A DNA stretch of 64,000 bases from Gammaproteobacteria bacterium (GTDB taxonomy: Bacteria > Pseudomonadota > Gammaproteobacteria > JADZEE01). This document shows positions 1 through 64,000 of the stretch, one piece after another; the first letter of the stretch is position 1; the number at the start of each line of letters is the position of its first letter. Both the position numbers and the translations under genes were made by a program. The stretch lies in the NCBI GenBank assembly GCA_965225625.1, contig CBDDBH010000022.1, positions 66,103 through 130,102 of the forward strand, read 5' to 3'. A model generated the notes under the pieces. That model did not search any database, was not told where the DNA came from, and worked only from the letters and a program-made list of their open reading frames with translations.

Positions 1-1708
1 AGAGCACCATCGCCAGTACCCACCCTTTATCCTCCTGCGGCAGAAACTCGCGTTCCAATTGAGTGAAGAAATAGGCCGATAAACCCAGCGTCGCAACCGC
101 CAGGGCGACGATCCACACACGATGGTTCAGCGACCAGTACAGCGACCGTTCGTAAAAATTGCTCAAACGAGCGAAAGAGCGTTCGAAAAAATTGAACACC
201 CATCCATGATTCTGATCGTTGATGGGTTTCAGCAGCCGGGCGGCCGCGGTTGGGGACAGCGTCAGGGCGACGAATGCCGAGACTATGACGGACACGGTGA
301 GTGCCGCGGCAAATTCGATGAGCAAGCGTCCGGTGATGCCGCCGATAAAGGCAAGCGGCAGGAACACCGCAATCAGCGACAGCGTAATCGTGATGATCGC
401 GAAGGATATCTCGTGCATGGTCACGATCGCTGCGTCGAACGGGCTCATGCCGTTTTCGATGTGTCTATGGATATTCTCCAGTACCACAATGGCGTCATCC
501 ACGACGATACCGATGGCCAGCACCAAGGCGAGCAGGGTAAACAGATTGATGGAATAGCCGAGCAGATACAGAACGCCAAAGGTGGCACACACGGAGATAG
601 GGATCGATAGTACCGGCAGGATGGTTGAGCGCACGTTGCGCAGAAACATGAAGATGGTGATTACTACCAGGGTAAAAGCAATACCTAGGGTCTGGAACAC
701 TTCGCGCACGGCTTTTTCGATATAAATGGACTTATCGTAATCAGTCCGTATTTCGATATCTGCAGGCAAATTCTTGTGCATCTCGGCGATGCGTCGTTTG
801 ACGGTTTTTGCGACCTCGACGGTATTGGCACGAGACTGGCGCACGACGCCCAGACCAATGGAAGGCACACCATTGAAGCGCGCAATCCCCCGTTCGTCCT
901 CGACGCCTTCCTCGGCATAACCGATATCGAGCAGGCGGATTGCGTTGGCGCCCTCCTGGCGGATGATGAGTCGATTGAACTGCTCGACGGACTTGAGCTG
1001 GCCACGCACCTGGATAGTCAGTTCGCGCTCCAGATTTTCAACCCGCCCGCTGGGCAGCTCCACGTTTTGCTCCTGCAACGCCCGCTCGACATCGCCTACC
1101 GTAATACCGCGGGCCGCCATGCGTTCCGCGTCGAGGCGAATGCGAATAGCAAATTTCTTCTCGCCTGCAATGATCACTGAACTTACGCCAGGCACGGTCT
1201 GCAAGCGATCCTTGATGATGTCGTCGGCGATACGGGCGACTTCCGTCAGCGGCAAGGTCTTGCTTGCCACGGAGGCCCACAAAATGATGCCGCCTTCGCC
1301 CTGCTGTTTGCGCACGACCGGTTCATCGATGTCGTCCGGTAGCTGGCCTCGTACTCCGGCGACCCGATCGCGCACATCCTGGGCCGCCAGATCAATGTCG
1401 CGACCCTGAATGAACTCGACATCGATACTACTGACTTCTTCGCGGCTGGTACTCGACAGGATCTTAATTGCCTCAGCGCTACTGATACCTTCCTCGAGCA
1501 CCTCGGTAACCTCGGATTCGACGATCTCGGCGCTGGCGCCGGGGTAAACAGTCAACACGCTGACGATTGTTGGGTCTACGTCAGGCAATTCACGCACCGG
1601 CAGACGCGTCAAGCCAATAATCCCGAAAATAACGAGCGCGAGGCTCATCATCGAGGTCATGACCGGGCGATGTATGCAGATTTCGAAGAACGAACGCGGT
1701 TCGGCCAT
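1..1708 (-). CDS. RND efflux transporter permease (AcrB/CzcA family), 5' portion; gene runs off window start
   Basis: Minus-strand translation from ATG near 1708 reads MAEPRSFFEICIHRPVMTSMMSLALVIFGI..., a typical RND N-terminus (TM1 then large periplasmic loop). No stop occurs before the window edge, which explains its absence from the ORF track. Plus-strand ORFs over it (122..610 etc.) are antisense artefacts. Confidence 0.8.
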   Translation of the reverse strand, partial: MAEPRSFFEICIHRPVMTSMMSLALVIFGIIGLTRLPVRELPDVDPTIVSVLTVYPGASAEIVESEVTEVLEEGISSAEAIKILSSTSREEVSSIDVEFIQGRDIDLAAQDVRDRVAGVRGQLPDDIDEPVVRKQQGEGGIILWASVASKTLPLTEVARIADDIIKDRLQTVPGVSSVIIAGEKKFAIRIRLDAERMAARGITVGDVERALQEQNVELPSGRVENLERELTIQVRGQLKSVEQFNRLIIRQEGANAIRLLDIGYAEEGVEDERGIARFNGVPSIGLGVVRQSRANTVEVAKTVKRRIAEMHKNLPADIEIRTDYDKSIYIEKAVREVFQTLGIAFTLVVITIFMFLRNVRSTILPVLSIPISVCATFGVLYLLGYSINLFTLLALVLAIGIVVDDAIVVLENIHRHIENGMSPFDAAIVTMHEISFAIITITLSLIAVFLPLAFIGGITGRLLIEFAAALTVSVIVSAFVALTLSPTAAARLLKPINDQNHGWVFNFFERSFARLSNFYERSLYWSLNHRVWIVALAVATLGLSAYFFTQLEREFLPQEDKGWVLAMVL

Positions 1709-1747
1709 ACTACCCTGCAGTCTAGATGACGGTGCTCACGAACACGG

Positions 1748-2830
1748 TCAGCCAGGCTGATCCGCGGCATCGGGAACCGCGATTCCATAGCGCTGGGATC
1801 TGGGCGAGATGAGGATCTGACTACCTGGGCCCATTTTCTGCGAGCCCTCGACGACGATGCGCTCGCCCACTTCAAGACCGGTCAGAATCTCGGCGAACCC
1901 GGATAAACGCAAACCCACTTCGACTGGGCGAAACTCCGCGCGTGCATCGGGGTTCATTACCACCACCGAGGCCTGGTCGCCCTGATAGGCGATTGCCTGC
2001 TCGGGTATGACGATGGCCTTGTCACGGGCGCGGAAAACCAGGTCCAGGTTCGCGAACATGCCGGGCTTCAAGCGTCGGTCGGAATTATCGACATAAGCCT
2101 TGACCAGAACGGTACGGCTGCGCTCGTCCAACTGCGGTGACACGAAGAACACCTTCCCGACAAAGTCGTCATCGTAGGCAACAGTGCGAATGGCTATGTT
2201 CTGGTCAACGTCCAGCTGTCCGAGATACCGCTCGGGGACGTTGAACTCAACGTCCAGCGGATGGATCTGCACCAGCGACGACAGCAATTGCCCTACGTCA
2301 ACGAATTGGCCAAGGCTGACCACGCGCTCGCCCATTTGTCCAACAAACGGCGCAACGATGACAGCGTCGTCCATACGCTCATTGGCTAGCCGCAATGACG
2401 CGCGGTTCGCGTCCAAGGTCGAACGGAACTGATCGAATTGTTGCTGCGAGATGGTTTTCTTGGCGAGTAGAGATTTGCCGCGCTCGAAATCATTTTTCGC
2501 CAGCTCAAAGCGTGCTTTGGCCTCTGCAACCTGCGCCTGCAACTTGGCATCGTCAATGCGGAATAGCACCTGTCCAGCTTCAACCGACGCGCCTTCAGTA
2601 AATCCGATATATGCGATCTTGGCTTCGATTTCACTGCGGATATTGATGAACTCTTTCGCCGCCAGATTGCCCACGAGCGCCAGCGTCTCTTCCAGGGGTT
2701 CGTGTTTGACCAGCGCAACGACGGCCTGCACCGGGAACTCACCCCCTGGCCCCTCCTGTGCGGGCGGCTTGCCGCAACCAGCGGTGGCGAGCGCTGTAAT
2801 GAACAGCCATCTCAGGTATTTTGACTTCAT
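1748..2830 (-). CDS. RND efflux periplasmic adaptor (membrane fusion protein, HlyD family) lipoprotein
   Basis: Lipoprotein signal MKSKYLRWLFITALATAGC, coiled-coil and beta-barrel MFP architecture. Sits directly upstream of the RND permease with a 40 bp gap; the likely start is the internal Met at 2830. Confidence 0.8.
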   Translation of the reverse strand: MKSKYLRWLFITALATAGCGKPPAQEGPGGEFPVQAVVALVKHEPLEETLALVGNLAAKEFINIRSEIEAKIAYIGFTEGASVEAGQVLFRIDDAKLQAQVAEAKARFELAKNDFERGKSLLAKKTISQQQFDQFRSTLDANRASLRLANERMDDAVIVAPFVGQMGERVVSLGQFVDVGQLLSSLVQIHPLDVEFNVPERYLGQLDVDQNIAIRTVAYDDDFVGKVFFVSPQLDERSRTVLVKAYVDNSDRRLKPGMFANLDLVFRARDKAIVIPEQAIAYQGDQASVVVMNPDARAEFRPVEVGLRLSGFAEILTGLEVGERIVVEGSQKMGPGSQILISPRSQRYGIAVPDAADQPG

Positions 2831-2963
2831 GCCGGAACGTGCTGCGGGTGGGAGCAAGGGCACCGTATTCTACGCCGTTTTGTGCGCCGCAGCGATTTCT
2901 AGCCCGCGGGCACGGCGTTTCCAATGATCACCGTTGATCGAAGCTGTCTTTGGCTCTTGAAAC

Positions 2964-3019
2964 TACCCCTCACTCCAAACCCCTCGCCCCTTGCGGGCGA
3001 GGGGTTTGGAGTGAGGGGT
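2964..3019. terminator. 24-bp perfect-stem hairpin (CCCCTCACTCCAAACCCCTCGCCC ... GGGCGAGGGGTTTGGAGTGAGGGG) after the epimerase gene
   Basis: Perfect inverted repeat read directly in the sequence between two co-directional minus-strand genes. Confidence 0.5.
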
Positions 3020-3023
3020 CCTT

Positions 3024-3428
3024 CTAAGCCTGTTCAATCTCTATCAAGGTGCCGCAGAAGTCCTTGGGATGCAGGAACAGCACTGGTTTGTCGTGCGCGC
3101 CAGTCGCCGGCTCGCCGCTGCCGAGAACTCGGGCGCCGGTGGCCAGAAGTTGATCGCGGGCCTGGAATATGTCGTCAACTTCGTAGCATAGATGATGTAC
3201 CCCACCGGCCGGATTGCGTTCAAGAAAGCTCGCAATCGGCGAGCCCGTGCCGAGTGGATGCAGCAGTTCGATTTTGCTGTTCGGTAATTCGACGAACACG
3301 GTGGTGACGCCATGCGCCGGCAGCGCCAGCGGCGCCGATACTGACGCACCCAGGGTTCCCCGGTAAAGTTCCGCCGCCGCGGCCAGATCCGGCACTGCAA
3401 TGGCAACGTGATTGAGGCGTCCGATCAT
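3024..3428 (-). CDS. mce: methylmalonyl-CoA epimerase (VOC/glyoxalase fold)
   Basis: MIGRLNHVAIAVPDL ... HHLCYEVDDI motifs typical of methylmalonyl-CoA epimerase; 134 aa. Confidence 0.7.
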   Translation of the reverse strand: MIGRLNHVAIAVPDLAAAAELYRGTLGASVSAPLALPAHGVTTVFVELPNSKIELLHPLGTGSPIASFLERNPAGGVHHLCYEVDDIFQARDQLLATGARVLGSGEPATGAHDKPVLFLHPKDFCGTLIEIEQA

Positions 3429-3570
3429 TGTCGTGTGCTGCTATGCGGTTTAGTTTCCGCACCGATCGTAATCAGCACCAGGCATCTTGTCATTGGGAAC
3501 TGCATATTTATTTCTCTCGCCCGTTGCTCGATGCTATCGTACTCCAACGCTGTTTCGAGATCTCGACACG

Positions 3571-4662
3571 ATGACCATCCGATATTTACCGCTGCGAGGC
3601 GGAGCGCGCGAACGCGGACAGCTGCATGGTACGGCCATGCGTGAACCGATCGCGGCCTTGCTGCAGCGTTGGGACGCGCATGTGCGCAAGACGGTTGGTC
3701 TCTCTCTCGACCATTATGTCCGGCGTTTCCTGCAGGATTGTGACTATCTGACCGCGACCGAACAGCAGGCGCCGCATCTCGTCGAAGAAGTGCGGGGCAT
3801 CGCCGACGGCGCACACGTCGCCTTTGATACCGCGTTCGCATTGCAAATTTCCCTCGATGAACACTGGCATCACTTACGTGCCTTGGAGATGGAGCGGCCG
3901 CTTGCCGTTGCTGAGCGCTGCAGCGCGTTTGCCGTGCAGCAGCCCGGTCGTTCAACGATCATCGGCCAGAATCAGGATCTGCCGGATTATCTCGACGGTG
4001 CGCAGGTGTTGCTCGATGTTGACGATCGCGACCACGATGTCCGCACATTGCTGCCGTCATTCGCGGGCTTCATCGGTTTGCACGGTGTCAATGATAAAGG
4101 CGTAGCCGTTTGCGTAAATACCATGTCACAGCTGGCCCGCCGGACGCAGGGTATGGCGAGTACGTTCGTGATCCGCGCGCTGCTTGAGCGCCACAGTTTT
4201 GATGATGCCGTGCAGTTCGTAAAATCTGTGCCCGGCACGGTCGGACTAAATTACGTCATTGCCGATGCTGACGCGGTCATTGATTTAGAAGTGTCCGCGA
4301 ATCAAGTCGTAGAAACGAGGCCACATCCCCGGCGCGTCTTTCACACCAATCATCCGCTGGCGAACGCGGATCTGCACGTACCCGAGGACGTTGAGCAGGA
4401 TCGCGCAATCGACGTTGCCGGTACCACCCGGCAACGCCTGCAGGTGTTGGACCGGGAGCTGAATAACGACGTATCTTTTGATGTGAAACGTGGCAAAGAG
4501 TTGCTGGCCTGCCGGGACGCTTTTGTCTGTCGCCATCACGAGGACCCGATCCCGGCTTTCACATTTACCAGCGCTGTGATGGAACTGGATGCGCCGCCGG
4601 TGATGCATATCGCCGCGGGCCCGCCGACGCACAATGCGTTTGAACGGTTCACTTTCAATTAA
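3571..4662 (+). CDS. C45-family Ntn-hydrolase (acyl-CoA:6-APA acyltransferase-like peptidase/acyltransferase)
   Basis: Contains a CSAFAV-type Ntn nucleophile motif and has C45 family size. The start is ambiguous; the ORF opens at 3487 and the first plausible Met is at 3571. Confidence 0.5.
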   Translation: MTIRYLPLRGGARERGQLHGTAMREPIAALLQRWDAHVRKTVGLSLDHYVRRFLQDCDYLTATEQQAPHLVEEVRGIADGAHVAFDTAFALQISLDEHWHHLRALEMERPLAVAERCSAFAVQQPGRSTIIGQNQDLPDYLDGAQVLLDVDDRDHDVRTLLPSFAGFIGLHGVNDKGVAVCVNTMSQLARRTQGMASTFVIRALLERHSFDDAVQFVKSVPGTVGLNYVIADADAVIDLEVSANQVVETRPHPRRVFHTNHPLANADLHVPEDVEQDRAIDVAGTTRQRLQVLDRELNNDVSFDVKRGKELLACRDAFVCRHHEDPIPAFTFTSAVMELDAPPVMHIAAGPPTHNAFERFTFN

Positions 4663-4676
4663 CCTATGGTGATTAC

Positions 4677-5372
4677 ATGATCCGACTGCACCTTTTTCCG
4701 CCTTGGAATGGCGTTCAACCGTCGCCGCCGTGTGGCAAAGTCGAGGCTTACTTGACGCTCGCCGGACTGCCGTTCGAGCGCGTCGAGAGCTGGGACATGG
4801 AGTCGGCACCCAAGGGGAAGCTGCCGTATATCGAGGACGGTGAAACCGTGGTGCCGGATAGCTGGTTCATAGTCAACTATCTCAAAGCCACGTACGGTGA
4901 CCCGTTGGACGGGGGTTTGACGCCCGAGCAGCAGATGTTGAGTCACGCTTTGGGTCGGGTGCTCGACGAAAGTCTTTACTTCGCGATTGGATATTGGCGG
5001 TGGCTGGACGATGAGGGTTATGAAATTGCCAAGCAGGCTATGTTTGGCGCACTGCCCAGCGCGGAGCGCGATGCGGCAGCCAACGGCGTGCGCGAAAAAG
5101 CACACAACATGATGCACTACCAGGGGTACGGTCGACATAGCGCAGATGAATTGCTGGAGCTGGTCGAGGCCGACATGCAGGCTCTGGAAACTGCGCTGGG
5201 TGATAAGAAATTCCTGCTCGCCGATACACCCACAAGCGTGGACTGCGGCGGATTCGCGATCATCGAAAATACACTGAATAGCCCCGTATCGCCGCGATTG
5301 GGCCAGGTTACGCGAAAGCACCCGACGCTGCTCGCCTACCTGGAGCGCATGCGGAACCGGCTAACTGGCTAG
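4677..5372 (+). CDS. glutathione S-transferase-like protein (metaxin/GST N+C domains)
   Basis: Thioredoxin-like N-terminus with a C-terminal helical GST domain; 231 aa. Confidence 0.55.
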   Translation: MIRLHLFPPWNGVQPSPPCGKVEAYLTLAGLPFERVESWDMESAPKGKLPYIEDGETVVPDSWFIVNYLKATYGDPLDGGLTPEQQMLSHALGRVLDESLYFAIGYWRWLDDEGYEIAKQAMFGALPSAERDAAANGVREKAHNMMHYQGYGRHSADELLELVEADMQALETALGDKKFLLADTPTSVDCGGFAIIENTLNSPVSPRLGQVTRKHPTLLAYLERMRNRLTG

Positions 5373-5508
5373 CCCGTAACCGGGATTGCGTATTGCCGTT
5401 GCACTACTGGGGTGCGTTGTTAGAATAGGCGCCCAAGAACAGTGCGCCGCCTAGCCCGCTTCTTTTCTTAAATCGTTGTAAAACCAACTCGGTGTCCGTA
5501 TCAGGGCA

Positions 5509-5524
5509 TGGCACGGGTTGTGCA
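5509..5524 (+). promoter_or_regulatory. sigma54 (-24/-12) promoter candidate TGGCACGGGTTGTGCA upstream of glnA, with NtrC-like half-sites TGCAC-N7-GTGCG near 5399-5415
   Basis: GG and GC elements fall at canonical spacing ~120 bp upstream of the glnA start. glnAp2-type promoters are sigma54/NtrC dependent. Confidence 0.4.
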
Positions 5525-5642
5525 ACGGCATTGGGTTCGGCGAAGCTATACATGACATTGGCAACCGCGCAAACCCGACGGTGGGTGCGTGCCGGAGCTT
5601 GGTAATTGAGAGGATGAAACTCTAGTAGAGGAGGTGTGCAGC

Positions 5643-7055
5643 ATGTCGTTAGCCAAACTTAAAGACCTGATAAAGAAAAACAATATAAAAATGGTCGACT
5701 TCCGGTTTGTCGATCTTCCCGGTTTGTGGCAGCACTTTTCGACCACAACGGATGAGATCAATAAAGGGCTGTTTGATGAAGGCATCGGCTTCGATGGTTC
5801 ATCGATACGTGGCTTTAAGGAGATCCAGGAATCCGACATGGTGCTGCTCCCGGATGTCGATACGGCGTTTGTCGATCCGTTCTTCGATCACCCGACGCTG
5901 GTGCTTCAGTGTGATGTTATGGAGCCAGGCTTGAAGCCCTATGCACGCAGCCCTCGTCAGGTCGCGAAAAATGCCGAGAATTATTTGAAGTCCACCGGGA
6001 TTGCGGACACTTGCTACATCGGTCCTGAACCCGAGTTCTTTGTGTTTGATGATGTTCGTTTCGAGCAAAATGCCAGCACGGGTTTTTACGCCATTGACTC
6101 TTACGAGGCGGCGTGGAATTCGGGTCGTGACGAAGAACCGAATCTGGGATATAAGCCGCGACATAAGCAGGGCTACTTCCCGGTTCCACCGCACGACACA
6201 TTGCAGGACCTGCGTACCGAAATGGTACTCAACATGGTGGCCGCGGGGATCCAGACCGAGGTTCATCATCACGAAGTTGCGACTGCCGGCCAGTGCGAGA
6301 TCGACATGCGCTACGACTCGTTGCTTAAGATGGCCGACAAATTGATGATCTTCAAGTACATGGTGAAGAACACCGCGCGCCGTTACGGTCAGGTTGCGAC
6401 GTTCATGCCCAAGCCGATTTTTGGTGATAACGGCAGCGGTATGCACGTTCATCAGTCGCTATTCAAAGGCGGTAAGAACCTGTTTTTCGCGAAGTCAGGT
6501 TATTCCTTGACGTCGAAAGTGTGCCAGTGGTACATCGGCGGGTTGTTAAAGCACGCGGGCGCCCTCATGGCCTTCGCCGCACCGAGTACCAACTCCTATA
6601 AACGACTGGTCCCTGGATTCGAAGCGCCGGTCAATCTTGCGTACTCTGCTCGAAACCGCAGTGCCGCGGTGCGCATTCCGGTCTACAGCGAGGCGCCGAA
6701 TGCCAAGCGCATCGAGTTCCGCCCGCCGGATCCATCTGCCAATCCGTTCTTGTTATTTCCGGCATTACTGATGGCTGGCCTTGATGGTATTGCCAACAAG
6801 ATCGATCCGGGCGATCCCATCGATCAGAACATGTACGATTTACCGGCGAGTATCCGGCGTAAAATCAAGACAGTTCCGGAGTCGCTCGGAGCGTCCTTGG
6901 ATGCGCTGGGAAACGACCATGAGTTTCTGATGTCCGGTGATGTGTTCTCGCAGGATCTGATCGATACGTGGATCAGCTACAAGCGGGACAACGAAGTTCA
7001 GGAAGTGAATCAGCGCCCGCATCCCTGGGAGTTCTATTTGTATTTCGACTGCTGA
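5643..7055 (+). CDS. glnA: glutamine synthetase type I (adenylylatable GSI-beta)
   Basis: MSLAKLKDLIKKNNIKMVDFRFVDLPG N-terminus and GS catalytic motifs; the adenylylation tyrosine context NMYDLP is present. GGAGG RBS lies 9 nt upstream of ATG 5643. Confidence 0.92.
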   Translation: MSLAKLKDLIKKNNIKMVDFRFVDLPGLWQHFSTTTDEINKGLFDEGIGFDGSSIRGFKEIQESDMVLLPDVDTAFVDPFFDHPTLVLQCDVMEPGLKPYARSPRQVAKNAENYLKSTGIADTCYIGPEPEFFVFDDVRFEQNASTGFYAIDSYEAAWNSGRDEEPNLGYKPRHKQGYFPVPPHDTLQDLRTEMVLNMVAAGIQTEVHHHEVATAGQCEIDMRYDSLLKMADKLMIFKYMVKNTARRYGQVATFMPKPIFGDNGSGMHVHQSLFKGGKNLFFAKSGYSLTSKVCQWYIGGLLKHAGALMAFAAPSTNSYKRLVPGFEAPVNLAYSARNRSAAVRIPVYSEAPNAKRIEFRPPDPSANPFLLFPALLMAGLDGIANKIDPGDPIDQNMYDLPASIRRKIKTVPESLGASLDALGNDHEFLMSGDVFSQDLIDTWISYKRDNEVQEVNQRPHPWEFYLYFDC

Positions 7056-7062
7056 TCTGTAG

Positions 7063-7098
7063 CTGGCGGCGGCGCGGTAGCGTCGCCGCCGCCTTTTT
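7063..7098 (+). terminator. Rho-independent terminator of glnA (GGCGGCGGCGCGGTAGCGTCGCCGCCGCC + TTTTTCT)
   Basis: GC stem followed by a T-tract immediately after the glnA stop. Confidence 0.75.
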
Positions 7099-7120
7099 CT
7101 GCGCCGCCTGATGCTATCCT

Positions 7121-8440
7121 GTGAAGGTGGTTGACTCTCTGAAACGCTGCATTGCCGGTGCGCCTGATCCGGAAAAGGCGGCCAACGCCGTTGACAGTCT
7201 GAATGCAGATCCAATCGCCCGTCGGCGCCTGCAGAAACTTTCCGCTGAAGCCCGCAAGACACTTGTTCAGGTACTCGGTCTATCCAATTTCCTGTTGAAT
7301 TTTCTGTGCCGACATCCCGAGGCGGTATCGCTGGTGGGAAAACGTCCCAGCAAGAGTTTCCGGGGAAAACCGGGCGCAACCACGCTCGCAGCGCTGTATC
7401 GCTACAAGTATCGTGAACTGTTCAAAATCACCTGTCTGGATTTCGCTGGCGGCGACGACTACGAAAGCGTATTGGCGGCGTTGAGCGACACCGCAATAAG
7501 CGTGATGCAGGCAGCACATACGCTGGTCGGCGGCGAGGACGATCACGCGCTCACTAAACACGTTGTTGCCAATCTTTGTTGCCTGGGCATGGGTAAGCTG
7601 GGTGCGCACGAGCTCAACTACAGCTCGGATGTTGACCTGATGTTCATCTACCCAAACGAAGCGGAGATCCCTTTTGACTTCGAGGATTTTCATGTTGCAA
7701 GCGTACGCCATATTCGAAAGTTCTCGCAGGTGCTCGAACAAACGACCGAGGAAGGGTTTCTTTACCGGGTCGATCTGAAGCTCAGACCGTGGGGCATAGA
7801 CGGACCGCTGGCGATGTCTATCGACGACATGGAGCGCTATTACGAGGAAAGCGCCGATCACTGGGAGCGCATTGCCTGGATCCGCGGCAAACCGGTTGCC
7901 GGTGATCTGGCGTTGGGCGAGCAGTTGGTGCAACGACTGCAGCCATTCATTTACAGGCGCGCGCTGGGATTTGATGACATCGACCGCTTGTTGGATATAA
8001 AGAGTCAAATGGCGCGTATGCGCGAACGCGCGGATCGATGGAACGTCAAACTGGGTCCGGGCGGGATCAGGGACGTGGAGTTCTTTGCGCAGATACTGCA
8101 ACTGCTGCACGGCGGCAGCGAGCCGTCATTGCGAACGCGTAACACGGTAGATACGCTGGCCAATCTGTCGGAACTGGGATTGATCGAAGACGCTGATGCG
8201 CAGCAGTTGCGGGTGACGTACCTGTTTCTTCGTCGGCTTGAACATCGTGTGCAGATCCGCGATGAACGTCAGACCCACGACTTACCTACCAAGCGCCAAG
8301 AACGATTGGTCTTGGCGCGGTCATTAGGTAATCCCGAAGAGTCCGATGACGTCGTGCTTGATAAGTTCGAGGAAGAACTTGCGTTTCATCAAATGGTCGC
8401 TCGCTCGTTTTTCGAGCGTGTACTTCCGGCACAGAGCTGA
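7121..8440 (+). CDS. glnE: glutamine synthetase adenylyltransferase, N-terminal (deadenylylating, AR) nucleotidyltransferase domain; separate ORF
   Basis: GMGKLGAHELNYSSDVDLMFIYP nucleotidyltransferase motif; GTG start after the glnA terminator. The ORF ends in the AR/AT interdomain linker region. Confidence 0.8.
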   Translation: MKVVDSLKRCIAGAPDPEKAANAVDSLNADPIARRRLQKLSAEARKTLVQVLGLSNFLLNFLCRHPEAVSLVGKRPSKSFRGKPGATTLAALYRYKYRELFKITCLDFAGGDDYESVLAALSDTAISVMQAAHTLVGGEDDHALTKHVVANLCCLGMGKLGAHELNYSSDVDLMFIYPNEAEIPFDFEDFHVASVRHIRKFSQVLEQTTEEGFLYRVDLKLRPWGIDGPLAMSIDDMERYYEESADHWERIAWIRGKPVAGDLALGEQLVQRLQPFIYRRALGFDDIDRLLDIKSQMARMRERADRWNVKLGPGGIRDVEFFAQILQLLHGGSEPSLRTRNTVDTLANLSELGLIEDADAQQLRVTYLFLRRLEHRVQIRDERQTHDLPTKRQERLVLARSLGNPEESDDVVLDKFEEELAFHQMVARSFFERVLPAQS

Positions 8441-9782
8441 GCAGGACGCAGGCAGCGTGATCGCAAACAGTTTAGAGGATGCAATTCGCGCGGCCTGGCG
8501 ACCGGATGTTGCACGGGCGAGCATCGAGCGCTGGCAAACCGTGTGTGAGCAGGAAGGTTGGACGAGTTGTCCTCGGAATCTGCCGTTGTTAGCTACTGTG
8601 TTTGGTGCGAGTTGGTATTTCACACGCTACATATTCTTTCGCGGACGCGCCGTGGCACGGCTTTTCGATCGCAAGCGCATGCCCAGTTTTACCGAAGCCG
8701 CCATAGGTCAACGTCTGCGCCGGCTCGCCGGCAAGGGTCGCTACGATGATCCGATGGATCCGCTGCGGGCTGCTAAAAACGAAATCATGCTGGAGATTTT
8801 GATCGCGGATCTTCAAGGTCAGCTCGATCAAGAGAGGATGGAACGCGCGGTGACTAACCTTGCCGAGAGCGCGCTGAGATTGGCGGCAGAGATTGTTGCC
8901 AGCGCTGGCAACAAACGGGCAGCTAGCGATCTGGCGGTGCTGGGCATGGGGCGCCTTGCTGGTTTCGAAATGAATTATGGCTCAGATCTGGATCTCATCT
9001 TCCTGGCACTGAGCGAATCGGACGCGCGCTTTGCCGGCATCTCCCGTAACGGCCGGCAGCTGCTGCACGCGGTGAGCGAAGTTACAGCGCTGGGGCAGCT
9101 TTATCCGATAGATATGCGTCTGCGCCCGCACGGTACGGCGGGTATTCTGGTGACCGAGTTGTCGGCGTTGGTCGCGCATCATTGCGATGAGCGCGATATC
9201 TGGGAGCGACAGATGATGACCCGATGTCGGGTCTTATTGGATCCCGGACAGCGTGTGGGAAAAGGCCTGCAGAAAATTCGTTCGGCGGTATACGGACACT
9301 ATCCACGGGGCGGCCTGGCACTGGCGATTCGGGAGATGCGCGCACGGGTTGAACGCGAATTGGGCAGCCCCACCGGAAAATACGATCTCAAGAAAGGTTA
9401 TGGCGGTATTATGGACATTGATTTCCTCACTCATTATCTACAGCTTGCTAACGGTGAGGAGTTACCCGAACTACAAACCGCCAGTACCCGTCAGGCGCTG
9501 CGTACAGCGAGCGCCTGCGGATTGATCGACGAACTTTTGGCGGTTCGCCTGTTGCAGGCCTACGATTTTTTGAAAACGACTGAAGGGCGTCTGCGTGTAT
9601 TTGATATGAAGCCCGAGCACATGTTTGCCCGCGAGGGAAAAGAACTGGTGCCACTGGCGCGTTCGATGGATTCCTCGCCGGTAGAGGAGGACGACGCAAC
9701 TGCCGCGATAGAGCGCTTTATCGAAAAGTATCGACGCACCACAGGATTTGTCCGCGAGAGCTTTGACGAAGTCGTCCAGTGA
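8346..9782 (+). CDS. glnE: glutamine synthetase adenylyltransferase, C-terminal (adenylylating, AT) domain; ORF in a different frame
   Basis: Second GlnE-type NT motif LGMGRLAGFEMNYGSDLDLIFL. Homologous sequence begins about 8440; a possible GTG restart at 8457 follows AGGA. The overlap 8346-8440 in this frame looks non-coding. Confidence 0.75.
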   Translation: MTSCLISSRKNLRFIKWSLARFSSVYFRHRAEQDAGSVIANSLEDAIRAAWRPDVARASIERWQTVCEQEGWTSCPRNLPLLATVFGASWYFTRYIFFRGRAVARLFDRKRMPSFTEAAIGQRLRRLAGKGRYDDPMDPLRAAKNEIMLEILIADLQGQLDQERMERAVTNLAESALRLAAEIVASAGNKRAASDLAVLGMGRLAGFEMNYGSDLDLIFLALSESDARFAGISRNGRQLLHAVSEVTALGQLYPIDMRLRPHGTAGILVTELSALVAHHCDERDIWERQMMTRCRVLLDPGQRVGKGLQKIRSAVYGHYPRGGLALAIREMRARVERELGSPTGKYDLKKGYGGIMDIDFLTHYLQLANGEELPELQTASTRQALRTASACGLIDELLAVRLLQAYDFLKTTEGRLRVFDMKPEHMFAREGKELVPLARSMDSSPVEEDDATAAIERFIEKYRRTTGFVRESFDEVVQ

Positions 9783-9842
9783 CGTCGCCGGACAGATTTT
9801 CAGCGGTACTGGTTGGTTGGTAGGCCCGGGTCACCAACGGCT

Positions 9843-11168
9843 ATGATGAATTCGACTCGGCTGAAGCACATTTTCGCAATATCCCTGCCGATTATGGCCG
9901 GGATGGCGTCGCAGAATGTACTGAACCTCGTAGACACGGCCATGGTCGGTGTTCTTGGCAACACTGCGCTGGCCGCCGTGGGCGTGGGTGGTTTCGCCGC
10001 ATTTTTGTGTCAAGGTTTAGTCATGGGTGTTTCCACTGGCGTGCTAGCGATCGCAGCACGCTGGAAGGGCGAAGGTCGCGCCGAGGGCACGGCCCTGATC
10101 CTTAACGCTGCGTTGGTCTGTGTACTGGTATTTGCGCCGCCGTTATCACTGGTCATGTTCCTGTGCGCGCCAGTATTGTTTCCGTACCTAAATGTAGATC
10201 CCGCAGTGGTTGCCGCCGGCGTACCGTATTTGCAGATCCGCATATTGGCCACGGTTTTTGTCGGAATTAATTACGCCTTTCGTGGTTATTGGAACGCGGT
10301 TGATTTATCCAAGTTGTATATGAAAACGCTGGTGATCATGCATGGGGTCAACATCGTGCTCAATTACATTCTGATATTTGGAAAGCTGGGATTCCCTGCA
10401 CTCGGCGTAACCGGGGCTGGGCTTGCCACTGCTATATCTACGGCGGTAGGCAGCGCGATCTACGTTTGGCTGGCGCTGCGCCACGCAAGGCCGCAGGGTT
10501 TTCTGCGCGAGTTGCCGCGACTCGCCGATCTCGGCTTGCTGATCCGACTCTCGGTCCCAAGCAGTATTCAAAATACCTTGTTTGCCGCTGGGTTTACCGC
10601 AACCTACTGGATTATCGGCCTGGTCGGCACGGCTGAACTCGCGGCTGCCAACGTCCTCATGAATTTGCTGCTCGTTGCGATCCTTCCGACTTTCGGTCTC
10701 GGCCTTGCCGCGTCAGCTTTGGTGGGGCAGGCCCTGGGCCGGGCGGATCCCGATGACGCGCATCAATGGGCTTGGGATGTACTGCGGGTTGCGGTCGTGA
10801 TGATCGCCTTCATTGCCGTGCCTATGTTGTTATTACCCGATCTAATTCTCAAGGCGTTTTTGCACGATGCCACGACGCGGGATTTGGCGCGCTTGCCCAT
10901 GCGCATCACCGGCGCCAGTTTACTGTTCGAGGCCGTCGGCATCGTGTTCATGAACGCTCTGCAGGGTGCGGGAGATACTAAACGCACGATGCAGATCTCC
11001 GTCGCATCGCAGTGGGTGCTGTTCCTGCCACTGGCCTTTTTGGTTGGGCCGCTATTGGGTTACGGGCTGCTCGGGATCTGGTTGACGCAGGCGTTTTACA
11101 GGACGCTGCAGGCAGCGGTGTTCTGGTGGTTCTGGGAACGGCGAGGCTGGGTGCAGATTAAGTTGTAA
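9843..11168 (+). CDS. MATE family multidrug/sodium efflux transporter
   Basis: 12-TM MATE signature (ISLPIMAGMASQNVLNLVDTAMVG...). Confidence 0.8.
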   Translation: MMNSTRLKHIFAISLPIMAGMASQNVLNLVDTAMVGVLGNTALAAVGVGGFAAFLCQGLVMGVSTGVLAIAARWKGEGRAEGTALILNAALVCVLVFAPPLSLVMFLCAPVLFPYLNVDPAVVAAGVPYLQIRILATVFVGINYAFRGYWNAVDLSKLYMKTLVIMHGVNIVLNYILIFGKLGFPALGVTGAGLATAISTAVGSAIYVWLALRHARPQGFLRELPRLADLGLLIRLSVPSSIQNTLFAAGFTATYWIIGLVGTAELAAANVLMNLLLVAILPTFGLGLAASALVGQALGRADPDDAHQWAWDVLRVAVVMIAFIAVPMLLLPDLILKAFLHDATTRDLARLPMRITGASLLFEAVGIVFMNALQGAGDTKRTMQISVASQWVLFLPLAFLVGPLLGYGLLGIWLTQAFYRTLQAAVFWWFWERRGWVQIKL

Positions 11169-11213
11169 AAAAATCCAAGAAACATGGTTCAGCGCCTTCA
11201 TGCAGAACGCGGG

Positions 11214-12857
11214 TCAGCGAAAACAAACATCGAATCCAGCCGCCTGCATCTCGGTGCGAAGTTTGGTCTTCAGCATTTTGCCGGTACCCGTCAGTGCGAT
11301 GGCATCGACAAACGCAACTTCTTCGGGCAACCACCAACGCGCGACTTTGTCGGCGAGATAATCGAGGATCTCCTGTTTGCCGACAGTGCTGCCTTTTGCG
11401 CGCACACAGATCAGCAGTGGCCGTTCCTGCCATTTCTCATGGGTGATGGCGATTACGGCCGCCTGTGTCAGTTCGGGGTGGCCGACCGCGATGTTCTCCA
11501 GTTCCACTGAACTGATCCATTCTCCGCCGGATTTGATCACATCCTTGGATCGGTCTCGTAGCGTGAGGTAACCATGCTCGTCCATGACCGCCACATCGCC
11601 GGTGTTAAACCAGCCTTCGGCGTCCAGCGGTGAGCCACCTTCGCCTTTGAAATATCCCGATGAGATGGAGTAACCCTTAGTCTGCAGATAGCCCAGTGTT
11701 TCGCCATCGTGCAGGACGGGCTGGCCCGCATCGTCGACGATGCGAATTTGGGTTGACCAGTTGGGACGCCCTGAGCGCGTCATGAATTCAATCTGGCTAT
11801 CCACATCGAGTTCGCCGTGGCCGGGTTTCAGCGTACCGGTAGAGCCACCCAGACACTCCGTCATACCCCAGGTGTCGAGCAGATCAACGTCGTAGTCCCT
11901 TTTAAATTTTTCGACCATCCAACGCGGCGGCGCGGCGCCGGAAGTCAGTACGGTTTTGAGGTGTGTCAACGCCTTGCCGGTTTTTTCCAGATAATCGAGC
12001 AGGATCAACCACAGCGTGGGTACCGCACACATGAAATTGATCTGCTCGCCGTCGAGCAATTCAAACAGGCTCTTTGCGTCATAGCCACGCCCGGGCAGCA
12101 CTAATTTGGAACCGAACGCGGGCGCGGAGTACGGCATCATCCAGGCGTTGCCATGAAACATGGGCGACACCGCGAAACCGATGGAGCGCTCACCGTGAGA
12201 AGACCGGGCAATAAATTCACGCAACCCGCCGGTCAGGGTAGTCAGTACCATTGCCCGATGGGAGTAAACCACGCCTTTGGGATTCCCCGTGGTGCCCGAG
12301 GTGTAGCAAATCGAAGACGCGGCGCGCTCGTCAAAATCGGGCCACTCATAATCACCGTCTTGCGCGTCCAACAACGTCTCGTAACAACACAGATTCGGCA
12401 GAGCCAGGTCCGCCGGCATGTCGCTTGCGGCGCACATCAGACAGTAACCCTGCACTGTGTTTAGTTCCGGGGCGATGTCCTTTACCAGCTCCAAAGTAGC
12501 GAGGTCGAAGAACATCCATTTGTCTTCGCAATGATTGATGATGTAAATGATTTGCGCCCGGTGCAGGCGCGGGTTGACGGTGTGCAGGACTGCGCCGGTT
12601 CCGGATACGCCGTAGAACATCTCGAAATGCCGATGCGTATTCCAGGCAAGCGTGCCGACGCGCTCACCCTGGCTTATGCCTAATTGCTGAATCGTCTGCG
12701 CCAGTTTTAGCGAGCGTAGATGAGCGCTTGTATAGTCGTAGCGAAACAACGAACCATCGATGTCGCGTGCCACGATTTCGGTGTTGCCATGAGCGTGTGC
12801 CGCATGCCGCAAAAACCTCGACAGCATCAGGGGCATGTCCATCATCAGGCCCTGCAT
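11214..12857 (-). CDS. long-chain fatty-acid--CoA ligase (AMP-binding family)
   Basis: AMP-binding motifs [12 protein letters not shown] and GYGMTE-like. The likely start is the internal [12 protein letters not shown] at 12857, 30 nt after the upstream CBS gene stop. Confidence 0.8.
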
Positions 12858-12886
12858 TTCGTTTTCCTTCCGCTGGCTATCGCGAA

Positions 12887-13315
12887 CTATGCTCGGATGT
12901 AGCTTTCGAGTTGCTGGATGGTGAATTGCTGCTCGGCGATGATGGTTTTGACCAGATCGCCGATCGAGACCATTCCCAGTAAATGATCTTGCTCCACGAT
13001 AGGCAGGTGCCGAATACGTTTGTCCGTCACTAAGGCCATGCATTCTTCGATCGTCAGGTCTGGTCGTCCGCAGACCACGTTAGTAGTCATGATCTCGTCG
13101 ACCTGAGTCGATTGCGATGAGCGGCCCTGCAAAATGACTTTTCTCGCATAGTCGCGCTCCGAGATGATGCCAACCATCTTCTCGTCACTCATCACAATCA
13201 ATGCGCCGACGTTTTTGTCGGCCATCAGTTTGATAGCATCAAACACTGAGCTGTCTGGTGCGACGCTCCAAATCTCCGTGCCTTTAGCCGCAAGCAGTTC
13301 TCCCGCTGTTTTCAT
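12887..13315 (-). CDS. CBS-domain pair protein
   Basis: Two CBS motifs (GALIVMSDEKMVGIISERD ...; HLPIVEQDHLLGMVSIGDL). Confidence 0.75.
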   Translation of the reverse strand: MKTAGELLAAKGTEIWSVAPDSSVFDAIKLMADKNVGALIVMSDEKMVGIISERDYARKVILQGRSSQSTQVDEIMTTNVVCGRPDLTIEECMALVTDKRIRHLPIVEQDHLLGMVSIGDLVKTIIAEQQFTIQQLESYIRA

Positions 13316-13331
13316 GGCTATCTCCAGTCAA

Positions 13332-14969
13332 TCAAAATCGTGAAGTTGTTAGTGTAACGTCAGCCCGTGACCAGGCTTGGGTAAACCGTTTCGTGGCCTG
13401 GGCCGCTTCTGCATCACGATGCTGCGCGCGTAGACTTTGCGCCAGGCCATACAGCGAACGCGCGTTTTCCCGATTTATCTCCAGATCCCTGCTGTAGACG
13501 GCCTCGGCCTGAGCAGGCTGCTCGGCGTTCAACAGCGCTACGCCCAGGGATTGTCGGACAGGGTAGTACCAGTAGGGGGGCTCCATGTACGGTAGCGCAT
13601 CTTGCCGCTCGACAGCCATCTTCAGCGCGTTGATCTGCTCGGAGTAAAGCCGCTCGGCGCCGGCAAGCTCCCCATTTAAAATATCTGTAGCAATAAAAAT
13701 GAGGCTTTTGCCCATCAACAAGGGCACCTCCATTGCCTCCAAATCATCGGACTTGCTGATTGTTGTGAGTGCTGCCCCCTCGCCCTTGGCCGCAGCGAAA
13801 TCACCTTGTGCCAGGTAGGCGAGGCCACGTGCGTAATGCCAGATAGCTGTCCAATAAATGAGCTCGCCGGGAGGAGCAGGCTCGGCCAGTATTTCGTCCC
13901 ACTTGCCAAATTGCACCAGACCGAACAACGGCATCGGCAAAAAGAACTCGAGAAACGGCAGTTGCGGGATCTGCTCGATCGGTATGTTTCGCGCAAGTTT
14001 GCGGGCCGCTTCAATTGAGACGGCGCTGCGGCCCTCCATCGCTGAGCTGAACCACAGGAAGTGAATGTTGTGCGGGTAGTACAAGGCCGGATAAAACCCC
14101 TGCGCATTACATTGTGCGATGTAAGACTCATCCGCGCTTGCGGCCAGTTCGTTTGCTACCGAAGCATCGTGATAGCGGCCCACTCGAATGTAGATGTGTG
14201 AGGGCATATGTACGAGATGACCTGCGCCCGGTACCAAATTCCTGAGGCGATCAGCATACGGCTCGGCGCGTTCTGGCGTTGTCGACGCCTCGACGATATG
14301 AATATAGAAATGAATTGCGCCGACATGCGCGGGATCTTCCTTCAATATTCCTTCGAGTGTGGCGATTACTTCGCTAGTCGCGGGCTTGGGCTCCAGATCC
14401 TTGGTCCAATAGTCCCACGGCATGAGGTCCATCTGCGCTTCGGCAAATAGTGCGCGTGCATCAAGATCCTCGCCGTGGCGTTTCACCACGCCGCGCATCG
14501 CTTCGGCATAAGCCCGATCCAACGCCGACCGGTCGGCCACCGGTGCCGGCGCGTAGCGCTGCGCGAGCGCTTCGATATATGCCTGTTCCCGAGCACTGAC
14601 GGTTGCCGACAGCGCAAGCGCTTTTTGCGCCGCCGCATACGCAGCAGCCACGTCGGCGTCATCCATGGGTTTATTGATGTTTGGTCCACGCACGAACGCC
14701 TGACCCCAGAAACACATTGCGCAGTTCGGGTCGAGTTTCGCCGCGGCTTCAAACGAACGCAGTGCTTCGGCGTGGTTGAAGCCATAAGCGAGGATTAAGC
14801 CTTGATCGAAGTAGCGCTGGGCGAGAGGAACATCCGTGCTGATAGCGTGATGGTGAGTGCCCAGGTCATCGAACAAAGGCGCCGAAAGTGGCTGCGTGGG
14901 CGATTTGGTCACTGAAGTGCAAGCCGATAACAATGCAAGAACTACGCATGTGATGGTTATTGTTTTCAT
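13332..14969 (-). CDS. TPR-like repeat lipoprotein, function unknown
   Basis: Lipoprotein signal VVLALLSAC followed by helical-repeat composition; 545 aa. Confidence 0.55.
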   Translation of the reverse strand: MKTITITCVVLALLSACTSVTKSPTQPLSAPLFDDLGTHHHAISTDVPLAQRYFDQGLILAYGFNHAEALRSFEAAAKLDPNCAMCFWGQAFVRGPNINKPMDDADVAAAYAAAQKALALSATVSAREQAYIEALAQRYAPAPVADRSALDRAYAEAMRGVVKRHGEDLDARALFAEAQMDLMPWDYWTKDLEPKPATSEVIATLEGILKEDPAHVGAIHFYIHIVEASTTPERAEPYADRLRNLVPGAGHLVHMPSHIYIRVGRYHDASVANELAASADESYIAQCNAQGFYPALYYPHNIHFLWFSSAMEGRSAVSIEAARKLARNIPIEQIPQLPFLEFFLPMPLFGLVQFGKWDEILAEPAPPGELIYWTAIWHYARGLAYLAQGDFAAAKGEGAALTTISKSDDLEAMEVPLLMGKSLIFIATDILNGELAGAERLYSEQINALKMAVERQDALPYMEPPYWYYPVRQSLGVALLNAEQPAQAEAVYSRDLEINRENARSLYGLAQSLRAQHRDAEAAQATKRFTQAWSRADVTLTTSRF

Positions 14970-15142
14970 TGTTTTGCCTCGCGTTCCTTCCCCCGTGATC
15001 CTACTCTTGAACCGGACCCCCGGGCACCCACGACGACGAAAAGGTTCACGTCCATAAGCATGCCGGGGTCTGTCGTTTCTGAATTGTGCTAGCCTAGCGG
15101 GATAGGCCGAACGCTGGCAACTTTCAAATTGCGGGTAATTTC

Positions 15143-16258
15143 ATGATTTCTTTATCTCACGGCGGAACGTCAATTTACGCCTGTGCCGGTCCAGTACGGA
15201 AAATGCTGGTGGCGACCGTAGACGGTGTAGTTACCTTATCTCGCGACGCAGACGCTGCGCCGTGGCAGGTGAGCGCCGACGGGCTGCAGGGTAGTCATAT
15301 TGTCGGCATTGCGATCGAACCTCAAAGCGGAGCGGTTATCGCAACCAGCCATAATGCCGGTGTCGCTGTGAGTGAGGATGGCGCGGCGACATGGCAGCCG
15401 CGTAATGAAGGACTGGCCCCGTCCAACGTCTACAGCGTTGTCTGCGCCCGTAGCAACGGCCACATGCGCCTGTACGCAGGAACTGAACCGACAGGACTGT
15501 ATGTAAGCGACGATCTCGGCCGGCAGTGGACAGAAATGCCGGCATTGACCAGCGTTCCCGGCAATGAAGAGTGGATGTTTCCGCTGCCGCCTAATGATGC
15601 ACATTTAAAAAACATCACGGTGGACACCCACGATCCGCAGGTGCTGTATGCGTCCGTGGAGCAGGGGGCGTTATTGCGCAGCCGCGACGCAGGCAATAGC
15701 TGGGAGATATTCGATACCGTCGATGCCGACGTTCACCGCGTATTACTGAAATCCGATAAACGCACGATATTCGCGCCCACCGGCATGGGTGTCTATCGCA
15801 GCGACGACAACGGCGCGAACTGGATCAATATCTCACAGCAGAATGATGGACAGTTATCCCAAATCGGGTATCCGGATCCCATCGTCTGTGATCCCAACAA
15901 CGAACAATTGATGTTTGTCGCCGGTGCGGCGTCAGTACCGCCCACATGGATCCCGAACAAGTCAGCGAACTCGAAGATTGCGCGCAGCCGCGACGGCGGA
16001 GAGCACTGGCAGATCGTAAACAATGGATTGCCGCCCGTCATGGACGGTAACTTCGAAGCGATGGCGCTGGCCGCGTGGGATGGCGGCTGTGAGGTCTACC
16101 TCGGCACCACCGCTGGGGAAGTTTTCGCAAGCCACGACGAGGGTGAAAACTGGCACCAGATCGTCAACGGCATCCCTGCCGTATCCAAGAGCCTGCACTA
16201 TGTAATCGCGCACGGCGATATGGAAATGGCGATCGCAACCCCGGACCGCTTTAAATAA
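15143..16258 (+). CDS. BNR/Asp-box repeat beta-propeller protein (sialidase/Ycf48-like fold), no signal peptide
   Basis: Six SxDxGxxW repeats (SEDGAATW, SDDLGRQW, SRDAGNSW, SDDNGANW, SRDGGEHW, SHDEGENW). Confidence 0.65.
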   Translation: MISLSHGGTSIYACAGPVRKMLVATVDGVVTLSRDADAAPWQVSADGLQGSHIVGIAIEPQSGAVIATSHNAGVAVSEDGAATWQPRNEGLAPSNVYSVVCARSNGHMRLYAGTEPTGLYVSDDLGRQWTEMPALTSVPGNEEWMFPLPPNDAHLKNITVDTHDPQVLYASVEQGALLRSRDAGNSWEIFDTVDADVHRVLLKSDKRTIFAPTGMGVYRSDDNGANWINISQQNDGQLSQIGYPDPIVCDPNNEQLMFVAGAASVPPTWIPNKSANSKIARSRDGGEHWQIVNNGLPPVMDGNFEAMALAAWDGGCEVYLGTTAGEVFASHDEGENWHQIVNGIPAVSKSLHYVIAHGDMEMAIATPDRFK

Positions 16259-16280
16259 ATCGAAAATTTAATTGGGGTCT

Positions 16281-16341
16281 AATTTAATTGGGGTCAGATA
16301 CACATTTTTGCAAAAAATGTGTATCTGACCCCAATTAAATT
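16281..16341. repeat. 61-bp perfect palindrome (29-bp arms AATTTAATTGGGGTCAGATACACATTTTT / GC loop) with a third direct copy of AATTTAATTGGGGTC upstream; probable bidirectional terminator between convergent genes
   Basis: Read directly; AT-rich relative to surroundings. The right arm overlaps the stop of the MFS gene. Confidence 0.6.
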
Positions 16342-17540
16342 CGTGGCTTGGCCAGAGGCGCGATGCGGGTAAGTAATAGCAGGCTGATTACGCACGCGAT
16401 CCAGATTGCGATGACCAACAGGAAACCGGTCCGATAACTCTGTGAAGTGTCGTAAATCAGTCCGATCAATACCGGGCCGATAAACCCTGCGAAGCAGATG
16501 GTTGTTTGGAAGTATCCGTATATAGCGCTGAACGCGCGTGTACCGAAACTGCGTGACACAACCATCACCATCATCGTGCTGACCCCACCGTAGGCGATGC
16601 CGAACAGCAGGATGTAACTTACGGCCCACCAGCCAGTGGGGCCGGCAAGTACAAATACTATCGCCAGGGCGCCGCAGCTGCAGGTGCTCGCAGCCAGACG
16701 ATACGAATCGAAGTGATCGCTTGCCCAACCGCAAGACAGTCCCGAGAACATTGAGCAGACCATAATGGCGCTAACTATCAAGGAGGCGTCCTGCAATGAG
16801 TGCCCCGCATCGATAAAGAACGGCAATTGATGGGTGAGCATGGAGAAGATGCCAAACAGCAGGAAGAAGTAAACGCTTAGCAGGAACCAGAAACGGCGCG
16901 TGCGAACGACTTCGCCCGGCGTGGGTCCAATCATGTGCGATGGTCGTGGTGTTCCGTCGGCGTTGGCGACGGCGCCGTCGGGATGCAGTCCGGATTGCTG
17001 AGGGGTATCGCGCATCGCAAAAATTAGCAAAGGCAGCGCCAACGCCATCAACAATGACGCTATCAATAACGCCTCTCGCCAGCCTACGGACTCGACGATT
17101 AGGGACAATAACGGTGTAAACAGCAGGCCGCCGAGCGGCGGGCCGAGCAAGGCTATGCCGGTTGCCCGGCCGCTATAGCGATCGAACCAGTGAGTCAGGA
17201 TAGACGTTACCGGTACGTGCGCCATGCAGGCGAAAGAAACACCCAGTAGAGCGCGCAAAGCGTACAGTTGCCACAGTGCGTTCAAGCGCGACAAGGCAAG
17301 CAGGATCAGAGCGGAGGCCAGCGTCGCCGGGATCATGACGCGGCGCGGTCCGTAGCGAGCGGTCAGACGGCCCGCAAACGGCGCAGTCAAACCGATCGTC
17401 AGCAAGGTTATTGATATGCCGCCGGCAATGGCTGTTCTTGACCAGCCGAACTCGGCGGCAAAGGGTATAAAGAACACCGGAAACGCAAGGTTGCAGATGC
17501 CGCTGGCAAGCGTCATTTGCACCAGGCATACGGCTACCAT
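16335..17540 (-). CDS. MFS transporter
   Basis: 12-TM MFS topology with motif-A-like GRLTARYGPRR. Confidence 0.8.
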   Translation of the reverse strand: MVAVCLVQMTLASGICNLAFPVFFIPFAAEFGWSRTAIAGGISITLLTIGLTAPFAGRLTARYGPRRVMIPATLASALILLALSRLNALWQLYALRALLGVSFACMAHVPVTSILTHWFDRYSGRATGIALLGPPLGGLLFTPLLSLIVESVGWREALLIASLLMALALPLLIFAMRDTPQQSGLHPDGAVANADGTPRPSHMIGPTPGEVVRTRRFWFLLSVYFFLLFGIFSMLTHQLPFFIDAGHSLQDASLIVSAIMVCSMFSGLSCGWASDHFDSYRLAASTCSCGALAIVFVLAGPTGWWAVSYILLFGIAYGGVSTMMVMVVSRSFGTRAFSAIYGYFQTTICFAGFIGPVLIGLIYDTSQSYRTGFLLVIAIWIACVISLLLLTRIAPLAKPRI

Positions 17541-17613
17541 CCACCAGCCGTAAAAAATCCGCGGACGGGGCTGCTTAATGACTACGCTCTACGCTTGACC
17601 CGCCTGCTTCGGC

Positions 17614-18516
17614 TTAACTTCCCGCAAGCTCCCGATACACCATCGCGACAAAATGATCAGGACTGAAAAAGCCGCCGCCCCAGCGGGCGTCAAATTGCGC
17701 CGTGGGTTTCGCGGCAACAACCTGCTCCAAGGTCTTGCCTTGAGAGATCAATGCTTGCACTCGGTTGCGGATAGTTATCAGTAGATCGCGTACGGCGATG
17801 AGTTGGGCTTTGTCGGTGATCTCACCGTGGCCGGGAATGATGCGGGTAGCGGGCCCCGCAATGTCGATCGCCGTTTCAGTGCCTGCAATGATACCGGCGT
17901 AGCGACCGCCGTTGCCGGTATCGACGACGGGATAGCTGGTGGTGCGGAACACATCGCCCAGATGTAACACGTCAGAGCCACGGAAATGGATGAAGGTGTC
18001 GCCGTCAGTGTGTGCGGGGGCGATGCGAAAAGCGTGTACTTCCTCGCCATTGAGATGAAAGGTGATGGTGTCGCTGAAGGTGACGACCGGTAAGGCCGCC
18101 TGTAGTACCGGCGCCATTCGTTCATTGGTGCGCAGGTTCATGATGCCTGCCGCCAGCCGTTCACGTACGGAATCGCGGGCAAAGATCAATGCGCCACGTT
18201 TACCCATGTTCTCGTTGCCGCCGACATGATCGGGATGAATATGGGTGTTGATGAGAAACCGGATCGGCTGCGTCGAGATAGCGCTTACCGCGGCAACGAT
18301 CTTATCGGTCAGCGGCGCGAATTGATCGTCGATAAGGACCACACCGTCATCACCGGCGGAAACGCCGATGTTGCCGCCACGTCCCTCCAGCATATACACG
18401 CTGCCAGCCACATGATGGGTTTTTATGTGTACGCTATCCCAGTCTACTTCCTGAGCACTCACGCCATGCGTGTTGGCAAGCAGAAGTAGTATTGCAATCA
18501 CGGGGGAAATCCGCAT
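17614..18516 (-). CDS. MBL-fold metallo-hydrolase, secreted
   Basis: Signal peptide MRISPVIAILLLLANTHGVSA; HxHxDH motif THIHPDHVGG. Confidence 0.75.
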   Translation of the reverse strand: MRISPVIAILLLLANTHGVSAQEVDWDSVHIKTHHVAGSVYMLEGRGGNIGVSAGDDGVVLIDDQFAPLTDKIVAAVSAISTQPIRFLINTHIHPDHVGGNENMGKRGALIFARDSVRERLAAGIMNLRTNERMAPVLQAALPVVTFSDTITFHLNGEEVHAFRIAPAHTDGDTFIHFRGSDVLHLGDVFRTTSYPVVDTGNGGRYAGIIAGTETAIDIAGPATRIIPGHGEITDKAQLIAVRDLLITIRNRVQALISQGKTLEQVVAAKPTAQFDARWGGGFFSPDHFVAMVYRELAGS

Positions 18517-18552
18517 AGTTGGTCTCCCAGGCTTCGCCGGAGTTTATAAGCT

Positions 18553-19837
18553 GATGTCCAATCATACCGCACCGACCAATGGTGACGAGAGCATGCAGTG
18601 GCCCGCCAGCGATTTTTCGCGCGTGCCCTATTCGGTGTATGTCGATCCCGAGATTTATCAGCGTGAGCAGGCGCGTATTTTCAAGGGTCCGCTGTGGAGT
18701 TATCTGGGGCTGGAAGCGGAACTGCCCGAGGTTGGTTCATTCATCGCTTCCAGCATCGGCGATACCAGTATCATCGTCTCACGCAACAAAGACGGTGAGA
18801 TCCGCGCCTTTGTTAATCGTTGCGCCCATCGAGGCGCTACCGTGTGTAGGGTGCTGCGCGGCAAGACCAAGAATTTTCTCTGCGTGTACCACCAGTGGTC
18901 GTACGACTTAAACGGAGACTTAAAAGGGGTGCCCTATCGAAAGGGGATCCGTGGTGCAGGCGGCATGCCGGCAGACTTCGACATGCAGGAGCACGGACTG
19001 GAGAAAATACGCGTAGCGACCTACAAAGGAGTCATTTTCGGAACGTTCAGCGACGCGGCGGAACCATTAGAGGAATTCCTGGACGCGCCGCTGCGTAAGT
19101 ATCTGGATCGGCTGTTTGATAAAAAAATTACTGTTCTGGGTTATACCCGCCAAGTCGTGTCGGCGAACTGGAAACTGTATGTGGAGAACACCAAAGATCC
19201 GTATCACGCGGCGCTGCTGCATTTGTTTCATGCAACTTTCGGTTTTTACCGCTCGACGCAGCAAGGTGGTGTGACGCTCGACAAAGCAGGCATGCATAGC
19301 GCCATTTACGCGAAGATAGGCACGGACGACAACAGCAGCTTGAGCGAGGCTTTTTCGGAAACCCGATTTACCAAAATCGAGGCCGATGACACCGATTTTA
19401 AACTCAGTGACCCCTCTATTCTGAAAGCGCGCAAAGAGTTTGACGACGGCATCTCTACATTGATCATTCACATATTCCCGAGTGTCGTCATTCAACAGAT
19501 CAGCAACACGCTGGCGACGCGCAAGATCATCACCCATTCCAAGAATAAGTTTGAGTTGTTCTGGACTTATTTTGGCTACGCGGACGATGATGAGGAACTG
19601 CGCAAAATGCGCATCAAGCAGGCAAATCTAATCGGCCCTGCCGGGTTCATCTCCATGGAAGACGGCGAGGCCACGCGCCTGGTTCAGGCCAATGCAGAGC
19701 AGTCGCAACAACATCATTCCGTGATCGAAATGGGCGGGCTGGGCGAGATTGGTTCCGAGGACCATCTCGTTCATGAGACCTCTATCCGTGGCATGTGGCG
19801 ACAGTATTGCAAATTGATGGATATCCACGTTGGATGA
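18553..19837 (+). CDS. Rieske non-haem iron oxygenase alpha subunit (aromatic ring-hydroxylating)
   Basis: Rieske motif CAHRGATVC...CVYHQWSY with a catalytic domain. The start is probably MSNHTAPTNG at 18553, although the ORF opens at 18470. Confidence 0.8.
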
Positions 19838-20300
19838 CGACACGCGAAATCTCATCGAGGATCTAATTTCAGACAGCGCTCGGCTGATCGATGAGGATCG
19901 TCTCGAGGATTGGGTGGGACTGTTCGCCGATGACTGCGTTTATCGGATCACTACGCGTGAGAATTTCGATCATGACCTGCCGATCTCTATCATCGATTGC
20001 GAGGGCATCGGCATGCTGCGCGATCGTATCGTGTCATTGCGTCAGGCCAACATATACAACGTCCATTTTGATCGTCATCTGGTGACGAGTGTGCGCATCC
20101 TCGGGCAAGAAGGGAACCTCTACGAAGTGCATTGTTCCTACAGCGTTTACCAGACGACTCCGGAAGGTGAGTCCAGTCTTTACAGTATCGGTAAATACCT
20201 CGATAAGATCCGTATCGACGAAGGCATCGCGCGGTTCCAACAACGCATCGTCGTCGCCGACACGGCAGCTATACCTAATTTGCTTGCTACTCCCCTGTAG
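19830..20300 (+). CDS. Rieske oxygenase beta subunit (NTF2-like small subunit)
   Basis: Overlaps the alpha-subunit stop, and the ~155 aa size and SnoaL-like sequence fit a beta subunit; TTG start per the ORF track. Confidence 0.65.
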   Translation: MDDDTRNLIEDLISDSARLIDEDRLEDWVGLFADDCVYRITTRENFDHDLPISIIDCEGIGMLRDRIVSLRQANIYNVHFDRHLVTSVRILGQEGNLYEVHCSYSVYQTTPEGESSLYSIGKYLDKIRIDEGIARFQQRIVVADTAAIPNLLATPL

Positions 20301-20311
20301 TTTTCCACAGC

Positions 20312-21367
20312 CTAACTTGCGCCAAACGCGCGCTCGACAATCGCAACAGCCTGCACTTGTTGCGCGTCCAACGAGTGCGCCACCGCAATCTGGCCGGCGG
20401 CGCGTACTTCATTATGTTCGCCGCGGGTGCCGTAGTGATCGGGATCCCAACCAAAGTAACGTTCGTTCAAGGCGTCAGCGCAGAATCTGGCCGCGAGTTC
20501 GATCAGGATCACCTGTGTGGCAGGCACGATCGAGCGCCATTCCTCATCGGTCAGTGCAGCGTTCGACGAGGCATATCCCTGTATGGCCGCTTCGAACAAC
20601 GGCAGTGAGAATTCCGCATCACGTGTATCTTCGCCTTCGGGGTTGCACCAGGATCGAAATGCATCGCCTAATTCCAGTGGCAAAGGCATGTTAGTCAAGG
20701 TGTCGAGATCGATCAGACACAAGGCTTGGCTACCATCGGAGGTGAAGACAACGTTGGAGATTTTTGGATCGCCGTGAACGATCCGATCGTTAACGCTCGG
20801 CAGCGGCGGCAGATGGTCGGCCAATTCGAGTATCTCGCGCGCGAGCGGAGCAACGTTCTGGAAACGCGGGTGGTCGCGTTTGCCTGCTAGCGTTTCTGCG
20901 AGGACGCGTAAATGCCGCGCAGTATCGTGGACCCCGGCCCGGGGATTTTTGAATTCGTGTTTCAGATCGGCAAGCGCGGCGTGAAAACGGGCCAGCAGCG
21001 CGCCAGCGGAATGCGCCTGTTCTTTTGAGGCGAGCGTGTTGTAGCAGGATCCGACGATATACGTGAGCAAGCGCCAAACTCTGCCCTGCGCGCGCACGCT
21101 AAGCTTGTTATCGACGCTCGCAACCAGATGGGGTGTTAACAGATTTTTGTCGGCGAGGTGGCGGGTAACCGCGTCAATGTCCTCATGAACGCTGGGCGGA
21201 AAGATCGGATTTACACGCTGTAGTATCCATTGAATGCCCTCACCGGTTGCAACGGTGAACGTGCGATTGATGAGCCCGCTTGTAACCGGCTCCAGCAGCG
21301 CATCGTCCAGACCATAATGCGCTAGCACCGTCCTCGCCACAGCTAGTTCATCAGGGTTTATCTTCAT
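20312..21367 (-). CDS. phosphotransferase-family protein (APH/homoserine-kinase-II-like kinase fold)
   Basis: Brenner motif VHGDPKISNVVF and DxD (LIDLD). The start MKINPDEL at 21367 overlaps the upstream gene by 17 bp. Confidence 0.65.
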   Translation of the reverse strand: MKINPDELAVARTVLAHYGLDDALLEPVTSGLINRTFTVATGEGIQWILQRVNPIFPPSVHEDIDAVTRHLADKNLLTPHLVASVDNKLSVRAQGRVWRLLTYIVGSCYNTLASKEQAHSAGALLARFHAALADLKHEFKNPRAGVHDTARHLRVLAETLAGKRDHPRFQNVAPLAREILELADHLPPLPSVNDRIVHGDPKISNVVFTSDGSQALCLIDLDTLTNMPLPLELGDAFRSWCNPEGEDTRDAEFSLPLFEAAIQGYASSNAALTDEEWRSIVPATQVILIELAARFCADALNERYFGWDPDHYGTRGEHNEVRAAGQIAVAHSLDAQQVQAVAIVERAFGAS

Positions 21368-23501
21368 CGTGCGCGCGTTTGATGACGTAAGCGTGTATCG
21401 CGTCAGCGTCCTCGGCAGAGAGATAGTCGGCGTAACCGACCATGCCGCGTGCCTGACGCAGTCCACCGAGGACGATGGGGATCCATTGTGCGTGCGTCCC
21501 AGCGGTCATGTAGCGCAGATCCGGCAGTGAGCTGCCGCTGATCGCGGCTTCGCCGTGGCAGCCGAAGCAAAATCGGTGAAAGAGCTTTTTCCCGGTCGCC
21601 ACTGTTTCGGCCGGAGCGCTTGCCGGTGGTTGCTTCGGATTCGTCGACGCAAGTTCCGCAAGCGCTGGTAACGTTTCGGTACCGCCCAGTTTAAAAGTCA
21701 ACACACGGCTGACGTTTGCGACATTCAGGGAGCGTGCCAGACGTCCGGAAATCAACCCGTAGGCAGTGCCCCAGCCGACCATGACCGTTACATATTGCTC
21801 GCCATCCAACGCGTAGGTCACCGGTGCTGCGAGCACACCGGACTGTGCATTCATCGACCACTGTCGCTCCCCGGTATCCGCGCGATAGGCGACGAACTCA
21901 CCTTTCGCCCGACCCTGAAACAGCAGATTGCCGGCGGTCGCCAATATGCCGCCATTCCACGGGCTGCTATGGGGAACCCGCCAGGCTTGTTTCTGGGCAA
22001 TCGGATCCCACGCAATGAGTGAGCCGCTCAAGGTCTCTAACACGGCCTGTTGCACACGCGGGTCCTCCGGCATGGACATTGTCGCGTGATCCAGACCGGT
22101 ATTGGTTACGCCGGGTTTGTACTGGAACCCCGGGTCTTCGAGGTAGGGGAAGGCAAGATCTGCAGCGGGTATATAAACGAGTCCGGTCCCCGGGCTGTAG
22201 GCCATCGGCTGCCAATTGTGTCCGCCCATGGGCGAGGGTTTGGTTAAACGCGGATCCGCGCGCTCGCGTACGCCGGCCGATTCCACCGGACGCCCTTGCG
22301 CGTCTATGTGGGTGGCCCAATCCACCGGTACATACGGTTTAGCGGATATGAACTCGCCAGTGGCGCGATCCAGTACGTAAAAGAAACCATTCTTGGGGGC
22401 CTGCATGATGACCTTGCGGACTTCGCCTTCCATCTGCAGGTCAGCCAGGATCATGTGCTGTGTAGCGGTGTAGTCCCAGGTTTCGCCAGGGGTTGTCTGG
22501 TAGTGCCACACATATTCGCCGGTGTCAGCTTTGAGCGCGACAATCGAGGCCAGGAACAGATTGTCGCCGCCGCCCGGACTGCGCAGCTTACGGTCCCAAG
22601 GCGAACCGTTGCCGACGCCGACGTACAGGAGATCCAGCTCCGGATCGTAGGCCATCGAATCCCAGACTGTGCCGCCACCGCCCATCGTCCACCATTCACC
22701 CGTCCAGGTTTCGGCGGCGCGCTCCATTGCCGCAGATTCGAACGGTAGTGACGGATCGCCGGGCACTGTGTAAAACCGCCACACTAGCTCGCCAGTGTCT
22801 GCGTCATACGCGCTGACGTAGCCGCGAACGCCGTACTCCGCACCGCCGTTGCCGATCACGACCTTGCCTTTCATCACGCGCAGCGCGCCGGTAATCGTAT
22901 AGGGTTGTTGCGGATCGGTGGTTTGTACATCCCAGACCGGTGAGCCGGTAGCCGAATCCAGTGCAATTAAGCGGCCGTCGATCGTGCCGACAAAGAGTTT
23001 GTCTTGCCATAAAGCCACGCCGCGATTGACCACATCACAGCACGCAAACGCGCCGCTGGTGCGTGGAACCTCGGGATCGTATTGCCACAATTGCTCGCCG
23101 GTCCCGGCATCCAGGGCATGTACGACACTCCACGATTCGGTCGTATACATGACGCCATCAGCGACCAGCGGTGTTGCCTCGATGCCGCGCGTGCTCGCAA
23201 GGTCCACGTACCACGCAAGGCCCAGCTCGCCGATGTTTTTGTCGTTTATTTGCGTGAGCGGGCTATAGCGCTGTTCTGAATAAGTACGTCCGTGGCTTAG
23301 CCAATCCTCCGTTTCGGGGTTCAGCAGACGCGCCGCGCTTACCATTGGAGTCGCGGATGTTACGACTGCCGGTGCCGAGGGCGGTGCTACCGGTTGGGCG
23401 GGTGGGGCCGGCGGTGTTGCCGTTGGCGGATCCTTTTCACAGGCGCTTAGAAACAAAAACAGCGTCGCGCAGCACAGCTTTTCCAGCATTGATCGTTCCA
23501 T
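21351..23501 (-). CDS. PQQ-dependent alcohol dehydrogenase, type II quinohaemoprotein (C-terminal cytochrome c domain)
   Basis: Eight-blade PQQ propeller repeats with a C-terminal CFGCH haem-binding motif. N-terminal lipoprotein-like signal LFLFLSAC; probable start MERSMLEK at 23501. Confidence 0.85.
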   Translation of the reverse strand: MERSMLEKLCCATLFLFLSACEKDPPTATPPAPPAQPVAPPSAPAVVTSATPMVSAARLLNPETEDWLSHGRTYSEQRYSPLTQINDKNIGELGLAWYVDLASTRGIEATPLVADGVMYTTESWSVVHALDAGTGEQLWQYDPEVPRTSGAFACCDVVNRGVALWQDKLFVGTIDGRLIALDSATGSPVWDVQTTDPQQPYTITGALRVMKGKVVIGNGGAEYGVRGYVSAYDADTGELVWRFYTVPGDPSLPFESAAMERAAETWTGEWWTMGGGGTVWDSMAYDPELDLLYVGVGNGSPWDRKLRSPGGGDNLFLASIVALKADTGEYVWHYQTTPGETWDYTATQHMILADLQMEGEVRKVIMQAPKNGFFYVLDRATGEFISAKPYVPVDWATHIDAQGRPVESAGVRERADPRLTKPSPMGGHNWQPMAYSPGTGLVYIPAADLAFPYLEDPGFQYKPGVTNTGLDHATMSMPEDPRVQQAVLETLSGSLIAWDPIAQKQAWRVPHSSPWNGGILATAGNLLFQGRAKGEFVAYRADTGERQWSMNAQSGVLAAPVTYALDGEQYVTVMVGWGTAYGLISGRLARSLNVANVSRVLTFKLGGTETLPALAELASTNPKQPPASAPAETVATGKKLFHRFCFGCHGEAAISGSSLPDLRYMTAGTHAQWIPIVLGGLRQARGMVGYADYLSAEDADAIHAYVIKRAHDEDKP

Positions 23502-23562
23502 GGCGGACTCTGTTACAATAATATGCCGAACTCTCGGTAGGCGCGAACGGCAGGCAGGCAAA

Positions 23563-23892
23563 ATGTTTTATATGGTGGCGAGTTTCAATTTCAATCTTGA
23601 AAACTTCGGCGACTTGGAAGAGGCCGAACGACACTATCGCGAGTACCACGTCCCGTTAGCAAGCCGTCTGCCGGGTTTGCGCCATTATGTGATCGGTTTC
23701 CCCGCGGATTTCGGCGTCGCAACGGCAAATCGTCATCGCGCTGCATTACTGGCTTATGACGATGATGCAGCGGCGCGGGCGGCCTATAAATCTGATGTTG
23801 GCCGTGAGTTGCGTGCCGATGAGCAGCGCCTGATTGCGGATCCCGTTGTGTATTTTATGAATGCCGAAGAAGTTGTGTCCTTGACGCGTTAA
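23563..23892 (+). CDS. EthD-domain (Dabb-like) protein
   Basis: MFYMVASFNFNLENFGDLEEAERHYREYHVPLASRLPGLRHYVIGFP matches the EthD family. Confidence 0.6.
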   Translation: MFYMVASFNFNLENFGDLEEAERHYREYHVPLASRLPGLRHYVIGFPADFGVATANRHRAALLAYDDDAAARAAYKSDVGRELRADEQRLIADPVVYFMNAEEVVSLTR

Positions 23893-25331
23893 TGAATAGC
23901 GATAGTGATTTGACCGTCGTGCTGACGGTCTTTATCGCCTACCTGGTCGCGCTGTTCGGCTTTGCAATCTGGGCGCGGACCGAATCGCGCAGCGTGGAAG
24001 GCTATTTCATTGCCGGAAAACGGCTGCCGTACTGGGTGGCTGCCTTCAGCACGAACGCAACGGGCGAGAGCGGCTGGCTGTTGCTGGGACTCACCGGCAT
24101 GGCTTACGTAGTCGGTGTTCACGCCTTGTGGGTGGTGTTGGGTGAGGTTGTCGGTATTGCGCTGAGCTGGACTTATGTTGCGCGTCGGCTCAAGCGCGCC
24201 ACCGATCAATACGATTCGATTACCATTCCGGATTATCTCGAAAGCCGCTTCGACGACCAACGCCATATCCTGCGTCTCATCAGCGTCGTCATCATCCTCA
24301 CCATGGTTGCAACTTATGCGACGGCGCAAATGGTGGCTGCCGGCAAAGCCTTCAGTTCGTTTCTACACATGAGCTACGGCAGTGGTGTGGTGCTCGGTGC
24401 GGTGGTCACGTTACTGTATACGACGGTCGGTGGTTTCAAGGCGGTGGCCTATACTGATTTGCTGCAGGGGATCATGATGCTGTTCGGTTTGTTGCTGATC
24501 CCCATCGTCGGCTTCTCGCTTGCCGGTGGCTCGGACGTTTTCATCCAGTTGCATGGCGTTTCACCGGCCTTGTTGAGTCCCTGGGGTGAACATGGCGCCA
24601 GCATTGCCGGACTCGTCGCGGTGGCGAGTTTCGTCGCCATCGGTTTACCGTTTCTAGGTGTGCCGCAATTGATGGTTCGCTACATTGCGATCCGAGACGA
24701 AACAGAAGTACGCAAGGCGCGCGCGATCTCGGTACTGTGCATGATCGGTTTTGGACTGGGTGCGGTTTTCACCGGCATCGTAGGACGGGTCCTGGTGCCG
24801 GAGCTCAACGATCCGGAAACGATACTACCGGTGCTGGCGCAACAGCTGTTTCCGCCGGTGATAACAGGCTTGCTGGTTGTCGTGGTGTTAGCGGCGATCA
24901 TGTCGACCGTGGATTCGTTGTTGATCCTTGCGGCATCGTCAGTTGTGCGCGATGTGTTGCAGAAGGTTGTACGGCCGGGGCTGAGTGAACGGCAGTTCGC
25001 TATTACTGCCCAAGCTGTCACTGTAGTCGTGGGCCTTTTCGCCATGGCTTTTGCGCTCACCGAGAATCGATTGATCTTCTGGTTCGTTTTGTTCGCCTGG
25101 TCGGGTCTGGGGGCGGCGTTCGGTCCGGTGTTGCTATGCTCGCTGTGGTGGCGAGGTACGACGCTCGCCGGCGCCATCGCCGGGATGGTTGGCGGATTCG
25201 GCACTGCGATGCTGTGGGTAGTGTTTGCGAAAGCGCACACCTATGACTTGTATGAGGCCATTCCCGGGTTTGTTGTCGGGTTAGTGCTTACTGTATCAGT
25301 GAGCGCCGCGGGCGCGTCCCGCTCAAGCTAG
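23892..25331 (+). CDS. sodium:solute symporter (SSS family) transporter
   Basis: 13-TM SSS signature (GYFIAGKRLPYWVAAFSTNATGESGWLLLGLTGMAY). TAATG overlap with the EthD gene. Confidence 0.8.
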   Translation: MNSDSDLTVVLTVFIAYLVALFGFAIWARTESRSVEGYFIAGKRLPYWVAAFSTNATGESGWLLLGLTGMAYVVGVHALWVVLGEVVGIALSWTYVARRLKRATDQYDSITIPDYLESRFDDQRHILRLISVVIILTMVATYATAQMVAAGKAFSSFLHMSYGSGVVLGAVVTLLYTTVGGFKAVAYTDLLQGIMMLFGLLLIPIVGFSLAGGSDVFIQLHGVSPALLSPWGEHGASIAGLVAVASFVAIGLPFLGVPQLMVRYIAIRDETEVRKARAISVLCMIGFGLGAVFTGIVGRVLVPELNDPETILPVLAQQLFPPVITGLLVVVVLAAIMSTVDSLLILAASSVVRDVLQKVVRPGLSERQFAITAQAVTVVVGLFAMAFALTENRLIFWFVLFAWSGLGAAFGPVLLCSLWWRGTTLAGAIAGMVGGFGTAMLWVVFAKAHTYDLYEAIPGFVVGLVLTVSVSAAGASRSS

Positions 25332-25408
25332 GTAACGTTTATTACAGCCACTGAAACATAAACGGCTGACTCGCAGTCTCGTCACGATCCCCTAAGTCCG
25401 GCAGACTG

Positions 25409-26260
25409 CTAGGACATGAATTTATTCACGTCGACGGGATTGATGAGATCCGGGGTCTTCCAGCCGTCGAGGTCATTTTCGTCCATACACTGCTCGGCAA
25501 ACTTGATCAGCTCTTTGTCCAGCCCGGCGCCTTGAGCAGAAAGCAAATTTTCAAGCCGGATGTTCTCGTAGTTACCCGCATAGTTGCGCTCGTAGAGTTC
25601 ATGGCGTGTGCCGAATTCCGTGCCGATAGCGTCCCACAGCAGGCGCATTATTTTCACTCGCTCCTCGGCGTCCATGCCGAAAGATCCGCACAGATATTTG
25701 TCTAAATATGGTCGGATCTCAGGCGTTTTAAAGTCCACAGCATGCGAGTTCACATAAATCAGACCGCTTGCTACAACGTTCTCAATAATCTCCCGAACCC
25801 GAGGGTAAACCACAGTTGACAGCATGCGGCTTGCATTAGCCCCAATGAGGGCGGGCTGACCATTGCCGTTTGTCGATCGACCGGCGGATTGACGATGGCA
25901 TGATTGAGAAACAACACGCGCTCCTGCGCGCGTCGATACCATGCGCGTGCGTCGTCCTCATAAGGCGCATAAAACTGGGGATTCATTCCCAAGGTCCCAA
26001 TGAAGGAGGCCTTGTAATCAGGGGAACGTCCCATCCAGCCGTAGGTTATTCTTGGCCACTCGACGATAGCGTCACGCCCGCGGGCTAATTCTTCTGCGGA
26101 TTTTGGTACGCGGAAGAACGAATGCGTGAATCCGCCGTTGCCGGTATCGGTAGGGCAGGTGAGAGCGCTTTCTTGTCAGGCGCGTGTAAGGCGTCATAAA
26201 GTCGCGCAACCATGCGCGCCCGATTTCGAGACGCCGGGTGAACCGTAACATCTGCAACGC
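25409..26260 (-). pseudogene. 4-hydroxyphenylacetate 3-monooxygenase oxygenase-component (HpaB family) remnant, frameshifted and N-terminally truncated
   Basis: HpaB C-terminal homology (LYERNYAGNYENIR...; [38 protein letters not shown]) is split over three minus-strand ORFs in different frames. Only ~850 bp of an expected ~1.5 kb gene remains. Confidence 0.6.
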
Positions 26261-26406
26261 GCTCGCCGTAGATCCAGACTTCTCGTGGCTGGCGAATACT
26301 CTCTAAATATTCACTTCCGGTGAATGGCAGCGTTGATTGGACGATCTTGCACCTCCTGCGGTTGATGATTTCTAAGTAATTTCGTTGGGCGAAGGTTCGC
26401 CAACCG

Positions 26407-27669
26407 TTATAACGGCTTGTCGGAATCAGAGTTGTTAGCCACCAAATCGTAATTCGGATGCCAGGCTCCAGGGTTCATTTCAGTAAAAAGGCCGGTTTTT
26501 GTTCCCGCGAGTGTCTTCAGCATTTCCGTCTTGAGGTACGGGGTTTTGCACAAAAGCCCAAAACTCGCATCCCGGATCCATGCGGCCAGGTTACTGTCCG
26601 ATTGAAAGAACGGTGTTAGCCAGCGACTGGCGAGTTGATAGAAAGCAATGTGCCGCTTGCGAGTGCTTGTATAGTCCCTCAGTGCGGCGTTTATAGTTTC
26701 GTGCTGTTTCAACACGGTGCTTAAAACCAGTGCGTCGGCTAATGCCAAATTCGCACCCTGACCGAGTTGCGGACTGGTGTTATGTGCTGCGTCGCCGATG
26801 AAGACAAGCCTGTCCTCGTCCCAGCGTTTCATAACAATGTCGCCATAACGTGCGAACGTGAGCGCGTCCGTGCCTGTGAATTGCGCCATAAAGGGCATTA
26901 GTTCCGGCCAATAGGCCAGCACACGATCCTTCCACGGTGCTAACCCCGCCTGTAACCACGTTTCATAGCCCCCCGGCGGTAGGCTCCAGAAAAACGCTGC
27001 TTTGGGCATGGCGCCTCCAGGCTCCGTACCGATCGGTAACATGCCGATCATGATGCGAGCGCCGTCATAGCGTTGTTGCAAATAGTCGGTGCCGAACGTT
27101 TGTCCAGGGTCATCGACGACGCCCCAGATAGCCGCGTAAGGATACGGCTGCTCGAGCTTAATCCGACCGAGTTTGCGCAGTCGCGAACCCATGCCGCTGG
27201 CATCGACAAGTAGATCAAACGGACCGTGTTCTTGAGCATTGCTGTCGGTGAGGAAACGCTGGCCGGCGCGCAGACTGCTGTTGATAATCTCAAACCCGGT
27301 CTTAATGGGGATGTTCAGACGCAGAACTTCTTCATGCAGAATGCTGAACAAAGCTCCCCGGTGAATGCCCAGGCCGAAGTAGCGGGGTTTTAGGTTGCGA
27401 TAAGAAATATCGAAGACGACTCTGCCATTGGCGGACTTTCCAAATAGATTGTTAATCCGCGCTCCGTATTGAAGCGCTTTGTCATCAAGACCCAGTTTGC
27501 CAAGACAGTCAAGTCCAGTGGGTTGAAGCAGCAATCCTGCGCCAAGCGGCCTGGGGTGTTCAAAGCGTTCAAATATCGTAACGTCGAAGTCAGCTCTGCT
27601 TAAGAACGCGGCTGCCGCCAAGCCGGCCGTGCCGCTTCCGACGATCGCGATTTTGAGCGATTTGAGCAT
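26407..27669 (-). CDS. FAD-dependent aromatic monooxygenase (UbiH/salicylate-hydroxylase class A flavoprotein)
   Basis: GxGxxG dinucleotide motif [17 protein letters not shown] with DG and GD motifs; 420 aa. Confidence 0.8.
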
Positions 27670-27749
27670 GATTCAGGTAACGCTAAATCACTCGCTCTAG
27701 ATCTTAACGCGCATATCGCGGCGCCTTTATGCAAAATGTGGTTACGCGT

Positions 27750-28517
27750 CTAGCCGCCGCCATCGATAGAGAACGCGGCTCCGTTGACGTAGGAGGCACG
27801 TGGGGAACTCAACCAGACCACGGCTTCCGCCACTTCCTCTCGTGTGCACACACGACCAATGGCGAGTTGCGCGCCAAAATTCCGCTTCGCCTCCTCGTTG
27901 CCGCCCATCATGCGATCCAGCATCGGTGCGTCAACCGCGCCCGGGCACACAGCGTTGACTCGTATCCCCTGGCTCGCAACCTCAAGCGCTGCCGACTTCG
28001 TCAGACCAAGAACTCCGTGTGCGGCAGCGCAATACGACGAGTGATTGGCGAAGCCGTGGAGTCCGAAGGTGCCGACCATGTTAACGATACTGCCGCTTCC
28101 CTGGCTTTGCATTTGTGCAAGCTGAGCGTGCACTCCGCGCCACACGCCGTTTAGTTTGATGTCGATCATGCGCAGCCAGTTATCCTCGGAGACAACGGCG
28201 GCCGGCTCTCCGGTTCCCTCCCAACCCGCGCAGTTAAACGCACAGTCGAGGCGGCCCCAGGCCTGGACCGTTGCGGTGACTGCGGCCGTGGCGCTATCGC
28301 TGTCGCGAACGTCGGTGACGACAGCGGCGGCGTCGGCACCGGAGTCGCGCAGTTGCTGCGCGGATTGTTCGCACGCTGCCAGATCCAGATCAGCGATCAT
28401 GACGCGCGCGCCTTCCCGCGCGAAGCAGCGCGCCGTGGCAAAGCCGATGCCGCCGGCGCCGCCGATGATGAGCACGCCTGCGTCCTCTACCAAACCGTTA
28501 CCGTTTTGATTGTCCAT
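27750..28517 (-). CDS. SDR family oxidoreductase
   Basis: TGxxxGxG motif (IIGGAGGIGFA) and SDR NAG motif. Likely start MDNQNGNG at 28517. Confidence 0.8.
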   Translation of the reverse strand: MDNQNGNGLVEDAGVLIIGGAGGIGFATARCFAREGARVMIADLDLAACEQSAQQLRDSGADAAAVVTDVRDSDSATAAVTATVQAWGRLDCAFNCAGWEGTGEPAAVVSEDNWLRMIDIKLNGVWRGVHAQLAQMQSQGSGSIVNMVGTFGLHGFANHSSYCAAAHGVLGLTKSAALEVASQGIRVNAVCPGAVDAPMLDRMMGGNEEAKRNFGAQLAIGRVCTREEVAEAVVWLSSPRASYVNGAAFSIDGGG

Positions 28518-28695
28518 GATCGTTTCTCCGTGGTGGTCGCGCACCGCGCCTTGCGAACAAGTCTAAAGTGCTATGAATAAACCAATCAAATTACGACAGA
28601 GCGCTAGCCTAACGGTCTGCGCGAGCGGCGTCACATCTGCAGCTGCCATTGACGGCACAGGCTGGCAACGCATAATGTCTCGACCCGACACGGGA

Positions 28696-30084
28696 ATGGA
28701 GCACACGATGATAGAAATCGGCATCTTGCACAATGGCGCGTCCGACTTGCCCGGTATCACGACCGCTGAGGGCGTAGTGGTTAACGACGGATCGCTGGAG
28801 GAGGTGCACCAGAGTACTCAGCGTGTGTTGGTCAGCCAGGTGCGGCAAGGGATCCTGGCGGAACGTCTCGGCTTCGACTACTACTTCATGACCGAACATC
28901 ACTTTGAACAGGAAGGGGCCGAGTTCAGCCCCAGCCCGATGCTGGCAGAGACAGCCATTGCTGCCCAGACCAAGCGCATTCGCCTGGGCCAGATGGCCAA
29001 CATCATTTCCTGGTGGCATCCCATCCGCATTGCCGAACAAGCGGCGATGCTGGACGTGATCAGCGGTGGACGGCTCGAGTTCGGTATTGGCCGAGGTACC
29101 CAGCCGCGCGAGGCTGAGCTCTTCGGTGCTACCTACGGCTCCAGCGTCCAGGACCAGGAGCGCAATCGAGCTTATTTTCAAGAAGCCTTTGAGATCATCA
29201 TGAAGTCGTGGACGGAGCCCTCTTTCTCACATCACGGTCAGTTTTTCACATTGCCTCCCACGTATACCAAGTGGCACCACAAGTCGACGATGGCCTATTT
29301 CGACTTGCCCAAAGCCGGCCGCAAGACAGAGGATATCCTGCAGATCGGCAAACCGGATCTGTACTCCTCGGGCCCGCCCGTCATGGCGGCGACGACAACG
29401 TTGAAAGAGATCAGCGTCTTTCCGCAACCACTGCAGAAGCCGCATCCGCAAGTGTGGATCCCCGTGACCAGCGAACGCACTATCCGTTGGGCAGCGCGCA
29501 ACAGGATGAATGTATACACCGTGCCCGAACCGATCTCGCGCCTGAAGCGCAATATCGATATTTTTTATGAAGAATCCGAGAAAAGCGGCTGGCCGGATCG
29601 TCTCGATCGCGGTCCATGGAAATTCGGATGGGACGCCGAAAAGCACCGCGGCTTCGGCACCTGCCGCTACGTCCACGTGATACCCCCCGGCAAGGATGAG
29701 AAACAGCGCATAGATCGTTACAAGAGTTCACTTGAACAGGTGTGGGACTACCTTGCGCCGTTCGGGTTCGCGATCGTGCTGTCGGATTTAGACGAGCCAA
29801 TGTATGACATGGGCATGAAGGTCACTGCCGATCTGCTCATCGACAAACGCATCGCTATCGTCGGCACCCCGGAACAGGTCACCGAGCAAATCATGCATAT
29901 CAAGCAAAGCTGCGGCTACGATGATTTTTTTATAAACGCATGGTTCGAAGGTCCGGGGTACAGCACGCAGGAGACTGAGGAGACCATGCGACTGTTTTCC
30001 GAAGAAGTCATGCCCGAGTTGCGCAGCGCCTGCGGCGGTGGCCCATCACTACCGGAATCTAAAGCGCAGTTGGTGCCTGCATAA
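28696..30084 (+). CDS. LLM-class (luciferase-like) flavin-dependent oxidoreductase
   Basis: TIM-barrel LLM signature (YYFMTEHHFEQEG ... GRLEFGIGRG). The start is ambiguous: the ORF opens at 28573, and the probable start is MEHTMIEIGI at about 28696. Confidence 0.75.
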   Translation: MEHTMIEIGILHNGASDLPGITTAEGVVVNDGSLEEVHQSTQRVLVSQVRQGILAERLGFDYYFMTEHHFEQEGAEFSPSPMLAETAIAAQTKRIRLGQMANIISWWHPIRIAEQAAMLDVISGGRLEFGIGRGTQPREAELFGATYGSSVQDQERNRAYFQEAFEIIMKSWTEPSFSHHGQFFTLPPTYTKWHHKSTMAYFDLPKAGRKTEDILQIGKPDLYSSGPPVMAATTTLKEISVFPQPLQKPHPQVWIPVTSERTIRWAARNRMNVYTVPEPISRLKRNIDIFYEESEKSGWPDRLDRGPWKFGWDAEKHRGFGTCRYVHVIPPGKDEKQRIDRYKSSLEQVWDYLAPFGFAIVLSDLDEPMYDMGMKVTADLLIDKRIAIVGTPEQVTEQIMHIKQSCGYDDFFINAWFEGPGYSTQETEETMRLFSEEVMPELRSACGGGPSLPESKAQLVPA

Positions 30085-30455
30085 AGCGCATCGGCCACTA
30101 TTGGCGATGCTATCGGTGGTAAGCGGTCTGACCGTGACTGTCTGAGATCGGACAGGAGCCGATAATCTCAAATGCAAATGATGCTCGTTAAAAAAGCGTT
30201 TCCGCGGAGAGATTGAACGGCCGGACCCGGCCAACTCCGGTCGCACAGCACTATCTTACGAACGGCTGGTTTATCCGCGAAAGCAGTCATACAGCGTTGG
30301 GGGTTGCTTACTAGAGGGTCCGTATATGCTATCCAAAACCCGCTGGCAATGTATCGCCGTCGGAGTTCACATAATTGTAGAGAGCACACCTGCCGACGAT
30401 AAAGCCTTAGCGTACCGTGGGGGCTGATGCTTTTTCGCTTGTTGCGCGTTTTAAC

Positions 30456-30677
30456 TTACGCTGCGGATACCTTGGAGTGCTGCTGCAGCCTTTCCGGAAG
30501 TATCTGCGTTGCGAAGACGTCTTCGATCGTTTCACGTCGCCGGATGAGATCCGGTTTGCCGTCGTGCACCAGAACAGCGGCCGGTTTGGGCATGGAGTTG
30601 AAATGGATCGCCATCTGCTCGGCGTACATGCCCATGTCCAGCACGGCCCCCAGATCTCCGGGTTTCACATGCGGCAT
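30456..30677 (-). pseudogene. C-terminal ~70 aa remnant of a type-III PLP-dependent (Orn/DAP/Arg) decarboxylase
   Basis: KPGDLGAVLDMGMYAEQMAIHFNSMPKPAAVLVHDG matches the conserved C-terminal GDxLxxxxxGAYxxxMxxxYNxxPRPAEVLV motif of this fold; no upstream body is present. Confidence 0.5.
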
Positions 30678-30986
30678 ATCGAAGTCGACCTTTATTCGCC
30701 TGTCTTACCAACTTTTGCAGTGGGTCGAGGGCTATACTTTCAGCATAAGAGAAAGTTCTTACGTAAATAGATACTGGCTCATAAGATGACTAGTTTCGTT
30801 TATATCCTTATCAGCCCAAGTATGCCGGGCTTGGTAAAGATTGGCCGGATAACGAAAAGGCCATCTAAACGCGCTGCCGAGTTCAACTACCGGGGTGTCC
30901 ACATGAGATTAGCGCACCGAACTGGCTTCACTTAAGCACTTGCAACGGTCCAAGTTGATGCGGGCGCCTATAGGCACGTTCGATCC

Positions 30987-31448
30987 ATGCCGCGCATAAC
31001 CAGAACAATCCTGCGCGAACCACTGGTTCACTTCTTTCTGCTGGCCACGTTGCTGTTTGCCGCCGATTACTACTGGTGGGCTAAGCAGAAAGAAAAAATC
31101 ATCGTTGACCAGCGGACTGCCGAATTCCTGGTGAAACAACGAGAAGATATCGCGCTGCGGGAACTGTCGCCCGAGGAACGCCGCCAGGTCATCGAATCTT
31201 ACGTCGAAGATGAGATCCTCTACCGGGAGGCTTACAAGCGTGGCATGGATAAGGGGGACACCCGTATGCGCCGGAACATGATCCTGAAGATGCGCGGCCT
31301 GTTAGTGGGCGAGGTCAGGGAACCGAGCGAACAGCAACTGCGCGCTTTTTTCGACGAGAACACCGACCGGTATAGGCGGCTGGCCACCATAACCGTGGAA
31401 CACTTTTACTATGCCCGACCCGACCGAGGTACCCGAGGGCGTTCTTGA
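30987..31448 (+). CDS. parvulin-type PPIase-like protein, N-terminal membrane-anchored chaperone part; frame breaks before the parvulin domain
   Basis: TM anchor LVHFFLLATLLFAADYYW, then a SurA/PpiD-like helical region ending ...LATITVEHFYY at the parvulin start. Confidence 0.45.
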   Translation: MPRITRTILREPLVHFFLLATLLFAADYYWWAKQKEKIIVDQRTAEFLVKQREDIALRELSPEERRQVIESYVEDEILYREAYKRGMDKGDTRMRRNMILKMRGLLVGEVREPSEQQLRAFFDENTDRYRRLATITVEHFYYARPDRGTRGRS

Positions 31449-31806
31449 GCAGCTTCAAGTGGCGGTAAGCTCTGATGGTTTCGGCGAAGTGCTGCTCGGC
31501 TACGATACCATGCTCCGGGACCTGTCGAACCGGGACCTGAGCGGCATCTTCGGGCCGGACACGGCGCGGCGGATCCTGGAGCTTGGCGACAACGATTGGC
31601 ACGGACCCTTCGATTTTCCCCGCGGCGTGGTGTTCGTACGCGTTGTCGACCGCCAAGCTGCGAAACCCGCCCGTTCCGACTATGTCTGGCAGTATATTGC
31701 GGACGATTGGCGCTTGGCCAAGAGCCGGCAGGCTATCGAAGCGGAAGTCGAGCGGCTCAGCGATCAATATGACGTACAGATTGACGCAGAGGGTCTGTAC
31801 CCTTGA
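31411..31806 (+). CDS. parvulin-like domain continuation (degenerate PpiC rotamase), +1 frame relative to the preceding ORF
   Basis: GPFDFPRGVVFVRVVDRQ resembles the parvulin C-terminus. The ORF overlaps the previous one by 38 nt. Confidence 0.4.
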   Translation: MPDPTEVPEGVLEQLQVAVSSDGFGEVLLGYDTMLRDLSNRDLSGIFGPDTARRILELGDNDWHGPFDFPRGVVFVRVVDRQAAKPARSDYVWQYIADDWRLAKSRQAIEAEVERLSDQYDVQIDAEGLYP

Positions 31807-31815
31807 GGGGTTTCG

Positions 31816-32805
31816 TTGCCATTGTTCGTGCTGGCGGCATTGACGGCAGCGCAGCCGGCCAAGGCCCATGACATCGGCGTGTCGCAAGCCGAGTTGGTCG
31901 AACATGGTGCCAGCCGATATTCACTGCGGGTGCAGGTGGCCCCGTCTTTAGCATTCATGTTCGGCCCACCGCGGTTGCCCGCTCAGTGCCAACCGGACGG
32001 TAACCCACGAGGCATTCAGGGTATCGGCTGGCGCAGTTTCGACTTCCAATGTAACGAGCCATTGACTGCTAATGATGCACTCGTGCTGCCTTGGCAGCGC
32101 GACGGCATTATGCTGACGGCCCGCTGGCTTCACGGTTACGAGTCACGCCAACTGTTCAGCAATAAGGCGGGCGTCATCACCGTGCCGCTGGCGCAACTAC
32201 ACGCCGGCTCCGGTTCCGGGTTCGACTCGGCCCGTCGTTACACCGGGCTGGGTATCGAACACATTCTGCTGGGTATCGACCACTTGCTGTTCGTGTTGGT
32301 ACTGCTCATCATGGTGCAGGGGCTCTGGCCACTCGTTAAAACCATTACGGGTTTCACCGTTGCCCACAGCATTACCTTGGGTCTGGCCACGCTGGGGTTT
32401 ATCAATGTGCCATCCCGGCCGGTCGAAGCCGCCATTGCGCTGAGCATCGCCTTCGTTTGCGCTGAGATCATCTATGCGTACCGGGGTAAGGCCGGATTAA
32501 CCTACCGCCATCCCTGGCTGGTCGCGTTTGCTTTCGGACTGTTGCACGGGCTCGGATTCGCAGGTGCCCTTGCTAAAATTGGCGTGCCTCCCAATGAGAT
32601 ACCGATGGTATTGCTGTTCTTTAATATCGGCGTCGAGATTGGTCAACTCTTATTCGTGGCAGCGGTGTTGGCCGTGATCGGTTTGCGGAACCGCCTGCGA
32701 CTGGATCGATGGCGCCCGGCGCGACTTGTGACGGCTTACGTCATCGGCGTATTAGCGACTTTCTGGTTCGTGGAACGCACGGTAGCTATTTTTCACTCGA
32801 GCTGA
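31816..32805 (+). CDS. HupE/UreJ-family metal (Ni/Co) transporter with N-terminal periplasmic extension
   Basis: Signature HILLGIDHLLFVLVLLI and a second HGLGFAG motif, with 6 TM helices after a ~150 aa N-terminal domain carrying a signal peptide. Confidence 0.7.
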   Translation: MPLFVLAALTAAQPAKAHDIGVSQAELVEHGASRYSLRVQVAPSLAFMFGPPRLPAQCQPDGNPRGIQGIGWRSFDFQCNEPLTANDALVLPWQRDGIMLTARWLHGYESRQLFSNKAGVITVPLAQLHAGSGSGFDSARRYTGLGIEHILLGIDHLLFVLVLLIMVQGLWPLVKTITGFTVAHSITLGLATLGFINVPSRPVEAAIALSIAFVCAEIIYAYRGKAGLTYRHPWLVAFAFGLLHGLGFAGALAKIGVPPNEIPMVLLFFNIGVEIGQLLFVAAVLAVIGLRNRLRLDRWRPARLVTAYVIGVLATFWFVERTVAIFHSS

Positions 32806-33256
32806 CAGCAAGTAACGACAAGTGGCGCGGTGCCCCGCCACTTTTGTTGCTGTTCGGTCTGCTTACCGTACCCCGTGATCCAGAGATTCGGGGTGTATGT
32901 AGTAAGGGTCCGTGATCCCCTTCTTGCGTGCGGCAATACCAGCGAGAGCTGTGCGCATCAACCGGTCCACCAGAATGCCCGTGCTCATATGACGATTCAT
33001 CAAACAGTGGGCTGTACTCAGTGAACTCGATGGCCACGACCTCGTTCTGTATGGGTACGCTGCGCAAAATGCGCATGGCCTGGATACTCGTCAGGCCGCC
33101 AATATCCTGGGACGCGACTGCCGGCGCGTAGGCTGGATCGATACCGTCGATGTCGAATGAGATGAACACCTTCTTGCCTTTGAGTTCCTTTAAGACCCGC
33201 TTGAGAACCTTGTCAAAACCGTCACGCTCGATCTCCGGCATCATGTGATAGCGCAC
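32786..33256 (-). CDS. arginase-family hydrolase, C-terminal third (continuation in another frame)
   Basis: VFISFDIDGIDPAYAP (SxDxDxxDP motif). The corrected frame upstream reads IIKGEDVVQIGLRG, the arginase IQIGIR motif. Confidence 0.6.
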   Translation of the reverse strand: MRYHMMPEIERDGFDKVLKRVLKELKGKKVFISFDIDGIDPAYAPAVASQDIGGLTSIQAMRILRSVPIQNEVVAIEFTEYSPLFDESSYEHGHSGGPVDAHSSRWYCRTQEGDHGPLLHTPRISGSRGTVSRPNSNKSGGAPRHLSLLAVSSSEK

Positions 33257-33281
33257 TTTGTTGTCGCGTATCCATTGAAGG

Positions 33282-34142
33282 TCATATGCAGAAGGGACTA
33301 AACCCCGCAGACCGATCTGGACGACGTCCTCGCCCTTGATGATTCCCCTTTTCTATGGCGCCGCGGACCATGCTGCCGCTGTGGACATAGTTGCCTTGAA
33401 AGGACGGCCAGGCGTCGAAGTGCGCGTCAACGTGCAGCATCGCGAAGTTGCCGGGACCGTATTTGTCTGCGAGCGCCATCAGCACCCCGTACATCTGTAT
33501 GTGCGTGCCGCCCACCGTCATCGGGACCGCATCCGCTGCCAGAATCTCGCCCAGTACGGTACGGATCTCTTCCAGAGTACGCTGATGGTTAGTGTAGTGT
33601 GCGGCGATGTTGCCGTAATCGGCAATCACGAGGTCGACCAGGTATTCCGTGCGTAAGTACTGGTCGGTGCCGAAGCTGTCGGCACCAAATGTCATCCAGT
33701 CCGGTAGAGTCCGCATGACGTTAGCGGCTAGTCGTGCGCCCGGAATAATATGATTTTCAGCGGCCATGCCGACCACGGCCACGTCAACCTTGCCGGCCTT
33801 CAAATCGTCGGTGGTGAACGCCATTGGCGCACCGAAGTAGGTTGGAAATCCGTACAAGGATTGAAAGCCGGTTTGATAACGTTGTGGATTGACCAACCCC
33901 GGTTCGCGCTGCGGATCTTTCGCTGTGTCCCGGCGAGCATTCCAACCAGCGTTGGTCGGATCGTCAGGATCCATGCGATGCACGCCGACGGGGTCATTGG
34001 GATCCTTCCACGGCATCCAGGGATCCGCCTTCTGCTCTTGCGAAAAGGCGCCTGTGCTGGCCAAAAAGCTGAGCGCTGCAGCGAGAGCAGCAAGGCGTAC
34101 TCGAACGGATGACTTAGTTGCGGAGTTTCTTGCTAACGTCAC
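33282..34142 (-). CDS. secreted arginase/agmatinase-family hydrolase, N-terminal two-thirds (frameshifted)
   Basis: Signal peptide, then arginase motifs VPMTVGGTHIQ (GGDHS-like) and HVDAHFD (DAHxD). The reading frame is lost after GAIEKG. Confidence 0.6.
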   Translation of the reverse strand: MTLARNSATKSSVRVRLAALAAALSFLASTGAFSQEQKADPWMPWKDPNDPVGVHRMDPDDPTNAGWNARRDTAKDPQREPGLVNPQRYQTGFQSLYGFPTYFGAPMAFTTDDLKAGKVDVAVVGMAAENHIIPGARLAANVMRTLPDWMTFGADSFGTDQYLRTEYLVDLVIADYGNIAAHYTNHQRTLEEIRTVLGEILAADAVPMTVGGTHIQMYGVLMALADKYGPGNFAMLHVDAHFDAWPSFQGNYVHSGSMVRGAIEKGNHQGRGRRPDRSAGFSPFCI

Positions 34143-34272
34143 GATACATTCTCCTTTTTCGATTTTGGATTTTCGGAAGGTGAATTTTGAGGCGTTGCAC
34201 GGTCATCGTGAACACATAGCGATCAGACCTGCGTGATTAGTGATGTATGTAAGAATGGACAAACCGATGAGT

Positions 34273-34917
34273 TCAGTCTGCCAGCACGAGCGCGAGTGCC
34301 TGCTGACGGAACTGTTCATTAAATTTCTTTTTGTTTGTTGGCCTTGTTTTCTCATTGCCGAAAAGTACGTATAGCCCTTCAATCAGGGCCATCAACAGAT
34401 AGGCCCGCTGGTTAAGCACATTAGGAATCAGCTTTGGATTAACATCGGCGCAGAGTTGCCGGGTAATGTCATAAAACTGGGCGTAAGCATTCTCCCTGCA
34501 CTGAGCGACAAAGGGGTCATGCACGGAGATGGCCCAGACCTGATAAGAGAACTGCCGCGATTCCGCATTGCGAATATCAATCAGTTGGTAGTCCATGCAG
34601 GTCAGGAAACGGGCCTGTGGGTCGGTTGGCGCCTTGCTCAGCGGTTCTCGCCAGACCGTTCGATACGCCTCTAACATATCATCCAGCATCGAGCGGAACA
34701 GGTCATCTTTCGACTCGAAGTAGTAGCTGAGATTACCCAGGCTGATGCCGGCCGCCTGCGCCACATTGCGCAGGGAGAAACTAGGGTAGCCCCGCGTAAT
34801 CAGCAGCTTTCGCGCGACTTTCAGTATCTTTTTCACTCGATGGCGGCCGCGGCTGCGCAGGGCAGTGCCAGTGCGAACGCGGGAGGGGGTGATATCGGTA
34901 TTTGAAGCAGTCTTCAT
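34273..34917 (-). CDS. TetR/AcrR family transcriptional regulator
   Basis: HTH region LRNVAQAAGISLGNLSYYF. Confidence 0.8.
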   Translation of the reverse strand: MKTASNTDITPSRVRTGTALRSRGRHRVKKILKVARKLLITRGYPSFSLRNVAQAAGISLGNLSYYFESKDDLFRSMLDDMLEAYRTVWREPLSKAPTDPQARFLTCMDYQLIDIRNAESRQFSYQVWAISVHDPFVAQCRENAYAQFYDITRQLCADVNPKLIPNVLNQRAYLLMALIEGLYVLFGNEKTRPTNKKKFNEQFRQQALALVLAD

Positions 34918-34990
34918 GTCAAGCGCTAGGCCGTGTTGGTTCAGTTCCTCACGTTATCGCACGAAAAAATTGGCAATTTAGTAACAAATG

Positions 34991-35013
34991 TCCTATAAAT
35001 ATATCATAGGACG
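34991..35013. promoter_or_regulatory. Palindromic operator candidate GTCCTAT-N9-ATAGGAC in the AT-rich divergent TetR/CMD promoter region
   Basis: 7-bp perfect inverted repeat ~75 bp upstream of the TetR start in a ~33% GC intergenic region. TetR regulators bind such palindromes. Confidence 0.4.
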
Positions 35014-35165
35014 TATGTATCTAATAGCAAGACAGGTTGATTTTGGCAATACCGATACATCTTTCCGCGTCTTACGTAGTTTTGCATTGTCTCTAATTAG
35101 AATGTATTTGCACCGAGATATAGTTATTTTGCTATTTCTCGCAAAAAAGTTATCAGAGGGAAGCC

Positions 35166-35768
35166 ATGTCAAATCGAATCAACCCTTTGCCAAGGGAAAC
35201 CAAGCCTGAATGTGAAACTGCTTTTCAAACCTTTGAAAAACGAATGGGCTTTGTGCCAAATAGTGTTTTAACCATGCAGCGCAAGCCCATGTTAGTAAAT
35301 GCCTTGATGGCATTGAGTAACTCGGTTTACGCAGATCCTGAAGCATTGCTACCAAACAGCCTTAAGGCCTGCATGGCACAGATTGCCAGTACGGCAACTG
35401 GATGTCTTTATTGCCAGGCGCACTTTGGCGGTATAGCGGAACTCATGGATACACCTGTAGAAAAGGTTGAAGCCCTATGGGAGTACCAGACCAGCCCGCT
35501 ATTTTCAGAGGCCGAAAGGGCCGCATTCGACTTCGCGGTTGCAGCAGTCCAGATCCCAAATGCAGTCACTGATGAGGATTTTCAGCGATTGCGGCAATTT
35601 TACAGTGAAGATGAAATTGTCGAACTAATGACACCTCTGATGCACACGGCTTTCTTAAACCGGTGGAATGACACAATGGGCACGCCAATAGAAGAATTTG
35701 CCGTTAGTTTTGGGGAGAAGCATCTGCAAAATGCTAAATGGGAAGCTGGCAAACATTCGAGTTTATGA
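35166..35768 (+). CDS. carboxymuconolactone decarboxylase-family (AhpD-like) protein
   Basis: CxxxH motif GCLYCQAH within a CMD fold. Lower GC (about 47%) than its neighbours. Confidence 0.65.
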   Translation: MSNRINPLPRETKPECETAFQTFEKRMGFVPNSVLTMQRKPMLVNALMALSNSVYADPEALLPNSLKACMAQIASTATGCLYCQAHFGGIAELMDTPVEKVEALWEYQTSPLFSEAERAAFDFAVAAVQIPNAVTDEDFQRLRQFYSEDEIVELMTPLMHTAFLNRWNDTMGTPIEEFAVSFGEKHLQNAKWEAGKHSSL

Positions 35769-35917
35769 ATTTTTGAATTGAAAACACTTAGCCAGAAAGC
35801 TTCGAACTGGGCACGAATTACTTTGGTTCTTCAAGTATCCGTTGGCACGCTCTTTCGTCAATTCGCTGCAGCCGTGGAGCCGCTGGTAAGACAGGATTAG
35901 ATTGCCACAACTACAAC

Positions 35918-36970
35918 TTGACAATGGAGGCGAGCATGGCGGCCCATCGCGACGTACTATTCTGCGGCAGCATCGGACTTGAAGACGCCGAGGCGGTATT
36001 TTGCGCCCTTGCGCAAACGGTCGGCGATCGCGCGAAACGCTACCCGGACGGCGAAACTGGCGTCAGGCATTACTGGATATTGTGGCAGCAGCCCGTATTC
36101 GCGGATCACCCGAATTGCGAACTCGGTATGGAGGTTCCCATTACCCGGTGGGGGAACAAGTTCGAAAATCGGCCTTACTATAAGATGCGCGACGGTTTCG
36201 ATCCTGGTGAGCTCGAATTTCCTGCCATTGGCTACGCCAGAGAGGCGATTGCCTCTTACGAAACATTCAAGCGTCTACGCGATGCGGGAACGATCCCTGA
36301 CGGTGTCCGCTTCCAGGTGGCATTGCCGACGCCGACGGCCGTCATCATCTGTTTCATCGTCGAAGAGCAACGGGCGGCATTCGAATCCGCTTACGAGAGG
36401 GCGCTGCAAAAAGAGGTTGCAGCGATGGTGGCGGCCATTCCGCACAAAGACCTCGCTATCCAGTTGGACGTGTGTCATGAAATCCTGGGATACGATGGTG
36501 GGCCGGAGCCGGTGTTCTACGACGACATTCTGGGTGGCACGGTGGAACGTATCGCTCGGATCTCCAGCTGGGTTCCGAACCCGGTCGAGTTCGGGATCCA
36601 TCTTTGCTACGGCGATCCGGGTCACAAGCACATCAAAGAACCAACCGACACCGGCAGTGCGGTACGTTTTTCCAATGCTATCTGCGAAGGTGTAGACCGC
36701 GTGGTGAATTGGATCCATTTACCCGTACCGCGCGAGCGCAATGATGATGACTACTTCGCGCCGTTAGCGGATCTGCGCGTGCCGGCTGAAACCGAGCTGT
36801 ATCTCGGGCTTGTACATTTGACGGGTGGACTCGCCGGGATCCAGGGTCGCATTGCCACAGCGGAGCGCCACACCGGGCAATTCGGTATCGCAACGGAATG
36901 CGGCTTTGGACGCCGCGACTCGGCGACTATTCCTGCGCTGTTGCAATTGCACACGGATGCCGCCGGATGA
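35918..36970 (+). CDS. MetE/UROD-superfamily (cobalamin-independent methionine-synthase C-terminal-like) zinc methyltransferase-fold protein, function unknown
   Basis: Putative Zn ligands in MetE-like order: H-x-C (IHLCYGD), Glu, and a C-terminal Cys in ATECGFGRR, in a 350 aa barrel-sized protein. Confidence 0.45.
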   Translation: MTMEASMAAHRDVLFCGSIGLEDAEAVFCALAQTVGDRAKRYPDGETGVRHYWILWQQPVFADHPNCELGMEVPITRWGNKFENRPYYKMRDGFDPGELEFPAIGYAREAIASYETFKRLRDAGTIPDGVRFQVALPTPTAVIICFIVEEQRAAFESAYERALQKEVAAMVAAIPHKDLAIQLDVCHEILGYDGGPEPVFYDDILGGTVERIARISSWVPNPVEFGIHLCYGDPGHKHIKEPTDTGSAVRFSNAICEGVDRVVNWIHLPVPRERNDDDYFAPLADLRVPAETELYLGLVHLTGGLAGIQGRIATAERHTGQFGIATECGFGRRDSATIPALLQLHTDAAG

Positions 36971-37067
36971 GCACCGGTAGGCGCTGACCCGCTCACCGGC
37001 GATATCGGCTTGAAGCGGGTAAGGGCGAGAGCGAGCATGGCACTAGAACCTAGGGAGACAGATAACG

Positions 37068-37889
37068 ATGCTTGAGGTTTACTATCATGAAGAGGGTGAC
37101 TCGATTTGTTCGAATCGAGTCATGATGACTTTAGTAGACAAGGAGATCGAAGATTGGATACCGCGCAAGATCGTCCTCATGAACCGCGATCAGTTCAAAC
37201 CCGAATACCTGGCACTCAATCCCAAGGCGCAGGTGCCGACGCTGGTTCATGATGGCAAGGTGGTCAGGGAATCCTCGATTATTTGTAATTACCTCGACGA
37301 TTTGAAACCGACGCCGGCGCTTAAACCAACAGATCCGGTTGAACGAGCGCATATGCAGGAATGGATCAAGGATTTAGATGAGTCGGGATATCAGGCAATC
37401 GCGTCCATCAATTTCGTAACTAAGTTCAGACTGGCGATCCCAATAGACAAAATGGAGGAGCGCTGGAAGGAAGTGACCGACATCGACCGTCTGCATCGCC
37501 AGCAATCCTGTGTGCGAGAAGGACTCGACTCGCCTTACGTGCTTCGTGGTATCGGTGCCTGCGACCGGATCCTGGCCAAGGCGGAGAAGACGTTGGTAGA
37601 TGGGCGCCCCTGGATCATGGGAGATCAGTACACATTGGTTGAACCCAACCTCGCGCCGTTCTTCAAAGTTCTGGAGATGCTCCGGCTGCTACCTCTGTGG
37701 TTGGAGGGGCGGCCCCACGTGCAAGCGTGGTGGTCTCGGTTGACGAGCAGAGCGAGCTACGAGGCGCTGGAAGAGTACCCAGGTCAAAGGGAGGACGATG
37801 ATGCACCGCATGCCAAAGCCGGGAGTGCGGTCGCGGATAAGTTCGAAGAGCTTCTGAACCGCTACAGAACCACTATTCCTCAGCTGTAA
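37068..37889 (+). CDS. glutathione S-transferase family protein
   Basis: Thioredoxin-like N-domain (PKAQVPTLVHDGKVVRESSIICNYL) and GST C-domain. Confidence 0.7.
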   Translation: MLEVYYHEEGDSICSNRVMMTLVDKEIEDWIPRKIVLMNRDQFKPEYLALNPKAQVPTLVHDGKVVRESSIICNYLDDLKPTPALKPTDPVERAHMQEWIKDLDESGYQAIASINFVTKFRLAIPIDKMEERWKEVTDIDRLHRQQSCVREGLDSPYVLRGIGACDRILAKAEKTLVDGRPWIMGDQYTLVEPNLAPFFKVLEMLRLLPLWLEGRPHVQAWWSRLTSRASYEALEEYPGQREDDDAPHAKAGSAVADKFEELLNRYRTTIPQL

Positions 37890-38004
37890 AATGTCGAAGT
37901 CGGCACCACCTGCTGCTGCCAAGCTCGTGACCGGCGCCTGACAGGAACCAATACGGTAAGACTCGATTGAACGACCTTCTCTTTTAGTTGGTACGGAGAT
38001 CTAC

Positions 38005-38808
38005 GTGACCTACAAACTTCATCAAACAGACCTCGATGCATTTAGCGATGCTGGCGCCGTTGCGCTTCGGCAGGTAGTTGGCGAGGGGGATTTAACAAAA
38101 CTTGCCGAAGCTATCGAAGACGATATTCGTAACCCGGGTCCTTTCTATCACGGTTATGATTCCGATGAAGGGCGATTCCACGGCAATCTTAGATTGTGGG
38201 AGACTCACGATACGTTTCGTGAAATCTGCTGCAATTCAAATCTACCGGAAATCGCGTCGGCATTTCTTCGGTCAACGAAGATAAACATGTTTTACGACCA
38301 GCTCTTCGTAAAAGAGGCGTCCATGAGTCAACGCACACGCTGGCATAACGATCAGCCGTATTGGCCTGTTCGAGGTTGGCAATTCATGTCGATATGGATT
38401 GCCCTAGACCGCACTACTGCAGACAACGGTCGGGTCGAATTCATACGCGGTTCGCATCGGTGGGATCGCTGGTTCCAACCAGAAGTGTTTGGCAAGACTG
38501 CGGCGATCGACCAGTACGAACGCAATCCGGAGTTCGAAGATATTCCAGATATCGAAGCGGACCGCGACAGCTATGACATCCTATCGTGGGATCTGGAGCC
38601 CGGTGATGTTTACGTGTTCCACGCGTTGACGGTGCATGGCGCGGGTGGCAATGCTCTGACGAATCGCAGACGACGTGGATACACGGTCCGTTACACCGGT
38701 GACGATGTGGTTTACGAGGCGCGGCCGGGTGTCTCCCAGTCGTTGCTATTTGACGAGCTAGAGTCGGGAAGCCCGCTGGACTCGGAGCGCTATCCGGTTG
38801 TGCTGTAG
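38005..38808 (+). CDS. phytanoyl-CoA dioxygenase (PhyH) family Fe(II)/2-oxoglutarate oxygenase
   Basis: HxD...H facial triad (WHNDQPYW ... HALTVHGAG) in a PhyH-like sequence. Confidence 0.75.
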   Translation: MTYKLHQTDLDAFSDAGAVALRQVVGEGDLTKLAEAIEDDIRNPGPFYHGYDSDEGRFHGNLRLWETHDTFREICCNSNLPEIASAFLRSTKINMFYDQLFVKEASMSQRTRWHNDQPYWPVRGWQFMSIWIALDRTTADNGRVEFIRGSHRWDRWFQPEVFGKTAAIDQYERNPEFEDIPDIEADRDSYDILSWDLEPGDVYVFHALTVHGAGGNALTNRRRRGYTVRYTGDDVVYEARPGVSQSLLFDELESGSPLDSERYPVVL

Positions 38809-39864
38809 GCTCGAAGCGTTAGTAAATCGGGGCCGGTGTGCGGCGCCGCTTCGAAAGCGAGCAAGCCGATGAGGTTGAAGGTGGTGGCAAGATAGAGGGC
38901 AGCCTCCGGCCGGGGGTCGGCTAGTTCTCGCTAGCACACGTATGCCATCGCCTGGGCCACCTTTCAGTTTTTCATGCCGATCATGCTCCAGCGAGCAGCC
39001 CTTTTTTTGTTCGATGACATCGGCGATGAATGCACGAAACGTACGTAGCCGCGCTGCGTCTCTAAGGTCCGGATGCGACAACATCCAGATGTCAAAGTTG
39101 TAGTACGGCTTGCACTTCGGGATCCGTGTCACGCCTTCGACGCTATCGCCTAGAAAGCACGGGAGTGCCGCGAGCCCCATTCCACAGCGGGTGGCTTCCG
39201 CCTGTAGTAGGACATTGTTCAACCTAACGTAGACAGGAAATTGGGGAAACGGGGATTCCCTAACCCACTCCGGAAATCGCTCATCATCGTCCCAGCCGAT
39301 CCATCTGGCGTCGCAATCGGCACTCCAAAGATCGTTCTTTGCCAGATAACTGTCGCTTGCGTAATAGCAACTGCCCATCGTCGCGAGCTTCCGGCCAATC
39401 AGATCCTCTGGTGGATTGGATCCTACGCGCATGAAGCGAAGCGCTACATCCGCCTCGCGCCGGCTCAGGTTGAACGGGTCATCGGAGATGAGGACGTTTA
39501 AGTCGATGTCCCGGTAGCTTGCGCTAAATTCCACCAAGTGTGGCATCAGCAAATGTGTGGCGATGACGTCTGACATAGTCAATCGAATTTCGCCGGACAG
39601 TTGTGCATCACGACCCTGCAGCTGTCGTCGCGCAGTCAACAGCGCATCTTCAGCTCGTAAAGTGGACACGAGCATGGTCTCGCCAGCGGTGGTCAAACGA
39701 TAACCACGCACGTCGCGATCAAACAACTTCACACCGAGATCTGATTCCAGCAGGTCAACTCGCCGAGTTACGGTCGAGTGACTCATTCCTTCTTTGGCAG
39801 CGGTCGCGCGGGCAGACCCGCTGCGGGCCAGGGCCAAAAATAGTCGGATGTCTTCCCAATTCAT
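38758..39864 (-). CDS. LysR family transcriptional regulator (C-terminus probably artefactually extended)
   Basis: N-terminal HTH MNWEDIRLFLALARSGSARATAAKEGMSHSTVTRRV with a LysR substrate-binding domain. The last ~70 aa look non-coding and overlap the PhyH gene; an A7 homopolymer sits at the junction. Confidence 0.75.
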   Translation of the reverse strand: MNWEDIRLFLALARSGSARATAAKEGMSHSTVTRRVDLLESDLGVKLFDRDVRGYRLTTAGETMLVSTLRAEDALLTARRQLQGRDAQLSGEIRLTMSDVIATHLLMPHLVEFSASYRDIDLNVLISDDPFNLSRREADVALRFMRVGSNPPEDLIGRKLATMGSCYYASDSYLAKNDLWSADCDARWIGWDDDERFPEWVRESPFPQFPVYVRLNNVLLQAEATRCGMGLAALPCFLGDSVEGVTRIPKCKPYYNFDIWMLSHPDLRDAARLRTFRAFIADVIEQKKGCSLEHDRHEKLKGGPGDGIRVLARTSRPPAGGCPLSCHHLQPHRLARFRSGAAHRPRFTNASSLQHNRIALRVQRASRL

Positions 39865-39962
39865 GGTCTATTCATGCAACACACCGGTCATATTATAGCT
39901 ATATCGGTTCGTAGCTGGTCCACCTAGACTGACCGCCAGTCAATTAGGAGGAGGTGAGCGAT

Positions 39963-40136
39963 ATGACAACAAACATAGGCCGTGCACCTGGGTTCCTGAA
40001 TCATCCCAATCTCACAGTGCGTATTTCGCCCAGTGCTCGGCGGTGGATCGGCGGCGTCGGGGAAGCCGTCTTTGCGACAAGCGAGAGAGCACTCGTCCTC
40101 GTTGAACTCGTAGAAGAGTCATCAAGCATCGAATAA
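39963..40136 (+). CDS. small hypothetical protein (57 aa) with strong SD AGGAGGAGGTGA
   Basis: ORF MTTNIGRAPGFLNHPNLTVRISP... has an excellent RBS and lies divergent from the LysR gene. No recognisable family. Confidence 0.3.
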   Translation: MTTNIGRAPGFLNHPNLTVRISPSARRWIGGVGEAVFATSERALVLVELVEESSSIE

Positions 40137-40211
40137 TCGGTGTGTTGTCCACTAACAGCCGACCGTACGACGAAACGATTAAGCCTGAATTTAAATTGAT
40201 TGGAGAAAATC

Positions 40212-41192
40212 ATGCACAACGTAACAGTGAAACGCGCCACTATAAAAAGCCTATATCTAATATTTTTAGGTCTTATATCTACGCTGCACGTTGGCTCTGC
40301 CTATGCTACCGAACAAACGATCGACGATCCGGTCATTGGCCCGAAAGGCTACTACGTGGACAGCTATGGTGGTGGCGCTTACTGGATCACTGACGGTCTC
40401 TACAACTCGATGTTTGTCGTCACCAATGATGGGGTTGTCGTCGTCGATGCGCCGCCGTCCTACGCCGATCAACTGCCTGCCGCCATTCGTGAAGTCACTG
40501 ACAAGCCGGTGAAGTACTTTGTTTACAGTCACCATCACAACGATCACACGGGTGGTTCTGCGGTGTTTGGCGACGATGTGATCCGGGTGGGACACGAGCT
40601 TACGGCCCAGGAGCTGCGTCGAAAAGGCGATCCCAATCGACCGGTGCCGACGGTTACCTTCAGTGATTCCTACACCCTGAAACTCGGTAATCAGCAGGTC
40701 GAGCTTCGCTACCCAGGCTTACAACATTCGCCAGGAAACATATTCATATATCTGCCGACGCAAAAAGTGCTGATGCTGGTGGATGTGCTCTATCCGGGTT
40801 CGGTGCCATTCAAGGACTTCGCCGTCGCCGCAAGCGTTTCTGGATACTTTCATGCTTTCGATCAAGCGAGAGAATATGATTTTGAATATTTTCAAGGCGG
40901 TCACGTAGGCAGGCCGGGAACGCGTCGGGATTTCGAGGATGCGTACGGGTATATCGTCGATGTTCAGGCAAACGCCGTTAAGGCGATGCAAATCACAAAT
41001 CCCGCGCTTTCCTTTACCAGCGAGGATAATCCGATCAAAGAGCCTTACTTCCTTATCAACACCTATCTGGAAGCGGCTAGTGAGGTGTGCGCCCAGATGA
41101 CATTGGAAAAATGGAGACAACAATTGAATGCTGGGGATTTGTATACCAAGGGGCATTGTTGGACCACGGTCCTCGACCTGATTATAGACTGA
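40212..41192 (+). CDS. MBL-fold metallo-hydrolase, secreted
   Basis: Signal peptide, then HxHxDH motif SHHHNDHTGG. Confidence 0.75.
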   Translation: MHNVTVKRATIKSLYLIFLGLISTLHVGSAYATEQTIDDPVIGPKGYYVDSYGGGAYWITDGLYNSMFVVTNDGVVVVDAPPSYADQLPAAIREVTDKPVKYFVYSHHHNDHTGGSAVFGDDVIRVGHELTAQELRRKGDPNRPVPTVTFSDSYTLKLGNQQVELRYPGLQHSPGNIFIYLPTQKVLMLVDVLYPGSVPFKDFAVAASVSGYFHAFDQAREYDFEYFQGGHVGRPGTRRDFEDAYGYIVDVQANAVKAMQITNPALSFTSEDNPIKEPYFLINTYLEAASEVCAQMTLEKWRQQLNAGDLYTKGHCWTTVLDLIID

Positions 41193-41315
41193 TGGACGTT
41201 GCGAAATATTCTACTGTGCAGGAGCTATTGCACACACAATCGCTGCGCTTCGACAAACCCAGACCACAGCGTTAGGCGATTTCTCGACGACAATTATCAA
41301 AAGGAATAAAGGTAG

Positions 41316-41726
41316 ATGGACTTTAAGGAATTTAACAAATCGATTATCAATGAATTTCGCGCAAATGGTGGTGTCGTTGGCGGTTATTTCGCCGATGTAA
41401 CACTACTATTGCTAACCACTATCGGAGCCAAGACTGGGTTAACCCGGGTAAACCCATTGGCATGCCAAATCGATGGAGAGCGCTGTATCATCATTGCGTC
41501 TTACGGCGGTGCGTCTACGAACCCACCTTGGTACCACAACCTTCTCTCAAATCCCGAGGTCAGCATAGAGTTAGGTAGTGAGCAATTCACAGCTAGGGCG
41601 GACGTGTTAGACGAACCCGAACGCACCGATTTCTACGCAAAGATGATTGAGATAAAGCCCGTATTCTCTGAATATCGGAGTAAGACCACGCGCGTGATTC
41701 CGGTTGTTGCGCTAACGCGCTTGTAA
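41316..41726 (+). CDS. nitroreductase-family deazaflavin-dependent oxidoreductase-like protein (DUF385, split-barrel PNPOx fold)
   Basis: Characteristic IIASYGGASTNPPWYHNLLSNPEVSIELG segment; 136 aa. Confidence 0.7.
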   Translation: MDFKEFNKSIINEFRANGGVVGGYFADVTLLLLTTIGAKTGLTRVNPLACQIDGERCIIIASYGGASTNPPWYHNLLSNPEVSIELGSEQFTARADVLDEPERTDFYAKMIEIKPVFSEYRSKTTRVIPVVALTRL

Positions 41727-41758
41727 GCTCGCCCAAGATTTAGAGAACGCAGGTCATC

Positions 41759-42376
41759 ATGAAAATATATCAAGCCGTCACTTCGCCCTTTGCCGTACGT
41801 GTACGCATCGCCCTCTATGCCAAGGGAGTGACACCGGAGTTCGCCGCCCCGCCAGATGGCATGGGCTCAGAGGCGTACCGCAAGATCACGCCATTGGGTA
41901 AGGTTCCGACCCTGGTTTGCGACGACGGCGCCGTGATCGCGGAGTCAGCCGTTATCAACGAGTATCTGGATGAGCAATTTCCCGATCCGGCGTTGCTGCC
42001 TGCCGCCCCGCATGGGCGGGCCCGTGTACGCATGGTGGTGCAGATGACCGACGCTTATGTGTTTGCCCGCTATCTGCCCTTATTCACGACCGCCAGAGCC
42101 GAAGGCAAGGAGTCGCCCGCTGTCGCCGGCGGTATCGATGGGGTGAAAGAGGGCCTAGGGGCGGTGGAGCGGGTCGTCGATGACGGGACCTATGCGGTGG
42201 GCGACAGTTTATCGCTGGCTGACTGCGCGCTGGCCCCGGCCCTCTACTACGTTATGGAATACGCAGAGGAATATTTTGGCGCTGGCGATGCGTTGGGGCA
42301 CTGCCCGAAGCTCAAAAGCTACTGGACGCGCATCCAAGCCAACCCGCACGTTGCTCGGGCACTCGCAGATAGATAA
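41759..42376 (+). CDS. glutathione S-transferase
   Basis: PLGKVPTLVCDDGAVIAESAVINEYL N-domain with a C-terminal GST helical domain. Confidence 0.75.
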   Translation: MKIYQAVTSPFAVRVRIALYAKGVTPEFAAPPDGMGSEAYRKITPLGKVPTLVCDDGAVIAESAVINEYLDEQFPDPALLPAAPHGRARVRMVVQMTDAYVFARYLPLFTTARAEGKESPAVAGGIDGVKEGLGAVERVVDDGTYAVGDSLSLADCALAPALYYVMEYAEEYFGAGDALGHCPKLKSYWTRIQANPHVARALADR

Positions 42377-42557
42377 GCACGCGGGACGTACAAATATTCT
42401 ACCGCGCAGAAGCTATACATAATTTGGGGCCGACCGCATTTGGAAGCCGCGCGAAAGGTGTTCGCGTACGCGGACAGGCTTGAGAAGGGCTGTCTAATAG
42501 TCAACGAAGATTCGATCGTCAACTTGTTCAATGCTTGCCGACTCTCGGCGGGCAGTG

Positions 42558-42989
42558 TTACCTCTGCTGGTGTTCTTCCATTAATTTATCCAGATATTTG
42601 TAATTGAGTTGATAGAGTGGTGTTTTTTTGTCTTCTTCATAAAAAGTTACGCCACCATAGCTGTGAAATAATATGGTTACCTCGGTCATGAACTTCGTCG
42701 CATGATGGTACGCGGCAGGCGGCTCAAAAAAGTAATCTCCAGGTCCAGCTTCTCCATCAGGAAATTTACTGATCCCTTCAACAACCCAAACAATCGAAGG
42801 TGCGTGATGTAGGTGATATGGCAAAACAGTTCCTGCTTTTGCTCTTTGCAGGATTGACCAGTGTCCCGATTCCGGGTTTGTATAAAGTACTTTGCAATCG
42901 ACGCCCTCTTGAATCTGTACCCAGGGGAGTTCAGCAGATTTAATCTGAATGGGATGACCGTCGTGAATCAGTTTTTCGATTTCGCGCAT
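42558..42989 (-). CDS. cupin-domain protein (ChrR/2,4'-dihydroxyacetophenone dioxygenase-like)
   Basis: Cupin His-rich motifs (YHLHHAPS ... AYHHAT); ~43% GC. Confidence 0.6.
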   Translation of the reverse strand: MREIEKLIHDGHPIQIKSAELPWVQIQEGVDCKVLYTNPESGHWSILQRAKAGTVLPYHLHHAPSIVWVVEGISKFPDGEAGPGDYFFEPPAAYHHATKFMTEVTILFHSYGGVTFYEEDKKTPLYQLNYKYLDKLMEEHQQR

Positions 42990-43164
42990 TGTATGTCTCC
43001 TAACAAAGTTTTTCGTTAATGCGGCAGTCGAGGGGTAATCAGCTCTATTTCAAAGACTTGATATTACACCTTTTGCCTATTTTGCCTTATCGCGAGTGTC
43101 CGCATCCCTGATGCTGACCCTCGCTTATCCAACTATGAAGATGGCTCTTCCCTGGTCATCCGGA

Positions 43165-43479
43165 TTAGTAAAAGAATCGGTTGCAATCATCCTGTCCAGA
43201 TCCAACACAAAGGAAACATGCCAGAGTCCGGCGAAAAACGTCGTAGTGGTTTCCGCCGTTGACTCCGGCTCGGACCCACGTAAGCAGATATATGTTTTCC
43301 GCGATTTCGAACGCCACGTAGGGGTTTGTAAACACGGTAACCACAGGTTTAAAACTCACGTTCCCGGAGTCCGCAGCGTTACGATCGTGTGTTGAATCGT
43401 TTGTCGGCGTGGAGCGTGAATGCTGTGGGTTTCTGAACTTCACGATTTCGCTGGATTGCGTGACACGTCCTTCATTCAA
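43165..43479 (-). CDS. hypothetical protein, possibly translationally coupled to the upstream SDR gene
   Basis: Start overlaps the SDR stop (ATGA); no family recognised; partly low complexity. Confidence 0.25.
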   Translation of the reverse strand: MNEGRVTQSSEIVKFRNPQHSRSTPTNDSTHDRNAADSGNVSFKPVVTVFTNPYVAFEIAENIYLLTWVRAGVNGGNHYDVFRRTLACFLCVGSGQDDCNRFFY

Positions 43480-44292
43480 CTACTCGCGATCAATCTTGAC
43501 CGGATTAGTACTGTTCCACCACGGCATATCAGAATAGGCGCGAATATCAATTTCGTGCGTCCAGGTCGAACGATGTTGCTGCGCGAGATGAAAATAAGTA
43601 TCGGCAACCCGCTCCGGCAAAATCAAGCCGTCGTTCTGCCCCTGACTCTCGCGAAGCGCCTGAAACCGCTCGGATCCGAGCAGCTTGCCCAGTGTGTCGG
43701 GCGCATCTACGGCACCGTCGATAACAATGTGCACGATGTGCACGCCCTTTGACGACAGCTCTGCATTCAGCGACTGACACAGCATTCGTCGACCTCCCAT
43801 GGCAGCGGCATGTGAGTGTTGGCCGGCATTACCCCGCACCGCCGCCGTCGATGAGGTAACAAGTATCGTTCCTTTGCTACGCTCAACCATGTGCGGCGCG
43901 ACCGCATGAGCCAGACGATACAGACCAAAGGTACCGAGCCGCCAACCGACTTCGAACGTTTTGTGCGGCGTATCAGCAAGCGTGCGATTACCGATTTGCG
44001 CGCCGAGGTTATAGACCGCAACCTCAATAGGCCCAATGTCAGACTCGATCGATGCAACGAGCTCCTCGATAGTGTCGTCCTCGACCGCATTCACCAACGT
44101 TCCCGAAGCGGACCCATCTGCAGCTTCAATCTCCGCGACCAGTTTATCCAGACCTGCTTGATCACTGCGGCGGCACAAACAGGCGTGATAGCCGGCGCTT
44201 GCAAATCGTTTGGCAAACGTGCCGCCGATACCGGCGCCGGCGCCTATGACTAGGCATACCGGTTTCAAGTTCTCAGCTCCAAAGGAAAGCAA
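43480..44292 (-). CDS. SDR family oxidoreductase
   Basis: Dinucleotide-binding motif VIGAGAGIGGTFA in an SDR-like sequence. Confidence 0.75.
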   Translation of the reverse strand: MLSFGAENLKPVCLVIGAGAGIGGTFAKRFASAGYHACLCRRSDQAGLDKLVAEIEAADGSASGTLVNAVEDDTIEELVASIESDIGPIEVAVYNLGAQIGNRTLADTPHKTFEVGWRLGTFGLYRLAHAVAPHMVERSKGTILVTSSTAAVRGNAGQHSHAAAMGGRRMLCQSLNAELSSKGVHIVHIVIDGAVDAPDTLGKLLGSERFQALRESQGQNDGLILPERVADTYFHLAQQHRSTWTHEIDIRAYSDMPWWNSTNPVKIDRE

Positions 44293-44332
44293 CCATCAGC
44301 AAGTATTGACCGTAGTTTGTCCTCCATTTCCT

Positions 44333-46465
44333 CTACCCCAAATCCCTGGATATATTGTCCTTCCATTCCTTCGAAAAAACGAGAGCGTCTTTTTCGTACA
44401 CAATTAAGTCGGTCTTGATACAGAAAGTTTTCTTATCTGATGTTAATTCAAAATTAGAAATCGTTTTGATATCCCAGTCATCTCTTTTCAATACGATCGA
44501 GTAGTAACCACTCCAGGATGCGCTATTCGGGTCCGTTTTCTCTATCGTCGAGATCCAGTCGTATTGCACCCGCGTTTCGGTGCCGGTTTGATTAATTAGT
44601 GCGCCGCCCGAGTCACTGAAAGTCCGCACCTGAATTTGTCCTGTTTCATCGGGCCCAGTTATCTCCTGTCTATAGTTACTGGGAGACTTACGTGTGACTG
44701 ATAGTTGATCTGTCGGAACTGGCTGTGTAAACACCAGATCTTCCAGATCGTTTGTCCCAATGGGTCTTTCGGGTAGCACCAACTGGCTCGCACCAGTGTG
44801 TATTGTTAATTCGACAGGCTCTGGTGATGGCCACATGATTGGCCAGTAACTTTCTGATATCGAAATCCTGATTTTGTGTCCCTTCTTAAACCGATACGCG
44901 ACGATATTTAGCGGCAATTCAATTTTGTAGATCTGACCGGGTACTAGCGCTTCCGGCTCTGCATGTCCGTCTCTATGTGTCAAATTGAGATAACCGGATG
45001 TCACATACCAGGAGGTACCGTCGGGCTGTAGTTCATTCAATCGTATCGCGATTTTTGCAACCGGTTTATTCACAGACAATGAGAGTTTGACTGTTGGGTG
45101 GCCACAAATTTCAATATCCTTTTCAAGCTCCGCAGAGTCGAAAGTCAGAGACTTACTGTCATCCTCTGATTGATCTCGTGGGAGCTCTGTTTCCATTGCA
45201 AAGGGAAGCCATGCAGTATTGGACAGCCCAACAGTTTGATCCGGCGCTAGCGTAACGGGTTTTTCGCTAGCTGACGTTTTAGCTAAACCCGCAGGATTCA
45301 AAAAATAGTTATTATCCTTGATACGATCAGAGGGCCAGCTTCGCTCTCCTACCCAACGACCTGGGACGTCCTGCGGATAAACCTGCCCAGGTGCTTTTTC
45401 CTGCATGTACACCTGTAGCATCGGTTCTTCCATCATGCCGGTGTCTATACCTTTTAACCAATGGTCCCACCAGCGGACTTCTTCATAGTAGAAACCAATC
45501 GCAGGACCAGGGTTTGCGCTGTCTGGAAAATCATGTCCCTGGGGTCCGATCAATCCTTTTTTAGGTGAATCAAGATGCGCTAACAGGCGTGAAATTGAAT
45601 TCGTATAAGCGTCAATAAAACCACCAACTGCAAAAACGGGGCATCGGATCTGACTGTAGTCTTCACAGACAGATCCATGTTGCCAATAGCCATCCCTTCG
45701 TTGATGTCGCATCCACTTATGTGTTACAGGCCCAACTGCTTCGAGGCGTTTCAGCCATTCAATGTTCCAGTCGGGGCCGAACAATTGCGGGTCAGGCGGG
45801 AGGGACAAGACATTCATGAATAATTGCCCCCATTCGAAATTGGGTCGACTTAATGAACCACCCACATAGTGGGCATCATCCGCGTAACGATCATCGGTGC
45901 TGCCGTGAGTGATAATCGCCTTTAGTTCGGGTGGATTGAGAGCTGCAATCTGAAGTGAATTAAAACCGCCCCAGGAAATACCGCGCATACCGACAGAACC
46001 ACTACACCATGGCTGAGCAGCCAGCCATTTTATAATTTCAATGCCGTCGAGCTGTTCCTGTTTTTCATACTCATCATTGATTATGCCGTCAGATTCTCCG
46101 GTACCACGGATATCTACCCTTACACCTGCATAACCACATGCCGCAGCGTAAACATGCGCAGGTTCATGGCTGTTGCGAGCCAGGTCACGCTTACGATAAG
46201 GCAGATATTCCAGGATGGCGGGTACCGGCGATGCTTGTGCATTTGTTGGTAACCAGATTCTTGCTGCCAGTCGTCTGCCATCCGGCAGTGGTATCCAGAG
46301 GTGTTCGATATTGCGTATGGCCAACTTTTTCTTGAGCGACACCGCACGCGCGGTATCAATCGCTCTAGGGATTTTGCCGCAAACACTCAACGCGCTGACA
46401 GAAGCCAGCGCCAACGCAGACTTCAAAACAGCCCGTCTTGAACGAAGATGTTTGTTTGTGGACAT
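44333..46465 (-). CDS. CocE/NonD-family (S15 X-Pro dipeptidyl-peptidase-like) alpha/beta hydrolase, Tat-exported
   Basis: Twin-arginine signal RSRRAVLKSALALASVSA, nucleophile elbow GISWGG, and a C-terminal beta-sandwich domain; ~45% GC. Confidence 0.8.
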   Translation of the reverse strand: MSTNKHLRSRRAVLKSALALASVSALSVCGKIPRAIDTARAVSLKKKLAIRNIEHLWIPLPDGRRLAARIWLPTNAQASPVPAILEYLPYRKRDLARNSHEPAHVYAAACGYAGVRVDIRGTGESDGIINDEYEKQEQLDGIEIIKWLAAQPWCSGSVGMRGISWGGFNSLQIAALNPPELKAIITHGSTDDRYADDAHYVGGSLSRPNFEWGQLFMNVLSLPPDPQLFGPDWNIEWLKRLEAVGPVTHKWMRHQRRDGYWQHGSVCEDYSQIRCPVFAVGGFIDAYTNSISRLLAHLDSPKKGLIGPQGHDFPDSANPGPAIGFYYEEVRWWDHWLKGIDTGMMEEPMLQVYMQEKAPGQVYPQDVPGRWVGERSWPSDRIKDNNYFLNPAGLAKTSASEKPVTLAPDQTVGLSNTAWLPFAMETELPRDQSEDDSKSLTFDSAELEKDIEICGHPTVKLSLSVNKPVAKIAIRLNELQPDGTSWYVTSGYLNLTHRDGHAEPEALVPGQIYKIELPLNIVAYRFKKGHKIRISISESYWPIMWPSPEPVELTIHTGASQLVLPERPIGTNDLEDLVFTQPVPTDQLSVTRKSPSNYRQEITGPDETGQIQVRTFSDSGGALINQTGTETRVQYDWISTIEKTDPNSASWSGYYSIVLKRDDWDIKTISNFELTSDKKTFCIKTDLIVYEKDALVFSKEWKDNISRDLG

Positions 46466-46483
46466 CGCAAGAAGAATTCTTTT

Positions 46484-48277
46484 TTAAAGGCGCGATGAAT
46501 TTCTCTGGTCGCGCTCGGCGCGCGTTCGCGCCGTTTGTACCTCATCCACGATCAGAGTGCTCGGATCCAGCACCACACCATATAGCCGCTCAGCGGCATC
46601 CAGCGAGACCTTTTCCTCGATTACGTCGCGTCTTACCGCTGCCGAGTCGCGCTCCAGGGGATTACCGACACCACAACCACCCTGGGTTATCACCTGCAGG
46701 TGATCGCCGTTTTGCCATGGATAACTGATCAATTCGTTGGCGTTGATCACTTTGCCTGCCGCCGTTGTAATGGACCGTCTGGCGGGTTCCGGTTGGGAAC
46801 CGCCGGCGATGACGGGGACGGGTCTGGCGGCAGGCGAAAAACCCTGACCGCCGCTGTGCAACCAGCCGTCACCGCCCAAATTGGTGATCTCGGTGCGCAT
46901 TGCTGTGCCGCCGCGCCAGCGTCCCGCGGCGCCGGTGTCCGGTTCGATTTCCCAGCAATCCCAGCGGTTCGGCGTAAAGTCTTCGTAGGCTTCAACGTCC
47001 GGATAACGAATGGAGCCGCTACATACCTCCGGCGCACCGGTCGACCAGCCATCGGTTCCCCATATGGCGCCGGTGCCGCTCGCCGCGTTAAAGAAATCGA
47101 TCGCCGAATACTCCATGTTTTTGCGGGGATCGAAGCCGGTAAGCACCTCGAAAGGTATCGAGCCCCAACCGGACGGCGTTTGCTCTGGCACGACCTTCGC
47201 GAGCGCGTCCCAAACACAATTGATAATCTGCTTGGCGGCGAAATTGGTCGCCGAACTCACCGGCGCCGGCAGTACCGGCTCGGTGACGGTGCCGGGTTTG
47301 GTGACAATGGTTACGGCTCGCTCGAGGCCTTGTGAGATGTGCTCGATGTTGCGTGCGAATGTGGTCAACAGCGCAATCCATGTGGCCCCCGCGGTGTTGG
47401 TGAGTGGACTGTTGATGTAACTCGGCACTTGCGGATCCGACTCGCTGAAATCGATAGTAATGTCGCTGCCTTTGATGGTCACGTCGCTGCGCACGGTAAA
47501 CGTTGGACAGCGGGGACCGCCTTCGCCGACAGACTCACCGTGATACGTGCCGTCCGGAATTTTTTCAATCTCCAGGCGAATAAGCCGTTCGGTATAGTCG
47601 AACAAATCGTCGAAATAATCCTTGATGGTCGGGACGCTAAAACGATCGACGATCTGCTGGATCTCCCGCACAGCGATCCGGTTAGTGCCGAACATCGCAG
47701 CGAGATCACCTTTCTGCACTTCGGGATAACGCATGTTGGCAAGGATCATGTTGAACACGTCCTTACAGATCTCGTCGTTGCTGATCACCCGTAGCGGCGG
47801 ATAGCGCACCCCCTCCGTGTAGATATCCGTTGCCGCGGCGTTGTAGCCGCCAGCCATCGACCCACCCACATCCATCTGGTGGGCGCGGTTGCCGGCCCAA
47901 AACAGCAGTTCACCGTCACGGAATACAGGCACCAGAATATTAAAGTCAGGAAGGTGTCCGCTGGCGCCGCCGGAGTAGGGATCGTTGGTCAAGAACTGGT
48001 CGCCGGGGTGAATGTCGTCCCCGAAAAAATCGATGATCGCGCGCACCGAATACGGGATCCCGTAAACATGTATCGGGATGCCTTCGTAGATGGCAACGGT
48101 ATTGCCCGCACCGTCGAACAACCCCACGGAGTAATCACGTGCTGCGAAATACGTCGGTGAGCGCGCAGTACGTTCCATGGTTGCCGTCATGCGTTCGGTC
48201 ACTGAGCGGAGCAGACAATTAATGATCTCGAAATCGAGCGGGTCTGTTCGCGTGCTGAAAATCGATTTACTGCTCAT
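46484..48277 (-). CDS. hydantoinase B/oxoprolinase-family protein (HyuB-like)
   Basis: Characteristic N-terminus DPLDFEIINCLLRSVTERMTATMERTARSPTYFAARDYSVGLFD; 597 aa. Confidence 0.85.
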   Translation of the reverse strand: MSSKSIFSTRTDPLDFEIINCLLRSVTERMTATMERTARSPTYFAARDYSVGLFDGAGNTVAIYEGIPIHVYGIPYSVRAIIDFFGDDIHPGDQFLTNDPYSGGASGHLPDFNILVPVFRDGELLFWAGNRAHQMDVGGSMAGGYNAAATDIYTEGVRYPPLRVISNDEICKDVFNMILANMRYPEVQKGDLAAMFGTNRIAVREIQQIVDRFSVPTIKDYFDDLFDYTERLIRLEIEKIPDGTYHGESVGEGGPRCPTFTVRSDVTIKGSDITIDFSESDPQVPSYINSPLTNTAGATWIALLTTFARNIEHISQGLERAVTIVTKPGTVTEPVLPAPVSSATNFAAKQIINCVWDALAKVVPEQTPSGWGSIPFEVLTGFDPRKNMEYSAIDFFNAASGTGAIWGTDGWSTGAPEVCSGSIRYPDVEAYEDFTPNRWDCWEIEPDTGAAGRWRGGTAMRTEITNLGGDGWLHSGGQGFSPAARPVPVIAGGSQPEPARRSITTAAGKVINANELISYPWQNGDHLQVITQGGCGVGNPLERDSAAVRRDVIEEKVSLDAAERLYGVVLDPSTLIVDEVQTARTRAERDQRNSSRL

Positions 48278-50364
48278 ACTTTGCTTGCCTCAATGAAAAA
48301 GTCGCCCAAGTGAGTGACTTTAAGGGACCACCCGGGCGGCACAACGACGGTGGTTGTTTCCTGCTCAACCACACACGGACCTTGCACCTGTGCGCCGGCG
48401 GGAATGGCATCACCGTCACAGACACGCGCATCCGTGAACCCGCTTTCCTCAAACCATACCTGGCGGCTACTGCGTAGATATTCGCGAGCCCCGCCGCCGT
48501 CAGCGGGCCATTGCTGAGACTTTACACTCGCCACCTTACCGAACGCGGTCAGCTTGAGATTAGCCACGAACGTTGGTTCAGTTTTGTCGTGATGCGCATA
48601 CAGCGTTTCATGACGCTCGTGGAAGCGTCCGGTGATCGTCCGCAGATCTTTTTCTGAATACCCCTGGCCATTGACCGGTGGCCAGGGGATGTCGATCTGC
48701 TGATATTGACTAACATATTTCATTTCGGCCGAGAGACTGTGCTGGCGCGCCGCCGGCTCAACCTTCTCGGCGTCGAGCATCGACTCGGCGGCTCCGAGCA
48801 TTTCCCGGTACATCTCATTTATTCGTGTCCAATCAAGCTGATCCGTCGGTGTCTCCACGCTGAATACCTGATCGTGCCGGATGTCTGATATCAGGCACCC
48901 CAAGGCACACAATATACCCGACGCGCGCGGGATCAAGACCGTGTCGATGTTCATCATTTTGGCGAGCTCGACCGCATGCCCGGCACCCGCGCCGCCGCCT
49001 GCCATCAACGTATAGTCTTTGGGATTCTCGCCGCGGCGCACGCTTATTACGCCAATCGCGTCCGCCATCTTTACCATGGTCAGCGTGACTATCGCCCGCG
49101 CCATTTCTTCTATGCTCATACCCTTGGGTTCGGCGATCTTGGCAATCGCCTCGCGCGAAGCCTCAACTCCGAGTTGGATCCCGCCGGCAATGGCACTCGC
49201 GGGATTGAGCCGTCCCAGCACCAGGTTCGCGTCTGTGACGGTGGGTTCAGTGCCGCCCTTCATGTAGCACGCGGGACCGGGCGCCGCCCCGGCGCTTTGC
49301 GGCCCGACGTGCAGGCCGCCGGCCTGGTCCAGCCAGGCAATGGTGCCGCCACCGGCGCCGATTGCATGAACGTCTACCGACGGCAGGCCGACATGGTAGA
49401 CACCGGCGACTGTCTGTTCCGAGCGGACCGAGATCTGCCTGTTCTTCACCAGTGAGGCATCGAAACTGGTACCGCCCATGTCGATCGTAATGAGATTGTC
49501 GATGCCGTATTCGTTGCCAAGCCAGATTGCGGCAACGGGACCGGATGCGGGCCCCGACGCAAGTGTGCTGACCGCCTTGGTGACAATGGCATGCGGACTC
49601 ATGACGCCGCCGCTGGAGCTTACGATTAACAGTGCACCTGCATACCCCGCCGCGTGGAGCTTGGCTTCGATGCGGCTCATGTAGGTGCTGATAATCGGCC
49701 CGATATAAGCATTGACGGTGGTGCTTTGAAACCGCAGATACTCGCCCAGCGTTGGCGAGATTTGATGGGAGAGGCTCAGGTACGCTTCGGGATACTCCTC
49801 GCGGCAGATCTCAGCAGCCCGCAGTTCGTGCGCCGGGTTGCGTAACGACCAGAGAAAACAAATTGCGATAGCCGCGACATCCTCTTTAGCGAAGCGCTTT
49901 AACGCGGCGCGAACGTCCTCCTCGTTTAGCGGAGTGAGGACAGAGCCGTCCGCTTGAATGCGTTCGGTAATCGGCCGACGCAGGTTTCGCGGACATAGCG
50001 GCCGCGGCTGCGGATAGGTGTAGTCGTAGAGATATTCCAGCTCGCGCATGCCGCGCCTGACTTCGATGGTATCGCGCACACCTTTGGTGGTGAGCATGCC
50101 GACCTTGGCACCGGCGCGTTCGATAACTGCATTGGTCGTCACCGTAGTGCCATGACAGATCCGGCTGACGTTGCCGAGGAACTCGCGCAGCGTCAGCTCG
50201 TTCGCGGTTGCGGCCTGCTCCAACGCATCGGTAAACCCGATTGATTGATCTGCCGGCGTGGTCGGTGTTTTGACGAGAGTGCGATTACCGTGTCCGTCGA
50301 TCGCGACGAGATCGGTGTAGGTGCCGCCGATATCAATACCGACGTCGAAGCGTTGATCGGTCAT
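48274..50364 (-). CDS. hydantoinase A/oxoprolinase-family protein (HyuA-like)
   Basis: FDVGIDIGGTYTDLV N-terminal ASKHA fold. 4-bp overlap with the HyuB-like gene. Confidence 0.85.
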   Translation of the reverse strand: MTDQRFDVGIDIGGTYTDLVAIDGHGNRTLVKTPTTPADQSIGFTDALEQAATANELTLREFLGNVSRICHGTTVTTNAVIERAGAKVGMLTTKGVRDTIEVRRGMRELEYLYDYTYPQPRPLCPRNLRRPITERIQADGSVLTPLNEEDVRAALKRFAKEDVAAIAICFLWSLRNPAHELRAAEICREEYPEAYLSLSHQISPTLGEYLRFQSTTVNAYIGPIISTYMSRIEAKLHAAGYAGALLIVSSSGGVMSPHAIVTKAVSTLASGPASGPVAAIWLGNEYGIDNLITIDMGGTSFDASLVKNRQISVRSEQTVAGVYHVGLPSVDVHAIGAGGGTIAWLDQAGGLHVGPQSAGAAPGPACYMKGGTEPTVTDANLVLGRLNPASAIAGGIQLGVEASREAIAKIAEPKGMSIEEMARAIVTLTMVKMADAIGVISVRRGENPKDYTLMAGGGAGAGHAVELAKMMNIDTVLIPRASGILCALGCLISDIRHDQVFSVETPTDQLDWTRINEMYREMLGAAESMLDAEKVEPAARQHSLSAEMKYVSQYQQIDIPWPPVNGQGYSEKDLRTITGRFHERHETLYAHHDKTEPTFVANLKLTAFGKVASVKSQQWPADGGGAREYLRSSRQVWFEESGFTDARVCDGDAIPAGAQVQGPCVVEQETTTVVVPPGWSLKVTHLGDFFIEASKV

Positions 50365-50432
50365 CGGCCCATTCTACCGAAATAGAAGGCCTACTCACCA
50401 TTACGATTGAGCATTGGTCAGTTGATGATCAC

Positions 50433-52058
50433 TCACATATTTGCGCTCACTTCCCCTTTCTCCCACATCTGGCGTAACGCGAACTTCTGAACTTTGCCGG
50501 ATCCGGTGAGCGGAAACGCGTCCACGCGTATCCATATTTTGGGTACTTTATGGGCGGCAATCTGTTCCCGTACAAAACCGCTTAACGCTTCGCCGTTGAC
50601 GCTGGAACCCGATTTAATACGCAAAAAGGCTGCGACTTGCTCGCCCCATTTATCATCGGGTATGCCAACCACGGCGACATCGATTACGTCTGGATGACTG
50701 AATAGAAGTTCCTCGATTTCGCGCGGATAAATATTCTCCCCGCCGCGCACAATCATATCTTTTAGCCTGCCTGTCACGCGGCAGTAGCCACGCTCGTCCA
50801 TGCTGCATAAATCTCCCGTATGCAACCAACCATCCGCATCGACGGCTTCGGCCGTCTCGTCAGGCATGTCGTAATACTCTTTCATCACACCGTATCCGCG
50901 CGCACACAGCTCACCGGATCGGCCGACGGGCAGAGTGCTGCCGTTGTGTGGATCGACAATCTTCACTTCGGTTTGCGGCAAGGGGTAGCCAATGGTTTCG
51001 GATTTGTCCTGTGGTGTATCTTCGAGGCTGGTCTGGGTAATGATCGGTGAGCATTCGGTCAAACCGTAGACGTTAGTGAACCCTTCAGTTACTAATTCCT
51101 CGTAGCGGCGCACGAGTTCGGCGGGCGCGATGGATCCACCGGTCAGTACTGTACGCAGCGACGTAAGATCCCGGGTTATAAAGTCAGGATGTTCCTCGAT
51201 GCTCACAAGCATCGTCGGTACGCCGCTCACAACGTCCGCGTGCTCGCTTTCGATAAGCTCCAGTACCAGCCCGGGATCGAAATGCTCCACCAGTACCAGA
51301 GTCGCCAACGACTGATGCGCACCCAGCGTACTGCCGACACATCCGGAAGCGTGAAACTGTGGTAGCGGTGAGACGAGAACCGAGCCGGCGCGCATACGCC
51401 AGCGTTGGGCCACGAAGCGGGAATTGTTGGTGATCCCGTGATGCCGCAGTACCACCCCTTTGGGGAACCCGGTGGTGCCGGAGGTGTACTGGATCAGTGC
51501 AGCGTCATCCGTGCTGACCGTGGGTAAGGTTTGCGCGGAGTCGCCGCTTCGTAGGAATTCGGCCCAATCTGCGAAATCGAAGGTTTCGCGTAGTGCTGGT
51601 AATTTGGCTCGCACCGCCGCTACGGTCTGCGTCATTTGATTGCCGCGAAATTCACTGACATGGAATAGACCTGCGGCGCGCGATTGACGCAGTACGTATT
51701 CCAGTTCCTTTGGTTTATACGTTGGGTTCGCCGTGACCAGCACGATTCCGGCCAGACCGGCGCCATATTCCACAAACACCCACTCCGGAACGTTGTTGGC
51801 CCACACTGCGATGTGCTCACCGGGTTTGAAATGAGCGAGTAAGGCGCGGGCAACCTGTTCGGATATCTCGAACAGCTCTGGAAATGTCCAGCGATGCCGC
51901 AGCGCCACAGTCGTCGCTCCGGCAACCAGCGCGGTACGCTGTGGCGCAGCAGCCGCGGCGTCACGTAATACGCTGCCAATGGTAGTTTCGAAGACCGGTT
52001 CCGATGTGTCCGCCGGCCAGTGGGACTCGGTTAAATTCATGCGCCGGCGTATGTCCAC
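50433..52058 (-). CDS. AMP-dependent acyl-CoA synthetase/ligase
   Basis: YTSGTTGFPKGV and GYGLTE motifs. Alternative start MNLTESHW at 52040. Confidence 0.8.
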   Translation of the reverse strand: MDIRRRMNLTESHWPADTSEPVFETTIGSVLRDAAAAAPQRTALVAGATTVALRHRWTFPELFEISEQVARALLAHFKPGEHIAVWANNVPEWVFVEYGAGLAGIVLVTANPTYKPKELEYVLRQSRAAGLFHVSEFRGNQMTQTVAAVRAKLPALRETFDFADWAEFLRSGDSAQTLPTVSTDDAALIQYTSGTTGFPKGVVLRHHGITNNSRFVAQRWRMRAGSVLVSPLPQFHASGCVGSTLGAHQSLATLVLVEHFDPGLVLELIESEHADVVSGVPTMLVSIEEHPDFITRDLTSLRTVLTGGSIAPAELVRRYEELVTEGFTNVYGLTECSPIITQTSLEDTPQDKSETIGYPLPQTEVKIVDPHNGSTLPVGRSGELCARGYGVMKEYYDMPDETAEAVDADGWLHTGDLCSMDERGYCRVTGRLKDMIVRGGENIYPREIEELLFSHPDVIDVAVVGIPDDKWGEQVAAFLRIKSGSSVNGEALSGFVREQIAAHKVPKIWIRVDAFPLTGSGKVQKFALRQMWEKGEVSANM

Positions 52059-52232
52059 AAAGAAATGATTAAGCTTGGATCATTGCCGCTCCCATCGTCA
52101 AGCACAGCGACAGCCTGTGCAAGTAACGAAGCGTTCAACCTGCGTAAATGCGGTATGCGTAAATGGCGGATCTGAATTAGTTTTCAAGGCAACGGTTTGT
52201 GAAATTTTTAATTACTCGGGCATACTTCGCAG

Positions 52233-52892
52233 ATGATCACGAGTGAATTGAAGGGCGAGGTCGAGGTTCTCACGCTGGATCGGTCGCCAGTCAACGCGTT
52301 TAATTTTGGGATGCTGGAGCGCGTTACAGAAGCGATTTTCTTGGCGCCCCAGCGCGCTGCGGCCGTGTTGCTTACCGGCTCGGGCAATTGCTTTACTGCC
52401 GGTCTGGATATCAAGATGTTTAACAAACTTAGTGCCAGTGAACGCGATGAACTACAGAGCAAATTGGACGAGATTGTTGATGCATTCGCGCTGTGCCCAA
52501 TCCCCATTGCGGCAGCCATCAACGGCCATGCGATAGGACTTGGCGCGATATTAATCGCGTTGGCCGACTATCGGGTTGCGAGTCAGGGAGAGTTGCAGAT
52601 ATTTTTACCCGAGGTCAAAGTAGGGCTGGTACTGCCGCAGCGGGTCCATAACATTATTAGCCGTCTGGTTGGTAGCAGGCGCGCCGACCGCCTAATTGTT
52701 GAAGGTTTTACGCTGTCGTCCGAACAGGCTTTAGCGTGGGGATACCTCGATGAGCTGTTACCAGCCGAAGGGCTGATGCAGGCTGCGGATGCCTGGTGCC
52801 GGAACATCTTGGCGCTGCCTCGGGAAATTATGCTGGAAACACGCGCGCAGGCACGTGCCGACATCCGAGCCATTGTTGAAAAGACAGTGTGA
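52233..52892 (+). CDS. enoyl-CoA hydratase/isomerase (crotonase) family protein
   Basis: Crotonase fold with oxyanion-hole region GSGNCFTAGLDIK. Confidence 0.7.
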   Translation: MITSELKGEVEVLTLDRSPVNAFNFGMLERVTEAIFLAPQRAAAVLLTGSGNCFTAGLDIKMFNKLSASERDELQSKLDEIVDAFALCPIPIAAAINGHAIGLGAILIALADYRVASQGELQIFLPEVKVGLVLPQRVHNIISRLVGSRRADRLIVEGFTLSSEQALAWGYLDELLPAEGLMQAADAWCRNILALPREIMLETRAQARADIRAIVEKTV

Positions 52893-53123
52893 CCGCTCGC
52901 GCATTGGGACGCGGCGGAACGGTTTGTTAGCACGGGGACCGATGGAGGACCGAGAGCTGGCGGATATCATTCTGAGAGGGTTGGAGGACACAAGAGTATT
53001 GTCTCCACCGGAAAAAATCGCTGCTTATGCGTGGATTTATCTCCTGCTGAAAACGGGTGAGCTCGCCTATATGCGTTATCGTAAGACCAGAAAGCTTGGA
53101 CCCGCGGCGTCTGTTTCGAACCG

Positions 53124-54395
53124 TCACAACGGTTCAAAATTCTCCCTTGGAACCTCGACCAGACTTTTCTGGTCTGCGATAACCGACGCCGCCCGTACGG
53201 CCTGGGAATGTGCTTGCAGACCTGGCATGTCGCCTCCGGTCTGGTTCGCCTTTGCGGCTCTTAACAGGCGCCGTCGGGTGACAATGATGCCGTCATCACT
53301 GGATACCAGATTCTCAGCACTGCGATCCGCAACTCGCCCCTGACTTTCCTGCACCGCCGTATCCTGCATCGCAAAACTTGGAATGCCGGTGAAGCTCACC
53401 CCGGCGCGCTGTGCTTGCCGATCTTGAAGGTAGTCGTTGTTACGATTTGCGTTGCCCTGGTGAGTCCCGGGGACGAACTCCACATGCAATCCGCCGCCGT
53501 TGCGCATTGCCTCACGCTCCATCGTGCTGAACGGTCTATCAATGTAGTAATTGACCGCCCAACTCCAGCACGAGTAATCATCAACCGGTACCCATGCCTG
53601 AGCGTTGAGACTGAGATCTCCCAGGGGAGCAATGATGTTAAAGCAGGGGAAAATAAACTGGGTGACGCGCCAGTAATATTGACCTTCGCCGGCGTCACGA
53701 CGCGCACCAAGCATCAGGCCACCATCGGTTTCAAGCGTTTCGTAGCGCGGATTGTGATCGCTTGCGAGGATATCGAGGATGCGCGAATCCTTGCCTAATC
53801 CTCCAGTCCCCATCACCGGATCGTCGCTCAATGTACCGCGGTGGAGAAAAGAAAGATGACTGGAGTCGAGCCCACCTTCCATTACCTGCAGATAGTTACA
53901 CTCCTGAAGTCGCTTGGACACGAACAGGTTGTCGACGGGTAAGCCGGCCCATTCCAATGCGGGTGGCGACGGTCGTAACGCTGGCGCACCCATGTATACC
54001 CAGATAACACCGCCGCGTTCGAGCGTCGGATATGCGGTCAGGCGTATCTTGTCTCTAAACTTGTTCTCGGCCGGTTCCGACGGGACATCCAAACAGCGCC
54101 CGTTAACGTCGAAGTGCCAACCGTGGTAGGCGCAACGGATCCCGCAATCTTCGACCCGGCCAAAGTATAGAGACGCTTGCCGGTGCGCACAGGCCTCCGC
54201 GATGATACCGACATTGCCCGCAGAGTCGCGAAAGGCCAGCAGTTGTTCGCCGAGCAAGGGTATGCGTACCGGCGGGCAATCCGGGGTCGGTAGTTCCTCT
54301 ACCGTCAGCGCGGGCAACCAATAACGCCGAAACAGCGCACCCATCGGTGTGCCTGCATTGGTGCGCGTTAAGGTGTCGTTGTTTTCGTGCTTCAT
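53124..54395 (-). CDS. alpha-only Rieske oxygenase (phthalate-dioxygenase/VanA/GbcA-like class)
   Basis: Rieske motif CAHRQASLYFG...CAYHGWHF with the N-terminal GTPMGALFRRYWLPA typical of the PDO-type subfamily. Confidence 0.8.
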   Translation of the reverse strand: MKHENNDTLTRTNAGTPMGALFRRYWLPALTVEELPTPDCPPVRIPLLGEQLLAFRDSAGNVGIIAEACAHRQASLYFGRVEDCGIRCAYHGWHFDVNGRCLDVPSEPAENKFRDKIRLTAYPTLERGGVIWVYMGAPALRPSPPALEWAGLPVDNLFVSKRLQECNYLQVMEGGLDSSHLSFLHRGTLSDDPVMGTGGLGKDSRILDILASDHNPRYETLETDGGLMLGARRDAGEGQYYWRVTQFIFPCFNIIAPLGDLSLNAQAWVPVDDYSCWSWAVNYYIDRPFSTMEREAMRNGGGLHVEFVPGTHQGNANRNNDYLQDRQAQRAGVSFTGIPSFAMQDTAVQESQGRVADRSAENLVSSDDGIIVTRRRLLRAAKANQTGGDMPGLQAHSQAVRAASVIADQKSLVEVPRENFEPL

Positions 54396-54511
54396 TGGCT
54401 TAGGCTGGCGCGCACTGATAAAGGCGAGCGTGTGGAATATGCCAACAGTTGGCGAGCCGCACCCGCGCGCACCGTGCCGATACTAATAAATGTAAACGTA
54501 TCGGCCGTGCT

Positions 54512-55036
54512 TTACCCTGCCTCGACCGATAAACCGATAACAACCGCCGTGGAGCAGTGATACACCGCGCTCTTGGTGCCCAGGCACCAATCGATGTCGT
54601 TGCTCTTCTGGGGACGGTACATCGGCTCTTCACGCTCGTTGCGATTACAGACACAACGGCCACAACTGCTCTTGCCACAACAATCGTTATACGAAATGAC
54701 GTAATCCTTGCCATCCGCGGGGTTGAGGCAGGTCCCTATCCAGGTGATGGGCGAGGGCTCGGTGCCAGGTGGGCATTGCGTTTGTGAACCGCCGCAACAG
54801 GCGCACAGGAAACCATCGATCGCACAATGGCGCCAGTATTCGCAGGTCCCCGGATCACCCGGATCTTCGGCGGGCCCGGGCGCGCGTGACGGCGACTCTG
54901 CGCGTGCGATCGGTAATACAGGAATGGTCGCAGCGCCGACCATGGCGGTGCCGAACTTGGATAGAAAACTGCGTCGGGAAGTCTGCCGTGCAAGGTTGCG
55001 TGAGAAACGTTCGGACCAACGGTCTAACCAGTTCAT
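54512..55036 (-). CDS. mauA: methylamine/aromatic-amine dehydrogenase light (TTQ-bearing) subunit
   Basis: Tat leader TSRRSFLSKFGTAMVGAATIPVLPIAR, near-identical in pattern to known MauA leaders. Mature domain CEYWRHCAIDG...CPPGT...YNDCCG...PMYRP...NDIDWCLG...YHC carries both TTQ tryptophans and a Cys-rich disulfide core. Confidence 0.88.
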   Translation of the reverse strand: MNWLDRWSERFSRNLARQTSRRSFLSKFGTAMVGAATIPVLPIARAESPSRAPGPAEDPGDPGTCEYWRHCAIDGFLCACCGGSQTQCPPGTEPSPITWIGTCLNPADGKDYVISYNDCCGKSSCGRCVCNRNEREEPMYRPQKSNDIDWCLGTKSAVYHCSTAVVIGLSVEAG

Positions 55037-55071
55037 AGTGTGAAGCCTCGTTGCGGTAACAGATTGCAGTC

Positions 55072-56214
55072 TTAGGGAGTTTGGATCACGGTCAGCGTAC
55101 TGGTCGCGCTCAGTTCAACACCGCGCAGACGTTTACCGGTTTTTGCGTCTAACACCTGTAGTTCCGGGCTTTCCAAATTGACGGTATACAGTAGTGGTTT
55201 GTCGTCGCTGCTCACGTTGACCGAGGTCGCATGATGTTCTAGTTCGATACGCTGCACACGCTTCTTTGAGACAAGGTCGTATACCCAGATCTGCTCGGCC
55301 GGTGCTTTGTGTGAGCCGGGCCCGCCCTGATGCATAAGCACGTACATCCTTTTGCTCGCGCTGTGGATGGCGAAGAGCTGATAGCCACCAGGCAGCCAGT
55401 TGTCGGTGCGATCAGCGTCTGTTTGCAGTGACCATGGTTTGGCCAATTTCGGGGTTGCGCCGGCGCCGTCGAATGCGTAGACATCGCCCTGGAAGGATAG
55501 GAAATACCACGTCGAACCGTCTCTTACCGCATCCTCATTGACCAGATCCTTGGACGGGTCGAAAAGCTGTTTGCTCCGCGACTTCTTCGCCGCCTTGCCT
55601 GTATCGTCCAGCGTAATGGTCAGCAGGCTGCCGTCGGCACAAAGCATATGTACGTTGCGCGCATCGCCCGGGTATACGAAAGCGCAGCCGGCCGTGTCGA
55701 TCTCGCCAATGAATTTGCGCGCTTTGGTATCGACTACGGTCACAGTTTGCGCCGGCGTGAAGTTGTAGCTGAGCAGAAAACGGTCGTCGTCGGTTAAACC
55801 CATGTGCACGAGCGTGGGGATACTCAACAGTTGTTTCGGCGGCAAGATTACCTCGCCAACGGCGTCCAGAGTCGTTGGATCGAAGATGCTGAGTACGTCC
55901 GTGCGTACCCCGCGGGTGCCGCGCGAATAAAATGTATCGGTCGAATAGATGACGCTGTAGTCCGAAGGCATCAGCAGCGCATCGTGGAAGCCGCCGGTGG
56001 ACAACATGCCCAGGACGGAGCCATCGTCTGCGTTCACCAGGTAGGCGCGACCGTCGATCATGTTGAAAAAGGCGATGTCGTTAACCCAGACCCAGTGCGG
56101 GTCGAGTTTCGCCGGTAGTTTGGCAACGCTGATCTGTTCAGGTTTCAGTTCCGCCTGTGACACCGATGACCAGAAGATCAAACTTAGCGCGAGGACTGAG
56201 AATAGTCGTGCCAT
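55072..56214 (-). CDS. mauB: amine dehydrogenase heavy subunit (7-bladed beta-propeller)
   Basis: Sec signal MARLFSVLALSLIFWSSVSQA. A 380 aa propeller-sized protein 36 bp upstream of mauA in the same orientation. Confidence 0.7.
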   Translation of the reverse strand: MARLFSVLALSLIFWSSVSQAELKPEQISVAKLPAKLDPHWVWVNDIAFFNMIDGRAYLVNADDGSVLGMLSTGGFHDALLMPSDYSVIYSTDTFYSRGTRGVRTDVLSIFDPTTLDAVGEVILPPKQLLSIPTLVHMGLTDDDRFLLSYNFTPAQTVTVVDTKARKFIGEIDTAGCAFVYPGDARNVHMLCADGSLLTITLDDTGKAAKKSRSKQLFDPSKDLVNEDAVRDGSTWYFLSFQGDVYAFDGAGATPKLAKPWSLQTDADRTDNWLPGGYQLFAIHSASKRMYVLMHQGGPGSHKAPAEQIWVYDLVSKKRVQRIELEHHATSVNVSSDDKPLLYTVNLESPELQVLDAKTGKRLRGVELSATSTLTVIQTP

Positions 56215-56320
56215 AGTGCTATCCGCCTAGTGTGGTGAAGCTGAGAACATGAATTGTCGTGGGTTCACTCGTGCGTATCAAGTGGTTGCCGTACCAGCAG
56301 GCCGGCGGGCCAGATAATCA

Positions 56321-57127
56321 TCAAGCTTGCTCCCACCAACTGATGACCTGCCAGGTATTGCCGTCCACTGCCGGCAACGCCCGTTCGCCGGTTTTGTAGT
56401 CCGCCAGCCAACTCAGGGCAAGCGTTTCACCTTCGCGCCACGGCAACGTTGACAGTCGAATTATGTAGTCGTCGTCTGCAGAATCGCGCTGCGTGTAAGA
56501 GAATTCGCAATCGACCAACGCCCTCACTACATCGAGATCCTCTTTTGCCAGCTCTGCCAATATCGGCAGGGCAACTTCGGCATCGATGGGTTGCACACGA
56601 TCGCGCGCGAACACTGCGTGCGTGTCGGTTACCAACAGGCAGGTCTTCGACGCAGCGTTTTCCAGTACGAGGTGTGCGGCGAATGATTGCGATGCAGATT
56701 CCACTCGCCAGTCTTCTTCGTAGGCACCACTTGGCGCCCACTCGATCATGCAAGCGTTGTTCTCGCACCATTGGAACCAACCCGGCTCTGGAAAATTGAC
56801 GACGGGTTGCAGCGTAAAACCATGCCCACCGGGCGCCCAGTTCGCGGTCGGATACGGCTTCGCGTCCACGTCGCAGGTTGTTATCACACAGGAGCAATCT
56901 TGCGCCGCCAGTGCCAATAATTCGTCATAGTTGCACGCGGCGAGCGCATCACGGTCGGACAAATCTGGACGGTCCGCGGGGATCCGCATGTCGGCGGCTG
57001 CGGACGAGGTTTGCAACCACAGCACGCGCGTGGAGGTGTCTTCGTCACCGTTTTTGTAACGAATGTATCGCCGTCGCCAGCAACCGATCATCTCGGCGGG
57101 GACGGTGGGGGCGGCCTTATTCTGCAT
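56321..57127 (-). CDS. Cys-rich cytoplasmic hypothetical protein at the head of the mauBA transcription unit
   Basis: 268 aa, no signal peptide, Cys clusters (DCSCVITTCD, WCENNACMIEW), no CxxCH; no family recognised. Confidence 0.45.
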   Translation of the reverse strand: MQNKAAPTVPAEMIGCWRRRYIRYKNGDEDTSTRVLWLQTSSAAADMRIPADRPDLSDRDALAACNYDELLALAAQDCSCVITTCDVDAKPYPTANWAPGGHGFTLQPVVNFPEPGWFQWCENNACMIEWAPSGAYEEDWRVESASQSFAAHLVLENAASKTCLLVTDTHAVFARDRVQPIDAEVALPILAELAKEDLDVVRALVDCEFSYTQRDSADDDYIIRLSTLPWREGETLALSWLADYKTGERALPAVDGNTWQVISWWEQA

Positions 57128-57160
57128 TTGATTCTGTTTGATCGAGGGAAGGTTTTATTA

Positions 57161-57423
57161 CCCCTCACCCGACCGCCATGGATGGCGGAAATGCAGGTAA
57201 TGCAGGAGCATTTACCTGCCAGCCCTCTCCCGCCAAGGGAGAGGGAGTTGTATAGGCCTCCCGCAAGGGGAGAAGGGACCCGTGGTTTTAGCCCCTTTCC
57301 CTTTGCGGGAGAGGGGTTGGCAACCGCTTCTCGGCTCTAGCTCCTGCTTCGCTCTAGCTCCTAGGTCCTGTAGTCGTGCGTTGTCTGCATTTCCGCCATC
57401 CATGACGGTCGGGTGAGGGGTCT
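57161..57423. mobile_element. MITE-like element (~265 bp) with 37-bp terminal inverted repeats ACCCCTCACCCGACCGCCATGGATGGCGGAAATGCAG (36/37 match) and internal nested hairpins plus a GCTCTAGCTCCT tandem repeat
   Basis: Read directly. The arms themselves contain the palindrome CCGCCATGGATGGCGG. The element fills the intergenic region between the hypothetical gene start and the agmatinase stop. Confidence 0.55.
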
Positions 57424-57425
57424 AT

Positions 57426-58433
57426 CTATTTTTTCCCAGCAAGATTCTCCGCGGTCAGGCAAAGGATCTCATACATAATTTGTTTCCCGGCTTGCGCGGT
57501 ATTGGTCGTTGCGTCGTATTCTGGTGCGACTTCGACGAGGTCGCCGCCGATGATGTCCAGTCCGCGCAAACCGCGCAGGATCTGTTGTGATTCGCGCGTG
57601 GTCAGACCACCGGTTTCCGGCGTTCCTGTCCCGGGCGCGTACACAGGATCCAGGCCGTCCACGTCAAAGCTGACATAGGTCGGGCCGTCGCCCACTACTT
57701 CGCGTGCTTTGGCGATGGTTGCGTCAACGCCCATTTTTACGAAGTCCTCTATATGAATGACCGTCATGCCCGATTCGTAGGAAAACTCCCAATAGGGTTC
57801 GGCCGCGCCACGAATACCGATCTGGATGGTGCGTTCGGGATCCAGCACGCCAGCGAGTACCGCGTTACGGAACGGACCACCGTGGTGAAATTTGTGATCA
57901 TCAAACCCACCCATGGTGTCGCAGTGCGCGTCGAAATGGACCAGCCCGACCGGTTCGTCGCGGCCCAGCGCCTTGAGAATAGGGAAGGTAATCGAATGGT
58001 CTCCACCGGCGGAAACGCACCTGATGCCTTTGTCCATTACACCGTGGTAATACTCTTCGATGGTGGCGATACCTTTTTCCAGGCTGAAGCCGAACAGCGG
58101 CACATCGCCCGCGTCCGCGATCTTGCACAGCGCGAACGGATTAACGGTCGTCTGGTGGTTGTACGGCCCGACCGACATTGACATGTCACGGATGGCCCTG
58201 GGACCGAAGCGCGCGCCCGGGCGGTGGACGACGCCGCGATCGAAGGGCACGCCGATGAGAGCGATGTCTAATTCGTCGAGGTTCTCGTTGTAGTCGGCGT
58301 CGAGCAGCGTGCGGATACCAACATAAAGCTTGCCGGCAGTTAGCATAGCTGCGGCGAACTCCGGGTTGTCGACCTCGTCTAAAGGACGATCAGCGTATTT
58401 CGCTCTTAATGCTTCCAGTTTCTTTTGATCCAT
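57426..58433 (-). CDS. agmatinase/guanidino-acid hydrolase (arginase family, ureohydrolase)
   Basis: Arginase-family motifs GGDHSITFP, DAHCDT, SFDVDGLDPVYAPGTGTP and IQIGIRG, with no frame breaks. Confidence 0.85.
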   Translation of the reverse strand: MDQKKLEALRAKYADRPLDEVDNPEFAAAMLTAGKLYVGIRTLLDADYNENLDELDIALIGVPFDRGVVHRPGARFGPRAIRDMSMSVGPYNHQTTVNPFALCKIADAGDVPLFGFSLEKGIATIEEYYHGVMDKGIRCVSAGGDHSITFPILKALGRDEPVGLVHFDAHCDTMGGFDDHKFHHGGPFRNAVLAGVLDPERTIQIGIRGAAEPYWEFSYESGMTVIHIEDFVKMGVDATIAKAREVVGDGPTYVSFDVDGLDPVYAPGTGTPETGGLTTRESQQILRGLRGLDIIGGDLVEVAPEYDATTNTAQAGKQIMYEILCLTAENLAGKK

Positions 58434-58517
58434 AGCCTCGTCTCGATTTGTTGCGCATGGTTTGGATGGGTGTCTGCGCCAATATGCGCCAATCGCGATA
58501 CGCCCGCCAGCGACAAA

Positions 58518-59588
58518 CTACCCTTTGTCCGGCGCCTTCCAGATATCGCGCTCCTGCATAAGTGCTATTTGGCGATCGCCGATTTCTTGCTTGTACCAGT
58601 CATGGTTACCCGGGACTTTGTCCAGGTAAAGATTCTTGGGGTAAATCGGCTGTTCGTATATGAGTTGCGCCATCTCGGTCCGTACGTCTTTCATGAAGTT
58701 GGTTATCTGCGCGCTGGCCCGATGATGCCGTAGCGCTTCAATGTTTATCGGGCCTGACACAAACGTCGAGCCGTTGGTATCGCGCTGTTTGCCGACGATA
58801 GTGCCACGGTAATCGACAATCATCGATTGGCCGCCACCAGCGTCAATGCCGGTTTCGCTGTCCGGAAACAAGTGATAACTACCGATGTTCGGCGCGACGA
58901 CATACATGTTGTTATCGAGCGCGCGGGCGCGGTTGGTTATCTCGAACGCATCGTTTTGAGTAAATGGCGCTGGGGTGGATCCTCGATACACGACTTCGGC
59001 GCCGTTCATCGCCAGTCCTCGCCCGTTCTCCGGATAACTGCCCTCAATGGCCATCATGATCCCAAGTCGTCCGATCTCGGTGTCCGCCACCGGCCAGAAG
59101 GCATTGAGAGTGCGGCCGTATTTTTCGACCCACCAGTCGAACAGGTCGTGCGGCGATACCGAGCGTTCGCAAGGTGCCAGTGGCGTGACTTTGTGATGCT
59201 TTAAGATCACCTCGCCGTGGGGATCAATGACGAAGCCGACGTTGAAGAATAAATCTTTCCAGTCCTCGTGCCGGGCTTTCGCCTGGGCCATGATGTAGAC
59301 GTTGTACTCTTTGGCAAGCTCGCCTAGCTGGTCGGTTTCCGGACCTGGAATATCGATGGCGCAGGTTCGAGTGTACTCAGCATGGTCGGCGTCCAGCGCC
59401 TCGTCATTGAAGCCCTGTAGAGCGCCTTCGGGTATGACGAGCAGACGCACCGGGATATCGAGGTTCGACAGCCAGAACGCGGCTTTGGTCAGACTTTGCA
59501 GATGATCTAGGTTCTTTTGAATGTCTTCGCGCTTACGGATCCCCCAGAAGGTGGGGATGAGGCCAACGGCGTTATACGGTTCGATCAT
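58518..59588 (-). CDS. formamidase/aliphatic-amidase homologue (nitrilase superfamily, AmiF-like) with catalytic Cys replaced by Ala
   Basis: Aligns along its length to AmiF-type formamidase (LVIPEGALQGFN Glu motif; VIDPHGEVILKHHK Lys motif). The Cys position in the motif xICHDGxIPE reads MAIEGSYPE (codon GCC). Likely start MIEPYNAV. Confidence 0.6.
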   Translation of the reverse strand: MIEPYNAVGLIPTFWGIRKREDIQKNLDHLQSLTKAAFWLSNLDIPVRLLVIPEGALQGFNDEALDADHAEYTRTCAIDIPGPETDQLGELAKEYNVYIMAQAKARHEDWKDLFFNVGFVIDPHGEVILKHHKVTPLAPCERSVSPHDLFDWWVEKYGRTLNAFWPVADTEIGRLGIMMAIEGSYPENGRGLAMNGAEVVYRGSTPAPFTQNDAFEITNRARALDNNMYVVAPNIGSYHLFPDSETGIDAGGGQSMIVDYRGTIVGKQRDTNGSTFVSGPINIEALRHHRASAQITNFMKDVRTEMAQLIYEQPIYPKNLYLDKVPGNHDWYKQEIGDRQIALMQERDIWKAPDKG

Positions 59589-59714
59589 TGTCAACTCCTC
59601 GAATAATCCTGCACTCTTTATATATATGCTGGCACCCAAGCGCTACCAGCGCGTCTCGCCAGCGAGTATCGCGCCGGTTTACACTTAGCTTTCACGTCCC
59701 AGAGCAGAACAACA

Positions 59715-60062
59715 ATGACCAACCTTTTGCCCTCCGAATTCGCTGATCTGGAGCCCTACCTGGTTTGGGCCCAGTCAACGGAACTGGCTCGCCACCAGGT
59801 TCGCGTTTCCCGATCCATTGAGGAGATCCGCGCATTTTACGACGCCGTGCTCCCCCGCATCGAGGCGATCCTCGAGTATTTGAACGCATTCCCCTTAGAC
59901 GACATGCCAGAGCAGGAGCATCGATTGCTGGAGTTGTCACTGGGTCTGGTCGAGGCCGCGAATGCGGTCGAGATGTTCGAAGAGCCGGGCATGCGTTACG
60001 GCTTCCCTATTGAGCGATTTACACCAAAGCACCACAAGACCGTGCAGGCACGGGGAGATTGA
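59715..60062 (+). CDS. hypothetical protein (115 aa) translationally coupled to the downstream Rieske oxygenase
   Basis: Its stop TGA overlaps or abuts the Rieske gene start; no family recognised. Confidence 0.4.
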   Translation: MTNLLPSEFADLEPYLVWAQSTELARHQVRVSRSIEEIRAFYDAVLPRIEAILEYLNAFPLDDMPEQEHRLLELSLGLVEAANAVEMFEEPGMRYGFPIERFTPKHHKTVQARGD

Positions 60063-60064
60063 AG

Positions 60065-61261
60065 ATGAACGCTGAAACTCACCCTTTTACCAGCGCCTAT
60101 CCGGAACTCGGTACCGGGCCAGTGCCCGTTGAACCTTATATCAGCAAAGACTATTTCGAGCGGGAATGCGCGCAGATATTCGCCCGCACCTGGATCAACG
60201 TCGGCTGCGAAGAACAGATCCCCAATCCAGGTGACTATTTTGTCCGCGAGCTTGCCGTTTGCAACACGTCGGTCATCGTTATGCGTGGCAAGGATAAGCG
60301 CGTGCGCAGCTTCCACAATATGTGTTCGCATCGCGGTAATCCGGTCGCCTGGGAAACGCAAGGGACCTGTAAAGGCTTACTTGTCTGCAACTTCCATGGC
60401 TGGAGTTATGACACCGAGGGAAAGCTTGCATATGTCACCGATGAAGAGCGGTTTTTCAACGTTGATCGCGCCAAAAATGGGCTGACCGCAATAGCCACCG
60501 ATACCTGGGAGGGGTTCATCTTTATTAACCTGGCGCCAGAGCCGCGCGAAAGCCTAGCGGAGTTTTTGGGGCCTGCGGCGGCGGCGATGGATGGCTATCC
60601 TTTTTCGCAATACTCATACACTTACGTGTATGAGGTGGACGACGGGGTTAACTGGAAAGTACTGACCGAGGCGCAGCTCGAAGGTTGGCACGTACCGGTG
60701 CTGCACAAAAAAACGCTGGCGAAATCAGTGGTCAACAAAGGCGAGCTGTTTCGCCACGCGGCGTTGCAGCGTTATGGCCGGCACGCACTGGTTTCCTCGC
60801 ATGCACCTGAGGTTTACACGCCAACGCCAGTTACCGCGGTCAGTATGAAATACGGTGTTGGAACATTCGACGCCTTTTCCGTGGAATCCGAGAACAGCGG
60901 CAATCGCGACATGAAATGGCACGGCGCATTCGACCTTTACCACGTCTTCCCGAACATGTTTCTGGGCCTGCTGCGCGGTACCTATTTCACTTACAACATC
61001 TGGCCGTTAGCAGTTGATCGCAGTATGTGGGAGATCAGGGTTTTCTACCCGCCGGCGGCCAACGCCGGGCAGTTATTCAGTCAGGAATTCGGTAAAGCGG
61101 GGATCCGGGATACCTTACGCGAAGATGCATTTACCCACGAGAAAATCCAATCGGTGCTCAAGTCTGGGGCGAAGCGGCAATTTCATTTGCAGGACGAAGA
61201 ATTGGTGGTAAGACATTTTTTGCGTGTGGTCGACGATTACGTACAGGGAAATTACGAATAA
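60065..61261 (+). CDS. Rieske non-haem iron oxygenase alpha subunit
   Basis: CSHRGNPVAW...CNFHGWSY Rieske motif; mononuclear Fe ligands in EGWHVPVLHKK; GGAG RBS before ATG 60065. Confidence 0.8.
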   Translation: MNAETHPFTSAYPELGTGPVPVEPYISKDYFERECAQIFARTWINVGCEEQIPNPGDYFVRELAVCNTSVIVMRGKDKRVRSFHNMCSHRGNPVAWETQGTCKGLLVCNFHGWSYDTEGKLAYVTDEERFFNVDRAKNGLTAIATDTWEGFIFINLAPEPRESLAEFLGPAAAAMDGYPFSQYSYTYVYEVDDGVNWKVLTEAQLEGWHVPVLHKKTLAKSVVNKGELFRHAALQRYGRHALVSSHAPEVYTPTPVTAVSMKYGVGTFDAFSVESENSGNRDMKWHGAFDLYHVFPNMFLGLLRGTYFTYNIWPLAVDRSMWEIRVFYPPAANAGQLFSQEFGKAGIRDTLREDAFTHEKIQSVLKSGAKRQFHLQDEELVVRHFLRVVDDYVQGNYE

Positions 61262-61279
61262 CGAACAAGAGAGGGTGTT

Positions 61280-62026
61280 ATGGACAAAGAACTACAAGAA
61301 CTGAAAACGCTGTTGCTGGACGTCAAGCAAGGTCTCGATCAGCTGCAGGATGTCGACGCTTTGCAGCGATTGATTGTCAACTACGCGCGCGGCTGTGATC
61401 GCGGCAATGATCCAAGCCTGATCGGTCCGCTGTTTTCGCAAGATGGCACCTGGGAGTGTAAAGGCTTCGGCAAATACATCGGTCGCGACAAAGTCGCAAA
61501 GGGTCTGCACGGCATCGCCGGTGAAAAAATATGGTGGTCGTTGCACTACATGATCTCGCCGCTGATTGACATCGCGCCTTCGGGTGATAGCGCCACGGGG
61601 TTCTGGTATCTGTGGGAGGCCGCCACCATACCGAACGAGGAAACCAACGACGCAGAAGCACACTGGATCGGCGGCACCTATGACACGGAGATGGTAAAGC
61701 GTGACGGCGAATGGTTCTTCAAGAGTATGGAACTGAAGTTGCACATGGCGAGCGGCTACGACCATGGCTGGGTAAAAAAGCGCTTCCCAAATGGGACCCG
61801 CAAACAACCGTATTTCGAAAACCTGGATGCCGGCAGCTACCATTGGTGTGCCTGTGGCCGCTCCAACAACCAACCGTTTTGCGACGGCTCGCACAAAGAG
61901 ACCAAGCGCACGCCGCTGGAATTCAAAGTGGAGGTCCAGGAAAACGTTGTGCTGTGCGGTTGTAAATACTCCAAGACCAAACCGTATTGCGATGGCTCGC
62001 ACTTGAATCTGAACCTAGATGGGTGA
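61280..62026 (+). CDS. NTF2/SnoaL-like domain fused to two CDGSH-type [2Fe-2S] domains
   Basis: N-terminal ~165 aa SnoaL-like region, then CACGRSNNQPFCDGSH and CGCKYSKTKPYCDGSH (two complete CDGSH signatures). Confidence 0.7.
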   Translation: MDKELQELKTLLLDVKQGLDQLQDVDALQRLIVNYARGCDRGNDPSLIGPLFSQDGTWECKGFGKYIGRDKVAKGLHGIAGEKIWWSLHYMISPLIDIAPSGDSATGFWYLWEAATIPNEETNDAEAHWIGGTYDTEMVKRDGEWFFKSMELKLHMASGYDHGWVKKRFPNGTRKQPYFENLDAGSYHWCACGRSNNQPFCDGSHKETKRTPLEFKVEVQENVVLCGCKYSKTKPYCDGSHLNLNLDG

Positions 62027-62035
62027 TCTGCAGCA

Positions 62036-63613
62036 ATGAGAAAAATACTGCCCCCCGGCATTGACCAGACAACCCTGACTAAAGCACTGGACGCCTTCGC
62101 GGACGTGGTTGGCGAACAGTGGGTGTTCGCCGACGAAGCCTCCGGATTAGAGAGTTATCTCGACTCCTACGCCATTGTTGAGCCGGATTACTACGCGCCG
62201 TCCGCGGCCGTTGCGCCAGATAGCGTTGAGCAGGTGCAGGCGATCCTGAAGATCGCAAACGAATACAAAATTCCGATCTGGACGATCTCTACCGGCAAGA
62301 ATCTCACCTACGGCGGGCCGGCGCCGCGTCTGCCCGGCAGTGTCGTTCTGGATCTGAAACGCATGAACCGCATTCTCGAGGTCAATGAGGAATTCGGTTA
62401 CTGCCTGGTCGAACCGGGGGTCAGCTATTTCGACCTGTACGAATACCTGCAAGAGAACAACATCAAACTATGGCTCAGCGTACCCAGCCCGGGTTGGGGC
62501 AGCGTGCTGGCAAACGCGCTCGAGCGTGGCGGCGGTCACACGCCCTATGGCGATCACTTCGGTATGCAATGCGGTATGGAAGTGGTTCTCGCCGACGGTG
62601 AGATCGTGCGTACCGGCATGGGCGCGCTGCCTAACAACAACACCTGGCAGTTATTCAAATATGGCTACGGGCCGTATCTGGACGGCATCTTCACGCAGTC
62701 CAACTACGGCGTGGTAACCAAGATGGGAATGTGGTTGATGCCTGAGCCGCCAGGATACCGCCCGTTTATGCTGACGTTTCCGCGCGAAGACGATATCGAA
62801 CCGCTGGTCGACATCATGCGACCGCTTAAGATTGCCGGTGTCATACCCAATGCGGCAGTGATCGTGAATGTGCTGTTTCAGGCAGCAGTGGACGTTAGCA
62901 AGTCAGAATACTACGACGGTACTGATCCCATTCCCGAGAGCGCCATTAAGAAGATCATGGCGGACAGGGACATCGGCATGTGGAACTTCTTCGGTGCGCT
63001 GTATGGCGATGAACGGATCATGGACGCGCAGTGGCAAACTATTAAAGACGCCTTCTCGGCGATACCTGGTACCAAGTTCTATCTGCGGGAAGACCGCCCG
63101 GACGATCCTGTGATGAAGTATCGCGCCAAAGGTATGTCCGGTGTGCCCAATCTTTCCGAATTCGGTTTCATCAACTGGCGTGGCAACGGCGGTCATATTG
63201 ATTTCTCACCGGTGTCGCCTTCCACCGGCGCCGACGCGCTAAAGCAATACCGAATGATCCGCGATCGCTGTCATGAATATGGTTTCGATTATCTCGGGGT
63301 ATTCGTGCTCGGGTGGCGAGAGATGCACCATATCTCCACGTTGGTATTCGACAAAACCGACGCGGCTGATAAGAAACGCGCGCACGATATGTTTGCAATT
63401 CTTATCGAAGAGGCCGCTGAGCTGGGATACGGCAGTTATCGAACGCACTTGGAGTATATGAATCAGGTTGCGGAAATGTTCAGCTTCAATGATCACTCTC
63501 TAATGCGCTTGAACGAACGACTCAAAGACGCGTTGGATCCGAATGGCATTCTCGCTGCGGGTAAGTCCGGGATCTGGCCTAAATCCTTGCGCGAAAACAG
63601 GGGTCCGCTATGA
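62036..63613 (+). CDS. VAO/PCMH-family FAD-linked oxidase (vanillyl-alcohol oxidase / 4-cresol dehydrogenase flavoprotein-like)
   Basis: PCMH-type FAD-binding domain (PIWTISTGKNLTYGG ... VVLDLKRMNRILEVNEEFGYCLVEPGV) with a VAO-like cap domain; 525 aa. Confidence 0.8.
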   Translation: MRKILPPGIDQTTLTKALDAFADVVGEQWVFADEASGLESYLDSYAIVEPDYYAPSAAVAPDSVEQVQAILKIANEYKIPIWTISTGKNLTYGGPAPRLPGSVVLDLKRMNRILEVNEEFGYCLVEPGVSYFDLYEYLQENNIKLWLSVPSPGWGSVLANALERGGGHTPYGDHFGMQCGMEVVLADGEIVRTGMGALPNNNTWQLFKYGYGPYLDGIFTQSNYGVVTKMGMWLMPEPPGYRPFMLTFPREDDIEPLVDIMRPLKIAGVIPNAAVIVNVLFQAAVDVSKSEYYDGTDPIPESAIKKIMADRDIGMWNFFGALYGDERIMDAQWQTIKDAFSAIPGTKFYLREDRPDDPVMKYRAKGMSGVPNLSEFGFINWRGNGGHIDFSPVSPSTGADALKQYRMIRDRCHEYGFDYLGVFVLGWREMHHISTLVFDKTDAADKKRAHDMFAILIEEAAELGYGSYRTHLEYMNQVAEMFSFNDHSLMRLNERLKDALDPNGILAAGKSGIWPKSLRENRGPL

Positions 63614-64000
63614 CTCAACAAGCACACGTCAGTAACGGCCAATGCCCCATCGCCTTGGAGGAACTCGAACAATCGGCGCAGGATTTCACCACTGCGGTGG
63701 TGCTGCCGTCCGAATGCTATTCGGATCCGGCTTTTTTCGATTTCGAAATGGAGGCGATATACACGCACGAATGGATCTGTGTCGGCCGCGTTGACCAGAT
63801 CCCGGAGCCAGGGGATTTCTACACCATCACGGTAACGGGTGAACCCCTCATCGTCGTGCGCAATCCCGATCGCGAGGTGCGCGTCATGTCAGGTGTGTGC
63901 CGTCACCGCGGTATGGTGATCACGGCGTCGGCGCAGACGACTCCGGAGCATTGGACCGATCCGCCCGCGGAGACCAAGGGCAACTGCCGCAGCTTCCGTT
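63610..64000 (+). CDS. second Rieske oxygenase alpha subunit, 5' part (runs off window end)
   Basis: ATGA overlap with the VAO gene; Rieske CxH motif GVCRHRGMVI; translation continues to the window edge. Confidence 0.7.
   Translation, partial: MTQQAHVSNGQCPIALEELEQSAQDFTTAVVLPSECYSDPAFFDFEMEAIYTHEWICVGRVDQIPEPGDFYTITVTGEPLIVVRNPDREVRVMSGVCRHRGMVITASAQTTPEHWTDPPAETKGNCRSFR

What the first reader, a model, noticed from the sequence alone, without database searches (positions are those of the whole stretch)
53124..57127. Compact mauB-mauA TTQ amine-dehydrogenase locus lacking mauE/D/G/C, embedded between a Rieske oxygenase and a Cys-rich hypothetical
The MauA-like light subunit keeps both TTQ tryptophans (YWRHC and DIDWC contexts), a Tat leader nearly superimposable on known MauA leaders, and a 14-Cys core. 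It sits 36 bp after the propeller heavy subunit. Canonical mau/aau clusters place mauE and mauD between B and A, and carry mauG (di-haem TTQ maturase) and amicyanin adjacent. None of these is visible within about 10 kb on either side here. Instead the unit is hypothetical-mauB-mauA-Rieske alpha-only oxygenase, all co-directional. This suggests either an unusual TTQ maturation route or a pathway coupling a Rieske N-demethylase-type oxygenase (PDO/GbcA class) to amine oxidation.
Basis: partly seen in the sequence, partly recalled or inferred. Interest (0 to 1): 0.75.

Follow-up and report, generated by a model that had tools for sequence, protein, structure and literature searches.

The report
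Compact two-gene TTQ amine dehydrogenase locus
This is an intact pair of genes for a periplasmic quinone-cofactor amine dehydrogenase of the aromatic-amine type that lacks its usual helper genes next door; that layout turns out to be common among its relatives, so it is only a mildly unusual arrangement.

Summary
On the minus strand a heavy-subunit gene (56214-55072) is followed after 35 bp by a light-subunit gene (55036-54512). No mauE, mauD, mauG, amicyanin, mauF/J/M/N or small cytochrome c lies anywhere in the 64-kb window or in the 10 kb beyond its end.

- Both subunits are closest to Alcaligenes faecalis aromatic amine dehydrogenase (AADH), not to methylamine dehydrogenase.
- The TTQ tryptophans are W99 (SPITWIGTC) and W150 (NDIDWC). 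The "YWRHC" tryptophan is not a TTQ residue.
- Absence of linked mauG and amicyanin is the rule across 110 related loci, so it is not special here.
- Direct B-A adjacency occurs in 35 of 120 classifiable related loci.
- The window belongs to a monophyletic B-A-only clade under strong purifying selection (dN/dS 0.06-0.09).
- Three of five MAGs in that clade also carry a B-E-D-A-cytochrome c locus. One such locus occurs in the same sequencing run as the window's locus.

Maturation and electron-acceptor functions are therefore most likely supplied in trans, but this is not proven for the window's own genome. The flanking hypothetical protein normally partners a Rieske oxygenase. The downstream Rieske protein is isophthalate-dioxygenase-like.

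The parts
55072..56214 (-). Heavy (alpha) subunit of an AADH-type TTQ amine dehydrogenase. 380 aa, beta-propeller, with an N-terminal Sec-type signal peptide (MARLFSVLALSLIFWSSVSQA/ELK).
   Evidence: PF06433 E=3.5e-56. TIGR02658 210 bits, below its 454 cut-off. Best solved relative is A. faecalis AADH 2h3x_A at 204 bits, against 168 for MADH. dN/dS 0.093 against L112.
54512..55036 (-). Light (beta) subunit precursor, 174 aa. It has a twin-arginine leader (R30-R31). Predicted TTQ residues are W99 (quinone-bearing) and W150 (cross-link). D118 is the predicted catalytic base. D74 and Y159 match MADH Asp32 and Tyr119; S162 occupies the Thr122 position. There are 14 Cys.
   Evidence: PF02975 E=4.4e-54. 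TIGR02659 169 bits, below its 197 cut-off. 2agl_D 173 bits. Residue mapping to P. denitrificans MauA and the Cys columns are. These residues are conserved in at least 97% of 86 family members. dN/dS 0.058.
55037..55071 (-). 35-bp B-A spacer with a GAGG ribosome-binding site. In canonical clusters mauE and mauD sit here.
   Evidence: Sequence read. Canonical B-E-D-A order seen.
56215..56320 (-). 106-bp spacer between hyp268 and the heavy-subunit gene. It contains a promoter-like match (56281-56253). In the sister lineage L112/L113 a 382-aa Rieske oxygenase gene occupies this position.
   Evidence: The promoter match is no more than chance expectation (4 found, 3.9 expected).
56321..57127 (-). 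268-aa cytoplasmic protein of unknown function with two lipocalin-like beta-barrels in tandem. It is a neighbour and probably not part of the dehydrogenase system.
   Evidence: No Pfam or NCBIfam hit. About 275 homologues, all unannotated. AlphaFold2 pLDDT 93; best PDB match 3rby_A. In L112-L114 its stop overlaps the start of a Rieske oxygenase alpha gene.
53124..54395 (-). Alpha-only Rieske oxygenase of the phthalate family (isophthalate-dioxygenase-like), cytoplasmic. It lies 116 bp (or 167 bp from the alternative start) downstream of the light-subunit gene. It is a neighbour; functional coupling is not shown.
   Evidence: PF00355 + PF19301. PDB 9ina_A 413 bits, E=1e-122. 9INA is the isophthalate dioxygenase of C. 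testosteroni KF1 (PMC12445078).

Best explanation
The two genes encode a functional periplasmic alpha2-beta2 amine dehydrogenase of the aromatic (aralkyl) amine dehydrogenase type.

Inferred from homology:
- The heavy subunit is exported by its Sec signal.
- The light subunit is exported via its long twin-arginine leader and is folded with seven disulfides.
- Its W99 is oxygenated and cross-linked to W150 to give tryptophan tryptophylquinone (TTQ).
- The enzyme oxidises a primary amine to the aldehyde plus ammonia, with D118 as catalytic base.
- It passes electrons one at a time to a soluble periplasmic carrier.

Shown here:
- The locus belongs to a monophyletic clade, mainly of gammaproteobacterial MAGs, in which the ancestral B-E-D-A-cytochrome c cluster has been reduced to B-A.
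- The pair remains under strong purifying selection.
- It is inserted into varying catabolic islands for aromatic and nitrogenous compounds.

Inferred:
- The missing functions are supplied in trans. These are the MauE/MauD disulfide system, the cytochrome c or azurin acceptor, and whatever completes TTQ in AADH-type enzymes.
- The most likely source is a paralogous B-E-D-A-cytochrome c locus elsewhere in the genome.
- The neighbouring hypothetical protein and Rieske oxygenase are cytoplasmic catabolic genes and have no role in cofactor maturation.
For: Family and catalytic residues.

Clade structure: in an NJ tree the window groups with L004, L006, L007, L008, L010, L087, L091 and L093 (all B-A-only), sister to B-E-D-A-cytochrome clades. 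L112, also B-A-only, is the closest relative at 90% light-chain identity.

Selection: dN/dS is 0.058 (A) and 0.093 (B) against L112. The leader, all Cys, both Trp and the catalytic Asp are conserved in all ten clade members; the Asp32 equivalent (D74) is conserved in nine and is Ser in L093.

Architecture survey: of 120 classifiable loci, 85 are (B)EDA, 13 are BA-cyt-ED and 22 are BA with no E/D in the locus. E and D are therefore positionally mobile and dispensable in cis.

Trans supply:
- MAG GCA_020850735.1 holds L006 (BA) and L104 (B-E-D-A-cyt).
- MAG CAZSZW01 holds L008 (BA) and L005 (D-A-cyt).
- MAG CAYGQN01 holds L004 (BA) and L029 (A-cyt).
- The B-E-D-A-cyt locus L109 is in Logan run ERR14231557, which also holds the window's exact locus as L003. 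Its tetranucleotide correlation with the window is 0.95 and its GC is 0.56, inside the range of the window's own chunks, 0.925-0.973.

MauE acts as a generalist DsbB-like oxidase with MauD as its DsbA-like partner, and its distribution is decoupled from MauA (bioRxiv 10.64898/2026.03.05.709764).

Neighbourhoods of clade members differ.
Against: - No second locus could be shown in the window's own genome. The L109 proteins have no NCBI copy, whereas the window's proteins do. L109 may therefore belong to a related organism in the same sample. Tetranucleotide similarity does not separate species (L097-L100, from other samples, score 0.96).
- Only 64 kb plus 10 kb of the genome was visible.
- The other two clade MAGs in the genome collection showed no second locus. 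They are fragmentary, and only the best 80 of 329 loci were returned.
- No electron acceptor was identified.
- TTQ formation, substrate and activity are untested.
- How AADH-type enzymes complete TTQ without a linked mauG is not settled, to my knowledge.
Confidence: 0.6

Rival explanations
1. Self-sufficient compact module. The genome has no MauE/MauD at all. The seven disulfides of the light subunit are made by the general DsbA/DsbB system. TTQ is completed by the same unlinked or unknown factor, or by the autocatalysis, that serves all AADH-type enzymes. A housekeeping azurin or cytochrome c accepts the electrons.
For: - Twenty-two of 120 classifiable loci have no E/D within up to 10 kb on either side.
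- The B-A-only clade is monophyletic and under purifying selection.
- MauE/MauD are functionally DsbB/DsbA-like and interchangeable in E. coli assays (bioRxiv 10.64898/2026.03.05.709764).
- Linked mauG is absent family-wide.
- No NCBI copy of the candidate second locus was found.
- The clade has a light-chain signature (E137 in place of R/K, M139, A157) that could reflect altered partner requirements.
Against: - Three of five clade MAGs in the genome collection do carry a B-E-D-A-cytochrome locus.
- Such a locus is present in the same sequencing run as the window's locus.
- The Cys pattern is unchanged from the E/D-linked relatives.
- From my own knowledge: mauD and mauE mutants of MADH and AADH producers lack active enzyme even though those hosts have Dsb systems.
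Confidence: 0.25
2. The genes hypothetical-B-A-Rieske form one functional unit. Either the neighbours provide a new TTQ maturation route, or the amine dehydrogenase is metabolically coupled to the Rieske oxygenase.
For: - All four genes are co-directional with short spacers.
- The order CN-hydrolase / agmatinase-like / hyp / (oxygenase) / B / A / LigXa-type Rieske recurs in L112/L113, where the light chain is 90% identical.
- Rieske oxygenases and acyl-CoA ligases also flank another clade member, L093.
- A speculative route is conceivable: aralkylamine to aldehyde to aromatic acid to ring dioxygenation by an isophthalate-dioxygenase-like enzyme.
Against: - Clade members at 81-85% identity sit between an arylamine N-acetyltransferase and a DUF1989 gene, with no hyp268 and no Rieske gene.
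- No hyp268, Rieske or agmatinase homologue lies next to B-A in the 80 genome loci.
- The conserved partner of hyp268 is an oxygenase alpha subunit, also where no B-A is present (L114).
- hyp268 and the Rieske protein have no signal peptide, whereas TTQ maturation in MADH is periplasmic (PMC7876137).
- hyp268 has a lipocalin-like fold with no redox-cofactor motif.
- No aldehyde dehydrogenase gene lies in the cluster.
Confidence: 0.1
3. A decaying remnant. A paralogue that lost its accessory genes and no longer yields active enzyme.
For: - Accessory genes and the electron acceptor are missing.
- Several neighbouring genes in the window look broken: a split arginase-family gene and an HpaB fragment.
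Against: - Both reading frames are intact, with signal sequences.
- dN/dS is 0.06-0.09.
- The TTQ tryptophans, the catalytic Asp and all 14 Cys are conserved in all ten clade members; the Asp32 equivalent is conserved in nine (Ser in L093).
- The same architecture persists across lineages whose heavy chains have diverged to 53-59% identity.
Confidence: 0.04

Closest known systems
Aromatic (aralkyl) amine dehydrogenase of Alcaligenes faecalis (AADH, aauBEDA-orf2; PDB 2AGL/2H3X and others)
   Same: - It is the best solved relative of both subunits.
- The 14-Cys pattern, both TTQ tryptophans, the catalytic Asp and the leader type are the same.
- There is no linked mauG or amicyanin. This was seen here in annotated aau-type loci and family-wide. 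From my own knowledge it was reported for A. faecalis by Chistoserdov 2001 and by Hothi et al. 2005.
   Different: - Here aauE, aauD and the downstream monohaem cytochrome c are missing from the locus.
- The light-chain tblastn match to the P. aeruginosa AauA used as the aau reference is about 47% identical over the matched stretch; the identity to the A. faecalis chain itself was not computed.
- Substrate is unknown.
- The genomic setting is a marine-type catabolic island rather than a dedicated aau operon.
Methylamine dehydrogenase of Paracoccus denitrificans (mauRFBEDACJGMN)
   Same: - Same two-subunit family (PF06433 + PF02975).
- The equivalents of beta-Trp57, beta-Trp108, Asp32, Asp76 and Tyr119 are all present.
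- The twin-arginine leader is very similar.
   Different: - Scores are below both MADH equivalog cut-offs.
- Identity is 46% (light) and 32% (heavy).
- There are 14 Cys rather than 12.
- None of mauF, E, D, C, J, G, M or N is present.
BA-cyt-E-D and BA-cyt loci of other uncultured Gammaproteobacteria, Myxococcota and Binatia (e.g. L015, L019, L022, L045, L053)
   Same: Heavy- and light-subunit genes are directly adjacent. This shows that E and D need not lie between them.
   Different: Those loci keep a cytochrome c gene, and often keep E/D just downstream. The window's clade keeps neither.

Membership tests
TTQ-dependent amine dehydrogenase (MADH/AADH superfamily) | Light subunit with the Me-amine-dh_L domain | tested here: met
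   PF02975 182 bits, E=4.4e-54, covering profile positions 3-112 of 113.
TTQ-dependent amine dehydrogenase (MADH/AADH superfamily) | The two tryptophans that form TTQ (MADH beta-Trp57 and beta-Trp108) | tested here: met
   W99 and W150 align with them. Both are conserved in at least 97% of 86 relatives.
TTQ-dependent amine dehydrogenase (MADH/AADH superfamily) | Catalytic and active-site residues (Asp76, Asp32, Tyr119, Thr122 of MADH) | tested here: met
   D118, D74 and Y159 are present. Position 122 is Ser, a conservative change.
TTQ-dependent amine dehydrogenase (MADH/AADH superfamily) | Disulfide-rich light-chain core and a long leader with a twin-arginine motif | tested here: met
   14 Cys in the AADH columns. 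The leader QTSRRSFLSKFG aligns with the MauA and AauA leaders.
TTQ-dependent amine dehydrogenase (MADH/AADH superfamily) | Beta-propeller heavy subunit with a signal peptide, encoded alongside | tested here: met
   PF06433 E=3.5e-56. The signal peptide was read from the sequence. No dedicated signal-peptide predictor was available.
TTQ-dependent amine dehydrogenase (MADH/AADH superfamily) | The TTQ cofactor is actually formed and amine-oxidising activity is present | not testable with these tools
   Needs protein chemistry.
Methylamine dehydrogenase sensu stricto (mau cluster) | Scores above the TIGR02659 and TIGR02658 equivalog cut-offs | tested here: not met
   169 bits against a cut-off of 197, and 210 bits against a cut-off of 454.
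Methylamine dehydrogenase sensu stricto (mau cluster) | Linked mauE, mauD, amicyanin (mauC) and mauG | tested here: not met
   No tblastn hit in 64 kb. No matching Pfam family in any scanned ORF.
Aromatic amine dehydrogenase type (aauBEDA + cytochrome c) | Closer in sequence to AADH than to MADH, with the seven-disulfide Cys pattern | tested here: met
Aromatic amine dehydrogenase type (aauBEDA + cytochrome c) | aauE and aauD between B and A, and a c-type cytochrome gene downstream | tested here: not met
   The B-A spacer is 35 bp. The only credible CxxCH motif in the window is in a PQQ alcohol dehydrogenase about 31 kb away.
Aromatic amine dehydrogenase type (aauBEDA + cytochrome c) | Preference for aralkylamines such as tyramine, phenylethylamine or tryptamine | not testable with these tools
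   Only suggestive context is available: aromatic-catabolic neighbours here, and homogentisate-pathway genes next to the sister B-E-D-A locus L089.

The most novel reading that the evidence does not exclude
The B-A-only clade makes mature, seven-disulfide, TTQ-bearing enzyme with no dedicated MauE, MauD or MauG anywhere in the genome, and uses a non-cognate electron acceptor. TTQ biogenesis in AADH-type enzymes would then proceed by a route different from the MauG paradigm (general Dsb machinery plus an autocatalytic or as yet unknown oxidant). These two-gene modules would be the minimal system in which to find it.
Probability: 0.2. Interest if true: 0.6.

Novelty: new variant of a known kind. 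Interest (0 to 1): 0.35.

Why it matters
- TTQ enzymes are the textbook case of a protein-derived cofactor made by a dedicated maturase set (MauG, MauE, MauD).
- This survey shows that the AADH-like branch is large: more than 4,300 sequence clusters at 90% identity.
- That branch almost never has mauG linked, and in about 30% of loci E and D do not lie between the subunit genes.
- One clade, mainly of gammaproteobacterial MAGs, keeps only the two structural genes and places them in different catabolic islands, with at least two light-chain loci per MAG in three of five clade MAGs.
- If helper functions are shared in trans, this is ordinary paralogue economy.
- If they are truly absent, the two-gene modules would be a minimal system for asking how TTQ is completed without MauG.
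- Either way, annotation pipelines that call these proteins 'methylamine dehydrogenase (amicyanin)' are probably wrong about both substrate and partner.

Tried and rejected
1. Looking for a second mau/aau locus in the window's own genome.
- I searched for MauD homologues and looked up three candidates. One, P0131/L109, is in the same sequencing run as the window's locus. None has an NCBI copy, so same-genome status stays unproven.
- The NCBI record of the window could not be displayed, because identical places are collapsed in the output.

2. Composition test. Tetranucleotide correlation is compatible with the same lineage (0.95) but does not discriminate, since loci from other samples score 0.96.

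3. Protein search over greedy longest-ORF calls of the high-GC loci. It gave no hits because the ORF choice was unreliable there. I replaced it with tblastn.

4. Literature. The held library does not contain the key AADH genetics papers, and three review look-ups failed. Statements about Chistoserdov 2001 and Hothi 2005 rest on my own knowledge.

5. Promoter and terminator scan. Matches were no more than chance, so operon boundaries remain undetermined.

6. Rfam and tRNA scans of the window found nothing.

7. hyp268 as a maturase. Rejected on three grounds: lipocalin-like fold, no export signal, and a conserved pairing with an oxygenase gene.

8. Assembly artefact. Rejected because independent assemblies agree.

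9. Pseudogene. Rejected on dN/dS and residue conservation.

It was used only for architecture statistics.

Full report
**1. What is at the coordinates**

The minus strand between 59.6 and 53.1 kb carries six co-directional ORFs:
- a carbon-nitrogen hydrolase (59639-58518)
- an agmatinase-like ureohydrolase (58433-57426)
- a 268-aa protein with no family match (57127-56321)
- a heavy-subunit gene (56214-55072, 380 aa; PF06433, E=3.5e-56)
- a light-subunit gene (55036-54512, 174 aa; PF02975, E=4.4e-54)
- a Rieske protein (54395-53124; PF00355 + PF19301)

The heavy- and light-subunit genes are 35 bp apart, with a GAGG 9 nt before the light-chain ATG. The same arrangement is present, with identical proteins, on an ENA contig and on two Logan assemblies, and the proteins are also on record from NCBI. 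It is therefore not an assembly artefact.

**2. The absence claim**

- I took annotated MauR/F/B/E/D/A/C/J/G/M/N from the P. denitrificans PD1222 plasmid.
- I also took B/E/D/A and the cytochrome genes from Novosphingobium and P. aeruginosa aau-type plasmid loci.
- tblastn of these against the window at E<=0.01 returned only the heavy and light subunits, plus a generic LysR match.
- Pfam scans of 59 of the 61 predicted ORFs (the two shortest ORFs, 30168-30389 and 34988-35209, were not scanned) show no MauE, no MauD-type redoxin, no CCP_MauG and no cupredoxin.
- The only credible CxxCH motif belongs to a PQQ quinohaemoprotein alcohol dehydrogenase at 21.4-23.6 kb.
- The ENA contig extends about 10 kb past the window end and adds only another Rieske oxygenase and a TonB-dependent receptor.

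**3. What kind of enzyme**

Both subunits score below the NCBIfam equivalog cut-offs for methylamine dehydrogenase (169 against 197, and 210 against 454). Both are closer to A. faecalis aromatic amine dehydrogenase than to any MADH structure. The light chain scores 173 bits against 132, and the heavy chain 204 against 168.

Alignment with P. denitrificans MauA used mature numbering, which I checked against the known positions D32, W57, D76, W108, Y119 and T122. It maps as follows:

| MADH residue | Window residue | Context |
|---|---|---|
| beta-Trp57 | W99 | SPITWIGTC |
| beta-Trp108 | W150 | NDIDWC |
| Asp76 | D118 | |
| Asp32 | D74 | |
| Tyr119 | Y159 | |
| Thr122 | S162 | |

The 14 cysteines occupy exactly the AADH columns, whereas MADH has 12. 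The leader carries the twin-arginine motif and aligns closely with known leaders.

**4. How unusual is the architecture**

The light chain has more than 4,300 relatives among 90%-identity clusters, and 329 and 415+ confirmed loci in the genome and metagenome collections. I classified 160 fetched loci by tblastn. Of these, 120 had enough upstream sequence to classify:
- 85 are (B)-E-D-A, usually followed by a 130-150-aa protein with a CxxCH motif, which is a monohaem cytochrome c
- 13 are B-A-cyt-E-D
- 22 are B-A with no E or D anywhere in the fetched locus

Across 110 loci (1.55 Mb) there are only two weak MauG-like matches, and no amicyanin, MauF or MauJ. Absence of linked mauG and amicyanin is therefore a property of the whole AADH-like branch. 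To my knowledge this was already noted for the A. faecalis aau cluster. What is specific to the window is the loss of E, D and the cytochrome.

**5. The B-A-only clade**

In a neighbour-joining tree of light chains the window groups with L004, L006, L007, L008, L010, L087, L091 and L093. All are B-A-only, and the group is sister to B-E-D-A-cytochrome clades. L112, fetched later and also B-A-only, is the closest relative.
- Light chains within the clade are 73-90% identical to the window's.
- Heavy chains are only 53-59% identical, except L112 at 83%.
- All ten members keep the leader, both tryptophans, the catalytic Asp and all 14 Cys; nine keep the Asp32 equivalent, which is Ser in L093.
- dN/dS against L112 is 0.058 (light) and 0.093 (heavy).

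The genes are therefore maintained by selection. A three-residue signature (E137 in place of R/K, M139, A157) distinguishes the clade.

**6. Where the missing functions may come from**

Three of the five clade MAGs in the genome collection also have a B-E-D-A-cytochrome-type locus:
- GCA_020850735.1 (L006 plus L104)
- CAZSZW01 (L008 plus L005)
- CAYGQN01 (L004 plus L029)

A complete Fer2-B-E-D-A-cytochrome locus (L109) occurs in Logan run ERR14231557, which also contains the window's exact locus. Its GC (0.56) and tetranucleotide profile (r=0.95) are within the window's internal range.

However, its proteins have no NCBI copy, whereas the window's do. I therefore cannot show that it lies in the same genome.

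A 2026 preprint shows that MauE is a generalist DsbB-like disulfide oxidase with MauD as the DsbA-like partner. It also shows that the distributions of MauE and MauG are decoupled from that of MauA. Both trans supply and replacement by general Dsb machinery are thus mechanistically reasonable. In MADH, TTQ maturation takes place in the periplasm after export (PMC7876137).

**7. The neighbours**

*hyp268.*
- It has about 275 unannotated homologues.
- Its AlphaFold2 model (pLDDT 93) is a tandem lipocalin-like beta-barrel; the best PDB match is 3rby_A with a query-normalised TM-score of 0.53.
- It has no signal peptide.
- In L112/L113 (72% identical) and in L114, its stop codon overlaps the start of a Rieske ring-hydroxylating alpha-subunit gene. 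L114 has no B-A at all.
- Its conserved partner is therefore an oxygenase. That oxygenase gene is missing in the window, where only 106 bp separate hyp268 from the heavy-subunit gene.

*The downstream Rieske protein.*
- It matches PDB 9ina_A at 413 bits. 9INA is the isophthalate dioxygenase of C. testosteroni KF1 (PMC12445078).

*Conservation of the neighbourhood.*
- The order CN-hydrolase / ureohydrolase / hyp / (oxygenase) / B / A / Rieske is conserved only in the closest sister lineage.
- Clade members at 81-85% identity lie between an arylamine N-acetyltransferase and a DUF1989 gene, near molybdenum hydroxylase genes.
- L093 lies between a TonB-dependent receptor and an acyl-CoA ligase plus oxygenase.

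The common theme is catabolism of aromatic or heterocyclic nitrogen compounds, not a fixed operon. Promoter and terminator scans were uninformative. No RNA family or tRNA is present in the window.

**8. Verdict**

This is a real and intact locus. It is a new architectural variant, B-A only, of a known enzyme kind, the AADH-type TTQ amine dehydrogenase. The variant is common in public metagenomic data, although I found no description of it in the literature I could search.

The most probable mechanism is an ordinary TTQ dehydrogenase whose disulfide, cofactor and electron-acceptor helpers are encoded elsewhere (confidence about 0.6). A truly helper-free maturation route remains possible (about 0.2-0.25) and would be the interesting outcome.

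Interest is moderate to low (0.35).

Noticed in passing
window 56321-57127 (-); L112 8001-9949; L114 6001-7937: hyp268 belongs to an unannotated family of about 275 proteins with a confident tandem lipocalin-like beta-barrel model. In relatives its stop codon overlaps the start of a Rieske ring-hydroxylating alpha-subunit gene, which suggests a conserved two-gene oxygenase module. That oxygenase gene is missing in the window.
   Followed up: partly
window 53124-54395 (-): The Rieske protein is a close homologue (413 bits) of the recently solved isophthalate dioxygenase of Comamonas testosteroni KF1 (PDB 9INA). No cognate reductase gene was seen nearby. The ORF allows a 423-aa or a 406-aa start.
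   Followed up: partly
L093-L096 (ENA ERZ28763718, ERZ21829562, ERZ28669063): A second B-A-only locus (light chain 73% identical) occurs in the same ENA sample as the window's contig. Its order is TonB receptor / B / A / acyl-CoA ligase / Rieske oxygenase, it has GC 0.50, and transposase genes are adjacent. The Asp32-equivalent of its light chain is Ser.
   Followed up: partly
window 32786-34142 (-): An arginase-family gene appears split into two adjacent ORFs: 33282-34142 matches profile positions 2-148, and 32786-33256 matches 174-263. This may be a frameshift or a pseudogene.
   Followed up: no
window 25409-25942 (-): A 177-aa ORF matches only the C-terminal domain of 4-hydroxyphenylacetate 3-hydroxylase (HpaB). 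It may be a truncated gene.
   Followed up: no
window 61280-62026 (+): A fusion of a SnoaL-like domain with two CDGSH iron-sulfur motifs sits between a Rieske oxygenase alpha gene and an FAD-linked oxidase gene. It could be the electron-transfer partner of the alpha-only oxygenases. The ENA gene caller splits it into two genes (L001).
   Followed up: no
window 21351-23561 (-): A PQQ-dependent quinohaemoprotein alcohol dehydrogenase with a C-terminal cytochrome c domain. It carries the only credible haem c motif in the window.
   Followed up: no
L097-L103, L107-L109 (about 5830-6300 in the full-length loci): In one group of B-E-D-A-cytochrome loci a 150-aa 2Fe-2S ferredoxin-like (Fer2) gene lies immediately upstream of the heavy-subunit gene; in L097-L103 it overlaps its start, in L107-L109 it ends 10 bp before it. 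This is an unusual companion for a periplasmic enzyme cluster.
   Followed up: no
L126 (JABAHS010017704.1): Two heavy/light gene pairs lie in one locus, in the order B-A-cyt-A-B.
   Followed up: no
window 34001-36000 and 44001-46000: Two stretches with GC of about 0.49 against a background of 0.56. The second covers the S15-family peptidase gene. They may be recently acquired segments.
   Followed up: no
L015, L019, L022, L124, L125, L129, L137, L139: A separate clade has the order B-A-cyt-E-D-cyt. The accessory genes have moved downstream of the structural genes instead of being lost.
   Followed up: partly

What the first reader, a model, noticed from the sequence alone, without database searches (positions are those of the whole stretch)
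57161..57423. MITE-like intergenic element with 37-bp near-perfect terminal inverted repeats and nested internal hairpins
A ~265 bp non-coding element is bounded by inverted repeats ACCCCTCACCCGACCGCCATGGATGGCGGAAATGCAG (36/37 match). It contains further hairpins (CCCTCTCCCGCCAAGGGAGAGGG; an imperfect CCCGCAAGGGGAGAAGGG/CCCTTTCCCTTTGCGGG pair) and a GCTCTAGCTCCT tandem. A partial extra copy of the arm end (TCTGCATTT) lies just outside the left arm. The element sits between the agmatinase stop and the promoter region of the mau-associated gene, where it could act as a terminator or promoter, or be a non-autonomous transposon.
Basis: seen in the sequence. Interest (0 to 1): 0.55.

Follow-up and report, generated by a model that had tools for sequence, protein, structure and literature searches.

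The report
Nested hairpin-repeat mosaic, not a transposon
The 262-bp inverted-repeat element is real, but it is a pile-up of two different families of small hairpin-forming intergenic repeats rather than a miniature transposon; one family is an undescribed two-hairpin module conserved across many Gammaproteobacteria.

Summary
Arms 57160-57196 and 57385-57421 match 36/37, and the 262-bp element folds far better than shuffled sequence on both strands (z about -11).

The MITE reading is only partly right:
- There is no target-site duplication.
- There is no second copy in the 64-kb window, and no exact arm in JGI metagenomes.
- The "TIR" is a fusion of parts from two unrelated repeat families.

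The outer 11 bp (ACCCCTCACCC/GGGTGAGGGGT) and the inner CCCTCTCCC..GGGAGAGGG hairpins belong to a very widespread hairpin family (at least 120 metagenome contigs). They also sit at the same site in a relative (flanking protein 72% identical) that lacks the arms.

The inner 26 bp of each arm is the start of a 55-67-nt module: hairpin CCGCC-ATGGAT-GGCGG, AAAT, then an 11-bp hairpin with an AGGA loop. About 110 true copies were found across Gammaproteobacteria. Stems co-vary, GGA loops are near-invariant, and copies are intergenic and rare between divergent genes. There is no linked gene and no Rfam or literature match.

The window holds one full module (+) and one truncated inverted copy (-).

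Best reading: a BIME/ERIC-like mosaic made by nested insertion. It probably acts only as a large hairpin. Mobilising enzyme and function are unknown.

The parts
57160..57421 (.). The whole composite element (262 bp): a long imperfect palindrome between the agmatinase stop (57426) and the start of the 268-aa gene (57127).
57160..57170 (+). 5' half of the outer stem, ACCCCTCACCC. This is the head motif of the widespread 'A/C' hairpin family.
   Evidence: The same 9-mer bounds the 55-bp hairpin at 2965-3019: 4 occurrences in the window, 0.28 expected. It is present at the orthologous site in L126 and in at least 120 metagenome contigs.
57411..57421 (+). 3' half of the outer stem, GGGTGAGGGGT.
57163..57229 (+). 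Full copy of the two-hairpin 'GGA module'. P1 is CCGCC(57173-57177)-ATGGAT-GGCGG(57184-57188). The linker AAAT is 57189-57192. P2 is 57193-57203 / 57208-57219, with one bulged T and loop AGGA at 57204-57207. Unlike most family members, this copy lacks a local closing stem P0; the distant outer stem takes that place.
   Evidence: Covariance model R1 scores it 63.9 bits, E = 1.4e-18.
57364..57418 (-). Truncated, inverted second copy of the module. P1 and the linker are kept (arm 57385-57410). The P2 position is degenerate: 7 of 11 matches just past the arm, then unrelated sequence.
   Evidence: R1 scores it 28.5 bits, E = 4.3e-07; the 48-nt extended inverted repeat is.
57223..57245 (.). C-type hairpin CCCTCTCCC-GCCAA-GGGAGAGGG. 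It is absent from the orthologous locus.
57258..57315 (.). Pair of C-type hairpins (CTCCCGCAAGGGGAGAAGGG .. CCCCTTTCCCTTTGCGGGAGAGGG). These are shared with the orthologous locus L126 at roughly 80% identity by eye over about 66 nt, including the non-palindromic linker.
57327..57360 (+). Two tandem 17-nt units (82% identical) carrying GCTCTAGCTCCT. They are part of the 89-nt block that is extra relative to the orthologous locus.
57426..58433 (-). Upstream gene: agmatinase. Its stop codon lies 4 nt from the element.
56321..57127 (-). Downstream gene: conserved 268-aa protein of unknown function. Its start lies 32 nt from the element.
2965..3019 (.). Second, simple member of the A/C hairpin family in the window: ACCCCTCAC-TCCAAA-CCCCTCGCCC-CTTGC-GGGCGAGGGG-TTTGGA-GTGAGGGGT.

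Best explanation
The element is a mosaic of small hairpin-forming intergenic repeats, comparable to BIME or ERIC-type structures. It is not a transposase-dependent MITE.

Proposed origin:
- A pre-existing palindromic repeat of the widespread 'A/C' family occupied this intergenic site. That repeat has an outer stem ACCCCTCACC / GGTGAGGGGT enclosing CCCCTCTCCC..GGGAGAGGGG hairpins.
- In the lineage of the window, two blocks of about 85-89 nt were added just inside the two halves of the outer stem.
- Each block starts, at the same distance from the stem, with a second repeat: a gammaproteobacterial two-hairpin 'GGA module'.
- The apparent 37-bp 'terminal inverted repeat' is therefore 11 bp of old stem plus 26 bp of the module start, present in inverted orientation on both sides.

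Shown: the anatomy, the two families and their distributions, the covariation, the arm-less state at the orthologous site, and the absence of a target-site duplication and of linked genes.

Inferred:
- The symmetry arose in one of two ways. Either the module entered the same sequence on both strands of a palindromic target, or one insertion was copied to the other arm by hairpin-templated repair or template switching. The second route would explain why identity drops sharply from 97% inside the 37-nt stem to 64% just beyond it.
- In the cell the element acts only through its very stable hairpin. It would lie in the read-through transcript between the agmatinase gene and the next gene, for example as a barrier to 3'-exonucleases or a processing site, as shown for REP and ERIC elements (own knowledge), and possibly in single-stranded DNA.
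- The modules are spread by an enzyme encoded elsewhere in the genome.
For: Structure in the window:
- The arms and nested hairpins are real and far beyond chance.
- Both strands fold equally well (-169 and -177 kcal/mol).

The GGA module is a family:
About 110 true copies lie in Halomonas/Vreelandella, Thalassolituus, Microbulbifer, Oceanisphaera, Zobellella, Pseudohongiella, Cellvibrionaceae, Lysobacterales and others.
- Stems co-vary: 84% of cells paired against 70.5% in shuffles and at most 52% when partners are slid; 286 double-change cells against 114.
- The closing stem P0 has a median duplex energy of -10.7 against -4.1 kcal/mol for mismatched partners, p = 4e-28.
- The P2 loop keeps GGA in nearly all of the 107 aligned copies while neighbouring loop bases vary.
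- Model R1 finds exactly one full and one truncated copy in the window.

Repeat-like behaviour of the module:
- Different neighbours at every locus and no recurrent flanking protein.
- 85 of 92 scorable sites are downstream of at least one gene; only 7 lie between divergent genes.
- Tandem arrays occur (L018, L100, L022) and inverted pairs occur (L042, L107, L117).
- The module is present or absent within copies of a larger Thalassolituus repeat.

Outer stem and inner hairpins:
- They form a separate family found in at least 120 metagenome contigs, none of which carries the GGA module in 597 kb.

Orthologous locus:
- L126-L128 share the gene order, and the flanking protein is 72% identical.
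- They have ACCCCTCACC-[C hairpins]-GGATGAGGGGT without either arm.

Other:
- No target-site duplication.
- No promoter-like or terminator-like site.
- No Rfam family.
Against: - The copy number of the composite, or of either family, in the source genome could not be measured.
- The shared inner hairpins at the orthologous site could be independent insertions of the same repeat rather than inheritance.
- No clean empty-site versus filled-site pair was found for the module, so insertion is inferred, not seen.
- The module is low-copy (about 1-10 per genome; 2 places in a 1.8-Mb Halomonas replicon) yet conserved across orders. That fits a host function at least as well as a selfish repeat.
- A hairpin-only function does not explain the near-invariant GGA loops.
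- No expression data are available.
Confidence: 0.6

Rival explanations
1. It is a classical MITE: a non-autonomous derivative of a DDE-type insertion sequence. The transposase would bind the 37-bp terminal inverted repeats, and the element would move as one 262-bp unit.
For: - The size (262 bp), the lack of coding capacity and the 36/37 terminal inverted repeat fit the usual description of 70-300 bp elements with TIRs (PMC3733652).
- Short-read assemblies of the same organism break inside the element from both sides (L004, L005, L130). A genomic repeat could cause this.
Against: - No target-site duplication.
- No second copy in 64 kb.
- 0 exact arms in JGI metagenomes.
- The arm is a junction of two families that occur apart elsewhere.
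- The orthologous site has the interior and outer stem without the arms.
- No transposase was found near any family member.
- The assembly breaks fall at different positions in unique interior sequence. They are as well explained by poor coverage of a hairpin of about -170 kcal/mol.
Confidence: 0.08
2. The conserved core is a protein-binding RNA module. Its two hairpins present GGA in their loops, the signature of CsrA/RsmA binding sites. Copies in transcripts, including the one here, would recruit or titrate CsrA and so affect the stability or translation of neighbouring mRNAs. The inverted repeat would be incidental.
For: - The P1 loop with its closing pairs reads C-AUGGAU-G. This fits the CANGGANG core of the published RsmE/CsrA consensus (own knowledge).
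- The P2 loop is AGGA or NGGA in nearly all of the 107 aligned copies, while flanking loop bases vary.
- Most diverged copies outside the seed set still keep GGA in both loops: AGGGAC, AAGGAU, AUGGAG in P1 and CAAGGAG, CAUGGAG in P2.
- The two GGAs are 25 nt apart, within the range bridged by a CsrA dimer (own knowledge).
- Stems co-vary around conserved loops.
- The module is low-copy but conserved across orders, unlike typical lineage-specific REPs.
- Head-to-tail arrays (L022, L018, L100) resemble CsrB/RsmZ architecture.
Against: - There is no consistent orientation relative to transcription. Overall 24 copies are sense and 32 antisense in co-directional regions. Halomonas-type copies run 4:23 and the others 20:9.
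- G.U pairs are not clearly favoured over A.C in the stems, so neither strand is marked as the RNA strand.
- No promoter or terminator travels with the module.
- In the window the full module is antisense to both flanking genes.
- No Rfam CsrB/Rsm family matches.
Confidence: 0.15
3. It is a REPIN-like doublet: two inverted REP-type units that a single-copy tyrosine (HUH) transposase (RAYT or TIRYT) mobilises as single-stranded DNA hairpins.
For: - The inverted doublet forms one long hairpin.
- There is no target-site duplication, as expected for IS200/IS605-type transposition (own knowledge).
- Copies are extragenic, mostly downstream of genes, as for REPs (PMC3733652 abstract).
- P2 carries a conserved bulged T, reminiscent of the imperfect palindromes IS608 TnpA recognises (own knowledge).
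- The outer end GGGGTGAG fits the GGGGWSAS motif reported in TIRs flanking TIRYT genes (PMC3733652 section 16).
Against: - Neither family carries the GTAG or CGTC tag of the two REP super-families.
- Most module copies are singlets, not doublets.
- Copy number is low.
- The module sequence is shared across orders, whereas REPIN populations are lineage-specific (PMC3116915 abstract; own knowledge).
- A motif search found no RAYT-like ORF in about 1.4 Mb of fetched loci or in the window.
- The GGGGWSAS fit is an after-the-fact match of 8 degenerate bases.
Confidence: 0.12
4. It is a locus-specific regulatory structure, such as an attenuator, terminator or operator between the agmatinase gene and the amine-dehydrogenase-like operon. 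Any resemblance to repeats would be incidental.
For: - It lies exactly between two co-directional genes.
- It is a single copy in the window.
- The related species also has hairpins at this site.
Against: - Every component has many relatives at unrelated loci.
- There is no terminator-like U-run and no promoter-like site.
- The relative's intergenic region differs in exactly the parts that form the long stem.
Confidence: 0.05

Closest known systems
BIMEs (bacterial interspersed mosaic elements: clusters of REP units with other short motifs) and Rhizobium RIMEs
   Same: It is an extragenic mosaic of several short palindromic units in both orientations. It lies downstream of genes, lacks coding capacity and lacks a target-site duplication. 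Units also occur singly elsewhere (definition from PMC3733652).
   Different: The units are not GTAG- or CGTC-tagged REPs. One unit is a three-way junction of about 67 nt rather than a simple 20-40-bp palindrome. Copy numbers are far lower than for E. coli or Pseudomonas REPs.
ERIC / IRU elements of Enterobacteriaceae and Vibrio (about 127-bp imperfect palindromes)
   Same: From my own knowledge of ERIC: it is an imperfect palindrome in transcribed intergenic regions. It occurs in either orientation and at low to moderate, variable copy number. Its sequence is conserved across many genera although copies are not at orthologous sites, and enlarged versions arise by internal insertions. The GGA module family shows all of these features.
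   Different: There is no sequence similarity. The host range differs (Oceanospirillales, Cellvibrionales, Alteromonadales, Aeromonadales, Xanthomonadales). The conserved part here is a pair of hairpin loops with variable stems, not a conserved terminal inverted repeat.
REPINs (inverted REP doublets mobilised by RAYTs; Bertels and Rainey 2011, PMC3116915)
   Same: Two inverted units plus a spacer form one long hairpin in ssDNA or RNA. The element is non-autonomous and has no duplication of the target.
   Different: Doublets are the exception in this family. No RAYT link was found. There is no GTAG tag. The second unit here is truncated.
Bacterial MITEs (Correia/NEMIS, RUP, Nezha, MITEAba12)
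   Same: Size range, lack of coding capacity, terminal inverted repeat, and insertion next to genes.
   Different: There is no target-site duplication and no parental IS. The TIR is not shared by other family members and is a chimera of two repeat families.
TIR repeat families flanking TIRYT tyrosine-transposase genes (Di Nocera et al. 2013, PMC3733652)
   Same: The outer end GGGGTGAG fits their GGGGWSAS motif. Those TIR repeats also occur as moderately abundant singles, dimers or clusters.
   Different: No TIRYT gene was found next to any copy. In four metagenome contigs the motif instead abuts a DUF559 endonuclease gene.
CsrB / RsmY / RsmZ-type CsrA-sequestering RNAs
   Same: Hairpins display GGA in their loops, and some copies form head-to-tail arrays.
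   Different: There is no dedicated promoter or terminator, no fixed orientation and no Rfam match. Copies are dispersed rather than forming one or a few sRNA genes.

Membership tests
MITE | Terminal inverted repeats of about 15-30 bp or more on a 70-300-bp non-coding element | tested here: met
   36/37 arms on a 262-bp element. A 63-aa ORF (57212-57403, -) lies inside it but was not tested.
MITE | Direct duplication of the target site flanking the element | tested here: not met
   The flanks are ..TTTTATT and CTATCTA.. with no shared direct repeat adjacent to the ends.
MITE | Multiple copies with the same ends in the genome | tested here: inconclusive
   There is one copy in 64 kb and 0 exact arms in JGI metagenomes. 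The rest of the source genome could not be searched.
MITE | A parental IS or transposase whose ends match the TIR | tested here: inconclusive
   No recurrent neighbouring protein was found at about 120 module loci or 120 A/C loci. This does not exclude a transposase encoded elsewhere.
REP / BIME | Short imperfect palindromes, extragenic, mainly between co-directional and convergent genes | tested here: met
   Of 92 module sites, 85 are co-directional or convergent and 7 are divergent. The description of REPs is from PMC3733652.
REP / BIME | Unpaired GTAG or CGTC tag at one end | tested here: not met
   The module starts CTGACCGCC, and the A/C family starts ACCCCTCAC. Neither end carries a tag.
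REP / BIME | High copy number (tens to hundreds per genome) | tested here: inconclusive
   Exact-core hits are 1-7 per genome. There are 2 places in a 1.8-Mb Halomonas replicon and up to 5 in one 7-kb contig (L022). Diverged copies genome-wide were not countable.
REPIN / RAYT system | Inverted doublets are the predominant, better conserved form | tested here: not met
   Most of the 112 model hits are singlets. Only the window, L042, L107 and L117 show inverted pairs.
REPIN / RAYT system | A cognate RAYT gene flanked by the repeat | not testable with these tools
   Whole genomes were not available. A motif search of the fetched loci found none.
ERIC-like conserved intergenic palindrome | Sequence conserved across genera at non-orthologous intergenic sites, in either orientation | tested here: met
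Intrinsic terminator | GC-rich hairpin followed by a U-run on the transcribed strand | tested here: not met
   There are 0 terminator-like sites in 56900-57700. On the - strand the stem is followed by AAUAAAACC.
CsrA-binding RNA (CsrB/Rsm type) | GGA motifs exposed in hairpin loops | tested here: met
   The P1 loop is AUGGAU in all 107 seed copies (it lies within the 18-mer used to find them). The P2 loop keeps NGGA in nearly all of them. Both loops are kept in most diverged copies.
CsrA-binding RNA (CsrB/Rsm type) | Transcribed in the GGA orientation, from its own promoter or in a fixed orientation in mRNAs | tested here: not met
   Orientation is mixed and opposite in two subfamilies. The stems show no strand asymmetry.
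Known RNA families (Rfam 15) | Match at or near the gathering score | tested here: not met
   Only weak chance-level hits were found in the window, and nothing but a tRNA in nine loci.

The most novel reading that the evidence does not exclude
The 55-67-nt two-hairpin module (CCGCC-AUGGAU-GGCGG, AAAU, 11-bp stem with an AGGA loop, closed by a variable stem) is an undescribed functional nucleic-acid element of Gammaproteobacteria. It would be a dispersed docking site for a conserved GGA-reading protein, with CsrA/RsmA as the obvious candidate. It would spread like a repeat but be kept for its binding function. Elements such as the one in this window would then plug neighbouring genes into a global post-transcriptional network.
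Probability: 0.15. Interest if true: 0.75.

Novelty: new variant of a known kind. Interest (0 to 1): 0.45.

Why it matters
For this locus, the result removes a false lead. The element is not evidence of a recent transposon insertion or of a dedicated regulator of the amine-dehydrogenase-like operon.

More generally, the work exposed a structured module that:
- is conserved across at least five gammaproteobacterial orders;
- has covarying stems and near-invariant GGA loops;
- is absent from Rfam and from the searchable literature.

Like ERIC, it combines repeat-like dispersal with unexpectedly strong sequence conservation, a combination that has never been explained mechanistically. The nested, symmetric way it sits inside an older palindrome is also a clean example of how long 'terminal inverted repeats' can arise without any transposase. 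This is a caution for MITE-finding software.

Tried and rejected
- Rfam at permissive thresholds, on the element, on the second hairpin and on nine related loci, gave only chance-level hits.
- Full-text search for the arm, module and A/C sequences found nothing relevant. A search for CsrA + GGA + REP found no paper.
- The hammerhead-ribozyme idea was considered because of the CUGA..GAAA three-way junction. I rejected it by inspection: the G8/A9 core positions are missing and no Rfam ribozyme model matched.
- Plasmid and phage collections: the module occurs only on a Halomonas 1.8-Mb chromid (2 places) and in no phage. It is not plasmid or phage cargo.
- Recurrent neighbouring genes were sought by all-against-all BLAST of flanking ORFs. 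None turned up for either family.
- A motif search for RAYT-like proteins in all fetched DNA gave 0 hits.
- A Pfam scan of the 56 window ORFs showed metabolic families and no transposase among the 25 of 69 matched families that were listed.
- Strand-of-function tests were inconclusive or negative. These were gene orientation and G.U against A.C counts.
- I first read the Logan contig breaks inside the element as a sign of a multi-copy repeat. I set this aside because the break points differ and lie in unique sequence.
- The 9-mer TCTGCATTT outside the left arm was judged to be chance.
Full report
**Observation**

The sequence is as described. ACCCCTCACCCGACCGCCATGGATGGCGGAAATGCAG lies at 57160-57196, and its reverse complement lies at 57385-57421 with one mismatch. 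No other match exists in the window at up to 3 mismatches, and none is expected by chance. Weaker complementarity extends the arms to 48 nt.

The interior holds three CCCTCTCCC..GGGAGAGGG-type hairpins and two 17-nt tandem units. Both strands fold into one long branched hairpin. The mRNA-sense (-) strand gives -169 kcal/mol with z = -11.2, and the + strand gives -177 kcal/mol with z = -10.9.

The element fills most of the 298-bp gap between two genes on the - strand:
- The stop codon of an agmatinase gene (57426-58433).
- The start codon of a conserved 268-aa gene of unknown function (56321-57127). A methylamine-dehydrogenase-like heavy and light chain pair follows it.

The 'extra' TCTGCATTT at 57122-57130 is a 9-mer that overlaps that start codon. 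I regard it as chance.

**The arm is a chimera of two repeat families**

The outermost 9 nt (ACCCCTCAC / GTGAGGGGT) also bound a simple 55-bp hairpin at 2965-3019. That hairpin's inner stem, CCCCTCGCCC..GGGCGAGGGG, resembles the inner hairpins of the element. The 9-mer occurs four times in the window, only at these four ends, against 0.28 expected.

The inner 26 nt of the arm behaves quite differently. A plasmid search hit a Halomonas chromid with GACCGCCATGGATGGCGGAAATGC followed by a hairpin. A scan of one genome per species with CATGGATGGCGGAAATGC then reached its 120-locus limit. About 110 of these hits are true homologues. They come from Halomonas/Vreelandella, Chromohalobacter, Salinicola, Thalassolituus, Microbulbifer, Marinimicrobium, Oceanisphaera, Zobellella, Pseudohongiella, Kangiella, Cellvibrionaceae, Porticoccaceae, Lysobacterales/Rhodanobacteraceae and unclassified Gammaproteobacteria. 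Six hits are chance matches inside coding sequence.

**The 'GGA module'**

The aligned copies show a three-way junction, made of these parts in order:
- A closing stem P0 of 5-10 bp, with variable sequence.
- The junction CUGA.
- Hairpin P1, CCGCC-AUGGAU-GGCGG.
- The linker AAAU.
- Hairpin P2, 11 bp with one bulged T and an AGGA (or NGGA) loop.
- GCC, then the 3' strand of P0.

The structure is supported by covariation:

| Measure | Observed | Control |
|---|---|---|
| Cells paired | 84% | 70.5% in column shuffles; at most 52% when partners are slid |
| Cells with changes on both sides | 286 | 114 |

For P0, which MAFFT cannot keep in register, true 5'/3' flank pairs have a median duplex energy of -10.7 kcal/mol. 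Flanks swapped between copies give -4.1 (p = 4e-28). In the P2 loop, GGA is kept in nearly all of the 107 copies while its neighbours vary. Most diverged copies found later keep GGA in both loops, and one shows a compensatory change in P1 (CGAC/GUCG).

A covariance model (R1) finds exactly two matches in the 64-kb window:
- A full module at 57163-57229 (+), 63.9 bits.
- A truncated inverted copy at 57364-57418 (-), 28.5 bits. It keeps P1 and the linker but has lost P2.

**How the module behaves elsewhere**

- It has no fixed neighbours. All-against-all comparison of 512 flanking ORFs gave only small clusters, which I did not identify, and no transposase was seen.
- Of 92 sites with a called gene on both sides, 29 lie between convergent genes, 56 between co-directional genes and only 7 between divergent genes. 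This is the placement known for REPs (PMC3733652).
- Orientation relative to transcription is not fixed. Overall 24 copies are sense and 32 antisense. The long-hairpin Halomonas subfamily shows 4:23 and the other lineages 20:9.
- G.U pairs are not clearly favoured over A.C pairs, so neither strand is marked as an RNA strand.
- Copy number is low. There are 1-7 exact-core hits per genome, 2 places in a 1.8-Mb Halomonas replicon, and no hit in phages or in any other of 72,556 plasmids. One soil Gammaproteobacteria MAG, however, has five copies in 7 kb, including a head-to-tail 55-nt array at a contig end.
- Inverted pairs like the one in the window recur in Pseudohongiella (L042, L107) and in L117. 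Tandem pairs occur in L018, L100 and L104.
- In Thalassolituus and relatives the module is present or absent at either end of a roughly 700-bp repeat, so it behaves as an insertable unit. The junctions are not clean and show no duplication.
- In Halomonas it sits in the apex of a roughly 170-nt hairpin whose outer stems also co-vary between copies.
- No Rfam family matches, and no paper in the library contains the sequence.

**The outer stem family ('A/C')**

A gapped pattern, ACCCCTCAC-N4-8-CCCCTCNCCC-N2-8-GGGNGAGGGG, again hit the 120-contig limit. This time the hits were in soil, sediment, freshwater and even gut metagenomes. Usually only the 5' ACCCCTCACCCC head plus one hairpin is present. 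In some copies the complementary GGGGTGAGGGG closes the structure, as it does in the window.

None of 597 kb of these contigs contains the GGA module, so the two families are independent. They have no recurrent neighbour either. In four contigs, however, a DUF559 (Vsr-like endonuclease) gene ends in the motif or is flanked by it.

The end GGGGTGAG fits the GGGGWSAS motif that Di Nocera et al. reported in inverted repeats flanking TIRYT tyrosine-transposase genes (PMC3733652). Both links are leads, not tests.

**The orthologous locus**

The 268-aa protein has a 72%-identical homologue in ENA assemblies with the same gene order: nitrilase-family gene, agmatinase, this gene, then the dehydrogenase subunits. 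There the intergenic region is 188 bp. It reads ..ACCCCTCACC-CCAACCCCTCTCCCCAGGGAGAGGGGCTAGAACTCGGGTCCCTTCTCCCTCGGGAGAAGGACA-GGATGAGGGGT...

The outer stem and about 66 nt of inner hairpins, including their non-palindromic linker, therefore match the window. Both arms are missing. Relative to it the window has two extra blocks:
- An 89-nt block between ACCCCTCACC and CCAACCCC.
- A block of about 85 nt between the last shared hairpin and GGGTGAGGGGT.

Each block begins, next to the old stem, with the start of the GGA module. The 37-bp 'TIR' is thus 11 bp of old stem plus 26 bp of module.

**Interpretation**

The element is a nested mosaic of hairpin repeats. It is closest in kind to BIMEs and, for the module family, to ERIC elements. 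It is not a transposase-type MITE, for these reasons:
- There is no target duplication.
- There is no second copy in the window, and the exact arm had 0 matches in JGI metagenomes.
- There is no parental IS.
- Other family members do not share the TIR.

I cannot tell how the symmetric arrangement arose. Two routes are plausible. Insertion next to the same sequence on both strands of a palindromic target is one. A single insertion copied across the hairpin by template switching is the other. The abrupt fall from 97% identity within the stem to 64% just beyond it favours ongoing homogenisation of, or selection on, the paired part.

No promoter-like or terminator-like site is present. The most likely cellular effect is that of a very stable hairpin in the read-through transcript between agmatinase and the next gene. 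This is inferred by analogy with REP and ERIC and is not shown here.

The short-read contigs that stop inside the element from both sides are compatible with a repeat. They are equally compatible with poor coverage of a strong hairpin.

**What remains open**

The near-invariant GGA loops, the covarying stems, the low copy number and the conservation across orders are not what a purely selfish repeat predicts. They suggest a conserved binding partner. CsrA/RsmA is the obvious candidate, because the P1 loop fits its CANGGANG consensus (own knowledge). Mixed orientation and the lack of strand asymmetry argue against a simple RNA role. I give this reading about 15%.

**Verdict**

- The MITE interpretation is partly supported: the element is repeat-derived, but it is not a MITE.
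- Novelty is that of a new variant of a known kind.
- Interest is moderate. It comes mainly from the undescribed module family rather than from this particular locus.

Noticed in passing
window 2965-3019: A 55-bp near-perfect hairpin, ACCCCTCAC-TCCAAA-CCCCTCGCCC-CTTGC-GGGCGAGGGG-TTTGGA-GTGAGGGGT, lies between two - strand genes (1748-2863 and 3024-3428). It is a simple member of the family that supplies the outer stem of the studied element.
   Followed up: yes
In four contigs a DUF559 (Vsr-like endonuclease) gene ends in it or is flanked by inverted copies. The end GGGGTGAG fits the GGGGWSAS motif of TIRYT-associated repeats (PMC3733652).
   Followed up: partly
window 16265-16341: A perfect 29-bp palindrome (AATTTAATTGGGGTCAGATACACATTTTT / AAA / reverse complement), plus a third 15-nt half copy just upstream, lies between convergent genes (15143-16255 + and 16335-17537 -). 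It may be a bidirectional terminator or another repeat.
   Followed up: no
L063, L115, L090, L092, L075, L117, L055 (Thalassolituus, Oceanospirillaceae and related MAGs): A roughly 700-bp multi-copy repeat has inverted ends CACTGCTGTCCCACAAAT.. / ..TGTGGGACAGCAGTG. It is rich in CATCCATG-type hairpins and breaks assemblies. The GGA module is present or absent near either end.
   Followed up: partly
L022 7058-7174; L098 7474-7558: L022 has a head-to-tail array of 55-nt GGA modules running off a contig end in a soil Gammaproteobacteria MAG, with five modules in 7 kb. In Salinicola (L098), the P2 stem is expanded by three tandem AGAAAATGC units.
   Followed up: partly
L004, L005, L130 (Logan assemblies of the same organism): Short-read contigs end inside the element from both sides (about 52-56 nt in from the agmatinase side and 27 nt in from the other side), leaving the interior unassembled. 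The cause is either a hairpin-related coverage gap or a repeat.
   Followed up: partly
window 54512-59639: The gene cluster runs nitrilase-family gene, agmatinase, 268-aa unknown, then TTQ-dehydrogenase-like heavy and light chains. The heavy chain scores well below the methylamine-dehydrogenase equivalog cutoff (210 against 454 bits). The enzyme may therefore act on another amine (agmatine- or putrescine-related?). The 268-aa protein has 265 homologues and no Pfam domain.
   Followed up: no
L001 and about 40 Halomonas/Vreelandella/Chromohalobacter loci: In Halomonadaceae the module is embedded in a roughly 170-nt long hairpin. Its outer stems (for example GTGCGAGGGCAGGTT / AACCTGCCCTCGCAC) differ between copies with compensatory changes. 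These copies are mostly antisense to the gene whose 3' end they follow (23 against 4).
   Followed up: partly

What the first reader, a model, noticed from the sequence alone, without database searches (positions are those of the whole stretch)
58518..59588. AmiF/AmiE-like amidase homologue with the catalytic cysteine replaced by alanine
The protein aligns along its length with nitrilase-superfamily formamidases, including the Glu and Lys of the catalytic triad. At the invariant Cys of the xICHDGxIPE motif the sequence reads MAIEGSYPE, and I confirmed the codon as GCC on the minus strand. This points to a pseudo-enzyme, a changed mechanism, or a two-nucleotide error. It is co-transcribed with an intact agmatinase/guanidino-acid hydrolase at 57426-58433, which suggests a guanidino or amide-nitrogen salvage pair.
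Basis: partly seen in the sequence, partly recalled or inferred. Interest (0 to 1): 0.6.

Follow-up and report, generated by a model that had tools for sequence, protein, structure and literature searches.

The report
Conserved amidase homologue lacking its cysteine
This gene encodes a formamidase-like protein whose essential catalytic cysteine is naturally an alanine; the change is shared by hundreds of strongly conserved relatives in bacteria and archaea, so it is a real protein of unknown function, not an error.

Summary
ORF 58518-59588 (-) encodes a 356-aa nitrilase-superfamily protein whose closest solved relatives are AmiF and AmiE. Codon GCC at 59049-59051 puts Ala180 where AmiF has its nucleophile Cys166. 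Glu54, Lys133 and Glu141 are intact.

It is not a sequencing error. The identical protein occurs in at least 6 contigs from several samples. All 120 closest homologues (67-94% identical; Proteobacteria, Binatia, Planctomycetes, Actinobacteria) carry Ala, and so do three plasmid-borne homologues from Tsukamurella and haloarchaea. All four Ala codons are used, and dN/dS is 0.02-0.12.

The Ala clade is monophyletic, sister to a Gly clade, and nested inside an uncharacterised Cys-bearing subfamily. No substitute nucleophile was gained with the loss.

The agmatinase (GpuA-like) neighbour is real and intact, but the pairing is lineage-specific: it appears in none of the 173 loci from other lineages. 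The commonest neighbour elsewhere is a TrpB-like PLP enzyme (91 of 175 loci, all Alphaproteobacteria where the organism is known).

The protein cannot be a classical thiol amidase. My best guess is thiol-independent use of the retained Glu-Lys-Glu pocket. A ligand-binding pseudoenzyme is nearly as likely. The function is undetermined, and I found no published description.

The parts
58518..59588 (-). CDS of the 356-aa Cys-less nitrilase-superfamily protein (E54-K133-E141-A180)
   Evidence: The start is supported by the SD sequence and by the N-termini of homologues.
59595..59600 (-). Shine-Dalgarno-like GAGGAG, 6 nt upstream of ATG 59588
   Evidence: Read directly from the sequence.
59049..59051 (-). 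GCC codon for Ala180, at the position of the superfamily's nucleophile Cys (AmiF Cys166)
   Evidence: Ala in 121/121 close homologues. Codons GCG 87, GCC 4, GCT 2, GCA 2 across 95 loci.
59427..59429 (-). GAA codon for Glu54 (catalytic general-base Glu of the PEG motif)
   Evidence: 121/121 Glu.
59190..59192 (-). AAA codon for Lys133 (catalytic Lys)
   Evidence: 121/121 Lys.
59166..59168 (-). GAA codon for Glu141 (second Glu of the C-E-E-K tetrad)
   Evidence: 121/121 Glu.
59094..59165 (-). Subfamily-specific insertion relative to AmiF (residues 142-165, RSVSPHDLFDWWVEKYGRTLNAFW; predicted helices 146-157 and 161-164). It is shared with the Cys-bearing sister sequences.
57426..58433 (-). Downstream intact arginase-family ureohydrolase (GpuA/GbuA-like), probably co-transcribed in this lineage only
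   Evidence: Adjacency is seen only in loci L081-83 and L103-105.

Best explanation
Shown: the gene encodes a genuine, strongly selected member of an old, monophyletic Cys-less (Ala) clade. The clade sits inside an uncharacterised AmiF/AmiE-related subfamily of the nitrilase superfamily. Because it has no thiol at the nucleophile elbow, it cannot form the thio-acyl enzyme that defines catalysis in this superfamily. It is therefore not a formamidase, an aliphatic amidase or a beta-ureidopropionase in the classical sense.

Inferred: Glu54, Lys133 and Glu141 are invariant, the active-site loops are more conserved than the rest of the protein, and no replacement nucleophile appeared when Cys was lost. 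I therefore think the pocket is still used catalytically without an enzyme nucleophile. In this reading Glu54 activates a water molecule, and Lys133 with the backbone oxyanion hole stabilises the intermediate. That machinery is the deacylation half-reaction of the canonical mechanism. It would act directly on a substrate whose carbonyl is already activated, such as a thioester or another labile acyl or carbamoyl compound. The small Ala (Gly in the sister clade) would make room for the water or for the substrate's own leaving-group atom.

The substrate is unknown. The pairing with the guanidino-acid hydrolase is a local recruitment into a catabolic island, not the family's core role.
For: Ala, Glu, Lys and Glu are invariant in 121/121 sequences. 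The Ala is kept through synonymous change. dN/dS is 0.02 against the 94%-identical relative although dS is saturated at 1.6, and the median over 288 pairs is 0.116. The E-K-E-A clade is monophyletic, sister to an E-K-E-G clade, and nested among E-K-E-C sequences. Glu-Lys-Glu is therefore retained down to 45% identity after the Cys loss. Haloarchaeal copies at 53-57% identity also have Ala. No Ser, Cys, Thr or His residue was gained with the Cys loss. Active-site loops have entropy 0.50 against 0.81 for the rest, permutation p about 0.05. The gene is usually free-standing with no conserved partner across phyla, and no Cys-bearing paralogue lies within 64 kb of the window or within 10 kb in 79 of 80 loci. 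That fits an autonomous activity better than a dead subunit. The canonical deacylation step uses Glu-activated water (review PMC10781810).
Against: There is no biochemical evidence. Engineered Cys-to-Ala mutants of superfamily members are solved with bound amide rather than turning it over (for example 6ypa). Retained Glu-Lys-Glu and a conserved pocket are equally expected for a non-catalytic ligand binder. The conservation excess of the pocket loops is only marginal (p about 0.05). No genomic context points specifically to thioesters or other activated acyl compounds.
Confidence: 0.4

Rival explanations
1. The protein is a non-catalytic pseudoenzyme. It keeps the Glu-Lys-Glu pocket only to bind a small amide- or ureide-like ligand, or it keeps its oligomer interfaces. 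It would then act as a sensor, a sequestering protein or an allosteric partner. In Alphaproteobacteria the partner could be the adjacent TrpB-like PLP enzyme, and in this window the adjacent ureohydrolase.
For: The nucleophile is absent and nothing replaces it. The unusually slow evolution suits a protein constrained by interfaces. A TrpB-like gene is the immediate same-strand neighbour in 41 of 95 loci in both gene orders, and is adjacent in 50 of 80 metagenome loci. Distant relatives include tandem double CN_hydrolase proteins in which one domain has Ser instead of Cys, which would be an active/inactive pairing. A pseudoenzyme partner in the tryptophan synthase system has a published precedent in plants (PMC12727527, listed).
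Against: Pseudoenzymes usually lose the remaining catalytic residues, but here all three are invariant, including in the Gly sister clade. No partner gene is conserved across phyla. The TrpB-like linkage is confined to Alphaproteobacteria and is absent from Binatia, Actinobacteria, Planctomycetes, haloarchaea and this window. No Cys-bearing paralogue lies nearby.
Confidence: 0.35
2. The protein is still a covalent hydrolase, but the nucleophile has moved to another residue. Candidates are Cys76, which is specific to most of the Ala clade, or a residue of the 142-165 insertion (S143, S145, H147, D148).
For: C76 is present in 120/121 close homologues, whereas Cys-bearing sisters have hydrophobic residues there. 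H147 and D148 are invariant or nearly so in the clade.
Against: C76 is missing in the Cys-less members P0133 and P0132, and B. cereus AmiF, which has its normal Cys, also has a Cys at this position. The insertion with PHD..D.W is shared with Cys-bearing sisters, so it is not a compensation. The formal comparison found only G9 and P206 co-varying with the Cys loss. D148 is Asn in P0121.
Confidence: 0.08
3. The protein would work with the co-transcribed agmatinase-family enzyme as a guanidino or amide-nitrogen salvage pair, for example acting on or binding urea or a ureido/amide product.
For: The two genes are on the same strand with an 84-bp gap and no terminator-like site. The pair is conserved in the window's close relatives. 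The neighbour is GpuA-like and would release urea. AmiF binds urea (5g3o). One relative lies next to a UrtA/UrtB-like transporter with urease genes nearby.
Against: An arginase-family gene is adjacent in none of the 80 genome loci or 80 metagenome loci, nor in any other context examined. The family's function therefore cannot depend on it. Without Cys the protein cannot hydrolyse amides or ureides by the known route.
Confidence: 0.07
4. The finding is an artefact: a sequencing or assembly error at the codon, or a decaying pseudogene.
For: None beyond the a priori oddity of the substitution.
Against: An identical protein is found in at least 6 contigs from several independent samples. Ala is present in 121/121 homologues and in haloarchaea. 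The ORF is intact with an SD sequence. dN/dS is 0.02-0.12.
Confidence: 0.01

Closest known systems
AmiF formamidase (H. pylori 2dyu/2e2k; B. cereus 5g3o/5g3p)
   Same: It has the same alpha-beta-beta-alpha nitrilase fold (Foldseek E 1e-21, rmsd 2.4 A over about 295 columns). Glu, Lys and the second Glu align, as does the G-x-[YF]-P-E elbow motif. The length is similar and both have a C-terminal extension.
   Different: Sequence identity is only 21-25%. The nucleophile Cys166 is Ala180. AmiF W136/137 is Leu137 and D168 is Glu182. There is a roughly 20-residue insertion after the second Glu. The NF009803 score is 69.5 against a cut-off of 406. The protein cannot form the acyl-enzyme.
Aliphatic amidase AmiE (P. 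aeruginosa 2uxy; G. pallidus 2plq)
   Same: It shares the fold and the Glu/Lys/Glu positions.
   Different: Sequence identity is 17-19%. The NF009802 score is 50.3 against a cut-off of 427. There is no Cys.
Cys-bearing sister subfamily (for example Paracoccus aminophilus pAMI1 WP_020952768, Streptomyces WP_266793760; P0131, P0140, P0141)
   Same: These are 39-48% identical to the window protein. They share the N-terminus (MIEPY..), the 142-165 insertion (S..PHD..D.W) and the C-terminal YE.PI.PKNLY motif.
   Different: They retain the Cys (GTICCSDGEYPE, ICMETSYPE). In actinobacteria they lie in an amidohydrolase / M20 peptidase / nitrilase-like operon. They are also uncharacterised.
Catalytically dead paralogues that act as partners (AdoMetDC prozyme, PMC6221367; plant TSB-like pseudoenzyme, PMC12727527)
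   Same: These are homologues of an enzyme that lack a key catalytic residue yet are under selection.
   Different: They have a defined active partner. No conserved partner is found here across phyla, and the remaining catalytic residues are fully retained.

Membership tests
Nitrilase superfamily (PF00795 CN_hydrolase) | Alpha-beta-beta-alpha sandwich fold / Pfam profile match | tested here: met
   PF00795 scores 100.2 bits against a cut-off of 23.2. The AF2 model has pLDDT 85.9. The top Foldseek hits are all superfamily members.
Nitrilase superfamily (PF00795 CN_hydrolase) | Catalytic Glu and Lys of the triad | tested here: met
   E54 and K133 align to the AmiF Glu and Lys and are invariant in 121/121 sequences.
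Nitrilase superfamily (PF00795 CN_hydrolase) | Nucleophile Cys at the elbow after the strand (C-E-K triad; PMC10781810) | tested here: not met
   Ala180, codon GCC at 59049-59051. Ala in 121/121 homologues.
Nitrilase superfamily (PF00795 CN_hydrolase) | Second Glu of the C-E-E-K tetrad | tested here: met
   E141 aligns to the AmiF second Glu and is invariant.
AmiF formamidase (NCBIfam NF009803 equivalog) | Profile score above the curated cut-off | tested here: not met
   69.5 bits against a cut-off of 406.
AmiF formamidase (NCBIfam NF009803 equivalog) | Residues reported as essential: Cys166, D168 (H. pylori), W136 (B. cereus) (PMC10781810) | tested here: not met
   The aligned residues are A180, E182 and L137.
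AmiF formamidase (NCBIfam NF009803 equivalog) | Hydrolysis of formamide | not testable with these tools
   This needs an enzyme assay.
AmiE aliphatic amidase (NCBIfam NF009802 equivalog) | Profile score above the curated cut-off | tested here: not met
   50.3 bits against a cut-off of 427.
Beta-ureidopropionase / N-carbamoyl amidases (the label IMG gives this clade) | Cys nucleophile and family-level profile match | tested here: not met
   There is no Cys. The only related NCBIfam hit is aguB TIGR03381 at 38 bits against a cut-off of 410. The IMG names are listed.
Pseudoenzyme (homologue of an enzyme without activity) | Loss of a residue essential for the ancestral chemistry | tested here: met
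   Cys is replaced by Ala.
Pseudoenzyme (homologue of an enzyme without activity) | Absence of any catalytic activity | not testable with these tools
   This needs biochemistry. Retention of E-K-E argues for caution.
Ureohydrolase / agmatinase family (neighbour 57426-58433) | Profile above cut-off and the Mn-ligand motifs GGDH, DAHxD and DxDxxDP | tested here: met
   TIGR01230 scores 202 against a cut-off of 174, and PF00491 gives 4.8e-86. The motifs GGDHS, FDAHCD and FDVDGLDP are visible in the translation. The best PDB match is GpuA 3nip at 1e-90.

The most novel reading that the evidence does not exclude
The nitrilase superfamily is defined by its Cys nucleophile. The most novel reading not excluded is that it contains an old, abundant, bacterial and archaeal clade that is functional without any enzyme thiol. 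One version is a new thiol-independent catalytic mechanism, in which Glu-activated water, or a substrate that supplies its own sulfur or leaving group, uses only the 'deacylation half' of the ancestral machinery. The other version is a nitrilase-fold regulatory partner of TrpB2-type PLP enzymes in tryptophan/indole metabolism.
Probability: 0.4. Interest if true: 0.8.

Novelty: new variant of a known kind. Interest (0 to 1): 0.6.

Why it matters
Textbook and database logic treats Glu-Lys-Cys as obligatory for CN-hydrolases. Automatic pipelines already label this Cys-less clade 'beta-ureidopropionase' or 'aliphatic amidase'. Those names describe chemistry it cannot perform by the known mechanism. 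The clade is abundant in soil metagenomes, with single 90%-identity clusters of 671 and 1135 sequences. It spans several bacterial phyla and haloarchaea, and it evolves unusually slowly. In many Alphaproteobacteria it sits between adk and rpsM in the ribosomal gene cluster. Working out what it does would reveal either a new mechanism in a well-studied superfamily or a new class of bacterial pseudoenzyme. It would also correct thousands of annotations. An A180C revertant offers a simple route to the ancestral substrate.

Tried and rejected
1. Sequencing error or pseudogene is rejected.
2. Obligate pairing with the agmatinase is rejected as a family trait: 0 of 80 genome loci and 0 of 80 metagenome loci have it.
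3. A nearby Cys-bearing paralogue as hetero-oligomer partner was not found in the 64-kb window or in 79 of 80 loci.
4. A compensating nucleophile was sought by clade-specific residue analysis. Only G9 and P206 track the Cys loss. C76 tracks most but not all Cys-less members.
5. The 142-165 insertion as a new catalytic module is rejected as a compensation, because Cys-bearing sisters have it too.
6. A riboswitch or other RNA clue upstream was not found. Rfam gave no hits in the window.
7. Anti-phage defence involvement was considered because several loci have RM, TIR or dynamin neighbours. There were no PADLOC hits, and the contexts are too heterogeneous.
8. Literature searches for a described Cys-less nitrilase-superfamily clade, or for a TrpB-like/nitrilase pair, found nothing.
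Active-site distances could therefore not be measured.
10. PMC3165270, the paper on the C-E-E-K tetrad, is not held.
11. A recurring indole/tryptophan theme in neighbouring genes was noted only as a lead. The genes are TrpB-like, cyclase-family plus indolepyruvate oxidoreductase, and StyA-type monooxygenases.

Full report
**1. The observation**

The minus-strand ORF listed at 58518-59639 most likely starts at ATG 59588. GAGGAG sits 6 nt upstream, and all homologues begin MIEPY. The 356-aa product matches PF00795 CN_hydrolase at 1.6e-28. Its best solved relatives are the formamidases AmiF (5g3o, 2dyu, 2e2k; E about 1e-15) and the aliphatic amidase AmiE.

The local alignment is ungapped around the nucleophile elbow: LGIMMAIEGSYPE against LAVCICHDGMFPE. 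It puts Ala180 under the AmiF Cys. Glu54, Lys133 and the second Glu141 of the C-E-E-K tetrad are present.

An AlphaFold model built on 61 sequences has pLDDT 85.9. Its best Foldseek matches in the PDB are AmiF, AmiE and the G. pallidus amidase, at 2.4 A rmsd over about 295 columns and 17-25% identity.

**2. It is not an error**

- The exact protein is in the public collection from NCBI, ENA and Logan. It is encoded on at least 6 contigs from several samples.
- The 120 closest homologues are 67-94% identical. Their source labels include Syntrophobacteraceae, Gemmataceae, Xanthobacteraceae, Amycolatopsis, Mycobacterium and Tsukamurella. All of them have Ala180, Glu54, Lys133 and Glu141, giving 121/121 with the query.
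- Across 95 loci the Ala codon is GCG 87, GCC 4, GCT 2 and GCA 2. The Ala has therefore been maintained through synonymous change.
- dN/dS against the 94%-identical relative is 0.02, although dS is saturated at 1.6. The median over 288 pairs is 0.116.
- Haloarchaeal megaplasmid copies at 53-57% identity read ISLAIEGAYPE.

**3. Where the clade sits**

I searched one representative per 50%-identity cluster of 15 billion proteins. There were 243 relatives at E <= 1e-30. In a neighbour-joining tree of full-length representatives, the E-K-E-A sequences form one clade. This clade is sister to a small E-K-E-G clade (P0129, P0132). Both are nested among E-K-E-C sequences that are 35-48% identical.

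The Cys-bearing sisters share several features with the window protein:
- the N-terminus;
- a roughly 20-residue insertion after Glu141 (S..PHD..D.W, predicted helical);
- the C-terminal YE.PI.PKNLY motif.

The insertion is therefore a subfamily trait and not a compensation for the lost Cys. Other isolated lineages also lack Cys: Ala in P0211, P0212 and a Flammeovirga plasmid copy, and Ser in P0139 and P0261. The loss is recurrent.

I compared Cys-less with Cys-bearing members position by position. Only G9 and P206 track the loss, and no Ser, Cys, Thr or His appears. Cys76 is characteristic of most of the Ala clade. It is missing in P0133 and P0132, and B. cereus AmiF also has a Cys at this position.

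The five loops that carry or flank the active-site residues are more conserved than the rest of the protein. Mean entropy is 0.50 against 0.81, permutation p about 0.05.

**4. Genomic context**

In the window the gene is followed, after 84 bp with no terminator-like site, by an intact arginase-family enzyme. That enzyme's best solved relative is P. aeruginosa 3-guanidinopropionase GpuA (1e-90), followed by guanidinobutyrase. Around the pair lie the following genes:
- two Rieske oxygenases;
- a SnoaL-CDGSH protein;
- a VAO-type flavoprotein;
- methylamine-dehydrogenase-like heavy and light chains;
- two proteins with no family hit.

The same island occurs in close relatives whose proteins are 94-100% identical to the window's. 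An arginase-family gene is adjacent in none of the 80 genome loci and none of the 80 metagenome loci.

The commonest neighbour elsewhere is a TrpB-like PLP enzyme (NCBIfam PRK12391, 733-749 bits). It is on the same strand and is the immediate neighbour in 41 of 95 loci, 18 downstream and 21 upstream. It is adjacent in 50 of 80 metagenome loci. In many of these loci the order is secY-adk-[this gene]-[trpB-like]-rpsM, inside the ribosomal gene cluster. A LivK/UrtA-like binding protein is divergent in about 21 loci.

Outside the Alphaproteobacteria the neighbours are heterogeneous. Examples are a cyclase-family protein plus indolepyruvate oxidoreductase in Tsukamurella, StyA-type monooxygenases in Sciscionella, and GST, AhpC, DUF2252, restriction-modification genes and others elsewhere. 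No Cys-bearing paralogue lies nearby. The Cys-bearing sisters in actinobacteria sit in an amidohydrolase / M20 / nitrilase-like operon.

**5. Mechanism**

In the canonical mechanism, Glu deprotonates Cys, and the thiolate attacks to form a thio-acyl enzyme. Glu then activates water for deacylation, and Lys stabilises the tetrahedral states (PMC10781810). With Ala at the elbow the first half is impossible, so the protein is not a classical amidase. That much is shown.

What it does instead is inference. Three lines of evidence argue that the pocket still matters:
- Glu-Lys-Glu and Ala (or Gly) are completely retained across divergence down to 45% identity;
- the pocket loops are conserved;
- the gene usually stands alone.

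I favour thiol-independent catalysis (confidence 0.4). The machinery left intact is that of the deacylation step. It could hydrolyse or transfer an already activated acyl or carbamoyl group, with the small residue making room for water or for the substrate's own leaving-group atom.

A ligand-binding or partner pseudoenzyme is nearly as likely (0.35). The tight TrpB-like linkage in Alphaproteobacteria, the very slow evolution, and the existence of tandem double CN_hydrolase proteins with a Ser-bearing domain among distant relatives all speak for it.

**6. Comparison with known families**

The protein has the superfamily fold and three of the four tetrad residues. It fails the defining Cys test. 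It scores far below the AmiF, AmiE and AguB equivalog cut-offs (69.5/406, 50.3/427, 38/410). I therefore file it as a Cys-less variant within an uncharacterised AmiF/AmiE-related subfamily, not as a member of any named enzyme family. Public annotations call it 'nitrilase-related carbon-nitrogen hydrolase', 'aliphatic amidase' or 'beta-ureidopropionase'. The last two are not tenable as stated. Full-text searches found no description of such a clade.

**7. Verdict**

The feature is real, conserved and unexplained. The error option is excluded, and the pathway link to the agmatinase is local only. Novelty: a new variant of a known kind. Interest: 0.6.

Noticed in passing
L010:12717-14081; L092:5460-6824; 91 of 175 related loci: A TrpB-like PLP enzyme (PRK12391/TIGR01415) is the commonest immediate neighbour of the Cys-less gene in Alphaproteobacteria. 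It is on the same strand and occurs in both gene orders. In many soil lineages the pair sits between adk and rpsM in the ribosomal protein gene cluster.
   Followed up: partly
window 54512-55036 (-) and 55072-56214 (-): These are methylamine-dehydrogenase-like light (TTQ) and heavy chain genes. Both score below the NCBIfam MADH cut-offs (169/197 and 210/454), and I saw no mauG-type maturation genes beside them. They may encode a different amine dehydrogenase, such as an aromatic amine dehydrogenase.
   Followed up: no
window 61280-62026 (+): This is a fusion of a SnoaL_4 domain with two CDGSH iron-sulfur motifs. It lies between a GbcA-like Rieske oxygenase (60059-61261) and a VAO-type FAD oxidase (62036-63613). 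It may be a dedicated electron-transfer or accessory protein of the oxygenase.
   Followed up: no
window 56321-57127 (-) and 59715-60062 (+): Two conserved ORFs (268 aa and 115 aa) flank the pair. They have no Pfam, NCBIfam, PADLOC or PDB match, and they are retained in the related contigs L081-83 and L103-104.
   Followed up: partly
window 44333-52058 (-): An upstream block encodes an S15 X-Pro dipeptidyl-peptidase-like hydrolase, hydantoinase/oxoprolinase B and A subunits, and an AMP-binding ligase. An enoyl-CoA hydratase lies at 52233-52892. This is another amide or cyclic-amide catabolic module in the same neighbourhood.
   Followed up: no
P0149, P0163, P0174, P0195, P0214, P0234 (distant relatives, 640-745 aa): These proteins have two tandem CN_hydrolase domains. 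In P0163 and P0214 the C-terminal domain has Ser instead of the nucleophile Cys, which suggests built-in active/inactive domain pairs.
   Followed up: partly
Clusters of P0013 and P0048 (1135 and 671 members): IMG/JGI automatically names these Cys-less proteins 'beta-ureidopropionase'. One NCBI record calls a Mycobacterium simulans member 'Aliphatic amidase'. These are probably systematic misannotations.
   Followed up: partly
L096, L097 (Haladaptatus, Halorientalis megaplasmids); L102 (Flammeovirga plasmid): Ala-bearing homologues occur on haloarchaeal megaplasmids at 53-57% identity. A separate Ala-bearing lineage at 39% identity (IGLCLAMGGSYPE) occurs in a Bacteroidota plasmid. This suggests horizontal spread and recurrent Cys loss.
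   Followed up: partly
L001 (homologue of the gene); L082:9156-10167: The L001 homologue carries an in-frame TAG. In L082 the arginase-family gene is split into 237-aa and 102-aa ORFs. These are probably MAG assembly errors or local pseudogenisation.
   Followed up: no
L091/L098 (Tsukamurella), L090 (Sciscionella): In actinobacteria the gene lies directly after a cyclase-family (arylformamidase-like) gene and near indolepyruvate oxidoreductase, or downstream of StyA1/StyA2B-type monooxygenases. Together with the TrpB-like neighbour, this hints at an indole or tryptophan-related ligand.
   Followed up: no
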